64,000 nt of DNA, from NCBI GenBank assembly GCA_028826165.1, contig JAPDFW010000080.1, forward strand, positions 62,001-126,000. Reading direction: 5' to 3'. This DNA comes from Anaeramoeba ignava BMAN. Lineage: Eukaryota > Protista > Anaeramoebae. Position 1 is the first letter of the stretch. Each line of letters opens with the position of its first letter. The notes under the pieces were generated by a model. It saw only the letters and a list, made by a program, of their open reading frames with translations, was not told the origin of the DNA and did no database searches. Below are positions 1 to 64,000 of the stretch, piece by piece. Position numbers and translations under genes: made by a program.

Positions 1-80
1 ATTTAAATCTTATTTTGATCATTTAAATCTTATTTTGATCATTTAAATCTTATTTAATAATTTAAATCTTATTTTGATCA
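1..80. repeat. ~20-bp tandem repeat atttaaatcttattttgatc spanning the Dbf4 stop codon and 3' flank
   Basis: Four near-identical copies at 1-80; the last copy encodes the terminal DQNKI-stop. Confidence 0.9.
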
Positions 81-3000
81 TTTTCATTTTCACTTTTGTA
101 TTCAATATTATTTTCACTTTTGTATTCAATATTATTTTCACTTTTGTATTCAATATTATTTTCATTTTTGTATTCAATATTATTTTCACTTTTGTATTCA
201 ATATCATTTTCATTTTTGTATTCAATATTATTTTCACTTTTGTATTCAATATCATTTTCATTTTCATTTTCAATATCATTTTCACTTTTGTATTCAATAT
301 TATTTTCACTTTTGTATTCAATATCATTTTCATTTTTGTATTCAATATCATTTTCACTTTTGTATTCAATATTATTTTCATTTTTGTATTCAATATTATT
401 TTCACTTTTGTATTCAATATTATTTTCACTTTTGTATTCAATATCATTTTCACTTTTGTATTCAATATTATTTTCATTTTTGTATTCAATATTATTTTCA
501 ATTTCGTATTCAATATCATTTTCACTTTTGTATTCAATATTATTTTCATTTTTAATATCATTTTCATTTTTGTATTCAATATCATTTTCACTTTTGTATT
601 CAATATTATTTTCATTTTTGTATTCAATATCATTTTCACTTTTGTATTCAATATTATTTTCACTTTTGTATTCAATATCATTTTCATTTTCATTTTCAAT
701 ATTATTTTCATTTTTGTATTCAATATTATTTTCATTTTTGTATTCAATATTATTTTCATTTTTGTATTCAATATCATTTTCACTTTTGTATTCAATATTA
801 TTTTCATTTTTGTATTCAATATTATTTTCATTTTTGTATTCAATATCATTTTCACTTTTGTATTCAATATCATTTTCACTTTTGTATTCAATATTATTTT
901 CAATTTCATTTTCAATATTATTTTCATTTTTGTATTCAATATCATTTTCACTTTTGTATTCAATATTATTTTCATTTTTAATATCATTTTCACTTTTGTA
1001 TTCAATATTATTTTCATTTTCAATATTATTTTCACTTTTGTATTCAATATTATTTTCATTTTCAATATTATTTTCATTTTCAATATTATTTTCACTTTTG
1101 TATTCAATATCATTTTCATTTTTGTATTCAATATTATTTTCACTTTTGTATTCAATATCATTTTCATTTTGATTTTGATTTTGATTTTGATTTTCATCTT
1201 CAATTTCATCATCTTCAATTTCATCATCTTCAATTTTGTTTTCAATTTCTTCAATTTCAATCCCTATTTCATATTCGTTTTTGTATTCAATATCATTTTT
1301 ATTTTGATTTTGATTTTGATTTTGATTTTGATTTTCATTTTCATTTTGATTTTGATTTTGATTTTGATTTTCATTTTGATTTTGATTTTCATTTTGATTT
1401 TGATTTTGATTTTGATTTTCAATTTCATTTTCATTTTGATTTTCATTTTGATTTTGATTTTGATTTTGATTTTGATTTTGATTTTGATTTTGATTTTGAT
1501 TTTGATTTTCATTTTGATTTTGATTTTGATTTTGATTTTGATTTTGATTTTGATTTTCATTTAGATTTTGATTTTGATTTTGATTTTGATTTTCATTTTG
1601 ATTTTCATTTTGATTTTGATTTTCATTTTCATTTTCATTTTCAATTTCAATTTCATCATTTTCAATTTCATCATCTTCAATTTCATCATCTTCAATTTCA
1701 TCATCTTCAATTTTGTTTTCAATTTCTTCAATTTCAATCCCTATTTCATATTCGTTTTTGTATTCAATATCATTTTCATTTTGATTTTGATTTTGATTTT
1801 GATTTTGATTTTGATTTTGATTTTGATTTTGATTTTGATTTTCATTTTGATTTTCATTTTGATTTTCATTTTCACTTTGATTTTGATTTTGATTTTCATT
1901 TTCATTTTGATTTTCATTTTGATTTTGATTTTGATTTTCATTTTCACTTTGATTTTGATTTTGATTTTCATTTTCAATTTCATTTTCATTTTGATTTTGA
2001 TTTAGATTTTCATTTTGATTTTGATTTTGATTTTGATTTAGATTTTGATTTTGATTTTGATTTTGATTTTGATTTTGATTTTCATTTTGATTTTGATTTT
2101 CAATTTCAATTTCATCATTTTCAATTTCATCATCTTCAATTTTTTTTTTAATTTCTTCAATTTCAATCCCTATTTCATATTCGTTTTTGTATTCAATATT
2201 ATTTTTATTTTGATTTTGATTTTCATTTTGATTTTGATTTTGATTTTGATTTTGATTTTCATTTTCACTTTGATTTTGATTTTGATTTTCATTTTCAATT
2301 TCATTTTCATTTTGATTTTGATTTAGATTTTCATTTTGATTTTGATTTTGATTTTGATTTTGATTTTGATTTTGATTTTGATTTTCATTTTGATTTTGAT
2401 TTTCAATTTCAATTTCATCATTTTCAATTTCATCATCTTCAATTTTTTTTTTAATTTCTTCAATTTCAATCCCTATTTCATATTCGTTTTTGTATTCAAT
2501 ATTATTTTTATTTTGATTTTGATTTTCATTTTGATTTTGATTTTGATTTTGATTTTGATTTTGATTTTCAATTTCAATTTCATCATTTTCAATTTCATCA
2601 TCTTCAATTTCATCATCTTCAATTTCATCATCTTCAATTTTTTTTTTAATTTCTTCAATTTCAATCCCTATTTCATATTCGTTTTTGTATTCAATATCAT
2701 TTTGATTTTGATTTTGATTTTGATTTTCAATTTCATATTTGTTTCTGTATTCAATTTCATCATTTTCATTTTGATTTTGATTTTCATTTTCATTTTCAAT
2801 TTCAATTTCATTTTCATTTTCAATTTCAATTTCATTTTCATTTTCAATTTCAATTTCATTTTCATTTTCAATTTCAATTTCATTTTCAATTTCATTTTCA
2901 ATTTCATTTTTATTTTGATTTTGATTTTCATTTTGATTTTGATTTTCATTTTGATTTTGATTTTGATTTTGATTTTCATTTTCATTTTCATTTTCATTTT

Positions 3001-4303
3001 CATTTTCATTTTCATTTTCATTTTCAATTTCAATTTCAATTTCATTTTGCTTTTTTTTACTATTTTTTTTAAAACCGATTTTCCTTTTACTTTTTGGTTG
3101 ATTCAAATCATTCAACTCCCCTTTTTGTTTATCATCTTGAGAAATTAAATCTGTTTCTTTTTCAAAAGCAATTTTCCTTTTTGAACGAGATTGATTAAAT
3201 AAATCTCGAAAAATATCAGGTTCTAAATAAAGTTCATCATCAATTTCCATATCAACAACTTGAGAATCAGTATTTTTTTTATTTTTTTCATTTTCTTGAT
3301 TAATACTTTCAAACAATAAATCAATAATATGATAATTTGAACTCCTCAATGCAAAACTTCTATGCCTATTTTTATTGATATGGTTGCGAAAATGACTAAA
3401 TCTTTGGCGACAATTTTCACAATATCCATTGCCTTTGATTTTATTATTTTTTTTCTTGAATTTTCTTGGGTTATTTTGAAGAATTTCAACAGACCAATTC
3501 GGGATTCGAGATTTGCATCTCTTTGATAAAATATCTTTTATATCTGGAATCTCTTCGTATTCCTGATAAAATGGTTGATGATTTTGTTCCAAATCAAAAA
3601 TACTGATAAATTGCTTTTCTTTTTCTTCTTCACTATTAACACTATTATTGACTTTTTCTTCATCTTTTTTTAAATCTATTTCTTGTGGTTTTTGTTCGAG
3701 TTGATTTTTTTCGAGCATTTCCATTTTCCTGTCAATCCATCTCAGAAATTTTTCAGATGAACATATTTTAGTTCCAAGTGATTCAATTTTTTTCAAAGAA
3801 AGAATATTTTTTTGGTGATTTGATGAAGAAATTGAAGATTTTTGTGAATTTTGTTTTTCAGGTAAATTTTGTGATAAAGAATTATTATTATTATCATTTC
3901 TTTTTCCAGAATTTAAATTAATAGGAATATTTTCAGCAGAATTTGTTGGGAAATTGAATAAAAAATTCTGTTCAATTTTAAATGTTTTTGATTCTTTTTG
4001 AGTTGAATTGATATTTAAAATTTGTGTTTTTGGTTCTTGATTATGATTATGATTGTAATTGTAATTATAATTATGTGAATTTAAATGGGAATTTGTTTGT
4101 ATTTGTGTTTGTGTTTGTTGTTCTTTTTGTGAATGTGAATGTGAATGTGAAATTATTTCATCTGTTATATAATAATTAACTCTTCTTTTAAAATCATTTA
4201 AAATTGTTCCTCCAAAATTTTTAATTCCTTTTTCTAATTTTTTTCTTTTATTTTCATCTTCAATATGAAGAACAAATCTTTTTCCCTTTAAACGTTGATT
4301 CAT
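62..4303 (-). CDS. DBF4: Dbf4/ASK-like Cdc7 kinase regulatory subunit with very long low-complexity C-terminal repeat tail
   Basis: N motif/BRCT-like LKGKRFVL..KLEKGIKNFGGTI..VNYYITD; M-motif-like FISIFDLEQNHQPFYQEY; Dbf4 C-type zinc finger GYCENCRQRFSHFRNHINKNRHRSFA..NYHIIDLL; followed by about 1000 aa of NQ/EN/NNIEYKSE repeats in one uninterrupted 1413-aa ORF. Confidence 0.85.
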   Translation of the reverse strand: MNQRLKGKRFVLHIEDENKRKKLEKGIKNFGGTILNDFKRRVNYYITDEIISHSHSHSQKEQQTQTQIQTNSHLNSHNYNYNYNHNHNQEPKTQILNINSTQKESKTFKIEQNFLFNFPTNSAENIPINLNSGKRNDNNNNSLSQNLPEKQNSQKSSISSSNHQKNILSLKKIESLGTKICSSEKFLRWIDRKMEMLEKNQLEQKPQEIDLKKDEEKVNNSVNSEEEKEKQFISIFDLEQNHQPFYQEYEEIPDIKDILSKRCKSRIPNWSVEILQNNPRKFKKKNNKIKGNGYCENCRQRFSHFRNHINKNRHRSFALRSSNYHIIDLLFESINQENEKNKKNTDSQVVDMEIDDELYLEPDIFRDLFNQSRSKRKIAFEKETDLISQDDKQKGELNDLNQPKSKRKIGFKKNSKKKQNEIEIEIENENENENENENENENENQNQNQNQNENQNQNENQNQNKNEIENEIENEIEIENENEIEIENENEIEIENENEIEIENENENQNQNENDEIEYRNKYEIENQNQNQNQNDIEYKNEYEIGIEIEEIKKKIEDDEIEDDEIEDDEIENDEIEIENQNQNQNQNQNQNENQNQNKNNIEYKNEYEIGIEIEEIKKKIEDDEIENDEIEIENQNQNENQNQNQNQNQNQNQNQNENLNQNQNENEIENENQNQNQSENENQNQNQNQNQNENQNQNKNNIEYKNEYEIGIEIEEIKKKIEDDEIENDEIEIENQNQNENQNQNQNQNQNQNLNQNQNQNQNENLNQNQNENEIENENQNQNQSENENQNQNQNENQNENENQNQNQSENENQNENQNENQNQNQNQNQNQNQNQNQNQNENDIEYKNEYEIGIEIEEIENKIEDDEIEDDEIEDDEIENDEIEIENENENENQNQNENQNENQNQNQNQNLNENQNQNQNQNQNQNQNENQNQNQNQNQNQNQNQNQNQNENQNENEIENQNQNQNQNENQNQNENQNQNQNQNENENQNQNQNQNQNKNDIEYKNEYEIGIEIEEIENKIEDDEIEDDEIEDENQNQNQNQNENDIEYKSENNIEYKNENDIEYKSENNIENENNIENENNIEYKSENNIENENNIEYKSENDIKNENNIEYKSENDIEYKNENNIENEIENNIEYKSENDIEYKSENDIEYKNENNIEYKNENNIEYKSENDIEYKNENNIEYKNENNIEYKNENNIENENENDIEYKSENNIEYKSENDIEYKNENNIEYKSENDIEYKNENDIKNENNIEYKSENDIEYEIENNIEYKNENNIEYKSENDIEYKSENNIEYKSENNIEYKNENNIEYKSENDIEYKNENDIEYKSENNIEYKSENDIENENENDIEYKSENNIEYKNENDIEYKSENNIEYKNENNIEYKSENNIEYKSENNIEYKSENENDQNKI
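80..3045 (-). repeat. Coding tandem repeats in the Dbf4 tail: 24-nt NNIEYKSE units, 6-nt NQ/NE units and five copies of a NIEYKNEYEIGIEIEEI block
   Basis: Visible on the + strand as tttgtattcaatattattttcac and ttttga/ttttca arrays. Confidence 0.95.
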
Positions 4304-4575
4304 TTTAATAAATTAAAAAAAAAAAAAAAAAAATGAAAATCGGAAAAAAAAAATTTTTTTTATTGGAAAAGAAAAAAAAAAAAAGAAAAATTTCAAACAA
4401 AAAGAAAGAAAAGAAAGTAAGTAAGTAAATTTTTGATTTTGAATTATTTTTGGAAAAGTGGAAAAAAAGAGGATTTGAAAAAATTTCCAAAAATGAAAAA
4501 TTAGAAAAAAAAGAGAAAAAGAAAATTAACTTTTGATTGATAAGAAAAAAAGAAGAAGAAGAAGAAGAAGAAAAA

Positions 4576-7500
4576 TTAATCAGGAAGACCACTTTCAACT
4601 GTATCAAATAAACCTTCAAGCATTTTCTTTGCAATTCTTGTTTTATTTACTGCTTGCATTTTATCAATTTTCTCAATTGGTAATTCTAAAATTTCACTTA
4701 ATTGTTCTGTTGTGTTTTCCAAATCTTCTTGAACAAATTCAAAAAGATTTTTACCAGCAGATTTATCTGGAAGATAATATGCAAAAACATATGTGTACAT
4801 CAATGTAGATCGACACTATTTAAAATTTAAATTATTTTTGGATTAAATTATTTTTGAATTATTTTTGAATTATTTTTGAATTATTTTGAATTAAATTATT
4901 TTTGATTTAAATTATTTTTAAAATTAAATTATTTTTAAATTAAATTATTTTGGAATTAAATTATTTTAAATTATTTTGAATTAAATTATTTTTAAATTAA
5001 ATTATTTTTGAATTAAATTATTTTTGAATTAAATTATTTTTAAATTAAATTATTTTTGAATTGAATTATTTTTGAATTAAATTATTTTTGAATTTAAATT
5101 ATTTTTAAATTAAATTATTTTAAATTATTTTGGAATTAAATTATTTTTAAATTAAATTATTTTTAAATTATTTTTGGATTATTTTTGAATTTAAATATTT
5201 TTGAATTAAATTATTTTGGAATTAAATTATTTTTGAATTGAATTATTTTGGAATTAAAACTTACAATACAAAGTTGATCAACTGCTTCTTCCATAAAACT
5301 AACATCAATAAATGAAACATCTTTTGATTCTTGCATTTCTTTCATCTTTTTTCTTGTTTTTTCTCTTAATTCCTTTTCAAATCCAAGAGATTGCTTATGA
5401 TTTTGATATCTGTGATAATAATGAATGTATCTCTAAAAAAGATTCCAAGTTAAAAATTTACAGTTAAATTTAAATTTAAATTTTTAACTTAAATTTAAAG
5501 ATTTCAGTTTACATCTAATGCTAATTTAGTTTCTTCAGCTTTTTTATTATCATGTTTTGAAGGATCATATCTATTGCATTTAAAATAACTTGTTCCATGA
5601 AGTTTCCAATCCTCTTAAATATATTTAAATTTAATTTAATAAATAATTTAATAAATATATTTAAATTTAATTAATAAATATATTTAAATTTAATTTAATA
5701 AATATATTTATTAAATTAAATAAATATAATTACCTAAACAAACCCAACAAAATTCATAATGACATTTTCTGCAAGTCATATGACTAAAAAAATTTAAATT
5801 TGAAAATTGAAAGTTATAAATTAAATTTGAAAATTATAATTTCTTTTTTTTTGAAAATATATTTACTTGCAACCTCCATTTTTTTCAATTTGAGTATGAC
5901 ATTTAGGACAAGGCTTTGTATTCGCTAAAAGCCAATTATAAGTTTCTGAATCATCTTGACACTAAAAAAAATGAATTAAATTAAAATTATTTTTGGATTA
6001 TTTTGAATTAAAATTATTTTTGATTTAAATTATTTTGAATTATTTTTGAATTAAATTATTTTTGGATTATTTTGAATTATTTTTGAAATTAAAATTATTT
6101 TGAATTAAAATTATTTTGTACTTTTTTATTCCAAGTTGCATATTGTTCACAAGTTGATGGTGAATGAGCTTCTCCAGAACATTTAAAACTATTTAAAATT
6201 TGATAATTTGATAATTTGATAATTTTTTAAATAAAAATTAAAATAAAAGTAAATAAAAGGTTTCAAACCAAAAACGATATCCACAAGAACATTGAACATT
6301 TGAACCTCTAATTTTAATTGAAAAAAATTTTAATTGAAAAAAATTTTAATTGAAAAAAATTAATTGAAAAAAATTTAATTGAAAAAAATTTTGATTGAAT
6401 TTTTACCGAGTAATCATTGATGAATTAACTGCTTTCCCACATCCTGGTGCGGGACACCATTTGATCGATGGATTATCTTCAACAAAAGATTTTGCTAAAA
6501 ACCATCTATTTTAAATAAATTTGGAAATGAAAAAGAAATGAATAAAAAAGAAACAAATACAGAAAAAAAACATTTTCAAAATAAAAAATATAAAAAATAT
6601 AGAAAATAAAAAGAAGAAATACTGATATTTAGAAAACATTTCGGTTGAAACAATCTTTTTGATTAATTTTTCATGGACTAATTCATAACATTGATGAATA
6701 GGACAGATAATATTATTAACATTTCCATCTTTGATTTTTGTTGTGAGATAATCTTTCCAACAATCTAAACAAATAGGATGTCTACATCTTAAACTAAACG
6801 AAGTTTTTGGATCAATATCTTCAAAACAAATCAAGCAACTGTCTCCATCAGGTTTATATTCAGTATTTTGGTCTTGAACTAAATTTAATTTTAATTTTAA
6901 TTTTAATTTTAATTTTAATTTCAATTTTAATTTTAATTTTAATTTTAATTTTAAATTTTAATTTTAATTTTAATTTTAAATTTTAATTTTAACTTTAATT
7001 TTAATTTAATTTTAATTTTAATTTTCAATTTTAATTTCAATTTTAATTTTCAATTTTAATTTTAATTTTAATTTCAATTTTAATTTTGATTTTAACTTTA
7101 ATTTTAATTTCAATTTTAATTTTAAATTTAAATTTAATTTTGATTTTAATTTTAATTTTAATTTCAATTTTAATTTTAAATTTAAATTTAATTTTGATTT
7201 TAATTTTAATTTTAATTTTAATTTTAATTTTAATTTTAATTTTAATTTACAATCTTTTTCATTAATTTTTGCTTTTTTGAAAACTGCTTGTCTGTCAGTC
7301 ATTACATCTTCAATTAATCTATCAACATTCCATCGAAAATGTCTTAATAAAGCACCTGCAATAAAACTTGGTACATCAAGAACTCCAGAAATTTTATCAA
7401 TTTGTTGAGTTTGTTCTTCCATAATTTTATTCTGGAAATAATTTTATAAATAATTTTATAAATAATTTTATAAATAATTTTATAAATAATTTTATAAATA

Positions 7501-8636
7501 ATTTTATAAATAATTTTATAAATAATTTTATAAATAATTTTATAAATAATTTTATAAATAATTTTATAAATAATTTTATAAATAATTTTATAAATAATTT
7601 TATAAATAATTTTATAAATAATTTTATAAATAATTTAATAAATAATTTTATAAATAATTTTATAAATAATTTTATAAATAATTTTATAATTAATTTTATA
7701 AATAATTTTATAAATAATTTTATAAATAATTTTATAATTAATTTTATAAATAATTTTATAAATAATTTTATAATTAATTTTATTATTAATTTTATATTTA
7801 ATTTTATAAATAATTTTATAAATAATTTTATTATTAATTTTATAATTAATTTTATTATTAATTTTATAATTAATTTTATTATTAATTTTATAAATAATTT
7901 TATAAATAATTTTATATATAATTTTATATATAATTTTATATATAATTTTATATATAATTTTTATATATAATTTTATAAATAATTTTATAAATAATTTTAT
8001 AAATAATTTTATAAATAATTTTATAAATAATTTTATAAATAATTTTATAAATAATTTTATATTTAATTTTATAAATAATTTTTATATTTAATTTTATAAA
8101 TAATTTTTATAAATAATTTTATATTTAATTTTATAAATAATTTTATAAATAATTTTATAAATAATTTTATATTTAATTTTATATTTAATTTTATAAATAA
8201 TTTTATAATTAATTTTATTAATAATTTTATATTTAATTTTATAAATAATTTTATAATTAATTTTATAATTAATTTTATAAATAATTTTATAATTAATTTT
8301 ATAAATAATTTAATAAATAATTTTATAAATAATTTTATAAATAATTTTATAAATAATTTTATAAATAATTTTATAATTAATTTTATATTTAATTTTATAA
8401 ATAATTTAATATTTAAATTGGTTTGAAAATGTAATTACTGGATCAAGAGCTTTTTGTTTCATATCACTTTGTTCTATATTAACCTCCCAATTATCTTCAT
8501 CACCAGAAATAATTTCATCATCAGTTCCATCATCTATTGGATCGTCATCATCATCATCATCATCATAAGAATTATCTGAATTTGTATCAGAAACCTCACC
8601 ATCATCACCTGAATAAACTTCATCATCTGAACTCAT
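4576..8636 (-). CDS. ARIH: Ariadne-family RBR E3 ubiquitin ligase, 11 exons (8636-8439, 7431-7251, 6878-6623, 6505-6407, 6307-6269, 6188-6122, 5961-5867, 5783-5734, 5613-5513, 5432-5265, 4815-4576), ~497 aa
   Basis: Acidic N-terminus; LLRHFRWN; RING1 [14 protein letters not shown]; [29 protein letters not shown]; RING2 [25 protein letters not shown]; Ariadne domain [20 protein letters not shown]; all 10 introns GT-AG and in phase. Confidence 0.93.
7436..8410. repeat. 12-bp A/T-only satellite (attttataaata)n filling Ariadne intron 1 (7432-8438)
   Basis: Directly visible tandem array. Confidence 0.95.
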
Positions 8637-9128
8637 TTTGTTTTAAAAAGAAAAGAAAATTTTATTTCTTAAAAAAAAAGAAAAAAGAAAAAAATGAAAA
8701 AATGAAAAAATAAAAATTAAATTTAAAAAAAAATTTCTTTTAAAACTTAAAATTTAGATACAATTACATCATTTAAAAAAAAAATCAAAATTAAAATTAA
8801 AATTAGAATTAAAATTAAAATTAAAATTGAAATGAGAAAGTAAATTAAAATTAAAATCAAAATTAAAATTAAAATTGAAATTGAAATTAAAATTAAAATG
8901 AGAAAGTAAAAGTAAAAAATCTTTATTCTTTTTTTTTTTTTAAAATCACATTTTTTTTTTGTGATTTAATTTTGTCCAAAAAAAGACAAAGAAAAAAAGA
9001 AAAAAGAAAGAAAAGAGAAGAAAAAGAAAGAAAAAGAAAAAAAAAAGAAAAAAAAAAAAAAAGAAAAAGAAAAAGAGGAATTTGGGAAAAAAAAATGTCA
9101 AAAAAAAATGAAGGAGAAAAGAAAGGGT

Positions 9129-11231
9129 TTACTTAACTAATTCCTTAAGGGATTCATTGAGGATGTTGTAAGCTTCATCAACGTGAGCTTTTTTAGAATT
9201 CAAAGCGGGTCTAAAACGGAGAGAAGAAGGACCACAAGGGAGGATGATCATTGATTTCTCGTAACATTTAGCCTTAAGAGAGTCTCTAAATTCCTTAGAA
9301 GGCAAGTCAAAAGAGCAGAACAAGCCTTTGCCTCTAGTGTTTGAAATATGGGAAGGATAAGCAGTCTGGAGTTCGAGGAGCTTTTGAAGCAAATAAGCAC
9401 CAACTTCGGCAGCATTGTCAACAAGTTTCTCTTCTTCTATGATTTCGTAGATGCGTTGAGCACGGAGCATGTCAGCAATATTGCCTCCCCATGTTGAGTT
9501 GATTCTGGATGATTGGACAAAAACGTTGCTTTCGACTTTGAGACAGCGTTCTGTAACCATGATTCCGCAGACTTGAGATTTTTTCCCGAATGACACGATG
9601 TCGGGAACAATATCATAGTGTTCATAAGCCCACATTTTGCCAGTGATTCCCATCCCCGATTGCACTTCGTCACAAATGAACAAGATATCATGTTCTTCCG
9701 TTATTTTTCGCAATTCTTGCATGAATTCTTTTCTGAAGTGATTGTCTCCACCTTCGCCCTGAATTGGTTCGATAATCAAGCATGCGATTCCATCTGCGTC
9801 CTTGCTTATTGCGTCCTTGATTTGATTCAATGCCTTTTCTTCTGCCTCAATCACCTTTTTCAAGTTGTCTCCTTCGAGCGGGAAGTGACACACTGGATTG
9901 TCTATTCTTGGCCAGTCGAATTTTGGGAAATAACGGACTTTCCATGGATCTGTGTTTGTTAATGACATTGTGTATCCGGATCGTCCGTGGAATGATTGGC
10001 GGAAATGGATTACGCTTCCTGCTTCTTTTTCTTTTCCATTAGCAAAATTTTTTCTTGTTTTCCAGTCAAATGCAACTTTTAATGCGTTTTCAACTGCAAG
10101 TGCTCCTCCATCAATGAAAAAGACTTTTTTATTTAAAATTTCATTTCAAGATGAATTTTAATTTCAATTTCAAAATGAATTTTAATTTTAATAAATGATC
10201 AAAATGAAAAAATATTTTGGATTGATTTAAAATTTAATTTAAAATTATAAATGAATTTTAATTTTAATTTTAATTTTAATTTTAATTTTAATTTTAATTT
10301 TAATTTTAATTTTAAAATGAATTTTAATTTTAATTTTAATTTTAAAATGAATTTTAATTTTAATTTTAATTTTGATTTTGATTTTAATTTTAATTTTAAT
10401 TTTAATTTTGATTTTAATTTTAAAATGAATTTTAATTTTAATAAATGATCAAAATGAAAAAATATTTTGGATTGATTTAAAATTTAATTTAAAATTATAA
10501 ATGAATTTTAATTTCAATTTCAAAATGAATTTTAATTTTAATAAATGATCAAAATGAAAAAATATTTTGGATTGATTTAAAATTTGATTTAAAATTATAA
10601 ATGAATTTTAATTTTAATTTCAAAATGAATTTTAATTTGAATTTTAATTTTAATAAATGATCAAAATGAAAAAATATTTTGGATTGATTTAAAATTTGAT
10701 TTAAAATTATAAATGATCAAAATAATAAATTCGTTTGTTTAAAAAAAGATTTGAATTATTTTAAATAAAAAATAAATAAAAATAAAAATATTGAAGTGAC
10801 GAATAAAAAAATAAAAAAAATAATAAAAAAAAAAATAAAAAAAAAAGAGAAAAATTTTGATTTAAAAAATACAAACCTCTTTTAAATTCTTTTGGCATAC
10901 AAACTCTTTCAAAAGTAGCAACAAATTGAGCCATTTCAACAGTATAAATATCAGAATTAGCAATTTTAACAGCAGCAACTTTTCCCAAATGTTCAAGGAA
11001 TTTTGGGTCATTCATTTTAGGATGATTATAACCAACTGCCCAAGAAGCAAAAAATGTAAAAAAATCCAAAAATTTTTTGTTTGTTCTTGAATCATATAAA
11101 TAACTTCCTTCTGATTTATCAAAATCAAAAACTAATGGAAATCCATCTGTTAATAATACTCTGTTTAATACTTTGTGTACTTCTTGTGGTGTGATCTTTT
11201 CAACTTCTTCTTTTGTTAATCCTTTTGACAT
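9129..11231 (-). CDS. lat: L-lysine 6-transaminase-like class III PLP aminotransferase, 2 exons (11231-10877, 10123-9129), ~449 aa
   Basis: FLDFFTFFASWAVGYNHP; FFIDGGALAVENALKVAFDWK; SFHGRSGYTMSLTNT; IIEPIQGEGGDNHF; DEVQSGMG; FGKK PLP lysine; SSRINSTWGGN, a motif set typical of bacterial Lat; GT-AG intron 10876-10124 restores the frame. Confidence 0.88.
10190..10720. repeat. Four copies of a ~60-bp unit (ataaatgatcaaaatgaaaaaatattttggattgatttaaaattt) interleaved with (aatttt)n in the lat intron
   Basis: Copies start near 10191, 10441, 10541 and 10653. Confidence 0.9.
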
Positions 11232-11444
11232 AATTTTTTAAAAAGAAAAAAAATGATTTTTAAGTTTTAAAAAAAAAAATTTTTTTTTTACTTAATTTAA
11301 TTAAAAATGAAAAAAAGGGAAAAAAAAATTTTAAATTAAAAAGAAAAGAGAAAAAAAAATATTTTTTTTATTTTTTGGGATTTTTTCTCCTTCTTCTTTT
11401 TTATAATTATTTTCTCCTTTTCTCTTTTTTTTAAGTTTTTATTT

Positions 11445-12210
11445 TTATTTTTTTTTAATTTAAATTTAATAATAAATTAATTATTATTTTATTATAATTT
11501 AATTATAATTTAATTTTAATTTTATTTTTATTTAAATTTATTAATAAATTATTTATTATTTTATATTTTATTTCTTTTATAATTTAATTTATAATTTTAT
11601 TCCACTTTTTTTTTAATTTAAATTTAATAATAAATTAATTATTATTTTATTATAATTTTATTATAATTTAATTATAATTTTAATTTTATTTATATTTATT
11701 AATAAATTATTTATTATTTATTATTTTATTTCTTTTATAATTTAATTTATAATTTTATTCCACTTTTTTTTTTAATTTAAATTTAATAATAAATTATTTA
11801 TTATTTTATTTATAATTTAATTATAATTTTATTTTAATTTTATATTTATTTATATTTATTAATAAATTATTTATTATTTATTATTTTATTTCTTTTTATA
11901 ATTTAATTTATAATTTTATTCAACTTTTTTTTTAATTTAAATTTAATAATAAATTAATTATTATTTTATTTATAATTTAATTATAATTTTATTTTAATTT
12001 TATATTTATTTAAATTTATTAATAAATTATTTATTATTTATTATTTTATTTCTTTTATAATTTAATTTATAATTTTATTCCACTTTTTTTTTAATTTAAA
12101 TTTAATAATAAATTAATTATATTTTTATTAATAATTTAATTATAATTTAATTTTAATAATAAATTAATTATTATTTTATTTATTATTTTATTATTATTTT
12201 ATTTATAATT
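11445..12210. repeat. ~160-bp-period AT-rich repeat between divergent lat and HDAC
   Basis: Marker c(c/a)actttttttt at 11602, 11760, 11921 and 12080. Confidence 0.85.
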
Positions 12211-12383
12211 TTAATTTTAAAATGAATAAAAATCCAATTAAAAAAACAACACATTTTTTTTTTCATTTTTTTTCATTTTTTCATTTTTTCATTTTTTTTC
12301 TTGTTTCTAAATATTATTAGAAAATTTTTGTGATTGAATTCAATAATTTAAAAATAAATAAAAAATTTGAGTAACGAATAAAA

Positions 12384-15300
12384 ATGTCTTATCGTAAAAC
12401 TGTTTCTTATTATTATGATCCAGATTTTGGCAATTTTTATTATTCTTTTGGACACCCAATGAAACCACATCGAATTAGGATGACTCATAACTTAATTTTG
12501 AACTATGGGATTCACAAAAAAATGCATATTTTAGTATATTTTCTTTTTTAAAAAAAAAATTTTTTTTAAAGATTTTTATTTTGAGAATTAATTGATTATT
12601 AAGACCAAATTTATAAAATTATTTATAAGATTAGATATAAAATTATTTATAAAATTATTTATAAGATTAGATATAAAATTATTTATAAAATTAGATATAA
12701 AATTATTTATAAAATTAAATATAAAATTATTTATAAAATTATTTATAAAATTATTTATAAAATTATTTATAAAATTATTTATAAAATTATTTATAAAATT
12801 ATTTATAAAATTATTTATAAAATTAAATATAAAATTATTAATAAAATTAATTATAAAATTAATTATAAAATTAATTATAAAATTAAATATAAAATTATAT
12901 ATAAAATTATATATAAAATTAAATATAAAATTATTTATAAGATTATTTATAAAATTAATTATAAAATTATTTATAAAATTAATTATAAAATTAAATATAA
13001 AATTATTTATAAAATTAAATATAAAATTAATTATAAAATTATTTATAAAATTATTTATAAAATTATTTATAAAATTATTTATAAAATTATTTATAAAATT
13101 ATTTATAAAATTAAATATAAAATTATTTATAAAATTATTAATAAAATTAAATATAAAATTATTTATAAAATTAAATATAAAATTAAATATAAAATTATTT
13201 ATAAAATTATTTATAAAATTAAATATAAAATTATTTATAAAATTATTTATAACATTATTTATAAAATTATTTATAAAATTAATTATTAAATTAAATATAA
13301 AATTAATTATAAAATTATTTATAACATTATTTATAAAATTATTTATAAAATTAATTATAAAATTAAATATAAAATTATTTATAAAATTATATATTAAATT
13401 ATTTATAAAATTAATTATAAAATTAAATATAAAATTATTTATAAAATTAATTATAAAATTAATTATAAAATTATTTATAAAATTAATTATAAAATTATTT
13501 ATAAAATTATTTATAAAATTATTTATAAAATTATTTATAAAATTATTTATAAAATTAAATATAAAATTATTTATAAAATTATTTATAAAATTATTTATAA
13601 AATTAAATATAAAATTAAATATAAAATTATTTATAAAATTAAATATAAAATTATTTATAAAATTAAATATAAAATTATTTATAAAATTATATATAAAATT
13701 AAATATAAAATTATTTATAAAATTAAATATAAAATTATTTATAAAATTAATTATAAAATTATTAATAAAATTATTTATAAAATTAATTATAAAATTATTT
13801 ATAAAATTATTTATAAAATTATTTATAAAATTATTTATAAAATTATTAATAAAATTATTTATAAAATTAATTATAAAATTAATTATAAAATTATTTATAA
13901 AATTATTTATAAAATTAAATATAAAAATTAAATATAAAATTATTTATAAAATTATTTATAAAATTATTTATAAAATTAAATATAAAATTAAATATAAAAA
14001 TTAAATATAAAATTATTAATAAAATTAATTATAAAATTATATATAAAATTAATTATAAAATTAAATATAAAATTATTTATAAAATTATTTATAAAATTAT
14101 TTATAAAATTATTTATAAAATTAATTATAAAATTATTTATAAAATTATTTATAAAATTATTTATAAAATTAAATATAAAATTATTTATTAAATTATTTAT
14201 AAAATTAAATATAAAATTAAATATAAAATTAAATATAAAATTAATTATAAAATTAATTATAAAATTATTTATAAAATTAATTATTAAATTGATTATAAAA
14301 TTAAATATAAAATTATTTATAAAATTAATTATAAAATTAAATATAAAATTAAATATAAAATTAAATATAAAATTATTTATAAAATTAATTATAAAATTAA
14401 ATATAAAATTAAATATAAAATTATTTATAAAATTAAATATAAAATTAAATATAAAATTATTTATAAAATTAAATATAAAATTATTTATAAAATTAAATAT
14501 AAAATTAAATATAAAATTATTTATAAAATTAAATATAAAATTATTTATAAAATTATTTATAAAATTATTTATAAAATTATTAATAAAATTAAATATAAAA
14601 TTATTTATAAATTTATTTATAATATTATTTATTAAATTATTTATAAAATTATTTATTAAAATTATTTATAAAATTATTTATAAAATTATTTATAAAATTA
14701 TTTATAAAATTATTTATAAAATTATAAAAAAAAATGAATAAAAGCAACCAAGAAGAATCACGAGTTACGAAATGACCAAATTTCATGCAGACAACTACGT
14801 AAAATTTCTCGAAACAGTAACACCAGAAAACAAAGACGACTACATATCATATTTACAAAAATACAACGTTGGAGAAGACAGTCCAGTTTTTGATGGGATG
14901 TTCCAACTTTGTCAAATCTCAGCAGGAGGATCAGTATGCGCAGCACAAAGCCTAAACGAGAAAACAAGCGACATAGCAATCAACTGGGCTGGCGGCCTGC
15001 ACCACGCCAAACGTAGCGAGGCCTCAGGATTCTGTTACATAAATGACATCGTACTTGCAATCCTTGAGTTGCTCAAAGTTTACCAGCGCGTTCTTTATAT
15101 TGACATCGACATCCATCACGGAGATGGCGTAGAAGAAGCCTTTTACACAACGAACAGAGTGATGACTGTTAGCTTTCACAAGTATGGAGACTATTTTCCT
15201 GGGACCGGGAATATCAAAGACGTCGGACATGGCGACGGAAAATATTACGCAGTTAATTTCCCACTAAATGCTGGGATAGACGATGAGGGTTATGAAAGAA

Positions 15301-16097
15301 TCTTCCGGATAGTTATCAAGGACGTTATTGATTTCTATCGACCTGATGCAATCGTTATGCAATGCGGGGCTGATTCACTGACCGGAGACAGACTCGGTTG
15401 CTTCAACCTCACGCTGACAGGCCATGGAAATTGTGTCTCCTTTGTCAAAAGCTTTAATCTTCCCCTCCTCGTTCTCGGCGGCGGTGGGTACACTATCAGA
15501 AATGTTGCTAGGTGCTGGACTTATGAAACGTCTCTTCTTGTTGATGCTCAAATTCCTGAGGAACTCCCTTTCCATGACTACTATGATTATTACGGTCCTG
15601 ATTATTCCCTTAATTTGATCCCCACAAATATGAAGAACTACAATACCCTCGAGGATTTGGATAATATCCTTAGAGAGATCAGAGAAAATCTCCGTAATCT
15701 CCAACCCTCTCCTGGTGTCCAGAATATCGTCACACCTTCAAATTTATTCTCAGAACAAAATTCTCATCTTGATCTTGAATTGCAAAATTCTGATAAAAGA
15801 ATTCGCAAAAAAATTGATAATTCTTTTGTTGTTAAAAATGATGAAAATGAAGAGGATCTTGAAATTGATGATGGAAATTTCTCCCAAAATAATCATTTGA
15901 AAAATGATATCAATTTTTCTGAAAGTTTTCATAAAATGGAAGAAGAATTTGAGAAAAGTGAAGTTATTAATGAAGAAAAAGAGATGAAAACAGAAGCAAA
16001 AGATTTAGAAAATTCGCAAGATTCACAAGATTCTCAAGATTCTCAAGATTCAAAAGATTCAAAAGATTTGCAAGATTCAAAAGATCAAGTAAAATAA
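12384..16097 (+). CDS. HDAC: Class I histone deacetylase (Rpd3/HDAC1-3 family), 2 exons (12384-12533, 14745-16097), ~500 aa
   Basis: [15 protein letters not shown]; [10 protein letters not shown]; SGFCYIND; [15 protein letters not shown]; QCGADSL; [15 protein letters not shown]; phase-0 GT-AG intron 12534-14744. Confidence 0.96.
12610..14725. repeat. 12-bp satellite (ataaaattattt/ataaaattaaat)n filling the 2.2-kb HDAC intron
   Basis: Directly visible; source of the spurious IKLF ORFs. Confidence 0.95.
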
Positions 16098-16464
16098 TTT
16101 TAATTTTAATTTTAATTTTATTTATTTTATTTATTAATTTTATTTTATTTATTAATTTTAGAATATCGTTTCTGATGAGATTAAATTAAATCAACAAAAT
16201 ATGAATCAACAAATTAAAAGAATTAAAACAAATAAAACAAATCAAAATTCCAATAATAATTAAAAAAGAAAAAATTTAAAAAATTTAAAAGCTTTCTTTC
16301 TCAATTAATAAAAAAAATCAAAAAAAAAAAATAAATAAATTTGTTTTTGTTTTTGTTTCCATTTGAATTTAATTATGAAAGAAAAAGAAAAAGAAAAAGA
16401 AAAAGAAAAAGAAAAAAATTGATTGATTTTGTTTGAAAAGCAAAAAAAAAAAAAAAAAATTGCT

Positions 16465-17777
<1,313 letters not shown>

Positions 17778-18082
17778 TTTATTTGCTATTTAAAAAAATA
17801 AAAAAAATAAAAAAAAAAATAAAAAAAAGCAAAAAATTTTAATAAATAAAAAAAAGCAAAAAATTTATTATTAATTATTTAATATAAAAATTACTTTAAT
17901 AACAAAAGAAAAAAAATGAAAAAAAAAATATTAAAAAAAAAATTTTTTTTCTTTTCTTTTTTTTTTATTTTTCTTCTTTTTTATTTTTTTCTCCTTTTTT
18001 ATTTATTTTTTTTTTAATTAAAAATTTTTTTTCATTTTTTTTTTTAATTTTCATTTTATTTTTTTATTTTCCTCATTTTCTA
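17778..18082. promoter_or_regulatory. Probable bidirectional promoter between GAPDH and HPS3-like
   Basis: Divergent ATGs 305 bp apart; poly-A to poly-T switch near 17942. Confidence 0.5.
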
Positions 18083-21000
18083 ATGAGTTCTTTTTTAATT
18101 TTTGATGGACAAAATATTCTTAATACTTCAAATGAACCATTAACTTTAATGGCAACTCCATTAAATCTATTATTTGTTTCAACAAAACAAAAAACAATTG
18201 AAATTTACTCTCTTGGGAATGCTTGTAATATTTTAGGATCATTTTCAACTGTTGGTCCTGTTATTTCTCTTCATTATATTTATAACTAGTTTGTCTCTCT
18301 TTATTTTTTTTACCGAAATATTATTTTACCTAATTTAATCAATCAATCCAAAAATAAATTCAAAATTATATTCAAAATTAAATTTAATATTATATTCAAT
18401 ATTATATCCAAAATTATATTCAATATTATATTCAATATTATATTCAATATTATATTCAATATTATATTCAATATTATATTCAATATTATATTCAAAATTA
18501 TATTCAATATTATATTCAATATTATATTCAATATTATATTCAAAATTATATTTAAAATTAAATTTAAAATTATATTCAATATTATATTTAATATTATATT
18601 CAATATTATATTCAAAATTATATTCAAAATTCAAAATTCAAAATTCAATATTATATTTAATATTATATTCAATATTATATTCAATATTATATTCAAAATT
18701 ATATTCAATATTATATTCAAAATTATATTCAATATTATATTCAATATTATATTCAATATTATATTCAATATTATATTCAATATTATATTCAAAATTAAAT
18801 TCAATATATTATATTTAAAAATTATATTTAAAAATTATATTCAAAATTATATTCAAAATTATATTCAATATTATATTCAATATTATATTCAATATTATAT
18901 TCAATATTATATTCAATATTATATTCAAAAATTATATTTAAAATTATATTCAAAATCATATTCAATATTATATTCAATATTATATTTAATAATATATTCA
19001 ATATTATATTCAATATTATATTCAAAATTATATTCAAAAATTATATTCAATATAATATTCAATATATTATTCAAAATTATATTTAATATTATATTCAATA
19101 TTATATTCAATATTATATTCAATATTATATTTAATATTATATTTAATATTATATTCAATATTATATTCAAAATTATATTTAATATTATATTTAATATTAT
19201 ATTTAATATTATATTCAATATTATATTCAAAAATTATATTCAATATTATATTTAATTTATTATATTTAATATTATATTCAATATTATATTCAAAATTATA
19301 TTCAATATTATATTCAATATTATATTCAAAAATTATATTCAATATTATATTCAATATTACATTCAATATTATATTCAATATTATATTCAATATTATATTC
19401 AATATTATATTTAATATTATATTTAATATTATATTCAATATTATATTCAATATTAAATTCAAAATTCAATTCAATATTATATTCAAAATTATATTCAATA
19501 TTATATTTAATATTATATATTTAATATTATATTTAAAATTATATTCAATATTAAATTTAAAATTATATTCAATATTAAATTCAATATTAAATTCAATATT
19601 ATATTTAAAATTATATTTAATATTAAATTCAAAATTATATTCAATATTATATTCAAAAATTATATTCAATATTATATTTAATATTATATTCAATATTATA
19701 TTCAATATTATATTCAATATTATATTCAATATTATATTCAATATTATATTCAATATTATATTCAATATTATATTCAATATTATATTCAAAATTATATTCA
19801 ATATTATATTCAATATTATATTCAATATTATATTCAAAATTATATTCAAAATTATATTCATTCAATATTATATTCAATATTATATTCAGTATTATATTCA
19901 ATATTATATTCAATATTATATTCAATATTATATTCAATATTATATTCAATATTATATTCAATATTATATTCAATATTATATTCAATATTATATTATTCAA
20001 TTATATATTTAATATATTTAATATTCAATATTATATATATTTAATATTATATTCAAAATTATATTCAAAATTCAATATTATATTCAATATTATATTCAAT
20101 ATTATATTCAATATTAAATTCAATATTATATTCAATATTATATTCAAAAATAAATTCAAAAATTATATTCAATATTATATCCAAAATTATATTCAATATT
20201 ATATTTAAAAATTATATTCAATATTATATTCAATATTATATTCAAAATTATATTCAATATTATATCCAAAAATTATATTCAATATTATATCCAAAAATCA
20301 TATTCAAAATTATATTCAATATTATATTCAATATTATATTCAATATTATATTCAATATTATATTCAATATTATATTTAATATTATATTCAATATTATATT
20401 CAATATTATATTCAATATTATATTCAATATTCAATATTATATTCAATATTATATTCAATATTATATTTAATATTATATTTAATATTATATTCAATATTAC
20501 ATTCAATATTATATTTAAAATTATATTTAATATTATATTCAATATTACATTCAATATTATATTTAAAATTATATTTAATATTATATTCAATATTATATTC
20601 AAAATTATATTCAATATTATATTCAAAAATAAATTCAAAAATAAATCCAAAACTATATTCAATATTATATTTAATATTATATTCAATATTATATTTAATA
20701 TTATATTCAATATTATATTTAATATTATATTCAATATTATATTCAATATTATATTCAAAATTCAATATTATATTTAAAATTAAATTCAAAAATAAATTCA
20801 AAATTCAAAATTAAATTTAAAATTAAAAATTTAAAATTAAATTTAAAGTGTCCTCGCAATAGAAGAACAATCACTAAATTCATTCAACATCCGAATCTAC
20901 ACAGGATGGTTAAACGTTCTACTCAACAAAAACACACGAGGAAAAGATCCAAAAAACGAATTACCTGACAAACCTATAGAAACAGGATTTGCAGAAATAA

Positions 21001-24000
21001 CAATGCAACCAGAAAAAAGAAACGAATTACGTGTATTAACACACGAAACAAAAATAACAAGCAAAGAAATATCAGTATGTCCACAAACAAAACAAATAGC
21101 AACAATAAGAGGGGGAGATATTGTTGTGTGGAAAATATTCCAAGACATCCCAATCCTGATAAAAATGTACACTGTTCACACAGGAATGCAACTGGAACAT
21201 TTGTCGATTTTTGGGAGTCATTTAGCCTTTTCATCAGCAAACGAATTGCGAGTGATTTTAGTCGGGTTTTCAAGACCTAATGAAGATGAAGAAACAGAAA
21301 CACAATCAACACCTGGGTTTTGGTCTCCCAGAGAAAGTTATTCATTATACAACGCGGATGTTGATCTCGACGATCCGTCAATTATTTCCGAACAACAAAT
21401 GTGCCATCTCGGACGCGACTTGACACAAAACTTGGAGGAGTTTATTCTACTCGGTCCATTCAGAGATGTTTATCACGCTATTACCCCTGAATGCGATTCG
21501 GTCGAACTACTCTGCTCAGATTTTATCGATCCAATCATCGCCTCTTATTTAGTCTCTCAACAATCAAATACCCAAAAATGCTCCCAATTTAAACCCCCCT
21601 ATTTTTCAAGAATTCGCGCATCAAGTGCTTTTATTGTCCACAAAAATTTCGAATGCGAAGAGAACAAAATCATTAGCAATGTTCTTCTTGTTCCTGATTT
21701 CTCAGCCCTTAAAATGCCACGCTCTTGGCGTGATAGCGCTGAAACAAACCACGAAATCACATCGCAAATAAACACAAAACAAACCCCTAAAAAAGATACT
21801 TGGAAAAATAACACAAATTCTCATCCAAATAATTCATTCGAACAAAACTTATTTGAAGCAAAAAATTTTTTCGATAAGCAAAATACTCATTCTCATCCCG
21901 AATTGATTACAACAATTTTAGATGAAGATCTTGATATCGACCGACAAAGAAAACTCGAGATAATCCGATCTTCAGATGATTCTGGGTTGCGGTGTTTGGT
22001 CACATACGGACGCACAGGATTGCTGTTTGGATTAAAAACACCGCGGGAAATTGCAGAGTATGAATTTCACGCAGACCCATTGCTTGTAGCTGCAAGTATG
22101 TCGATGTTGTATGTATTTCTAGGGAACACACTTGAGATCTGGACACTTCCGCCATCGGATTTTTCATATAGTTTAGGAGCATCGCCAAGACTTCTTGGAA
22201 CCAAAAACTTCTTCGGAATCTTCTGCATTGCTCACTCTGCAGATCATTTGGTTCTTCTCACAAAACTTGCTGATTCCGACGATCTATCTTTTCGCTATGC
22301 TCCCCATTTACTTCTTTCCGATGTCCAGATGTCTATTCCAACTCGATCACTATCTATGGGCGCTGATATGCAATCACGACCCATCCGCATTTCCAAAAAG
22401 AAAGCGGACAAAAAAACGGTTGAAAAAAACCGTAAAAACACAACCAAAAATGTAAATCAAATCTCAGCCTCTTGGAATATTTATGTTCTTCACAAAACAA
22501 GCATCGCAATGCTTTATTCCGAGATCATGAAAGATGCTTATCCGCGAGACACATCCCAAATGGATCTGCGGCGCGCTGTTGACGGTCATCTTCTTCTCTC
22601 AGGATCTCTAACCGAATTATTGCGCGAAGATGATTTTCTTAATGATACATTGATAAGACAGCAAATGTTGACCCAAATGGGCGATTCCTTTATGAAAAGT
22701 AACTCAACAGTCACTTCGCTTTATCATCACAACCAACATCCTTTAATCGAAGAACAGAAAAAGTTCCAAGTAACAAAAGCAGTCAGTTTCCACGAGCAAT
22801 TCCTAACTGGGAGAACATCAAGCCCCAAAAATAACATTCCAATCGAAATTTCTGTTGTTGATGACAGCGATAACGAACTTTCTGCTGAATTGTTCAATTT
22901 TCTCAGCGACACAAAAATCAATCTTCTTGCTGAAGAAAGGATCATATCATACATCTCCTCTCTTCTCCGCAAGTCCTTTACTGTCTTGGCAAATCTCATG
23001 CTTTCAAGAAATCGTTTTGAAGACGCAGTCAATTTTTACTGTTTTTCAGATTGCCCTGTTCGCGAGGCAACTCGAGCCCTATTAAGCAACGAAGTCCCAC
23101 AAAATCTTCTTCCTCGTTATTTCCACACTGTTATATTTAGTCCAAATTTTTTCGGTGAATTCGATTCAGAAGACGAAGAAACAGGTAACTTGATCTTGAA
23201 AATATTCGCCAGACATTCTCCTGAAAATTTGCCTTCATTGATTCTCGGCGGTTGTTTACAGACCTTCAATCCTTCCAGCGCTATTCTTCTTCTCCGTAAA
23301 ACTCTCTCTTTGATTCCTTATTCTCGTCCTGATAAAAGAGCTCCTAATTTAATTGCTCAATGCTTACTTCTTTTGGGAACTGGTGATCTTCCTAGTGCCG
23401 CTCTTTTATTTCGTTCTATAGATCCCTTCTTTCTTATCCATTTTTGTATATCTAATCCTAGAATTTTATATCCTTATAGATCTATTTTTAAGGAAGTTGA
23501 AGATCCTATTTTGATTGAAGTTCAAAATCATCTTAAGCATGTTAAAAGGATGAAAAGAAGGAAGCAAAAAAATAAGAAAAAGAATCAAACAAATCAAAAT
23601 CAAAATCAAAAAAATAAGAATCAAAAAAATCCGAAAAAGAATCAAACAAATCAAAATCAAAATAAAAATCAAAAAAAGAACCAAACAAATAAAAATCCAA
23701 AAAAGAATCAAACAAACAAAGAAAACAAAGAAAACAAAGAAAATCAAAACAAAGAAAACAAAGGAAACAAAAAAAACAAAGAAAACAAAGAAAACAAAGA
23801 AAATCAAAACAAAGAAAACAAAGAAAACAAAAAAAACAAAAAAAATCAAAACAAAGAAAATCAAAACAAAAAAAACAAAGAAAATCAAAACAAAAAAAAT
23901 AAAGAAAATCAAAACAAAGAAAACAAAGAAAATCAAAACAAAATCAACAAAGATCCTGACAACTATTCTCAAACTATTTCTGATTATTGGGAAAATAGTT

Positions 24001-25427
24001 CAACTACAGAATCTAGAGATGGTTCTCTTTCTCTTGATGATTCTTTTGCAAATCTTCCTTCTATTGGAAGAATTTTACGTACAATTTTACCTTCTTATTT
24101 AGTTCAAATTTTAATTAATTTATATGATCAAATTTCTGTAGAAAAGGCTCTTTTATTACTTGATGCAAGTGAAAAGATACCAGAAATGTTATTAGGAATT
24201 AATTCAATGGATTTCAAAAATCAAAATCAAAATCAAAATCAAAATCAAAATCAAAATCAAAATCAAAATCAAAATCAAAATCAAAATCAAAATGAAAATA
24301 ATCAAAATCAAATTGAAAATCAAATTGAAAATCAAAATCAAAATCAAATTGAAAATCAAAATGAAAATCAAATTGAAAATGAAAATTTAAATCAAAATGA
24401 AAATCAAAATGAAAATGAAAATCAAAATCAAAATCAAAATCAAAATCAAAATGAAAATTCAGAAAAAAATTCCATTTTTGATTCTTCAGAACAAAATATA
24501 TTAACCCAAAATTATTTGGAAGGTTTAATATTTAATGTTCTTCTCAAAATTAAACACCAAAAAACTCATAATCTTCTTCAAAATGATCTTGAAAATGCAG
24601 CACTTATTCTATTAGAATTTTACTTAGATCAAATTCAAGAATCCCTTCAAAATTCAGAAAACTTTTTCCCAATTCTAAATTTTGATGAAATTTTTCAAGA
24701 AATTGAACCATTAGAAAAATGGATTCAAATATCAAACAATCAAAATTTGAATATAAATAAAGAAGAAAAAGAAGAAAAAGAAGAAAATAAACAAAAATAT
24801 ATTTTCTCTTTAATTCTTAGAATGCAAACAATTTTAAGTCAGTTTCAATTTACAAAAAATTTCGCAGAACAAATTATCACAAAAATTAATGAAACAAAAA
24901 AATTTCCAGGAAAAGAAACACTTCAATTATTATGTTTACCTCAAGCAGAAAGACTTGACGAAGCAATTTCTTTAATTTTATCAACATCTCCAAATTTAAT
25001 TAAACGTTATTTCGTTTATTTATCAAATAAAAATTTTGATTGGCAAATTCTTCTTGAATCACTTTGTTTATCAATTAAAAATCTCAAAATTGATTCAAAA
25101 TCAAATCAAAATGAAAATCAAAATGAAAATCAAAATCAAAATGAAAATCAAAATGAAAATCAAAATCATAATGAAAATCAAAATCAAAATCAAAATCAAA
25201 ATCAACTTGAATTCTTAAAATTAGTTCATCATCAATTTATTAAGATTGTGGAATATCTTCTTTCTATTTTTTCTCATCAAAAATTTTTGGAAATTATTCC
25301 TCCTTCTGGAAATGTTTTCTTTTTCTTACCTTTTATTAATCGAGCTTTTGTTCGTGAATTTTCTAATGAAGTTAATAATACAATTATTAAAGAAACTCAA
25401 TTTATGGAAAAAATTCGAAAATTGTAA
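18083..25427 (+). CDS. HPS3: HPS3-like BLOC-2 complex subunit, 2 exons (18083-18288, 20849-25427), ~1594 aa
   Basis: Spliced N-terminus reads FSTVGPVISLHYIYNYVLAIEEQ..IRIYTGW, matching the HPS3 N-terminal pattern (FSTLGRV..Y..DYLVAIEE..RAYVNW) as I recall it; later LEIWTLP and SWNIYVL segments; helical C-terminus; phase-2 GT-AG intron 18289-20848. Confidence 0.7.
18350..20840. repeat. 12-bp satellite (aatattatattc)n filling the 2.56-kb HPS3 intron
   Basis: Directly visible; source of the spurious NIIL/EYNI ORFs. Confidence 0.95.
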
Positions 25428-25599
25428 TTTAAAAACCATAAAAAATTAATATCAACAAAAAGAGTTTTTTCAATTTTTTTTTTGATAGTTTTAGTTATTC
25501 TTTTTTTGAAATAAAGATTTTAATTTTAATTTTAATTTTAATTTTAATTTTAATTTTAATTTTAATTTTCATAAATGAATTTTAATTCCAATTTAATTT

Positions 25600-28500
25600 T
25601 CACTTCTTTTTTGCTAAATAATTTGATGCAATTTTATCTTTATAATAAGCTCTTAATCGAAGAATTCGAAATGAAAAATTTGCAGTTGACATTTCTTCTA
25701 CTTTTTCTTCAACATTTTGAGATTGAGCAATTCTGAGAAATTGAGGAGAATCAGATTTAGAAATTTCAAAAATTTCAATTAAATTCTGAGTTTTATTCTG
25801 AAACAAACTAACAAATAGATCAAAAACAGCACGATTTTTATCAATCTTATTTTTAGCTAAACCATCACCATCTGCATAAAAAAAATCATCAATAATTGCG
25901 ACCATTTTTTGCACAATTAAAATATCTGAAGGTTGATGTGAAAACTTGATTTTTTTTGAATCTGGAGATTCTTTCAAATCACAACTAAATGGAAGAACTG
26001 CGTTAATTATTGAATTTATAACGCATTTGTGGATCATTTGAATGAGAACCAAAAACACTGAATAGTATAAATTATCCATTAAAACCGCAAGTTGTTTATC
26101 AAGATACAGAAGCAATTCTGCAAGAATATCATTCAAATAATCTTCATCAGTTTCTTTATTTTCTTCTTTTCCTTTATTTTTTTCTTCTTTTCCTTTCTTT
26201 CCTTTTAGTTTTGGCAAAATGCTAAAAATACTTGTTGATTGATTTTGATTCTGATTTGGATGCTGTTTTAAATAATGCTTTTCAAATACTAAATTGATTC
26301 CAACTTGAATTTCTGCTTCAATTGCGATTTTGATTTTGGTTACAAGATCGGATAATTTTTTCTTCATATCCTGAATATGTTTTGAAAGAGAAATATCAAA
26401 TTGATTCATTTGATTTGAATCTCTTGGCGGATCTTGTTCAAGTTCATCAATTTTTTCTTCGATTTTTTGGTAAAACTCATTCAAATAAATACGTGCTTTT
26501 TCAATATTATTCACAAGAATGCAAAGTTTTTCTGTCAAACTAAATGTTTTTCTTGTTTTGGAAACAACTTTTTCAAATTTATTTTCTTTTTGTGCTTCAG
26601 TTATACTTAATTGACTCTCCACTTTCTTGAAATTTTCTTCTGCATAAAATTGGATAAGCTCAGAAATGTTTTCTGTAAATATTGTAAGGATGCTAAAAAA
26701 ATTACTTTCTTTCCATTTCAAGCCTTCCAAAAATTCTAGAGATTGATAAATTGCACTACAATAAAGAAGAAACAAAATTGAAAAGTAAATTGTTTAATTT
26801 GTTTAATTTTTTTGTTTAATTAATTTGTTTAATTTCTTTGTTTAATTTTTGTTTAATTTTTGTTTAATTTAATTTTGTTTTGTTAATTAATTTGTTTAAT
26901 TTCTTTGTTTAATTTAATTGTTTAATTTATTTGTTTAATTTGTTTAATTTAATTGTTTAATTTAATTGTTTAATTTAATTGTTTAATTGTTGTTTAATTT
27001 TTGTTTAATTTAATTGTTTAATTTATTTGCTTAATTTAATTGTTTAATTTATTTGTTTAATTTTTGTTAATTTATTTGTTTAATTTGTTTAATTTGTTTA
27101 ATTTAATTGTTTTGTTTAATTTCTTTGCTTTACGTGAAAACATCAACAATAGAAACACTGTGTGGATTTTCTGCTGTTATTTTCTCTAAAGGATCCATTT
27201 TCACTGTTCTTTTAATCCATTCAATTAATTTCTCTTTTGATTCCGAAATCCATAATTTAACTGAATCGAAAAATAATTCTGCTACTGGAATGGGTTTAAG
27301 TTTCGGTTCTCCAATATCAAGAAGGGAAATTGCTTCATTCAAATCTCGTAATTTTGCATATAGCTCAAAAACAACCAAAAGATTAGTTCGTTTTGATTCA
27401 AGTGCCTTTTTGATTTTGGGAATAATTAGATTGAGATAATTTTCAGCAAAAATTCGAATTAATGGAAACTTTGCTGGAAAAATTTCTCCTTTCGGGAAAT
27501 AAGTATCTAAAAATGCAAGATCTCTTATCATTAACGAAACACAGTGAACCATTTTCGCGACTCGATTTGTGGCTGTTTGCGATACTTTTCTTTTTCTTTT
27601 CATTTTTATGCTTTGTTTTTGATTTTGGTTTTGTTTTTGCTTTATATTTTGCTTTTGCTTTATATTTTGTTTTTCATTTTGTTTTTGTTTTATATTTTGC
27701 TTTTGATTATTCTCTTTTGATGTGTTGTAAATATTTTCAATGTTGTCGACACTTTGTTGAATAATTTCATCGTCTTTAATTGAAATATGCTCAAAATCCA
27801 TTAAATTTGAATCCAAAATTCCTTTTATATTATCTTTTGTTTTTTCCAAAATTTCCTTTGTTTCTTCTTTTATATCTTCCTTTAATTTTTCTTTCGGTTT
27901 CTCGTTTAATTTTTCTTTTGATTCCTGTTGTGGTTTTGGTGAATAACTTGCTATAATAACTTGGAAATTATATAAAACCCCTTTTGAAATGATCTTTTCG
28001 AGATGTGAAATGTAATTTTTCTTCTCATCTTTTTTCGTCAATTCCCAAATAATTTCATAAACTTTCATGATGAGTTGCAAATGATGTTCAGGTTGATTTT
28101 TGGGATAAAATTGAGAGAAATGTGTAACAATTAACTTCAAATCTTTCTTAAAAGTCTTCAAAATTGATATGAAATATTCCTTTTCATTTTTTCGGAACTT
28201 TAACATATGCTTTCCTTTATAGATTTGAATCAAAAACCCAAGTAAATGAAACACCTCTCTTTTGATTTGTTCATGAATATTGAAATTTTCCACAAGAAAG
28301 TGGAAATAAACTAAATAAAAAAACGGTTCTTCAATTTGGTATTGGAAGCAATAATCAAAAATGAATTTTTGTAATTCTGGAGAAATGAATAGTAAGATAT
28401 TTGATGGAATATTAGGATATAAACAAGAAGCATCTGATTTATATTTCATGTCCATCGAAATCTGGTGTTCTTGATTAGAAAAATATTCAATTTCAATTTG

Positions 28501-30845
28501 ATTTTGATTTTGATTTTGATTTAAATTTAAATCTAAATTTTCCTTCCCTTTTTCTTCTTTTGGTTGATTATCTTCATTTTTGCCTTTTGGCTCAATTGAA
28601 TCATCTTCGTGTTTGTAATGCAGAAAAAAATGATTTGATGAATAAATGAAGAACTTCAAAAACATTTTGAAATATTCATGATAATTTGGGAATGTGAAGT
28701 GAACATTTTCAAATATAATTTCATATTCTTTCTCTTTCTTTACAATTCTTGGCATTCTAATATCAGATATTTTCTGTTTAAATGTGATTTGAACTCTTAG
28801 CCTAAGTTCTCCAGACACTTTATCATTTGGTTTTGAACTACGCTTTTGAAGGGGATACCATTCTGGAATTGATTGTTTATCCATAAATGATCTTATTCCC
28901 AAATTGATTTCTCCTAAAAATGGAGATTTATCAGATTTTAAATGCCCGATTTTTGATAATAAATTCGATGATTTTTCATCTCTAATTGTTAATCTATTTC
29001 AAAACAAAGAATTTTGATTTTGATTTTGATTTTGATTTTTTTAAAAAAAATATATATATTAATTTCTAACTTTGCAACAGCATCAAGATCAAATAAAACA
29101 AAGTTAAAAACTTCAGGCGGATCCCATTTGGGAGCTAGACTCCCAGAACTTGTTGTTGTTTTTCCTTCCCAAGTTTCATATTCAATTTGGCAAAAAGGAT
29201 TAACTGAAGTTTTTGGATCATTGCAAATTAAATTTCTGGCTTCGTAAATAATAATACTTAGATTCCCAATAGGAACTTTTTCCTTTTTGGATTTGTGAGA
29301 CAAAGTTTTTACGCCTTCGTTTTTGATTTCAAGGAAATTTCGCACAAGTAGATCTGAATAATCAATTATTTTTGTTTTTTTTTGGATCCAATTATTATAT
29401 TCGCTTTCATTTTCGAATTGATTTTTAGAATAAAAAGGATGTTCTTTTAAATAGAATTTTTGTTGTTCAAGAAAAAATAAAGAATTCTATTTGAAAGAAA
29501 AAAAGAAGAATGAAAATTGATTTTTGTTTTGAATATTTCAATATAATTTTAAGTTGCCATTTTTACTTCAGGTTCTCTATTAAGCATATATTCTTCAATA
29601 ATTCTTTGATGAATTTTTGGAATAATTCCTAAAGCGCTTTGAAATAATTTCACCAATTTTTGGATTTCAATGATAATTTCTTTACTTGCCATTTGGATAA
29701 CCTTTTTGATCAAAGTAAAACGGAAAATATAAAAAGAAGGGAAAATTAGATCCAAACAAAAAAAAAAGCAATTGAATTTCAATTTAAATAAATACACCAT
29801 CAAACTGGTTCATAAAAAATTCTTCAAAATTTAGCCATTTAACTGTTTGAACTTTTTGTAAATTTTCTTTCAAAATTTGGAGAAAAGAATCTCTTAATTG
29901 AATGAAAGTCACTTTTTGATGATTTTCAATTTTCTTTCGGACATCATTTATAAATTTGGATTTAAAAGTTTTCAAAGAATGAAAAAAAGCGAGATTATTC
30001 TTTTGTTGAAGAGAAGTTTTCTTCATTTCTGCAATTAGGGATTTAAGGTTGTGTTCAATTTGAGTAATTTTTTTCAAGGTGATTTGTTGTTCTCCATTTG
30101 GAAAAATAACTCCATCTAAAGCTTCATAATAATATTGATAATTTGGATCAAATTTAACTTCGATTTTATGCTTTTCTTCGTTTTCCGTGTTTTTTATATT
30201 CTCGTTTTTATCCTTTTTCTCAAGTCTTCTTAACGGAAAAAGCAAACAATTTATTAAAGATGAATAAATTTGAAGATTTTCTTCTTTGATCCCAATGTTT
30301 TTGACTTCTTCTTGAAGGTTTTTCAGTCTTTCTTCTTCTTTTTTTTGAATATCAAAATCTATTTTTTCATATTTTTCATCTTCATCTTTTTTTTCTTGTT
30401 CAGAATTTTCATTTTCACTTTCATTTTCATTTTCATCTTGTTTTAGTTGTTTTGAATGTTTTTCTTGATTTTTGATTTGATTTTCATCTTGAGGTTGTTT
30501 ATCATAAAGTGAAATAATAAATCCAAGACCTGAATTAATAGTATCTTTAATTCCAATTTTCTTTTAATTTAATAAATTTAATTTTAATTTTTAATTTTAA
30601 TTTTTAATTTTTAATTAAAATTATAATTTAATAAATGAATTATAAATTATAATTAATTTTGTTTTTTTTTTTACTTCTGTAATTTGATCAGGTAAAACCA
30701 TTTGTGTTGTTGCTTTCAAAAAACCTGTAAAATAATTTGTAATGTCTTTTCCAACTTGATTTTTTTTATCTTTTTCATCTCTTACAGTTGCAACTTTTTT
30801 TGATCCTAAAATATTCCAATTCCTTTGTGATTTTGTGTGTTGCAT
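25600..30845 (-). CDS. Munc13/Unc-13-like C2 + MUN (MHD1/MHD2) protein, 6 exons (30845-30675, 30560-29796, 29701-29567, 29486-29071, 28993-27134, 26755-25600), ~1500 aa
   Basis: C2 domain GNLSIIIYEARNL..NPFCQI..LAPKWD..FLGEI..WYPLQKRS..VSGELRLRVQ; MHD1-like WIKRTVKMD..HSVSIVDVFTAIYQ; MHD2-like LLLYLDKQLAVL..FFYADGDGL; all introns GT-AG and in phase. Confidence 0.8.
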
Positions 30846-30967
30846 TGTTAGAAAAAAAAAATAAAATAAATTTGAAAGAAAATAAATGAAAAAAGGAGAA
30901 AAAAAATGAAAAAAAAAAAATGAAAAAAAAATTCTTTTCATTTTTCTTTTTTTTAATTGAAATAAAA
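30846..30967. promoter_or_regulatory. Probable compact bidirectional promoter between the Munc13-like and RasGEF-like genes
   Basis: Divergent ATGs only 122 bp apart; A-rich left part and T-rich right part. Confidence 0.55.
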
Positions 30968-33900
30968 ATGGATTTATCAAAAAATGATTCTTTTCTTCTT
31001 GAATGGCTTGAAAAGAAATTTAATGAACCAACTTCTTCTGTTTGTTTTATAAAAAATTAAAATTAAAATTAAAATTAAAATTAAAAACAATAAAAAATAG
31101 TTTTCTTTTTTGATTTGCCAGATTATTAAATCACTTAATATTTCTTTGGATATATCAAGTGTTTATCGAAAAGTTGAAGAATCTCAAAGAGCTGAAGCAC
31201 TTATAAATTCTATTAGTTCTCAAATTTCTGATGATTTATTACTTACAAAACAAGATATTATTGAAGTAAAACTTTTAAACTTTTAAATTAATTTTTAAAT
31301 TAATTCTAAACAATTTTACTTTTAAATTAATTCTAAACAAATTTACTTTTAACTTAATTCTAAACAAATTTACTTTTAAACTTTTAAATTAATTCTAAAC
31401 AAATTTACTTTTAAACTTTTAAATTAATTCTAAACAAATTTACTTTTAAACTTTTAAACAAATTTACTTTTAAATTAATTATAAACAAATTTACTTTTAA
31501 ACTTTTAAATTAATTATAAACAAATTTACTTTTAACTTAATTATAAACAAATTTACTTTTAACTTTTAACTTAATTATAAACAAATTTACTTTTAAATTA
31601 ATTCTAAACAAATTTACTTTTAAACTTTTAAATTAATTATAAACAAATTTACTTTTAAACTTTTAAATTAATTATAAACAATTTTACTTTTAAACTTTTA
31701 AATTAATTCTAAACAATTTTACTTTTAAATTAATTATAAACAAATTTACTTTTAAATTTTTAACTTAATTCTAAACAAATTTACTTTTAAATTAATTCTA
31801 AACAAATTTACTTTTAACTTTTAACTTAATTCTAAACAAATTTACTTTTAAACTTTTAAATTAATTATAAACAAATTTACTTTTAAACTTTTAAATTAAT
31901 TCTAAACAAATTTACTTTTAAACTTTTAAATTAATTCTAAACAAATTTACTTTTAAACTTTTAAATTAATTCTAAACAATTTTACTTTTAAACTTTTAAA
32001 TTAATTCTAAACAATTTTACTTTTAAATTAATTCTAAACAAATTTACTTTTAAATTAATTCTAAACAATTTTACTTTTAAATTAATTCTAAACAAATTTA
32101 CTTTTAAACTTTTAAATTAATTATAAACAAATTTACTTTTAAACTTTTAAATTAATTATAAACAAATTTACTTTTAACTTTTAACTTAATTCTAAACAAA
32201 TTTACTTTTAAACTTTTAAATTAATTATAAACAAATTTACTTTTAAACTTTTAAATTAATTCTAAACAAATTTACTTTTAAACTTTTAAATTAATTCTAA
32301 ACAATTTTACTTTTAAACTTTTAACTTATTTATAAACAAATTTACTTTTAAATTTCTAAATTAATTCTAAACAATTTTACTTTTAAATTTTTAACTTAAT
32401 TCTAAACAAATTTACTTTTAAACTTTTAACTTAATTCTAAACAAATTTACTTTTAAATTAATTATGAACAAATTTACTTTTAAACTTTTAACTTAATTCT
32501 AAACAATTTTACTTTTAAATTTTTAACTTAATTCTAAACAAATTTACTTTTAAACTTTTAACTTAATTCTAAACAAATTTACTTTAAACTTAATTATAAA
32601 CAAATTTACTTTTAAAATTTTAAATCAATTCAAATTCAAATTCAAATTCAAATTCAAATCAATTCAAATTCAAATCCAAATTCAAATTCAAATTCAAATT
32701 CAAATCCAAATTCAAATCAATTCAAATTCAAATCCAAATTCAAATCAATTCAAATTCAAATTCAAAATTAATCCAAAATTTTTTTAAATTATTTTTAAAT
32801 TATTTTTAAATTATTTTTAAATTATTTTTAAATTATGAAAAAATTAAAAGAAAAATAAATTCAATTTAATTGCTGCAATCTATCAATTATTTCAACTTAA
32901 AAATACTGATCCAGATTCAACTATCCAAAAAATATCAAATCAATCAAACAAAAAAGAACAAGTATCAGAAGATATCCAAAAATTTATTGATAGAATTAAA
33001 AACCAAAAATCAAGTTTATCACTCAAAAAAAAACTTTCAGAAAATGAAACACTTCAAGATAAAATAGCAGATATTGAAGTTGCAAAAGATGAAGAAAAAC
33101 TTAAAATGATGGAAAAATTACGAGAATATGAAACTCTTTGTATTCAAAACAAAAAAAAAGCAACAAGATCAAAAATCAAAATTCAAAAAACTACAACAAA
33201 AAATAAAATTAAAAAAATTACACAATCAAAAGAACAAGAAAAGAAAAAACTTTTGGATAAACTTTCTGAACTTCAAACTTTAAGCAATTTCGTTCGTTCA
33301 GAAGTAGACCAAATCCACAATGACCAAGTCAAAGATATTGATGAATTTGATGAAAAAACATACTCAAAGAAAAAAAATAATGAACTAAAAAATTCACTTA
33401 AAGATATCGAAAAGGAATTGAGCCAAAATCAATTAAAATTTCAACAACAAAATGAAGAACAACAAAATGATGAACAACAAAATGATGAACAAATTGATGC
33501 AAATATTTCTCAAGAAAAAAACACATTAATAAATCCTTATCCAACTAAAAAATCCCAATTGCATTCAGAAAGAATTATCAGATCTAAACATTACCATTCA
33601 TTATTGGTCGCAATTCTGAATTTGGTCGAAAATCTAACACAAGAAAACGAAAAAAATCAAATAGGAATTAAAAACTTACTCGTTCTTTACAAGAAAAATA
33701 AAGAAAAATATTCCCAGATGAAAAAATCTCTTTTAGAAACTGAACAAAAAGCAAAAGATTTTGTTGTTTTCAGAAAAATGATTCTTGAAAATCTTGTGTC
33801 TGTTAGTTTTGGTATTGACCTGGAAGATCCAAACAAAACTTCATCTCAATTTGGAGTTCTTAAAGAAGAGGTTGTTCAAGAAAACTCAAAAACACCCATT

Positions 33901-34901
33901 TCAAAAGGAGAAGTCATTTTAATTACTACTATGAAAAAAAAGCAATATTCAGGAATTATAAATGGAAAATTATGCACAATTCCAGTTTCCTCAGTTGATA
34001 CATTTAAGGTTTGTGGAAAGAAAATAAATATAAAAAAAAAAGTTCTTGATTTTGTTCTCATTTTATTTTTATATTTATATTTATATTTATATTTATATTT
34101 ATATTTATATTTATATTTAAGTTGCCGTTATTTGAACAACAAAATATTAAAACGAAAACAACAAAGATCAAAAAATCTGATAGAGACAAGAAAATTTATT
34201 CTTTTAATCCTGAAGAAGTTGCTCGACAAATTACTATTAGAGAATTTGAAGTTTTCCAAAAATTAAAATTGTCTGATTTCTTTGAAGATCCTTCAAAAGA
34301 AACCGATTTCAATGAATTTGGGAAATTAAAACAATTCCAAAAAAGAGTTTCTGATTTTGGTAAATGGATTGAGAAATTAATTCCAAAATCAAATGAAAAA
34401 TCAAACGAAAAATCAAATGAAAAATCAAATGAAAAATCAAATGAAAAATCAAATGAAAAATCAAATGAAAAATCAAATGAAACTATTATAAACTTTTTAA
34501 TCGCTTTAACTTATTCACTTGTGCAAATAAACAATTATAATTCCTCAATGGAAATTTACAAAATATTGAGCTTACTTGATTTATCTCTTTATTCAATTAC
34601 AGAAAAAAACTTGAAGAGTTTCAAAGAATTTTCCAATTTATTTGATAAAACAGAAAATTACTCAAACTATAGAAAAGAATTGGATCTTAACCAAAATAAT
34701 CCAGCAATTCCTTGTTTAATGGTTCATTTAATTGAATTGCAACTTTTTGGATATTATAAACAAGATTTTAGTGAAAATTATGAAGATTTTACTCTTATTC
34801 AATTTACACAAAAATTATTCGAAATTTTGAGATTTCAACATCAAGATTTTAATTTCACTAAAATTACTCGATTTGATTATTTTTTTAATGATTTTAAATA
34901 A
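30968..34901 (+). CDS. Divergent RasGEF (CDC25-like) protein with N-terminal CH-like domain, coiled coil and degenerate SH3; 4 exons (30968-31039, 31101-31265, 32851-34008, 34122-34901), ~724 aa
   Basis: PEEVARQITIREFEVF, NNYNSSMEI and NYSNYRKEL..PAIPCLMVHL (CDC25 motifs); KGEVILI..GIINGK..IPVSSV (SH3-like); LLEWL..QDIIE..LIAAIYQL (CH-like); junctions in phase. Confidence 0.72.
31270..32835. repeat. Compound satellite in the RasGEF intron (31266-32850): ~27-35-bp aaacaaatttacttttaa.. units, then (ttcaaa)n, then (ttatttttaaa)n
   Basis: Directly visible. Confidence 0.93.
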
Positions 34902-35035
34902 TTAATTAATTAATTAAAAATCAAAAATTAAAATCAAAATGTTTTATTTTGAGATGAAAATCAAAGAGAAAAATTTAAGAAAAGAAAGAAAAAAAAATGA
35001 TTTTTAATTTTTGATTTTTGATTTTTGATTTTTAG

Positions 35036-36512
35036 TTAAATCAATCCTCTTTCAATTAACATCAATTTAATTTTCTCAAAAATCAAGAGTAAATCGTCAT
35101 TATTAAGAACAGCAACTTTGAAGAAAAGGGAAATAACATTCGGATATTTCTGTTTAATAAAAGTATTATAATAAAGATAAGAAAAGCAACCCATAACCAT
35201 TTCACAATCAAGACGATCAATAAAACCACCATGACCAGGAATAGTATCACCAAAGTCTTTGATTTTCATTGCGCGTTTGAGTCCTGAAGCGAAAAAACCA
35301 CCAAATGGCGCAATTAAAGAGGCAAATATACTGAAACTTAACGAATGAAGTTGAAGAGGAATTAAAGTTATTGTTGTTTTTACTATTCCAAAAAATGACA
35401 AGGATTTGATCACAAAATCAGGAAGTGGATATTCTGTTGGAACAAACACTAAATCATGCTGGCAATGCGGATTCATATATGGACAAACTAAGTAATCAAA
35501 TTTTGACAGAAATCCTGCAGTCTTTTTTTTTTTTTTAAAAAAAATGTTTAAAAGGAAAAAAGTGGATCAAAAAAAAAATAATCTTTACAAAAAATCCAAG
35601 AACAATTGTAATAATAAAAGCTCCAATAAATCCTTCCCATGTTTTCTTGGGACTCAATTTAATCAAGGGAGTCTTGCCAAATGTTATGCCACTCAAATAA
35701 GCGCCAATGTCGTTGATGAAAATCAAAAAAATGGGAAGAAAAAACCAAATCAATCCATCAAAAACATTACTAACAAACCAATTTGACTGGAGAACTCCCA
35801 AGAACAAAGCCATCACACAAAAAGACAAGCGACGGAATTGGTATTTGTAATATCCAGATCTGAGAGAAGCAACAAAAACAATAAAAGTGAAGATGTAAAG
35901 AGAATAACTGATGAAATTATGGTAACGAATAAGAAAGTAAATGAATTTATTAACGAAGAAAGTGTTAATAAGTTTTTCATATTCAGATTGAAGAAACAAA
36001 GTGTGCAAATCAATATCATTTTCGATAGTTGAATTTGAATTTGGATTTGAATTTGAATTTGAATCTAAAGTTGAATTTTTGGAAACTGATTTAAAACCTT
36101 CATAATAGAATTTACTGTATCTTTTGATAATCAATTTTCCGTATAAAAAATAAACTAAAGTTAAAAGGAAAATCCACGGGATAAATTTGAAGAAAAAAGG
36201 AAGATGTTTTTCTTTTTCGGGTTTGATTCCAAGATCAATCGCTTCTTTGAAGGAAGCTATTGTCAAAAGTGAAATAAAAATAAGTGCGCCCATGTGTCCT
36301 CCTGATAAAAAAAGGTATAAAATTATAAACATTGTAAATGTTGATATTGTTCTGACTATAAAATTTCTTGCTCTTGATGGCTGTGCTGGTTTCTTAGCTT
36401 CTTCTTGTTTTGGTTCTTCTTGTTTTGGTTCTTCTTGTTTTTGTTCTTCTTGTTTTTGTTCGTTTTTTTTTATTGTTTCGTTTTTAGATTTTCGATTACG
36501 TGGTAAATTCAT
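35036..36512 (-). CDS. CDS1: Phosphatidate cytidylyltransferase (CDP-DAG synthase), 2 exons (36512-35589, 35521-35036), ~469 aa
   Basis: NDIGAYLSG..FGKTPLIKLSPKKTWEGFIG; APFGGFFASGLKRAMKIKDFGDTIPGHGGFIDRLDC; 67-nt GT-AG intron. Confidence 0.96.
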
Positions 36513-36901
36513 TAATTCACAAAAAAAAAATGAAAAAAAAAAAATGAAAAAAAAAATGAAAAAAAAAATGAAAAAAAAAAATTTTTGAGAAGTCGAAATT
36601 ATATTGAGGAATAATTTTATCTTTATCTTTAAAAACAAAATAAATCAAATTAAATTAAATCCAAAAATAAAATAATCAAAAATAAAAAAAAAAATTAAAG
36701 AGATCAAAAATAATCAATAAAAAAAAAAAATAAGAATTTTGTTTTTTTTCATTTTTCTCTTTGAGAATTTTTCTTGTAATTATTTTTAACAAGAAGAAAC
36801 CAAAACTCAAAAAAAATTTTTTTTGATTACAACTTTTAATTTATTTTAATCTTTGATTTAATTAAAAAAAATCAAAATCAAAATAGGGGTACAAAATCAA
36901 A

Positions 36902-38992
36902 ATGAACTTTTTCTTTCTTTTTTTTGTTTCTTTTGCTTGTTTCTTTGTTTTGCTAGCTCAATCCGAAGTTGTTCTTTCAAATTCTTTAACTTTCATACCT
37001 GGAGAAACAAATGTTATGGGCACTTTCCTTGATGAAGATGAAGGATTCATTTATTTTCTTGATGAAAGGAATTATAAATACAGCTATATTTGGAAATATG
37101 ATTTGAATACTCTTGAATTTTTGAATTATACTCATATTGAAGAAGATTATGTTAACTGTGGAGCGATTGATTTTAAAAATAAATTTCTTTATTTAGCAAC
37201 AAGTAATTCTCATAAATTTTTGAAGTTTAATTTAACATCATTCCAAGTTGTTGATAATGCAACATTAAATGTTTCATCTGGTAGTCAAGCAATAAGAGTT
37301 GAAATTGATATAATAAATCAAAAAGCTTATGTTGGATTCACAGCCCCAATTACTATTGTGAAATTTGATTTGGTGAAATGGGGTGAAAGCTCGTCTTTAC
37401 CTCTTTCAGGTGATAGATTATCAGGATCTATAATTGATATTGATAATGGGATACTTTATGTGGCAATAGATTCATATAGTGGAAATAATGCAACAATTTA
37501 CAAAATTGATTTATCAACTTTCACTCTAGTTGATTCTCTTAAAGTGAATTTACCAGGTGCTAAATTTTTAAATTTTGGAGTGATTGATAGTCCAACTCAA
37601 ATGATGTACTTTGGTATTGATCAAACTCCAATGAGAATTGCCAAAATCGATATAAAAAATTTCACATCAGTTGGAGTATTGAATTTACTGTCACAATCAT
37701 ATTGCTATGGAGCAGGAATTGATACATTCAATAGAATTGGCTATTTCTTAGCTGGAAATGGATACCTCATGAAATTGAATTTGACCGATTTCTCATTAAT
37801 TGATTCACTTCATTTTAGTAACTATTGGGTGGGCGCAATGGCTATTGATTTCAGTGCTAAAAATGCATATATTGAATCAGGAAATTCTCAGTTTGTTCGA
37901 GTGAATTTAACATCACTTACAGAAGTTAACAAGACTGGTCTTATTGTTTATACAGATCCTGTATTCATTTTGATTGATGAACAAAATCAAACAGCATATG
38001 TTTGCTTTAATGATCATGGAGGATTAATTGCTAAAGTTGATCTTCAATCATTTTCACTGATTGATTATTTGATTCTTGGGTTAAGTGATGATATATATCA
38101 GGGAGAAATTGATACTAAAAATGGATTCATTTATCTTTTCTTTTTCGATAATTTAACAATTTCTAAAGTATTATTATCAAATTTCTCATTAAGTGAAACT
38201 GTGTCATTGGATTCAGGTAGCTATACTATCTTAACTTCCTTTGATCAAGAAAATCAAATCCTTTATTTGTTATACGCCAATTCTAGTAATTATTATTACT
38301 TACTCAAAATTAGTTGTCCTGATTTGGAAATTACAGATTCCTTACCTTTACAAGAAAACATATTTGCTTATGGTTTGTATCCAGATCCTTGGCACGGATT
38401 TATTTATTGTTGGATTATTGAGTATTATGGACCTGGTTCAGGATATTTCCTGTATAAAGTTCAATTATCCACTTTCAGTAAAGTTGGCCAAGTTAATTTG
38501 ACAGAGTATGGAGTTGCTCATCCAGTTTTTGATAAAACCCATCAACTCATCTATTTTGGAGATTTTTCGGAATCGATTTATCGAGTTGATTTGATTAATA
38601 TGGATGTGATGAATGGTTATTTAGACATAAGATGGGCTGATTTTGTTTCATCTTTTATTGAATCAACTGATTCTTGGGTATTTTTTGTTGTGAATTATTA
38701 CAATTCAGCTTCTGGTGATTTTGATATTCCAGTAATACTTCAAATTGATTCATCTTCAAATCAATTAATTTCAAACACAACATTCGATCTAGTGTCTTCG
38801 AGCATAATTGATATGTATGATCCAACAACTAACTATGCCTATGCAATAATTCCTAACTCCGTGCCTTTTATTCTTTATCAACTTTCATTTCCAACACCGC
38901 CTCCAACTCCAACACCATCTCCTTCTTCAAGTCAACAAATTCTTTTTTCATTTTTGATTTTTGGAATAATGATGATTTTGGGATTATTTTAA
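36902..38992 (+). CDS. Array copy 1: secreted, probably GPI-anchored double beta-propeller surface protein (696 aa)
   Basis: N-terminal signal peptide; 14 ~45-aa repeats of the form D..N..LY...I.K.DL..F; Pro/Thr stalk; C-terminal SSSQQILFSFLIFGIMMILGLF with no cytoplasmic tail. Confidence 0.85.
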   Translation: MNFFFLFFVSFACFFVLLAQSEVVLSNSLTFIPGETNVMGTFLDEDEGFIYFLDERNYKYSYIWKYDLNTLEFLNYTHIEEDYVNCGAIDFKNKFLYLATSNSHKFLKFNLTSFQVVDNATLNVSSGSQAIRVEIDIINQKAYVGFTAPITIVKFDLVKWGESSSLPLSGDRLSGSIIDIDNGILYVAIDSYSGNNATIYKIDLSTFTLVDSLKVNLPGAKFLNFGVIDSPTQMMYFGIDQTPMRIAKIDIKNFTSVGVLNLLSQSYCYGAGIDTFNRIGYFLAGNGYLMKLNLTDFSLIDSLHFSNYWVGAMAIDFSAKNAYIESGNSQFVRVNLTSLTEVNKTGLIVYTDPVFILIDEQNQTAYVCFNDHGGLIAKVDLQSFSLIDYLILGLSDDIYQGEIDTKNGFIYLFFFDNLTISKVLLSNFSLSETVSLDSGSYTILTSFDQENQILYLLYANSSNYYYLLKISCPDLEITDSLPLQENIFAYGLYPDPWHGFIYCWIIEYYGPGSGYFLYKVQLSTFSKVGQVNLTEYGVAHPVFDKTHQLIYFGDFSESIYRVDLINMDVMNGYLDIRWADFVSSFIESTDSWVFFVVNYYNSASGDFDIPVILQIDSSSNQLISNTTFDLVSSSIIDMYDPTTNYAYAIIPNSVPFILYQLSFPTPPPTPTPSPSSSQQILFSFLIFGIMMILGLF

Positions 38993-39529
38993 TTAATTCC
39001 AATTCTTTTTTCTTTTTTCAATTTCAATCTTTTTTTCAATTCTTTTTTCAAGAAGAAAAATAAAAAGCAAAATTAATCCAAAATTTAAAATCTTTTATTT
39101 TTTTTTTAATTTAAATAAAAATAAAAATAAAAATAATAGAGAAATAAATTTTTTAATAATAATTATTGTAATTAATTTTTATTTCGAATAAATTGAATAA
39201 ATGAAAAAAAGAAATTAAATTTATAAATAAAAAAATTTTTTAAATTATTTGATCAAAAAGAAAGAAAAAGAAAAAAACAAATTAAAAAAAAATTTTTTTT
39301 TCATTTTCATTTTCTCTTTCTTTTCTTTAATTGTTTTTATTTAAAACAATTCCAAAAAAAAAAAACAAATTAAAAACAACAAAAACACAATTTCTCACTC
39401 TCTTTTCCTTTTTTTTTAATTAATTTCAATTTTAAAGTAAATTTTTGATAGATTCAATTTAATTTTATAAAATCCAAAATTTATTTTTCTTTTTATTTTA
39501 AATAAAAAAAAAAAACTAGAAATTAAAAA

Positions 39530-41629
39530 ATGAACTTTGTTTTGCTTTTCTTCATTTCAATTACTTGTTTCTTTTTCTTGGTTCAATCTCAATTCAATGA
39601 AACAAATTCTCTAAATTTCACAAAAGGAATGAAAACTATAGCTTCAAGTTTTCTTGATGAAGATGAAGGATTCCTTTATTTTCTTGATGAAAGAGACAAG
39701 AATGGATTAATGTATCTTTGGAAATATGATATGTATACTCTTGATATTTTGAATTACACTGATATTGGCATTACTTATGCTAGATACGGAGCTATTGATA
39801 CTGTAAACAAACTTCTTTATGTTGCAACCCATTATGGCTATCAATTTGTGAAAATTGATTTGAATACAATGCAAATTATTGATCAAATCGCCCTAAACGA
39901 CGCAATCAATAATTATGGAGTCAAAGTAGAAATTGATCTTGTGAATCAAAAAGCCTATGTTGGATACCAAACTCCAATGATTGTTAAGGTTGATTTGGCA
40001 TCATTTGCTCAAGAGTCATCTTTAACTCTTTCAAATTTCATGTTGATAGGATCTGTGATTGATGTTGATAATGGGATATTGTATGCCTCAACAGATACAA
40101 TTTCTGGAAACAATGCAACAATTTACAAAATTGATTTATCAACCTTCACAGAAGTTGATTCTCTTTTAGTAAATTTATCAGGTGTGGGAAAATTGAAATG
40201 TGGAGTGATTGATAACACAAATCAAATGATGTATTTTGGAACTTATCAATGGCCAATGAACATTGTGAAAATAAATTTAACAGATTTCACATCAGTTGGA
40301 TCAGTAGGCACTTCAGACGGAGGAGATTGTTATGGAGCAGGAATTGATGTTACAAATGGATTAGGATATTTCTTAAATATATATGGATACCTTTACAAAT
40401 TGGATTTAGCCACTTTCACAATAGCAGATGTACTTGATTTGAATGTATCTATGTCTTATACAATGGTGATTGATTCATCGGTTGAAAATTCTTACATTGG
40501 ATTGGAATACGCTGGAGTTTATCAAGTAAGTTTACCCTCACTTACAGTAGCAAACAGGAGTAATTCGATTGTTTATACAAAACCTGAATTCATTTTGATT
40601 GATGAACCAAATCAAATTGGATATGCTTTCTTTTCTAATTCTGGAGGAATACTTGCAAAAGTTGATTTTGAATCCTTCACACTTGTGGGCTATTTGATGA
40701 TGGGAGTGTATGGCTCTGATATATATCAGGGAGCAATTGATACCACAAATGGATTCATTTATCTTTTCTTTGATACTGGAAATTTATCAATTATTAAAAT
40801 CAGATTATCAAATTTCAGCCTCGATGGGAATGTAGCTGCGGATCCAGATCTCTCTGGAGATTATATCACTTTTGAGCAATCAAAGCAGATTTTTTATTTC
40901 GAGTATTCTAATAAGACAGATCATTATCAATACTTGGCCAAAATAAGTTCTCCTGATTTCCAAATTATTGCCTCTTTGCTTTTGACAGATATGAATGTTT
41001 ACACAATGGATTTTGATTTTTTGCATGGATTCCTTTATCTTTTCTACTATAATTATAGCGCAAGTGGATCAAAAAAATTTATTTCTAAAATTCAAGCATC
41101 GACCCTTAGCATAGTTGGACAAGCTGATTTAACCCAATATAAGTTCGAATATCCAGTTCTTGATCAAACTCATCAACTTATCTATTTTGGACATGGGGAT
41201 GAGTATAGTTATTTATTGATCTGCAGAGTAAATTTGGTTAATATGCAAGTTATGAATGATTGCATGAACATGTCTCTGAGTCATTTCTATGCATCCTTTA
41301 TTACATCCTCAGATTCTTGGCTATTCTTGGTTGTGGATTATTTAAATTCAACTTCTTCTCAATACGAAGGAGTATTACTTCAAATCGAAGCAAGTTCAAA
41401 TCAATTAATTTCAAACAAAACAATTAATTGTGATCTATTTAGAAGTTATGTCTATTCTCATGATTCACAGACAAATTATGGGTATCTTTTAGATTATTAT
41501 ACATCCGAAACTACTTTTTATCAATTTTCATTTCCACCTGCAATTCCAACACCACCTTCTTCAAGTCAACAAATTCTTTTCTCATTTTTAATTTTTGGGA
41601 TAATGATTTTGATTTTGGGATTATTTTAA
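39530..41629 (+). CDS. Array copy 2: double beta-propeller surface protein (699 aa)
   Basis: Paralogous to copy 1 over its full length; same termini. Confidence 0.85.
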   Translation: MNFVLLFFISITCFFFLVQSQFNETNSLNFTKGMKTIASSFLDEDEGFLYFLDERDKNGLMYLWKYDMYTLDILNYTDIGITYARYGAIDTVNKLLYVATHYGYQFVKIDLNTMQIIDQIALNDAINNYGVKVEIDLVNQKAYVGYQTPMIVKVDLASFAQESSLTLSNFMLIGSVIDVDNGILYASTDTISGNNATIYKIDLSTFTEVDSLLVNLSGVGKLKCGVIDNTNQMMYFGTYQWPMNIVKINLTDFTSVGSVGTSDGGDCYGAGIDVTNGLGYFLNIYGYLYKLDLATFTIADVLDLNVSMSYTMVIDSSVENSYIGLEYAGVYQVSLPSLTVANRSNSIVYTKPEFILIDEPNQIGYAFFSNSGGILAKVDFESFTLVGYLMMGVYGSDIYQGAIDTTNGFIYLFFDTGNLSIIKIRLSNFSLDGNVAADPDLSGDYITFEQSKQIFYFEYSNKTDHYQYLAKISSPDFQIIASLLLTDMNVYTMDFDFLHGFLYLFYYNYSASGSKKFISKIQASTLSIVGQADLTQYKFEYPVLDQTHQLIYFGHGDEYSYLLICRVNLVNMQVMNDCMNMSLSHFYASFITSSDSWLFLVVDYLNSTSSQYEGVLLQIEASSNQLISNKTINCDLFRSYVYSHDSQTNYGYLLDYYTSETTFYQFSFPPAIPTPPSSSQQILFSFLIFGIMILILGLF

Positions 41630-42141
41630 TTAATTCCATTTCTTTTTTCTTTTTTCAATTTCAATTCTTTTTTTCAAGAAGAAAAATAAAAAGCAAAATT
41701 AATCCAAAATTTAAAATCTTTTCTTTTTTTTTTTAATTTAAATAAAAATAAATAATAGAGAAATAAATTTTTTAATAATTATTGTTATTAATTTCTATTT
41801 CAAATAAATTGAATAAATGAAAAAAAGAAATTAAATTTATAAATAAAAAAATTTTTTAAATTATTTGATCAAAAAGAAAGAAAAAGAAAAAAAACAAATT
41901 AAAAAAAAATTTTTTTTCATTTTCATTTTCTCTTTCTTTTCTTTAATTGTTTTTATTTAAAACAATTCCAAAAAAAAAAACAAATTAAAAACAACAAAAA
42001 CACAATTTCTCACTCTCTTTTCCTTTTTTTTAATTAATTTCAATTTAAAGTAAATTTTTGATAGATTCAATTTAATTTTATAAAATCCAAAATTTATTTT
42101 TCTTTTTATTTTAAATAAAAAAAAAAACTAGAAATTAAAAA

Positions 42142-44244
42142 ATGAACTTTGTTTTGCTTTTCTTCATTTCATTTACTTGTTTCTTTTTCTTGGTTCAATC
42201 TCAAGTCACTCTTTTAAATTCTTTCGATTTCCCATTTGTTATGGATAATTCTCAATTAGGTTTTCTTGACGAAGATGAAGGATTCCTTTATTTTCTTGAT
42301 AGAAGAGATGGTGGTATGCTGAGCTATCTTTGGAAATATGATATGTATACTTTTGAATTTCTAGATTATTTGAATATTGGAATCGGAAGTGGAATGAAAG
42401 TTTGCGGAGCTATTGATACTGTAAACAAACTTCTTTATGTTGCAACTTATTATGTTAACAATATCTTTGTCAAAATTGATTTGAATACAATGCAAGTTGT
42501 TGATAATATAACATTTAGTGATTTATCGGCTAATGAACCCAAAAAAGTAGAAATTGATCTTGTGAATCAAAAAGCCTATGTTGGATACCAAAATCCGATC
42601 TATGTTGTTAAGGTTGATTTGGCTTCATTTACTGAAGAATCAAATTTAACTCTTTCAAACTACATGTTGATAGGATCTGTGATTGATGTTGATAATGGGA
42701 TATTGTATGTCTCAACAGATTCAAATTCTGGAAACAATGCAACAATTTACAAAATTGATTTATCAACCTTCACAGAAGTTGATTCTCTTTTAGTAAGTTT
42801 ATCAGGTGTGGCATATTTGAGATGTGGAGTGATTGATAGTACAAATCAAATGATGTATTTTGGAACTAATCAAAATCCAATGAAAATTGTGAAAACCAAT
42901 TTAACGGATTTCACATCAGTTGGATCAGTGACAGTATCAGGGGATCAATATTGTGCAGCAGCAGGAATTGATATATTGAATAAAATTGGTTATTTTATAT
43001 CTGAAAATGGATATCTTGTATATTTGAATTTAACAACTTTCACAATCACCAATTCATTTTATTTCAATGGTACTCACACTTATACAATGGTGATTGATTC
43101 ATATGCCGAAAATGCTTACATTCCAACAGAAGATTCTCAAATTTTTCAAATAAGTTTGCCTGAACTTACAGAAGGAAAAAAAAGAGATTTTCTTGATTAT
43201 TCAAATCCAGAACTCATTTTGATTGATGAAACAAATCAAATCGGTTATGTTTATTTTGATAACTATGGAGGAATAATTGCTAAAGTTGATCTTCAATCAT
43301 TTTCACTTGTTGACCATTTAAATCTTGGATTAAGTGATGATATATATCAGGGAGAAATTGATCTTACAAATGGATTCATTTATCTTTTCCCTGATACTGA
43401 AAATTTAACAATTACCAAAATTAGATTATCAAATTTCTCAGTTGATGAAACTGTCCAATTATATTCAGGTGGATCTGTAGATGCAACTTCTTTTGATCAA
43501 CAAAATCAAATTCTTTATGTTGGACTTTACAATTCTTCTGATTCAAAAGATTATTTAATCAAAATTAGCTGTCCTGATTTACAAATTATTGATTCTTTGG
43601 AATTTCCATCTTTGGTGACAATTACTAACTTATATCTTGATTCTGCGCATGAATATCTTTATATTTGGGTTTATGATGATAGTGCAGTTGGCTCATGCTA
43701 TTTTCTTGATAAAATACAATTATCCAATTTAACTCAGGTTGGTTCAGTTAATTTAACTCAATATGATTTTACTGATCCACTTCTTGATCAAACTCATCAA
43801 CTTTTTTTTTATGGAGATCAAAATACCTTTTCCATTTTCAGAGTAGATTTGATTAGCATGGAAGTTATCAATGATTCTTTGAATATTTCAGAATGGAATT
43901 CTTTTCAATCATCTTTTATTGAATCAAGTGATACTTGGGTGTATTTTGTTGTCGCTTATGAGGATCCTTACACTGATGAATATGAAAAAGGGGGAATCCT
44001 CCAAATTGAAGCAAGTTCAAACGAATTAATTTCAAACACAACATTTAATATTTTATCCACTAGTTTTATGCAAATTTATGATACAACAACAAATTATGGA
44101 TATCTTTTAGATTGTTCTTCGACGCCCATTATGCTTTATCAACTTTCATTCCCAAGTGTAACTCCTCCACCTTCTTCAAGTCAACAAATTCTTTTTTCAT
44201 TTTTGATTTTTGGAATAATGATTTTGATTTTGGGATTATTTTAA
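42142..44244 (+). CDS. Array copy 3: double beta-propeller surface protein (700 aa)
   Basis: Same architecture as the other copies. Confidence 0.85.
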   Translation: MNFVLLFFISFTCFFFLVQSQVTLLNSFDFPFVMDNSQLGFLDEDEGFLYFLDRRDGGMLSYLWKYDMYTFEFLDYLNIGIGSGMKVCGAIDTVNKLLYVATYYVNNIFVKIDLNTMQVVDNITFSDLSANEPKKVEIDLVNQKAYVGYQNPIYVVKVDLASFTEESNLTLSNYMLIGSVIDVDNGILYVSTDSNSGNNATIYKIDLSTFTEVDSLLVSLSGVAYLRCGVIDSTNQMMYFGTNQNPMKIVKTNLTDFTSVGSVTVSGDQYCAAAGIDILNKIGYFISENGYLVYLNLTTFTITNSFYFNGTHTYTMVIDSYAENAYIPTEDSQIFQISLPELTEGKKRDFLDYSNPELILIDETNQIGYVYFDNYGGIIAKVDLQSFSLVDHLNLGLSDDIYQGEIDLTNGFIYLFPDTENLTITKIRLSNFSVDETVQLYSGGSVDATSFDQQNQILYVGLYNSSDSKDYLIKISCPDLQIIDSLEFPSLVTITNLYLDSAHEYLYIWVYDDSAVGSCYFLDKIQLSNLTQVGSVNLTQYDFTDPLLDQTHQLFFYGDQNTFSIFRVDLISMEVINDSLNISEWNSFQSSFIESSDTWVYFVVAYEDPYTDEYEKGGILQIEASSNELISNTTFNILSTSFMQIYDTTTNYGYLLDCSSTPIMLYQLSFPSVTPPPSSSQQILFSFLIFGIMILILGLF

Positions 44245-44824
44245 TTTTAATTAATTCCTTTTTTCAATTCTTTTTTTCAAGAAGAAAAATAAAAAGCAAA
44301 ATTAAAAATATTTTTTTATTTTTAATTTAAATAAATTTTTTAATTTATATTTTGATCCTTATTAAATTTTTGTTTCAAATCATTCAAAAACCTTAAAGAT
44401 CATTTGAAATTAGAAAGGGGTATGTTTTTTAATTAAATAAGAAAGAACAAAAAAATTTTTTTGAATTGTTTATCAATAAAAATGATCAAATAAAAAAAAA
44501 AAACTTAAACAATCCAAATAAAAGAACTCAAATTGCTTCTTGAAATGGAAACGAGATTTTACTTTGAATTTTCTATTAAAGTTTTGATTTGTTTTTTTTT
44601 TTTGAAATTAAAAAAAAAAAGATTTTATAATTGAAGAAGGGGTATTTTTTTTAATTAAAAAAAAAGGAGAATAAAAGAAAAAAAAAAAGCAAATTGTTCT
44701 TTCATTTTTTTTCTTTCTTCTTTCTTTATTCACTTAATTCATTGTAAGTTAATTTAAACCCCTTTTTTTGTTTTTTTTTTATTATTATTTCCAATTTTTC
44801 TTCAAAAAAAAAATAGAAATACAA

Positions 44825-46918
44825 ATGAACTTTGGTTTGCTTTTCTTTCTTTCCTTTGCTTGCTTCTTTTTGCTGATTCAAACTCAATTTAATGAAACAA
44901 ATTCTTTGAATTTACCACTTGGAATCGATTGGGTTACTTCTAGTTTTCTTGATGAAGATGCTGGATTTCTTTATTTTCTTGATCAAAGAAACACTGATGA
45001 AACGTATCTTTGGAAATATGATATGAATACTCTTGATATTTTGAACTATACTGAAATTGGGGTTGATTGTTATGGTGAATATGGAGCGATTGATACTGTA
45101 AACAAGCTTCTTTATGTTGCAAAATATTACTCTGGATCTCAATTTTTCAAAATTGATTTGAATACAATGCAAGTTGTTGATAATATAACCTTAACTGTTC
45201 CATCTGGTAATCATGCTGTAAGAGTTGAAATTGATGTTGTTAATCAAAAAGCCTATGTTGGATATCAAAATCCGATCTATGTTGTTAAAGTTGATTTGGC
45301 ATCATTTACTGAAGGATCAAATTTAACTCTTTCAAACGACAAGATGACAGGATCTGTGATTGATGTTGATAATGGGATATTGTATGTCTCAACAGATTCA
45401 AATTCTGGAAACAATGCAACAATTTACAAAATTGATTTATCAACCTTCACACAAGTTGATTCTCTTTTAGTAAGTTTATCAGGTGTGGCATATTTAAAAT
45501 GTGGAGTGATTGATAGCACAAATCAAATGATGTATTTTGGAACTAATCAATGGCCAACGAAAATTGTCAAAATCAATTCAGCAGATTTCACATCAGTTGG
45601 ATCAGTGACAACAACACTTGGAGGAGATTGTTATGGAGCAGGAATTGATGAAACAAATGGATTTGCTTATTTCTTAAATTCCTATTATATTTACAAATTG
45701 ACTTTGGCGAGCTTTACAGTTACAGGATCGGTTGACTTCGATTCTTTTTGGCTGGACTCAATGGTTCTTGATTCATCTGCTGGAAATGCTTACATCACAT
45801 CAGGACTAGCTCAAGTAATTCAAGTCAATTTACCATCACTTACTGAAGGGAACAAGAGTAATTCGATTGTTTATACAGATCCAGAATTTATTTTCATTGA
45901 TGAACCAAACCAAATTGCTTATATTTACTTTGAGAATCTTGGAGGAATAATTTCCAAAATTGATCTTCAATCATTTTCACTTGTTGATTATTTGATTATT
46001 GAGTTGAATGAATCTATGGATTATGGAGAAATTGATACTACAAATGGATTCATTTATCTTTTCCCTTATCACGAAGATTTAGATATCATTAAAATCAGAT
46101 TATCAAATTTCACTTTTGATGGAATTGTAACCGTGGCTACAGATACATCTATCTACGGCACTTCTTTTGATTCCCAAAATCAAGTCCTTTATGTTGAAAT
46201 ATATAACGATACGGAATCAGAATACTATTTAGCCAAAATTACTTGTCCTGATTTACAAATTATTGATTCTTTACTTTTGGATAATTTAAATGTTTATAAG
46301 ATGCACCTTGATTCTTCACATGGATATCTTTATATCTTGCTCAAGAATAATTCTGCTAGTAGTTCCAAATATTTTATCTTTCAATACCAAACATCTCCTT
46401 TAAATCAAATAGGCTCAGTAGATTTAACTCAATATTATGTATCCAAATCAGTTCTTGATAAAACTCACCAATTCATTTATTTTGGAGATTATGATTATGA
46501 TGTCTATTATTATTTCATTTATCGAGTGGATTTGGTTACTATGCAAGTTATGAGTGGTTCTTTATATACAGAATCTGAAGATCTATATGGGTCTTTTATG
46601 TCCCCAAATGATGATTGGGTGTATTTCGTTGTTGATTATTACAATTCAGATACTGATGAATATGAAGGAGCAATACTCCAAATTGAAGCAAGTTCAAATC
46701 AATTAATTTCAAACACAACATTTGATTCTGAATTCCTTTATGGTTATCTCTATGCTTCAGATCAATCAAAAAATTATGGATATCTTTTAGATTATTATTC
46801 AACACCAGTTACCCTTTATCAATTACCATTTGGAGATTTACCACCTTCTTCAAGTCAACAAATTCTTTTTTCATTTTTGATTTTTGGAATAATGATTTTG
46901 ATTTTGGGATTATTTTAA
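44825..46918 (+). CDS. Array copy 4: double beta-propeller surface protein (~697 aa, start MNFGLLFF)
   Basis: Same architecture; start moved to the ATG homologous to the other copies. Confidence 0.85.
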   Translation: MNFGLLFFLSFACFFLLIQTQFNETNSLNLPLGIDWVTSSFLDEDAGFLYFLDQRNTDETYLWKYDMNTLDILNYTEIGVDCYGEYGAIDTVNKLLYVAKYYSGSQFFKIDLNTMQVVDNITLTVPSGNHAVRVEIDVVNQKAYVGYQNPIYVVKVDLASFTEGSNLTLSNDKMTGSVIDVDNGILYVSTDSNSGNNATIYKIDLSTFTQVDSLLVSLSGVAYLKCGVIDSTNQMMYFGTNQWPTKIVKINSADFTSVGSVTTTLGGDCYGAGIDETNGFAYFLNSYYIYKLTLASFTVTGSVDFDSFWLDSMVLDSSAGNAYITSGLAQVIQVNLPSLTEGNKSNSIVYTDPEFIFIDEPNQIAYIYFENLGGIISKIDLQSFSLVDYLIIELNESMDYGEIDTTNGFIYLFPYHEDLDIIKIRLSNFTFDGIVTVATDTSIYGTSFDSQNQVLYVEIYNDTESEYYLAKITCPDLQIIDSLLLDNLNVYKMHLDSSHGYLYILLKNNSASSSKYFIFQYQTSPLNQIGSVDLTQYYVSKSVLDKTHQFIYFGDYDYDVYYYFIYRVDLVTMQVMSGSLYTESEDLYGSFMSPNDDWVYFVVDYYNSDTDEYEGAILQIEASSNQLISNTTFDSEFLYGYLYASDQSKNYGYLLDYYSTPVTLYQLPFGDLPPSSSQQILFSFLIFGIMILILGLF

Positions 46919-46967
46919 TTTTAATTCCTTTTTTCAATTTCTTTTTTCAAGAAGATAATAAACACCA

Positions 46968-48752
46968 AATTCAACATTCAATATTCAATTCAATATTCAA
47001 CATTCAATATTCAATTCAATATTCAATATTCAATATTTAATATTTAATATTCAATATTTAATATTTAATATTTAATATTCAATTCAATATTTAATATTTA
47101 ATATTTAATATTTAATATTTAATATTCAATTTAATATTTAATATTTAATTCAATATTTAATATTCAATATTCAATATTTAATATTCAATTCAATTCAATA
47201 TTTAATATCCAATTCAATATTTAATATTCAATTCAATATTTAATATCCAATTCAATATTTAATATTCAATTCAATTCAATATTCAATATTCAATATTTAA
47301 TATTTAATATTTAATATTCAATATTCAATTTAATTCAATATTTAATATTCAATTCAATATTTAATATTTAATATCCAATATTTAATAATTTAATATTTAA
47401 TATTTAATATTTAATATTTAATATTTAATATTTAATATTCAATTTAATTCAATATTTAATATTCAATATTCAATATTTAATATTTAATTCAATTCAATAT
47501 TTAATATCCAATTCAATATTTAATATTCAATTCAATATTTAATATCCAATTCAATATTTAATATTCAATTCAATTCAATATTCAATATTCAATATTTAAT
47601 ATTTAATATTTTAATATTCAATTTAATTCAATATTTAATATTCAATTCAATATTCAATATTTAATATTCAATTCAATATTCAATTCAATATTCAATTCAA
47701 TTCAATATTTAATATCCAATTCAATATTCAATATTCAATATTTAATATTCAATTCAATATTTAATATTCAATTCAATTCAATTTAATTCAATATTCAATT
47801 CAATATTTAATATTCAATATTCAATTCAATTCAATTCAATATTTAATTCAATTCAATTCAATATTTAATATTTAATATTTAATATTTAATTCAATATTTA
47901 ATTTAATATTTAATATTCAATTCAATTCAATTCAATTCAATATTCAATTCAATATTTAATATCCAATTCAATATTTAATTCAATATTCAATATTCAATTC
48001 AATTCAATTCAATTCAATATTTAATATTCAATTCAATATTTAATATCCAATTCAATATTCAATATTTAATTCAATATTTAATATTCAATTCAATTCAATA
48101 TTCAATATTTAATATTCAATTCAATTCAATATTCAATATTTAATATTCAATTCAATATTTAATATTCAATTCAATATTCAATATTTAATTCAATATTTAA
48201 TATTCAATTCAATATTTAATATTCAATATTTAATATCCAATTCAATATTTAATATTCAATTCAATATTTAATATTCAATTCAATATTTAATATCCAATAT
48301 TTAATATTCAATTCAATTCAATCCAATTCAATCCAATTTAAATTCAATATTTAATATTCAATATTTAATATCCAATTCAATATTTAATATTCAATATTCA
48401 ATATTCAATATTCAATTCAATATTTAATATCCAATTCAATTCAATATTCAATATTTAATATTTAATTCAATATTTAATATTCAATTCAATTCAATTCAAT
48501 ATTTAATATTCAATTCAATATTTAATATTCAATATTTAATATTCAATTCAATATTTAATATTTAATTCAATATTTAATATTCAATATTCAATTCAATATT
48601 TAATATTCAATATTTAATATTCAATTCAATATTCAATATTCAATATTCAATTCAATATTTAATTCAATATTTAATTCAATATTTAATATTTAATTCAATA
48701 TTCAATTCAATTCAATTCAATATTTAATATTCAATTCAATATTTAATATTTA
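46968..48752. repeat. 1.8-kb satellite of mixed 7-bp (aatattt/aatattc) and 5-bp (aattc) units between array copies 4 and 5
   Basis: Directly visible; essentially no G on the + strand. Confidence 0.95.
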
Positions 48753-49422
48753 GTTTAATTACAAAAAGAAAGGAACAAAAAATTTTTTTTTTCCAGTTCT
48801 TTTCTTGTTTTCTTTTTTAAAAAAGGGGTTAATTTTTAATTATAAATTTAAATTAAAATTATTTAAAAACAGGACTATTTGTTTGTTTGATTCTTTTTGT
48901 GGAATTTCTAATTTTTAATTTTGAAATCAATTTATTTTATTTTTGATTTATTTGATCAGTAAATAAAAATTGGCGATTCGAAATGAATTGATTTAAAATT
49001 AAATTAAAATTATTTAAAAAAAGAATTTGTTGAAAGAAAAGCGATCAAATTGTTTCTTTTTTTTTTTTAAATTAAAATAAAAAGGGGGTTTTTTTTAACT
49101 TAATCTTATTTAAAATAAATTGAGAATAAATAGAAAACTAATTAAATTTAATTTGTTGTAAATTAAATTTAAATTAAATTGAACTTGAAAAAAAATTTTT
49201 TTTTCTATTGATCAAAAAAAAAATGAGAATAAAAGAAAATGAAACTAGCAAAAAAAATTATTTTTTTCATTCATTTCAACTTGTTTTTTTTTTTAAAAAA
49301 CAATAACTGATTTACTTGTTCTTCTTTACTAATTCTATTCAATGTAACTTAATTAATTTTGTTGTTTTTATTTTTTGTTCACTAATTGTGTATTTTAAAT
49401 CAAAAAAAAATAGAGAATAAAA

Positions 49423-51504
49423 ATGAACACTGTTTTGCTTTTCTTGGTTTCAATAAGTTGTTTCTTTTTGATGGTTCAATCCGAATTCAATTTCGCGAGT
49501 TCATTAAATTTACCAACAGGGATTTCGAATGGTTATCAAACTCACCTTGATGAAGATGCTGGATTTGTTTATTTTATTGATGCAAAAGAAAATGGAGACA
49601 CTTTTCTTTTCAAATATGACATAGACACTCTTGATTATTTGGATTATAGTAAGATTGAGATTGAGGGTTGCGTCATTGGAGCGATTGATACTGTAAACAA
49701 AGTTATTTATGTTATGACTTATTTTGGAAGTCAGTTGTCGAAAATTGATTTGAATACAATGCAAATTGTTGCCAATCTAACCTTAAGTGCTCCCTTTTAC
49801 AATAGCCCACAAAGAATGGAAATTGATGTTGTTAATCAAAAGGTTTATGTTGGATATAATAACCCAAGCTCTGTTTACAAAGTTGATTTGGCTTCATTTA
49901 CTGAAGAAGCATTTCTATCTCTTTCAAACGACAAGGTGACAGGATCTGTGATTGATGTTGATAATGGGATATTGTATGCTGCAACAGATTCAAATTATGG
50001 AAACAATGCAACAATTTACAAAATTGATTTATCAACTTTCACACAAGTTGATTCTCTTTTAGTAGGTTTCTCAGGTGTGGCATATTTAAAATGTGGAGTG
50101 ATTGATAACACAAATCAAATGATGTATTTTGGAACTAATCAAAATCCAATGAATATTGTGAAAATCAATTTGGCAGATTTCACACCAATTGAAGTAAGTG
50201 CAACAGCGCAAAGCGATTGTCGATCAGCAGGAATTGATGAAACAAACGGATTTGCTTATTTCTTAACTGGAAGAAATATTTCAAAATTGGATTTAACAAT
50301 TTTCGCAATAACAGATTATCTTTATTTCGAGCATGACTACTTTTATTCAATGGCTCTTGATTCATCTGCTCAAAATGCTTACATGGTATCTTCAAGTTCT
50401 AATGTTTATCAACTAAATTTGCCAGCACTTACAGAAGGAAACAAGAGTGATTCTATTCTTTATACCTCGGTAGAATTTATGTTGATTGATGAAACAAATC
50501 AAATTGGATATATTTACTTTGATAACTATGGAGGAATAATTGTGAAAATCGATCTTCAATCATTTTCACTTGTTGATCATTTTATTATTGGTTTGTCTCT
50601 ATACATTTATGATGGAGAAATTGATAACATTAATGGATTCATGTATCTCTTCCTAGATAATAATAGTAATTTTGTAATTATGAAAATCAATTTAGCAGAT
50701 TTCTCAATTAATGAAACTGTCCAAATAGCCTCAGGTATAGAAGCTTACGAATTTGCTTTTGATTCCCAAACTCAAATTCTTTATGTTGAGTATTATAATG
50801 ACACTTATGGCATCGACTATTTAATGAAAATTAGTTGTCCTGATTTACAAATTATTGATTCTGTGGATTTCGGACAAATGGGTGTTTATGGTGTATATTT
50901 TGATATTTCACGTGGATACTCTTATATTTGGTACGAAGATTTCAGTGCAATTGGTTCAGAATATTTTGTTTATAAAGTACAATTATCAAATCTCGGTATA
51001 ATTGCCCAAGTTGATTTAACAGATTATGATATTGATGAATGTCTTCTTGATAAAACTGATCAACTCCTTTATATTTTGTATCATGATGTTGATTATTACT
51101 ACTTCCTTCGCAGTATTGATTTGGTTAATATGCAAGTTATGAATAATCCATTAAACACAACTTATGAAGACTATTACACATTTTTAATTGAACCAAATGA
51201 TGCCTTATTATTTCTTGTTATGGAATATTACAACGAAACTTCTTATGAATATGAAGGAAAATTACTTCAAATTGAAGCAAGTTCAAATCAATTAATTTCA
51301 GACACACTCATTGATTATGATTTGTTTGTCTATTACGAGTATGGTTCAGACCCATCAAAAAATTATGGATATCTATTAGATTATCATACAACACCAATTA
51401 CTTTTTATCAAATTTCATTTACAACACCACCTCCTTCTTCAAGTCAACAAATTCTTTTTTCATTTTTGATTTTTGGAATAATGATGATTTTGGGATTATT
51501 TTAA
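49423..51504 (+). CDS. Array copy 5: double beta-propeller surface protein (693 aa)
   Basis: Same architecture as the other copies. Confidence 0.85.
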   Translation: MNTVLLFLVSISCFFLMVQSEFNFASSLNLPTGISNGYQTHLDEDAGFVYFIDAKENGDTFLFKYDIDTLDYLDYSKIEIEGCVIGAIDTVNKVIYVMTYFGSQLSKIDLNTMQIVANLTLSAPFYNSPQRMEIDVVNQKVYVGYNNPSSVYKVDLASFTEEAFLSLSNDKVTGSVIDVDNGILYAATDSNYGNNATIYKIDLSTFTQVDSLLVGFSGVAYLKCGVIDNTNQMMYFGTNQNPMNIVKINLADFTPIEVSATAQSDCRSAGIDETNGFAYFLTGRNISKLDLTIFAITDYLYFEHDYFYSMALDSSAQNAYMVSSSSNVYQLNLPALTEGNKSDSILYTSVEFMLIDETNQIGYIYFDNYGGIIVKIDLQSFSLVDHFIIGLSLYIYDGEIDNINGFMYLFLDNNSNFVIMKINLADFSINETVQIASGIEAYEFAFDSQTQILYVEYYNDTYGIDYLMKISCPDLQIIDSVDFGQMGVYGVYFDISRGYSYIWYEDFSAIGSEYFVYKVQLSNLGIIAQVDLTDYDIDECLLDKTDQLLYILYHDVDYYYFLRSIDLVNMQVMNNPLNTTYEDYYTFLIEPNDALLFLVMEYYNETSYEYEGKLLQIEASSNQLISDTLIDYDLFVYYEYGSDPSKNYGYLLDYHTTPITFYQISFTTPPPSSSQQILFSFLIFGIMMILGLF

Positions 51505-51805
51505 TTTTAATTCCTTTTCTCAATTTCTTTTTTCAATTCTTTTTTTCAAGAAGAAAAATAAAAAACAAATTTAATCCAAATTTAAAATCTTTTCTTTTTT
51601 TTATTTAAATTAAAAAGATTAAAAAAATTGTTTTTCATTTTTTTCATTTTTTTTTAAAAACAAAACCTCGATTAATTAAATTGCTTCTTTCTAATTCAAA
51701 TTTAAAGTAATTCAAATCAAATAAAATTTGAATCCCCCTTTTTTATTTTGATTATTAATTTTGTTGCTTTTTTTTTTCAATCAAAAAAAACAAATAGATA
51801 AAACA

Positions 51806-53884
51806 ATGAACTCTTTTGTGCTGTTCTTGATTTCAATCAGTTGTTTCTTTTTGATGGTTAAATCTGAATTCAATCTAAAAAGTTCATTAAATTTACCACT
51901 AGGGATTGACTATGCTCAGCAAACCTATCTTGATGAAGATGAAGGATACATTTATTTTGTTGATAAAAGACGAAATAACGACTATTTTCTTTGGAAATAT
52001 GATATGTATACCCTTGATTACTTGGATTATAGTAAAATAATTGATAATTTCGAAACTGGAGCGATTGATACTGTAAACAAGCTTCTCTATGTTGTACCGA
52101 GTTCTGGATCTCAAGTCGCCAAAATTGATTTGAATACAATGCAAGTTGTTGATAGCATAACATTAAGTGTTCCATCCTACAGTAATTCTAAAAAAGTGGA
52201 AATTGATACTCTTAACCAAAAAGCCTATGTTGGATATCGAGATCCAATTTGTATTGTTAAAGTGGATTTGGCATCATTTACTGAAGAATCAAATTTAACT
52301 CTTTCAAACGACAAGGTGACAGGATCTGTGATTGATGTTGACAATGGGATATTGTATGCTGCAACAGATTCAACTTTTGGAGGCAATGCAATAATTTATA
52401 AAATTGCATTATCAACTTTCACTCAAGTTGATTCTCTTTTAGTAAATTTATCAGGTGTATCATATTTGAGATATGGAGTGATCGATAATTCAACTCAAAT
52501 GATGTATTTTGGAACTAATCAATATCCAATGAATATTGTGAAAATCAATTTAACAGATCTCACATCAGTTGGATCAATAAATCCATCACTGCAACCATCT
52601 TGCCTAGGAACAGGGATTGATGTTCCAAATGGATTTGCTTATTTCTTATCTGAATATTATCTTTCTAAATTGGATTTAACAACTTTCACAATAGCAGATT
52701 CATATAATTTACAGAACGATTACTTTACTTCAATGGCTATTGATTCATCTGCTCAAAATGCTTACATAGCAACTAGTGAACATGAAATTTATCAAGTGAA
52801 TTTACCAGCACTTACGAATGGAAGCAAGAGTAATGATATGATTTATATTTTTGCACAATTAATTTTGGTTGATGAAACGAATCAAATTGCTTATATTTAC
52901 TTTGATAGCTATGGAGGAGTAATTGTTAAAATTAATCTTCAATCATTTTCATTTGTTGATTATTTGATTATTGGGTTGTCTCTAGATATATATGATGGAG
53001 AAATTGATAACACTAATGGATTCATTTATCTCTTCCCAGATAATGGGAATTTGGTAATTATGAAAATCAGATTATCAGATTTCTCAATTAATGAAACTGT
53101 TCAAGTAGCTTCAAGTGGATCTGTTTCATATACTTATTTTGATAAACAAAATCAACTTCTTTATGTTGTATTTCATAATAGCAGCGATAATACGCGTAAT
53201 TTGATGGAAATTAGTTGTCCTGATCTCCAAATTATTGATTCTTTGGATTTCGGAAATGTAGATGTTTCTAGGGCATTTTTTGATATTTCACGTGAATACT
53301 CTTATATTTGGTACTACAATTTTAGTGCAGTTGGTTCAAGATATTTTGTTTATAAAGTGGAATTATCAAATCTCTCTATAATCGACCAAATTGATTTAAC
53401 AGGTTATGATATTGATGAATGTATTCTTGATAAAACTGATCAACTCCTTTATATTTTGTATTATAATATTGATTACTACTTCCTTCGCAGTATTGATTTG
53501 GTTAATATGCAAGTTATGAATAATACATTAAACACAACTTATAATTACTATTTTATATTTTTAATTGAACCAAATGATGCCTTATTATTTCTTGATATGG
53601 GCTATTACAATGAATCTTCTGATGAATATGAAGGGGTGGTATTACTTCAAATTGAAGCAAGTTCAAATGAATTAATTTCAAATACATCATTTGATCATGA
53701 TTTGTTTGACTATTACGAGTATGGTTCAGACCCATCAACAAATTATGGATATCTTTTAGATTTTTCTTCAAACCCAGTTACTTTTTATCAAATTTCATTT
53801 ACAAGTCCACCTTCTTCAAGTCAACAAATTCTTTTTTCATTTTTGATTTTCGGAATAATGATTTTGATTTTGGGGTTATTTTAA
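51806..53884 (+). CDS. Array copy 6: double beta-propeller surface protein (~692 aa, start MNSFVLFL)
   Basis: Same architecture; homologous ATG chosen. Confidence 0.85.
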   Translation: MNSFVLFLISISCFFLMVKSEFNLKSSLNLPLGIDYAQQTYLDEDEGYIYFVDKRRNNDYFLWKYDMYTLDYLDYSKIIDNFETGAIDTVNKLLYVVPSSGSQVAKIDLNTMQVVDSITLSVPSYSNSKKVEIDTLNQKAYVGYRDPICIVKVDLASFTEESNLTLSNDKVTGSVIDVDNGILYAATDSTFGGNAIIYKIALSTFTQVDSLLVNLSGVSYLRYGVIDNSTQMMYFGTNQYPMNIVKINLTDLTSVGSINPSLQPSCLGTGIDVPNGFAYFLSEYYLSKLDLTTFTIADSYNLQNDYFTSMAIDSSAQNAYIATSEHEIYQVNLPALTNGSKSNDMIYIFAQLILVDETNQIAYIYFDSYGGVIVKINLQSFSFVDYLIIGLSLDIYDGEIDNTNGFIYLFPDNGNLVIMKIRLSDFSINETVQVASSGSVSYTYFDKQNQLLYVVFHNSSDNTRNLMEISCPDLQIIDSLDFGNVDVSRAFFDISREYSYIWYYNFSAVGSRYFVYKVELSNLSIIDQIDLTGYDIDECILDKTDQLLYILYYNIDYYFLRSIDLVNMQVMNNTLNTTYNYYFIFLIEPNDALLFLDMGYYNESSDEYEGVVLLQIEASSNELISNTSFDHDLFDYYEYGSDPSTNYGYLLDFSSNPVTFYQISFTSPPSSSQQILFSFLIFGIMILILGLF

Positions 53885-54347
53885 TTTTAATTCCTTTTCT
53901 TTTTTTCAATTTCTTTTTTTCAATTTCTTTTTTTCAATTTCTTTTTTTCAAGAAGAAAAATAAAAAATAATTAAAAATAGTTTTATTTTTTTTTTAATTT
54001 TATTTACTAAATTTGGAGTTTTGTTTTCAATCCAACTTTTAATTTATAGTTTGATCCTTATTAAATTAAAAAGAAAATAAATCCAAAAAATAATTAAAAT
54101 TAATTTAAAAAAAATTTTTTTTTTGTTTTGTTAATTAAAAATAATTAAAAGAAAAAAACTTTCAAAAAAAACCTTTCAAAAAAATTTTTTTTTTTTCATT
54201 TTTCTTTTTTAAAAAAGAAGTTTACTTTATTCAATCCAATTCAATCCAAGTAATTAATTTAATGCAATCCAAGTAATTAATTCAATTCAATTTTAAATTA
54301 ATTTTTGCTTTTTCTTTTTTCTTTTAAAAAAAAATAGAAATTAAAAA

Positions 54348-56426
54348 ATGAACATTGCTTTGCTTTTCTTCATTTCAATTACTTGTTTCTTTTTCTTGGT
54401 TCAATCCCAAGTTTCTATATCAAATTCTTTAAATTTTCCAATTGGAATAGATTCTAGTTATGCAAGTTTTCTTGATGAAGATGAAGGATTTCTTTATTTT
54501 CTTGATCAAAGGAGCACTGATGAAACGTATCTTTGGAAATATGATATGAATACTCTTGATATTTTGAACTATACTGATATTGGCATTAGTAATGGCAGAT
54601 ATGGAGCGATTGATACTGTAAACAAACTTCTTTATGTTGGATCTTATCCTGGAGCTCAGTTTTTCAAAATTGATTTGAATACAATGCAAGTTGTTGATAA
54701 TATAACATTAAGTGTTTCATCTTACAGTAATGCTATAAAAGTGGAAATTGATACTCTTAATCAAAAAGCCTATGTTGGATATCAAACTCCAATTTGTATT
54801 GTTAAAGTGGATTTGGCATCATTTACTGAAGAATCAAATTTAACTCTTTCAAACGACTTTATGACAGGATCTGTGATTGATGTTGATAATGGGATATTGT
54901 ATGCTGCAACAGACTCAAATCCTGTAAACGATGCAACAATTCACAAAATTGATTTATCAACTTTCGCTCAAGTTGATTCTCTTTTAGTCAATTTAACAGG
55001 CATGGCAAGATTAAATTATGGAGTGATCGATAATTCAACTCAAATGATGTATTTTGGAACTTATCAAAATCCCATTAATATCGTTAAAATCAATTTGGCA
55101 GATCTCACATCAGTTGGATCAAAAACTATATATGGCCAAAGATATTGTTATGGAGCAGGAATTGATGAAACAAATGGATTGGCTTATTTCTTATCTGAAA
55201 ATGGAAATATTAATAAATTGAGTTTGGCAACTTTCACAATAACAGAATCAAAAAATTTCAATACCACTTCGGGAGATTCAATGGTTCTTGATTCATCTGC
55301 TGAAAATGCTTACATCACATCAGATCTAGCTCAAGTTGTTCACGTAAATCTACCAGCACTCACAGAAGCAAATAGGAGTGATTCAATAGTTTATACTGAA
55401 GCCCGAGTCATTTCTATTGATTCAACAAATAAGATTGCTTATATTTACTTTAAGAATCTTGGAGGAATAATTGCTAAAATTGATCTTCAATCATTTTCAC
55501 TTATTGATTATTTGATTATTGGATTGTATGAAAATATCCAATTTGGAGAGCTTGATCTTACAAATGGATTCATGTATCTTTTCCCACAAAATGATGATAT
55601 AACAATTATCAAAATCAGATTATCAAATTTCTCATTTGAAGAATTTGTAACTGTTGTTTCGGATTTATATGTGAGAGAAACTTCTTTTGATCAACAGAAT
55701 CAAATCATTTATATCTTATCACAAGATTTCTCAAATGGTGACTACTATTTACACAGAATTAGTTCTCCTGATTTACAAATTATTGATTCTTTACTTTTGT
55801 CCGATATAAATGTTTATGGTGTGTATGTTGATTCTCCGCATGGATATCTTTATTTGTTGATTTATGATTATGCTGAAGTAGGTTCCAAGTATTTTATCTA
55901 TAAAATCGAATTAACAAATCTCTCTATAATTGACGAAGTTAATTTAACACAATATAATATTCGTGCTCCAGTTCTTGATAAAACTCATCAATTCATATAT
56001 TTTGGTGATTACAATGATTACTACTTGATTTGCCGACTTAATTTGGCTAATATGCAAGTTATGAACGACTGCTGGAACACAAGTTTTGATAATTTATATG
56101 ACTCTTTTATGATATCAAATGATGCTTGGGTATATTTTTATTTTGATTATTGCAATCCATCTTCTGGTGGATATGAAATAGCATTACTTCAAATTGAAGC
56201 AAGTTCAAATCAATTAATTTCAAGCACAGTATTTAACCAAGATTTATTTGAAAGTTATCTTTATGCTTCCGATCCATCAACAAATTATGGATATCTTTTA
56301 GATTATTATTCAACACCAGTTACCCTTTATCAATTTTCATTTACAAGTCCACCTTCTTCAAGTCAACAAATTCTTTTTTCATTTTTGATTTTCGGAATGA
56401 TGATTTTGATTTTGGGATTATTTTAA
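54348..56426 (+). CDS. Array copy 7: double beta-propeller surface protein (692 aa)
   Basis: Same architecture as the other copies. Confidence 0.85.
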   Translation: MNIALLFFISITCFFFLVQSQVSISNSLNFPIGIDSSYASFLDEDEGFLYFLDQRSTDETYLWKYDMNTLDILNYTDIGISNGRYGAIDTVNKLLYVGSYPGAQFFKIDLNTMQVVDNITLSVSSYSNAIKVEIDTLNQKAYVGYQTPICIVKVDLASFTEESNLTLSNDFMTGSVIDVDNGILYAATDSNPVNDATIHKIDLSTFAQVDSLLVNLTGMARLNYGVIDNSTQMMYFGTYQNPINIVKINLADLTSVGSKTIYGQRYCYGAGIDETNGLAYFLSENGNINKLSLATFTITESKNFNTTSGDSMVLDSSAENAYITSDLAQVVHVNLPALTEANRSDSIVYTEARVISIDSTNKIAYIYFKNLGGIIAKIDLQSFSLIDYLIIGLYENIQFGELDLTNGFMYLFPQNDDITIIKIRLSNFSFEEFVTVVSDLYVRETSFDQQNQIIYILSQDFSNGDYYLHRISSPDLQIIDSLLLSDINVYGVYVDSPHGYLYLLIYDYAEVGSKYFIYKIELTNLSIIDEVNLTQYNIRAPVLDKTHQFIYFGDYNDYYLICRLNLANMQVMNDCWNTSFDNLYDSFMISNDAWVYFYFDYCNPSSGGYEIALLQIEASSNQLISSTVFNQDLFESYLYASDPSTNYGYLLDYYSTPVTLYQFSFTSPPSSSQQILFSFLIFGMMILILGLF

Positions 56427-56519
56427 TTAATTCCTTTTCTTTTTTTCAATTTCTTTTTTCAATTTCATTTTTCAATTTCTTTTTTTCAATTTCTTTTTTC
56501 AATTTTTCAAGGAACATCA

Positions 56520-58607
56520 ATGAAAAAAATTGAAAAAAACACAAAAATTTTTTCATTTTGTACAAAAAATTCGATAAAAGATTTTAAATCTCTTGTTGAA
56601 AAAGGAGCTGATGTTAATGCAAAAAACACATACAAACAAACACCTTTGCATATTTTTTGTTTGAATCAAAATGAAAACTCACTTGAAATTATCAAATATC
56701 TTGTTGAAAAAGGAGCTGATGTTAATGCAAAAAATATATATAACCAAACACCTTTGCATTATGTTTGTAGTAATGAAAAACAAACCCAAGAAGAAATACT
56801 TGAAATTATCAAATATCTTGTTGAAAAAGGTGCTAATGTTAATGCAAAAAATAACAATAAAGAAACACCTTTGCATATACTTTGTTTAAATCAAAAAAAT
56901 GAAAAATTGTTTGAAATCACCAAATATCTTGTTGAAAAAGGTGCTAATATTAATGAAAGAAATGATATAAATGAAACACCTTTGCATTATATTTGTAAAA
57001 ATCAAAAAAATGAAAATCTGCTTGAAATTATCAAATATCTTGTTGAAAAAGGTGCTAATGTTAATGAAAAAAATAACAATAAAGAAACACCTTTACATAT
57101 ACTTTGTTTAAATCAAAAAAATGAAAAATTGTTTGAAATCATCAAATATCTTGTTGAAAAAGATGCTAATGTTAATGAAAAAAATGATATAAATGAAACA
57201 CCTTTGCATTATATTTGTAAAAATCAAAAAAATGAAAATCTGTTTGAAATTATCAAATATCTTGTTGAAAAAGGTGCTAATGTTAATGAAAAAAATAACA
57301 ATAAAGAAACATCTTTGCATATACTTTGTTTAAATCAAAATGAAAAGCTGTTTGAAATTATCAAATATCTTGTTGAAAAAGGTGCTAATGTTAATGAAAA
57401 AAATAACAATAAAGAAACACCTTTGCATTATATTTGCAAAAATCAAAAAAATGAAAAATTGTTTGAAATTATCAAATATCTTGTTGAAAAAGATGCTAAT
57501 GTTAATGAAAAAAATAACAATAAAGAAACACCTTTACATATACTTTGTTTGAATCAAAAAAATGAAAAGCTGTTTGAAATTACCAAATATCTTGTTGAAA
57601 AAGGTGCTAATGTTAATGAAAAAAATATTCAAAATCAAACAGTTTTGTTTTTTGCAATCAGAAGCGGTTATTTCAATTTGGTTCAATTTCTACTTATGAA
57701 TGACGCAAATGTATTTGATTTAGAAATCGAACACTTTGCACCTCAAATTGGTGAATTCTTCCACAAAGTTTATTCTCTCAATAACGACATGAATATTTTT
57801 TGGAAATCCAAAGATAATTTTTCAGACATCCAAATAACGTCCAATGATTTTTCTCGATTTTCTGCTCATAATCTAATTCTTTTAACAAGACTCAATAACA
57901 ATCGGTTGATTCTCCAAAAATTCATTCGTGCTTGCCAACAAAAATCAAAAGAAATTGTTCAAATTGCCTTAAATTTTCTCTATACAGGTTTTCCTGATTT
58001 CGATAACTTTATTCAAAGATTTAACAGTTTGCATCATTTCTGCAGTCAATATCAAAACCTTAAAATTAATACTTATTCTTCTAAAATTTCAGGAAATAAG
58101 TTTTTCCAAAGAAAAAAAGAAATGCAGCAGTTGAAAGAAAAAAAGTCAAAAAACAATCAAGAACAGCAAATTGTGGATGATTTTTTCAAAGAAATTGGAT
58201 TTGATTCAAAATGGATACAATCTAAAAAAGGAAGAAAAGGAATAATAAAAGATTTCCAAAAATTATATCAAGAAAATGAATCCAAAAAGGATTTTACAAT
58301 CATTTGCCAAGAAGAAAATGAAGAAAAAGAAATCAAAGCGCATAAATTAATATTGGCAATAAGAAGTGAATTATTTAAAGGAATGTTTCTGAATGTTGAA
58401 GACAATTCTAATAAAGTTCATGATTATTCTGGGAAATCATTCGAAACTATAAATCAATTAATTTATTTTTTTTATCATGATCAATTCAATCAAATCAAAT
58501 TGGATGATGAAATTATTCAAGAATTCGAAGATGTGAAAGATTTTTATCAATTAAATCAAAATTCAATAATTGATTTATTTTTAGAAGAAGAGATCTTAAG
58601 AAAATGA
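56520..58607 (+). CDS. Ankyrin-repeat plus BTB/POZ-like protein (695 aa, intronless)
   Basis: About 10 ankyrin repeats (TPLH..C...EIIKYLVEKGANVN); BTB-like FSDIQI..FSAHNLIL and KDFTII..IKAHKLILAIRSELFKGMF..LIYFFYHD. Confidence 0.9.
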   Translation: MKKIEKNTKIFSFCTKNSIKDFKSLVEKGADVNAKNTYKQTPLHIFCLNQNENSLEIIKYLVEKGADVNAKNIYNQTPLHYVCSNEKQTQEEILEIIKYLVEKGANVNAKNNNKETPLHILCLNQKNEKLFEITKYLVEKGANINERNDINETPLHYICKNQKNENLLEIIKYLVEKGANVNEKNNNKETPLHILCLNQKNEKLFEIIKYLVEKDANVNEKNDINETPLHYICKNQKNENLFEIIKYLVEKGANVNEKNNNKETSLHILCLNQNEKLFEIIKYLVEKGANVNEKNNNKETPLHYICKNQKNEKLFEIIKYLVEKDANVNEKNNNKETPLHILCLNQKNEKLFEITKYLVEKGANVNEKNIQNQTVLFFAIRSGYFNLVQFLLMNDANVFDLEIEHFAPQIGEFFHKVYSLNNDMNIFWKSKDNFSDIQITSNDFSRFSAHNLILLTRLNNNRLILQKFIRACQQKSKEIVQIALNFLYTGFPDFDNFIQRFNSLHHFCSQYQNLKINTYSSKISGNKFFQRKKEMQQLKEKKSKNNQEQQIVDDFFKEIGFDSKWIQSKKGRKGIIKDFQKLYQENESKKDFTIICQEENEEKEIKAHKLILAIRSELFKGMFLNVEDNSNKVHDYSGKSFETINQLIYFFYHDQFNQIKLDDEIIQEFEDVKDFYQLNQNSIIDLFLEEEILRK

Positions 58608-58660
58608 AAAAAAAAAAAATTCAATAAGAAAAAAAAAAGGAATTCATTTTTGTTTTTGTT

Positions 58661-61600
58661 TTAATCACTATCACCACTTTTATCATTTTCACTACTTGTA
58701 TCATTTGAAGTTGAAATATACTTTTCTTTCTGATCTTTTTTGTTATTATTTTTCTTCTTATTTTTGTTATTATTTTTCTTCTTATTTTTGTTATTATTTT
58801 TCTTCTTATTTTTGTTATTATTTTTGTTATTATTTTTGTTCTTATTTTTGTTTTTTTGAATTTGATTTGGATTTGGATTTTGATTTTGATTTTGAGAAAA
58901 TTTTTCAAGATCTTGATAAACTTGGAAATATAAATTTTGAGGTTCAATATTTTTCTTTCCTTTGGAATCAATATCTGGATTAAAATCGATTCTTTCATTT
59001 TGATTGATTAAATGAGCTATTAAAGAAACTACAGAATCTGTCATTTGAGGTTGAGCTGATAAGATGAGTTCGTTGAAAGAGTTCATATCAAACCTTGAAC
59101 TATTCGAAAACGAATTCAAATCCTTTATAAAATACTTCAAGATATCAAGAACTTGTTCTTGATATTCTTTTTGGATTGTCGCAGATGCATTAATCAATTC
59201 GACAAGAATCAAGCCAAAGCCTGAGTTTGAAAGAATTGTAAGCAATTTTTCTCCAAGAGAATGATATAGCTCAACAGGTGATTCGTAAATATTCTGAGTG
59301 TATTTTTCAAGCTCGTCTTTGATTAAATTTTTGGGGAAATCATGATCTTTTATGGATTTTCTATCGATTTCTTGAAGCAATTGAATCAATAAATTTGTAA
59401 CGTCATCAGGATTCTTTTGCTTTGGGTTTATGCAAATAAAGGGAAGAAGACCCAAAAGACACGAATAAAAATAAAATGGGATTTGATCTTGGCTTAATTT
59501 TTTAAAGATTCCTAGATCAACCAAGTCCTTCAAAATCACAAAAGTGAAGTTTGTTGTGTGCGAGTATTTCAACCCGGAAAGGACATTCAAGGGAAGAGAG
59601 TTTAGATGATCCATCTGGGTTTGGTCTTTCAGATTGGACGATATAATATCGGGGTTTTTTTTCATGAAAATGATGCAAGAATAAAGGAATTGCAACAAAA
59701 TGATGATATTGTCTTCGTTTTGGAGCTGGAAAAGAATCGAAGCCGTTCCCAAAAGAAAAGAAAAAATGTTTGCTGGTATTGCCATTGACTGTGTGATGAA
59801 ACTTAGGGTTTGGATATGCACGCCCAAACGCACGTTCAATTCCTTAGGGTTTGTTTCGGTATTTTCGGATAAGGATTTGAGAATCGCCATGATTGGATCG
59901 ACAATCGTTGTCTGTAGATTTTTGTTTAGTTGGAGTTTGTCAGCTAGAACCCGGAAAATGAAATGGGAATTTTGGAATATTTTGAGTGAATAGCAAGTTA
60001 TCCTTGTTTCGTTGTTGTCCATCAATGGTATCCATTTCCATGCCTCTTCGAGCCAATCTTCCTGCACATTTCTCTTCGTTTCATTGCTGAATTTAGTGCA
60101 TATTTCATTCATTATTTCCATGCCCTTTTTTTCAGGTAGCACGTAGTGGCTTTCAACTGGAAATTTGAATAAAGGATCCCCAAATGTTGCCAACTTTTTG
60201 ATAATTTTGTTCAAAAAACCATCTGAAAGTGATTTTTGAGAAAAATAAAGATATAACAGTTGAAGAAGTGCCGATTTCGAGTTTTCAAACAGGATCGGGT
60301 TTTCCGAATCAATATAAAGAAATAGAAAATGAAGTATTTTCGGCAAATTGTGTGTTATTTGAGATTTGGATTTCTCAATAATTGATGGAAAAATAAGCAG
60401 CGCAATCTCTCTTCTCCTTAATTTTTCCATTTTTGGATCCATCGTTGTTTCAGGCACAATTTTTTTTATTTGTTCCAAGAACTCACTTTTCAAATGCAAT
60501 GTTGAAATTTTATAGTTAGATTTAGATTTAGTTTTAGTTTTGTTTTGTTTTGGACTTACGCTGAGATTTGCAATTTTGGAGCATCAACTGGGTCAAGAAC
60601 CAATTCACGATCTAGCAAATTAAAGAAGGTTTGTGGCGAAATTGATGCCATTGCTTGGATTATAAATTTTTCTGTGTCAATAATTTTTTGATGAGGCTAA
60701 AACAAAAGAATTTGAAAATTAGAATTTGGGGATTAGAACTGAAAATAATATTTATATTTATTTACAAATTCAACAGCAAATTGGAGCATAAAATTAAATA
60801 AAATTTCAGCAGTATCTTTATTGAATGAGCATTCCCATAATTTGGATATTTCCTGAAAAGAATCTTTATCTAAAATGGAAAGTTGAAGTAAAAGTTGTAA
60901 ATTGTCGATTAGAAATGTTTCTTCATCTTCATTTTGGCGTTTTTGATAAAATATTTTTAACCAAGGACCCAAATAATTGACAATTAATTGGAAATGAGTC
61001 TAACAAAATAATTCAATTCAATTTGTTTTTTTTTATATATTCATTTTAATAAGAAAAATGATTTCTAAAAAAGTTTTCTTTCATTTACATTTTGGAATAT
61101 AGGATCAACTTTTAGTTTTTTTAGTTTTTTTCTTAAGCCAATCAAAATCTGCAAATTTTTGGTGATAAATTCAGCTAAAAAGGAAAAATTAGATTTCTTC
61201 TTTCGAGCAATTGCAGAACTTAATTCGACCTGATAAAAAAAAAAAAAGAGAGAATTTGATAAAATAAATAATTAAATAGATAAAATGAGATTAAGATACG
61301 GTGTTTTCAAGAAGTTCTCTTGGGTTTTCAATGGGAGCAAAAAGATTAATTTTCGGAAAATTTAAATTTAGTGAGAATTCTTGTTGAATGAAATGGAAAA
61401 AATTTTGGGTCAATTTGCGCGTTTCATGATTTGATAAATTGAAAAGTAGAAAAGCTACTATATAAATATCAGACTCGTCGAAATTTCTCTTATATTTTTG
61501 ATATCTTTCGAAAATGATTTCCCCAAAAACAGCAGCAATAAATCCATCGGTTGCACGATACACTTGTTTTGCAATTTGGAAGGTGAGATCTTTGTCATTT

Positions 61601-64000
61601 AAAAAAAGATTTCTCACAGCATTTCTTCCAATCTCACGAAACCAAAGCATTTCAGAGTCCAACAAAGAAAAAATCCAACTAAAAATGTCTCCATCAATTT
61701 CGAGAAGCTTTCCGTCATTTTCACTATCATAAAGTTGTCTATCAAGAAGATTTGACTTGACTTTAAACGACAAGAAAACCGAAGATTCTTTTAAATCTTT
61801 TTGCTTTTGCGATAGGTCATTGTATTGAGTAAAATCATGTGTTGAAGGAATAAACTCAAAAATTTTTCTGCGAGATTCTGGTTTAAATTCTGTATCACCT
61901 GGAAGCCAGTTTTGGAAAGAATCAATAAAGAAACTAAATTGATAAAGAAATTCATCTTTTGATTTATTTGAATTATAAATCTCCTTTATAATGTTTATTA
62001 ATGTAGCTAAGAAATCGAAAATATCTTCTGCCAATTTTTTATGCTCTTTTTTGTCTTCAGATGAACGAAGTATTCTATGCAAGATTTCTATAAATATTTT
62101 TTTCGATATTAATTTCGATATTAAATTTAATATTAATTATTTACCAAAATGTTCAGGTAAAATGATTGGATTTTTGTTTTTAATTAAAGAATGCAATTTT
62201 TCTATAAAAATTGAAGCTAAATTCATGTTGATTTGGGACAAAATCTATATTTTTGTTTTTTCTTTCCATTTTAGTTCCTTTTTTTTTTTAAAAAAAAAAA
62301 TATTTTGTTTTTATTTGTTTTTACATGTTTAGATTCTGGAATATCTTTCATTCGATTGAGTATTCGTGATTGATCTATATTTTATATTATTTTGGAGCAT
62401 AAATTCATGAGTTTAAAGATTTTTAAAGTTAAAATTAAAAGGAAATGTTTATAAGTTATGAAGAATTTTACTTTTTTCATCAGAAAAACTCAAGTAAAGC
62501 ATTTCTAATCCTTCTAAATATTTTTGGTTAATGTTTTTTAATTCAAATTTGGGAGCCAACTAAAAGGATGTTTTAAAGAAAAGAAAATTAGGTGGGAAAT
62601 AATAATCTTTTTTTATCATCTTGTTTTAAATTAATTTACAAATTTGGATGCTGTTGAAATGATATGAGGATAAATTTTATTCACTTTTCGAAGTAATTTA
62701 CAATATGAATTCATCCAGAAAGTGTTATCGTTATCCTTTAAAATATCCAACATTGCTTTAATCGGAATTTCTCCAGGATTTCGTGTCTTTTTAAATTGGA
62801 AGAAAGAAAGAACCAAAAACAAAAAAAAAATTTTTTTTTGTGTTCAATTTTTGGATTTTTGGATTTAAATAATTCATACATATTCTAATTTAAGCACTTC
62901 AAGATCCAATTTTGATTCTCGATAAGCAAAATCCCATTCTTGTTGAAAAATTTGATAAATTGCTAAATTTTACAAAAATTTCACATCAAAATTTAAAATC
63001 AAAATTTATTTTTGTTTTTGTAAATACAGGCTTCTTTTAAGTGGAAAATTTGTTTTAAAATGTCAGAAATTTTTAAAAGAGCTTCTAATAATTTTTGTCT
63101 AAAAAATGAATTTGGATAACAAAGAGCTATTATTATTGCTGCTTGGATTGCATCAAAGTCCTGTTGTTTTAAAATGAATATGGAATCTCTCATTTGATTA
63201 TTTTCATTGTTTTCATTGTTTTCATTGTTTTTTTCAATAATTTTTGAGTTTTCGATTTTAATAGTTTCAGAATAAATTTGTTCAACAGTAGTGATAAATT
63301 TGAGGATGTTGGTACCAAATTGAGCATATAATTCATCTGAATTCGATTTATCCATTATTGAAAGGAGATATTGAGGTAATTCATCAATAACAGCAGAAAT
63401 AGATGAATTTTGTTTCTTCATCATTGAGATTAGGGTTTGTGCGGAAATGTAAGAGATTTCTGAATCGGAGTTGTTTGTTAGTTGCCAAATTTTGTTTATG
63501 ATGCTTTTTTTAACATCCGACTCATAAGATATCTCAACAAGCACAGAAGTTAATAAAAAGAATTTGAGTGGATAATTTTTAGAAGATTTAGATTGCTTTG
63601 TGCCTAAGAGTTTATCCATAATTGAGTTCAGTCTTTCGACAATTTTTTTTGCCAGTTTAGTGCCAGTTATGACTTGACAAAACCCAAAAGGGATAATAGA
63701 CTCCAAAAAGCGAGCTTGCGAAAGTGTAATATGCTTAGGCTCTATCATTTGGAGCAAAACCTTAAAGACTTTCGATTGTGCGCCAGAATCTTTGAGGGTG
63801 GCCATACACAAAAATTTCCAAAATTTTTTTTCCACTTTTTTTTTGATATGTTGATTTTGGGATTTGGTAATAATATTATTGAATTCTGTAGCATAAGCAT
63901 GATGAAGGTTCATTGTTGTTGAATAAAGAAAAATATGTAAGGAATTCAATCCGTAATTACTAAATTTGGGGAGGTTTGTAAGCTTTTCAAGTTTTCCATC
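58661..64000 (-). CDS. Furry/Tao3/Mor2-like HEAT/ARM scaffold, multi-exon, 5' end outside the window
   Basis: YLGPWL..IDNLQLL..EISKLW; RREIALLI..HNLPKILHFLFLYIDSENPILFENSKSALLQLL; WLEEAWKW..CYSLKIFQ resemble Furry-family MOR2-PAG1 segments; in-phase GT-AG junctions found between about 60.5 and 61.3 kb; upstream exons not fully resolved. Confidence 0.62.

Follow-up and report, generated by a model that had tools for sequence, protein, structure and literature searches.

The window analyzed here, a stretch of 64,000 nucleotides from the genome of Anaeramoeba ignava, an anaerobic amoeba that carries symbionts, holds seven plus-strand open reading frames (ORFs) that run without stops or introns for 692-700 amino acids and that all match deposited NCBI protein records exactly. 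Each encodes a signal peptide, two 7-bladed propellers and a GPI-type tail, and pairwise identity among the seven proteins is 47-69%. Gene 1 (36902..38992; 696 aa), with its signal peptide, 14 blades and GPI-type tail, is the most divergent copy, at 47-56% identity to the other six. It is followed by gene 2 (39530..41629; 699 aa), gene 3 (42142..44244; 700 aa), gene 4 (44825..46918; 697 aa; the copy used for the structure model), gene 5 (49423..51504; 693 aa) with its sister gene 6 (51806..53884; 692 aa; 69% identity), and gene 7 (54348..56426; 692 aa), whose nearest copy is gene 4 (67%). The initial annotation, made from the DNA alone, described just such a seven-ORF array, and the loop and tail sequences that it quoted are correct against the sequence. 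An ORF at 56520, considered as an eighth copy, was rejected as an unrelated ankyrin-BTB gene, and a ciliate genetic code is unneeded, as the standard code leaves all ORFs open.

The DNA of the array bears traces of shared copying. The spacer between genes 1 and 2 (38993..39529, plus strand) carries a 3' flank motif, T-rich and then CAAGAAGA, that is present after each of genes 1-6, and the 160 nt immediately upstream of gene 2 differ little from those upstream of gene 3; the flanks were therefore duplicated or converted together with the genes. A 103-nt identical tract in blade 4 is common to genes 3 and 4. The scaffold had been described as often identical at the DNA level; near-identity is in fact patchy and lies mainly in blades 3-4 and the tail, and the two DNA motifs offered as examples occur in six of the seven genes (chance expectation near 0) and are absent from gene 1. 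The 2.5-kb spacer between genes 4 and 5 (46919..49422, no strand assigned) is mostly low-complexity A+T repeat (ATTCA/AATATTC-like), and no fragment of the double-propeller family was found within it.

Fold, name and prokaryotic relatives

Modeled with AlphaFold2 (pLDDT 81, pTM 0.72), the gene 4 protein comprises 14 four-stranded blades, with propeller 1 at approximately residues 32-344 and propeller 2 at approximately 353-668 plus strand 27-30, this N-terminal strand being read as closing blade 14. The best Foldseek matches of the model are all tandem 7+7 propellers, in agreement with the two sets of seven blades first proposed. Which face is top and which is bottom was read off the DSSP string by standard propeller geometry. 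The same 7+7 topology with a closing N-terminal strand is found in the WD40 tandem propellers Aip1 and Utp (DSSP string; Foldseek TM 0.5-0.6), but these have a GH...WD signature, whereas the array proteins have no WD40 Pfam match and carry a D, Y, K, L motif in their blades. WD40 double propellers were also the structural matches in the ESM Atlas, where a family-level match was absent, and Pfam, NCBIfam and PDB sequence searches with the array proteins returned nothing at cut-off. Propeller 1 finds its best structural matches in the single 7-bladed YncE of E. coli (3VGZ; Z 34.3 and rmsd 2.2 over 292 residues, for residues 32-336 of gene 4) and the Methanosarcina surface-layer YVTN-PKD protein 1L0Q (Z 30.0). 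The loose likeness to YncE/YVTN repeats noted at the outset is thus apt for the fold, but identity to these propellers is only 13-14%, the array proteins are tandem double propellers with a repeat motif of their own, no YVTN or YNCE Pfam match was obtained, and the family HMM NF052280 scored approximately 19 bits against a cut-off of 400.

Propeller enzymes offer one rival account, in which the array proteins, whether secreted or anchored, would be enzymes or bind small molecules in the manner of NirF, lactonases and similar proteins. NCBI indeed names some family members "protein nirf," and lactonase and YncE clusters are among the language-model neighbors (0.79-0.80), a resemblance at lead level only. 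We nevertheless regard this account as largely refuted and very unlikely. Neither a conserved catalytic constellation nor conserved top-face polar residues were found, and no Pfam or NCBIfam family came near cut-off; the conserved residues lie on the bottom face, where they recur in each blade, none builds a top-face site, and the most variable part of the protein is the very face that holds the active site in propeller enzymes. NirF, of heme d1 biosynthesis, is a single 8-bladed propeller of approximately 370-390 aa, as against two 7-bladed propellers here, and no Pfam, NCBIfam or PDB sequence match supports a NirF or cytochrome D1 identity, nor do the top-face residues show a conserved heme-binding site. 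The name "protein NirF" is a misnomer for this family.

The same label recurs in the genome paper, where Supplementary Data 5C gives a "PROTEIN_NIRF" PANTHER class with 15 members in A. ignava and 0 and 0 in A. flamelloides, and where this class, confined to A. ignava, is among the most represented of those acquired laterally (Jerlstrom-Hultqvist et al., 2024; PMC11550330). The class is very probably the double-propeller family, which at about 55-60 loci is roughly four times larger than that count. Searches of the text and supplements of PMC11550330 yielded no description of the family's fold, anchors, arrays or variation; amplified, secreted and laterally acquired repeat proteins are proposed there in general terms as possible mediators of symbiont interaction. 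The initial annotation overlooked both this probable entry under the wrong name and the probable prokaryotic origin of the module.

The whole 14-blade module was found in more than 100 bacterial and archaeal surface proteins, which are large and have Ig-like and PKD stalks as 1L0Q does. Lateral acquisition by A. ignava is therefore probable, and transfer would have run from a prokaryote to the protist. A search of GTDB genomes in which a divergent family member served as the query confirmed no related locus, so that donor lineages are known by database names alone. Word-based searches and nameable profile matches gave no counterpart in A. flamelloides or any other named eukaryote, which is weak evidence of absence. 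This 14-blade surface module, which has no name and neither a Pfam nor an NCBIfam model, is widespread among uncultured bacteria and archaea.

Anchors, family size and exchange between copies

Signal peptides and GPI signals were judged by sequence pattern. The array tails place SSS 22-23 residues before the end, their final 17 residues have a mean hydropathy of 2.7-2.9, and there is no cytoplasmic tail; the GPI-type ending proposed earlier fits this pattern. The A. ignava genome also has Gpi16, Gaa1 and Peptidase_C13 (Gpi8-type) genes above cut-off, the last of these not separated from legumain. The array proteins are accordingly predicted to be GPI-attached and would lie at the cell surface. 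They carry 9-15 N-glycosylation sequons each. The proline-rich stalk before the tail amounts to only a few residues and is clear only in gene 1, where the Pro/Thr stretch is the longest of the array. Some family members carry the same double-propeller head on a transmembrane FN3 stalk, and others on a transmembrane helix. The FN3 stalk is common to more than 90 other loci, and the six sampled all bore FG-GAP heads, an unrelated family; since both kinds of head share this stalk, one surface scaffold seems to accept interchangeable heads.

Genome-wide, the family comprises about 55-60 loci on 29 contigs, split loci being counted as found without joining spliced models. Approximately 20 copies are split or truncated, and the broken loci outside the window look like damaged full copies. 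Mosaicism between copies was detected, and the PHI test indicated recombination in two arrays (p=0.001). Lamprey variable lymphocyte receptors (VLRs) and trypanosome VSGs combine a GPI anchor, a constant tail and a variable binding face with conversion-type exchange, and the loops of the array had been likened to CDRs. On such a model of antigenic variation or somatic diversification (VSG-, VSP- or VLR-like), each cell would express a single gene or a small number of them, and silent or broken copies would donate segments. The near-invariance of the GPI-type tail at the DNA level, the mosaicism and, in the C80 array, a truncated copy to which much of one intact neighbor has its closest match all fit that model, but we consider it highly improbable. 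The incomplete germline gene, cassette array and expression site of those systems are not seen in the array; the window holds seven complete germline ORFs, each with its own flanks, and no short cassettes or extra fragments, and no somatic-assembly system like that of antibodies or VLRs was seen. Moreover, the family has relatively few loci, no donor for several divergent tracts turned up among the fetched family loci, and the host is free-living.

Variation, selection and possible function of the top face

The differences between copies are concentrated on one face. Loop identity among the seven proteins is 0.39 on the top face vs. 0.69 on the bottom (p=4e-7), which bears out the expectation that variation would lie on the face formed by the DA and BC loops; it is not confined to short loops, however, as it spans the whole top face, including the top halves of the strands. 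In five young pairs from other parts of the genome, non-synonymous codons number 342/1635 on the top face vs. 117/1459 on the bottom. Prokaryotic homologues also vary more on this face, and top-face variability is thus partly a general property of the fold; the median top/bottom distance ratio is nonetheless higher in A. ignava (2.44 over 11 independent pairs) than in prokaryotes (1.68 over 35 pairs; p=0.004). Tyrosine makes up 8.9% of A. ignava top loops, as against 0.5% in the bottom loops and 2.9% in the top loops of prokaryotes, and phenylalanine is not raised. Tyr codons are favored by the A+T bias of the genome.

Standard site models give strong evidence for positive selection (M8 vs. 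M8a on the seven genes, 2dL 72-89), and 19 of 21 high-posterior sites fall on the top face, which has 45% of sites. With multinucleotide and synonymous-rate terms the evidence becomes borderline or is lost: 2dL falls to 15-18 with multinucleotide changes, to 6 with synonymous-rate variation and to 0 with both, drops from 51 to 3.5 in the C80 array, and reaches only 5.8-7.2 on 2 df in a joint 17-sequence top-face test. Synonymous changes are themselves elevated on the top face, by a factor of 1.4-2. Raw pN/pS above 1 in the young pairs was set aside because the bottom face also exceeds 1 in this A+T-rich genome, and maximum likelihood models replaced it for selection inference. In one pair, non-synonymous/synonymous codon differences are 71/9 on the propeller top and 61/33 in the FN3 stalk. 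On average the top loops evolve near neutrally (partition dN/dS 0.6-1.1), so that "hypervariable" was an overstatement. Between 40 and 68% of top sites are compatible with omega=1.

These values lend some credence to a structural or protective coat, in which glycosylated propeller bulk has no binding of its own and the top face drifts unconstrained or changes to escape viruses, predatory bacteria or intracellular pathogens. The many sequons, the split or truncated copies and the missing cytoplasmic tail suit a coat as well, and escape selection would leave the same sequence pattern as diversification for binding. We think it an unlikely but credible account, given that the asymmetry between faces is larger than in the prokaryotic homologues, that the specific Tyr enrichment suits binding surfaces better than shielding, and that the same head occurs on long FN3 stalks also used by another propeller head family.

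The copies keep a common scaffold and differ chiefly at the face usually engaged in target binding, and the array therefore probably belongs to an inherited set of surface binding proteins. We favor, with reasonable though far from full confidence, a germline-encoded birth-and-death family of A. ignava cell-surface binding proteins, an adhesin or receptor repertoire; this reading draws on the fold model, the size of the family, anchors read from sequence, one-face variation, recombination and the prokaryotic homologues. The diversified recognition family first proposed thus keeps its large size and one-faced variation, although the asymmetry is in part general to the fold and the case for selection depends on the model. 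Under the favored reading, a prokaryotic 14-blade double-propeller surface module would have been acquired laterally, fitted with a eukaryotic signal peptide and GPI signal (a transmembrane helix or FN3 stalk in other members) and raised in copy number by tandem duplication. Each gene would yield an N-glycosylated protein anchored in the outer leaflet of either the plasma membrane or the symbiosome membrane, a protein in which the per-blade Asp-Tyr-Lys/Leu framework of the bottom face maintains the fold and Tyr/Ser/Asn/Gly/Asp-rich top faces, differing per copy, may form distinct binding surfaces, while gene conversion would homogenize framework patches and exchange loops between neighbors. 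Lacking a cytoplasmic tail, the array proteins cannot signal alone; they may capture or adhere to bacteria, whether prey or Desulfobacteraceae symbionts, or act via a partner.

In its multiple copies, birth-and-death turnover, one-face variation and exchange between copies, the family resembles MHC, NLR and BspA type families. The trans-sialidase-like superfamily of Trypanosoma cruzi, with a propeller fold of bacterial origin, is likewise an expanded protist surface family with signal peptides and GPI signals. Many of its members are enzymatically inactive and lectin-like, and gene conversion has been proposed (PMC3198458). It is not homologous: it joins a 6-bladed sialidase to a lectin domain in more than 1,400 genes of a parasite facing host immunity, as against two 7-bladed propellers, a far smaller family, a free-living host and no enzyme ancestry seen in A. 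ignava, where no Pfam match to a sialidase, Asp boxes or lectin domain was found. In the sister lineage, the BspA-like proteins of Trichomonas vaginalis are also a large candidate surface family with diverse anchors and a repeat common to bacteria, but they are LRR solenoids encoded by 911 genes, include transmembrane members with endocytic motifs and belong to a mucosal parasite (PMC2843621). Expanded, conversion-shuffled GPI-type surface families are thus not confined to parasites.

A bolder and rather doubtful extension is a modular diversifying recognition system, in which double-propeller and FG-GAP heads, unrelated and both laterally acquired, would sit on shared GPI or FN3-transmembrane scaffolds, with conversion-reshuffled loops under selection, and discriminate sulfate-reducing symbionts from prey and pathogens. 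If true, it would amount to a receptor repertoire resembling innate immunity, by which a free-living protist would choose its symbionts. This touches the question of how Anaeramoeba feeds on other bacteria and yet retains a single sulfate-reducing symbiont, housed in a compartment that opens to the outside. The genome paper puts forward recognition by receptors as a candidate answer and names no receptor (PMC11550330). The double-propeller family supplies concrete candidates that are specific to this species and whose variable face is defined, which makes them amenable to expression, swapping and testing.

Architecture and setting of the array

The seven genes (window 36902-56426) lie head to tail on the + strand and encode proteins of 692-700 amino acids that are 47-69% identical to one another. 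Their frames run without stops or introns, in agreement with the initial annotation, whose quoted loop sequences, tail and DNA motifs were likewise found in the sequence; all seven are present as deposited proteins. An AlphaFold2 model, run with an alignment of the seven array sequences, reaches a pLDDT of 81. Its strands group into 14 blades of four, and the N-terminal first strand apparently completes the last blade. Foldseek matches to the model are tandem 7+7 propellers (8-12% identity), and its first half resembles E. coli YncE with a Z of 34.3, bearing out the proposed YncE/YVTN-like double propeller of 14 blades. Sequence searches of Pfam, NCBIfam and PDB assigned the seven proteins to no family.

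Each blade carries a conserved Asp ending strand A, Tyr in B, Lys in C and Leu in the CD turn, and this set sits on the bottom face (AB and CD loops). On the top face (DA and BC loops) no polar residue is conserved, which argues against an active site; an enzyme is a very unlikely reading. The N-terminus of every protein is hydrophobic, the chain offers 9-15 sequons for N-glycosylation, and the stalk is only a few residues long; three serines lie 22-23 residues before the end, and the terminus is hydrophobic, without a cytoplasmic part. Small residues followed by such an end constitute the GPI-signal pattern; the GPI-type tail described initially is thus present, the GPI transamidase genes Gpi16, Gaa1 and a Gpi8-type gene occur in the genome, and we infer GPI attachment.

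The ordinary neighbours in the window are a DBF zinc-finger (Dbf4-like) protein whose Asn/Gln/Glu repeat is very long (62-4303, - strand), a class III aminotransferase (9129-9968, -), a histone deacetylase (14772-16097, +) and a CDP-diacylglycerol synthase-type gene (35535-36638, -). An ankyrin-repeat and BTB gene (56520-58607) starts 94 nt past the end of gene 7. Kilobase tracts of low-complexity A+T repeats (12500-14300, 18200-20900, 31000-32900 and 46950-48900), with one strand nearly devoid of G, are a source of spurious ORFs.

A genome-wide family with prokaryotic relatives

The multi-copy character noted initially extends across the A. ignava genome (42.8 Mb, 147 contigs), where searches returned about 55-60 loci on 29 contigs, a count made by hand that is a lower bound, though a few loci may be assembly duplicates. 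Roughly 20 are split or truncated. Among 37 long ORFs extracted for inspection, about 26 end in the GPI-type tail, whereas a few finish with a transmembrane helix and a short tail after it; at four family loci an FN3 stalk precedes a transmembrane helix. Arrays are local and differ in age: that of the window, one on contig C134 (86% identical) and one on C80 (79-89%). The FN3 stalk of long members is common to more than 90 other loci at 38-53%, and FG-GAP heads were found on all six of these sampled; one stalk therefore bears unrelated heads, which appear to have been exchanged upon it. Stalk-sharing entries include loci L032, L033, L031 and L034/L036 (contigs C13, C116, C100, C64 and C109) and L050-L055, and an FG-GAP gene with this stalk and a transmembrane helix lies on the window's own contig, ~30 kb left of the window.

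The sole expression evidence for the family is one complete ORF (P0016) in the EukProt A. ignava transcriptome; it has no match above 43% in the assembly, which may therefore lack some copies. Practically identical copies on separate contigs (C1:1720358 and C104:842050; C109:181716 and C64:581823) reflect either very recent duplication or assembly redundancy. Protein P0017 appears to start as in C64 and to end C109-like. The NCBI model P0006 (locus L014) joins a family member to a nucleotidyltransferase gene, from which it takes its name, probably through a gene-model error.

A profile search matched 1,282 clusters. The named matches outside A. ignava come from bacteria and archaea (Bathyarchaeia, Acidobacteria, Patescibacteria, Sumerlaeia, Schekmanbacteria and others); most are large secreted proteins that also contain Ig-like, PKD, BACON or peptidase domains. 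All 14 blades, each with the same Asp, are present in 139 fetched sequences, some near-identical. This unnamed module, found in P0004, P0018, P0051, P0192 and other prokaryotic homologues, is common among the secreted proteins of uncultured bacteria and archaea, yet neither Pfam nor NCBIfam has a model for it. In a FastTree tree, where composition bias may matter, the A. ignava sequences fall into two clades, of 34 and 3 members, amid prokaryotic homologues, and may derive from one transfer or two. The genome paper places 'PROTEIN_NIRF' among the most represented laterally acquired classes, counting 15 for A. ignava and zero for A. flamelloides (Jerlstrom-Hultqvist et al., 2024; PMC11550330). 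Because the homologues are prokaryotic and NCBI names some members of this family as NirF protein, a lateral origin is likely, and probably already tabulated under that class. The name itself is wrong, NirF being a single 8-bladed heme d1 protein; membership in NirF, YncE, WD40, VLR or VSG was rejected. One homologue (P0177, metagenome contig L047) has genes for RING, glycoside hydrolase 6, PAP2, Hint-endonuclease and glycosyltransferase proteins around it, a combination that may point to a giant virus.

Divergence, exchange and selection

In pairwise comparisons of the seven genes, identity averages 0.39 for the DA and BC loops vs. 0.69 for the AB and CD loops (p=4e-7), and 0.46 vs. 0.70 for top and bottom strand halves, with the same contrast in both propellers. 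Young pairs elsewhere in the genome differ non-synonymously at 342 of 1,635 top codons and 117 of 1,459 bottom codons. The conserved scaffold with loops variable on one face is therefore confirmed, but prokaryotic homologues, taken as a control, show the same bias, so that part of it is a property of the fold. The median asymmetry is nevertheless greater in A. ignava (2.44 vs. 1.68, p=0.004), and Tyr makes up 8.9% of its top loops vs. 2.9% of prokaryotic top loops, Phe showing no increase.

The PHI test detects recombination in each of two arrays (p=0.001). Genes averaging 70% DNA identity share windows of 93-99% in blades 3-4, the closest relative of each changes from segment to segment, identical tracts reach at most 103 nt, and the tails are near-identical. 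Gene conversion would homogenise the framework and exchange loops between copies, and could also account for multi-hit codons and for synonymous divergence on the top face, which is 1.4-2 times that on the bottom. A switching or somatically assembled system is the least likely reading; the window contains no donor cassettes.

Codon models were fitted with our own code rather than PAML, with columns near gaps taken out. For the seven genes, M8 vs. M8a gives 2dL of 72-89 and assigns 7-11% of sites an omega of 3-7; of the 21 sites with posterior >0.9, 19 are on the top face, and the signal persists with a separate tree for each segment. False positives in such tests are a known effect of multinucleotide changes and of synonymous-rate variation (PMC10336034); 2dL falls to 15-18 with the former modelled, 6 with the latter and 0 with both, and for the C80 array such added modelling lowers it from 51 to 3.5. 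Testing the top face jointly across 17 sequences yields 2dL of 5.8-7.2 (2 df, p about 0.03-0.06), and partition dN/dS is 0.6-1.1 in top loops vs. 0.25-0.5 in bottom loops. From the partition estimates and corrected site models, constraint on the top face is at least relaxed, and positive selection may act on a few percent of sites. The signal of positive selection is strong in standard site models but borderline or lost with the added terms; on balance we lean towards diversifying selection.

Possible roles

A rival reading, to which we give the smaller weight, is that the proteins form a coat and that its exposed face either drifts or changes to escape enemies, though binding and escape are not told apart by sequence alone. 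Trypanosome trans-sialidase-like proteins (PMC3198458) and Trichomonas BspA (PMC2843621) work in a similar way, but the A. ignava family belongs to neither. Expanded surface families of lateral origin are already a known kind; the literature searched held no description of a double-propeller fold in such a role in a free-living symbiotic protist. In the working we favour, germline-encoded genes multiplied by tandem duplication would each yield a double propeller that is glycosylated and sits on the outer leaflet of the membrane, every copy showing its own top face. Since these faces differ between copies, different targets are probable, and the copies may well bind different bacterial surfaces or glycans, serving capture, adhesion or symbiont retention.
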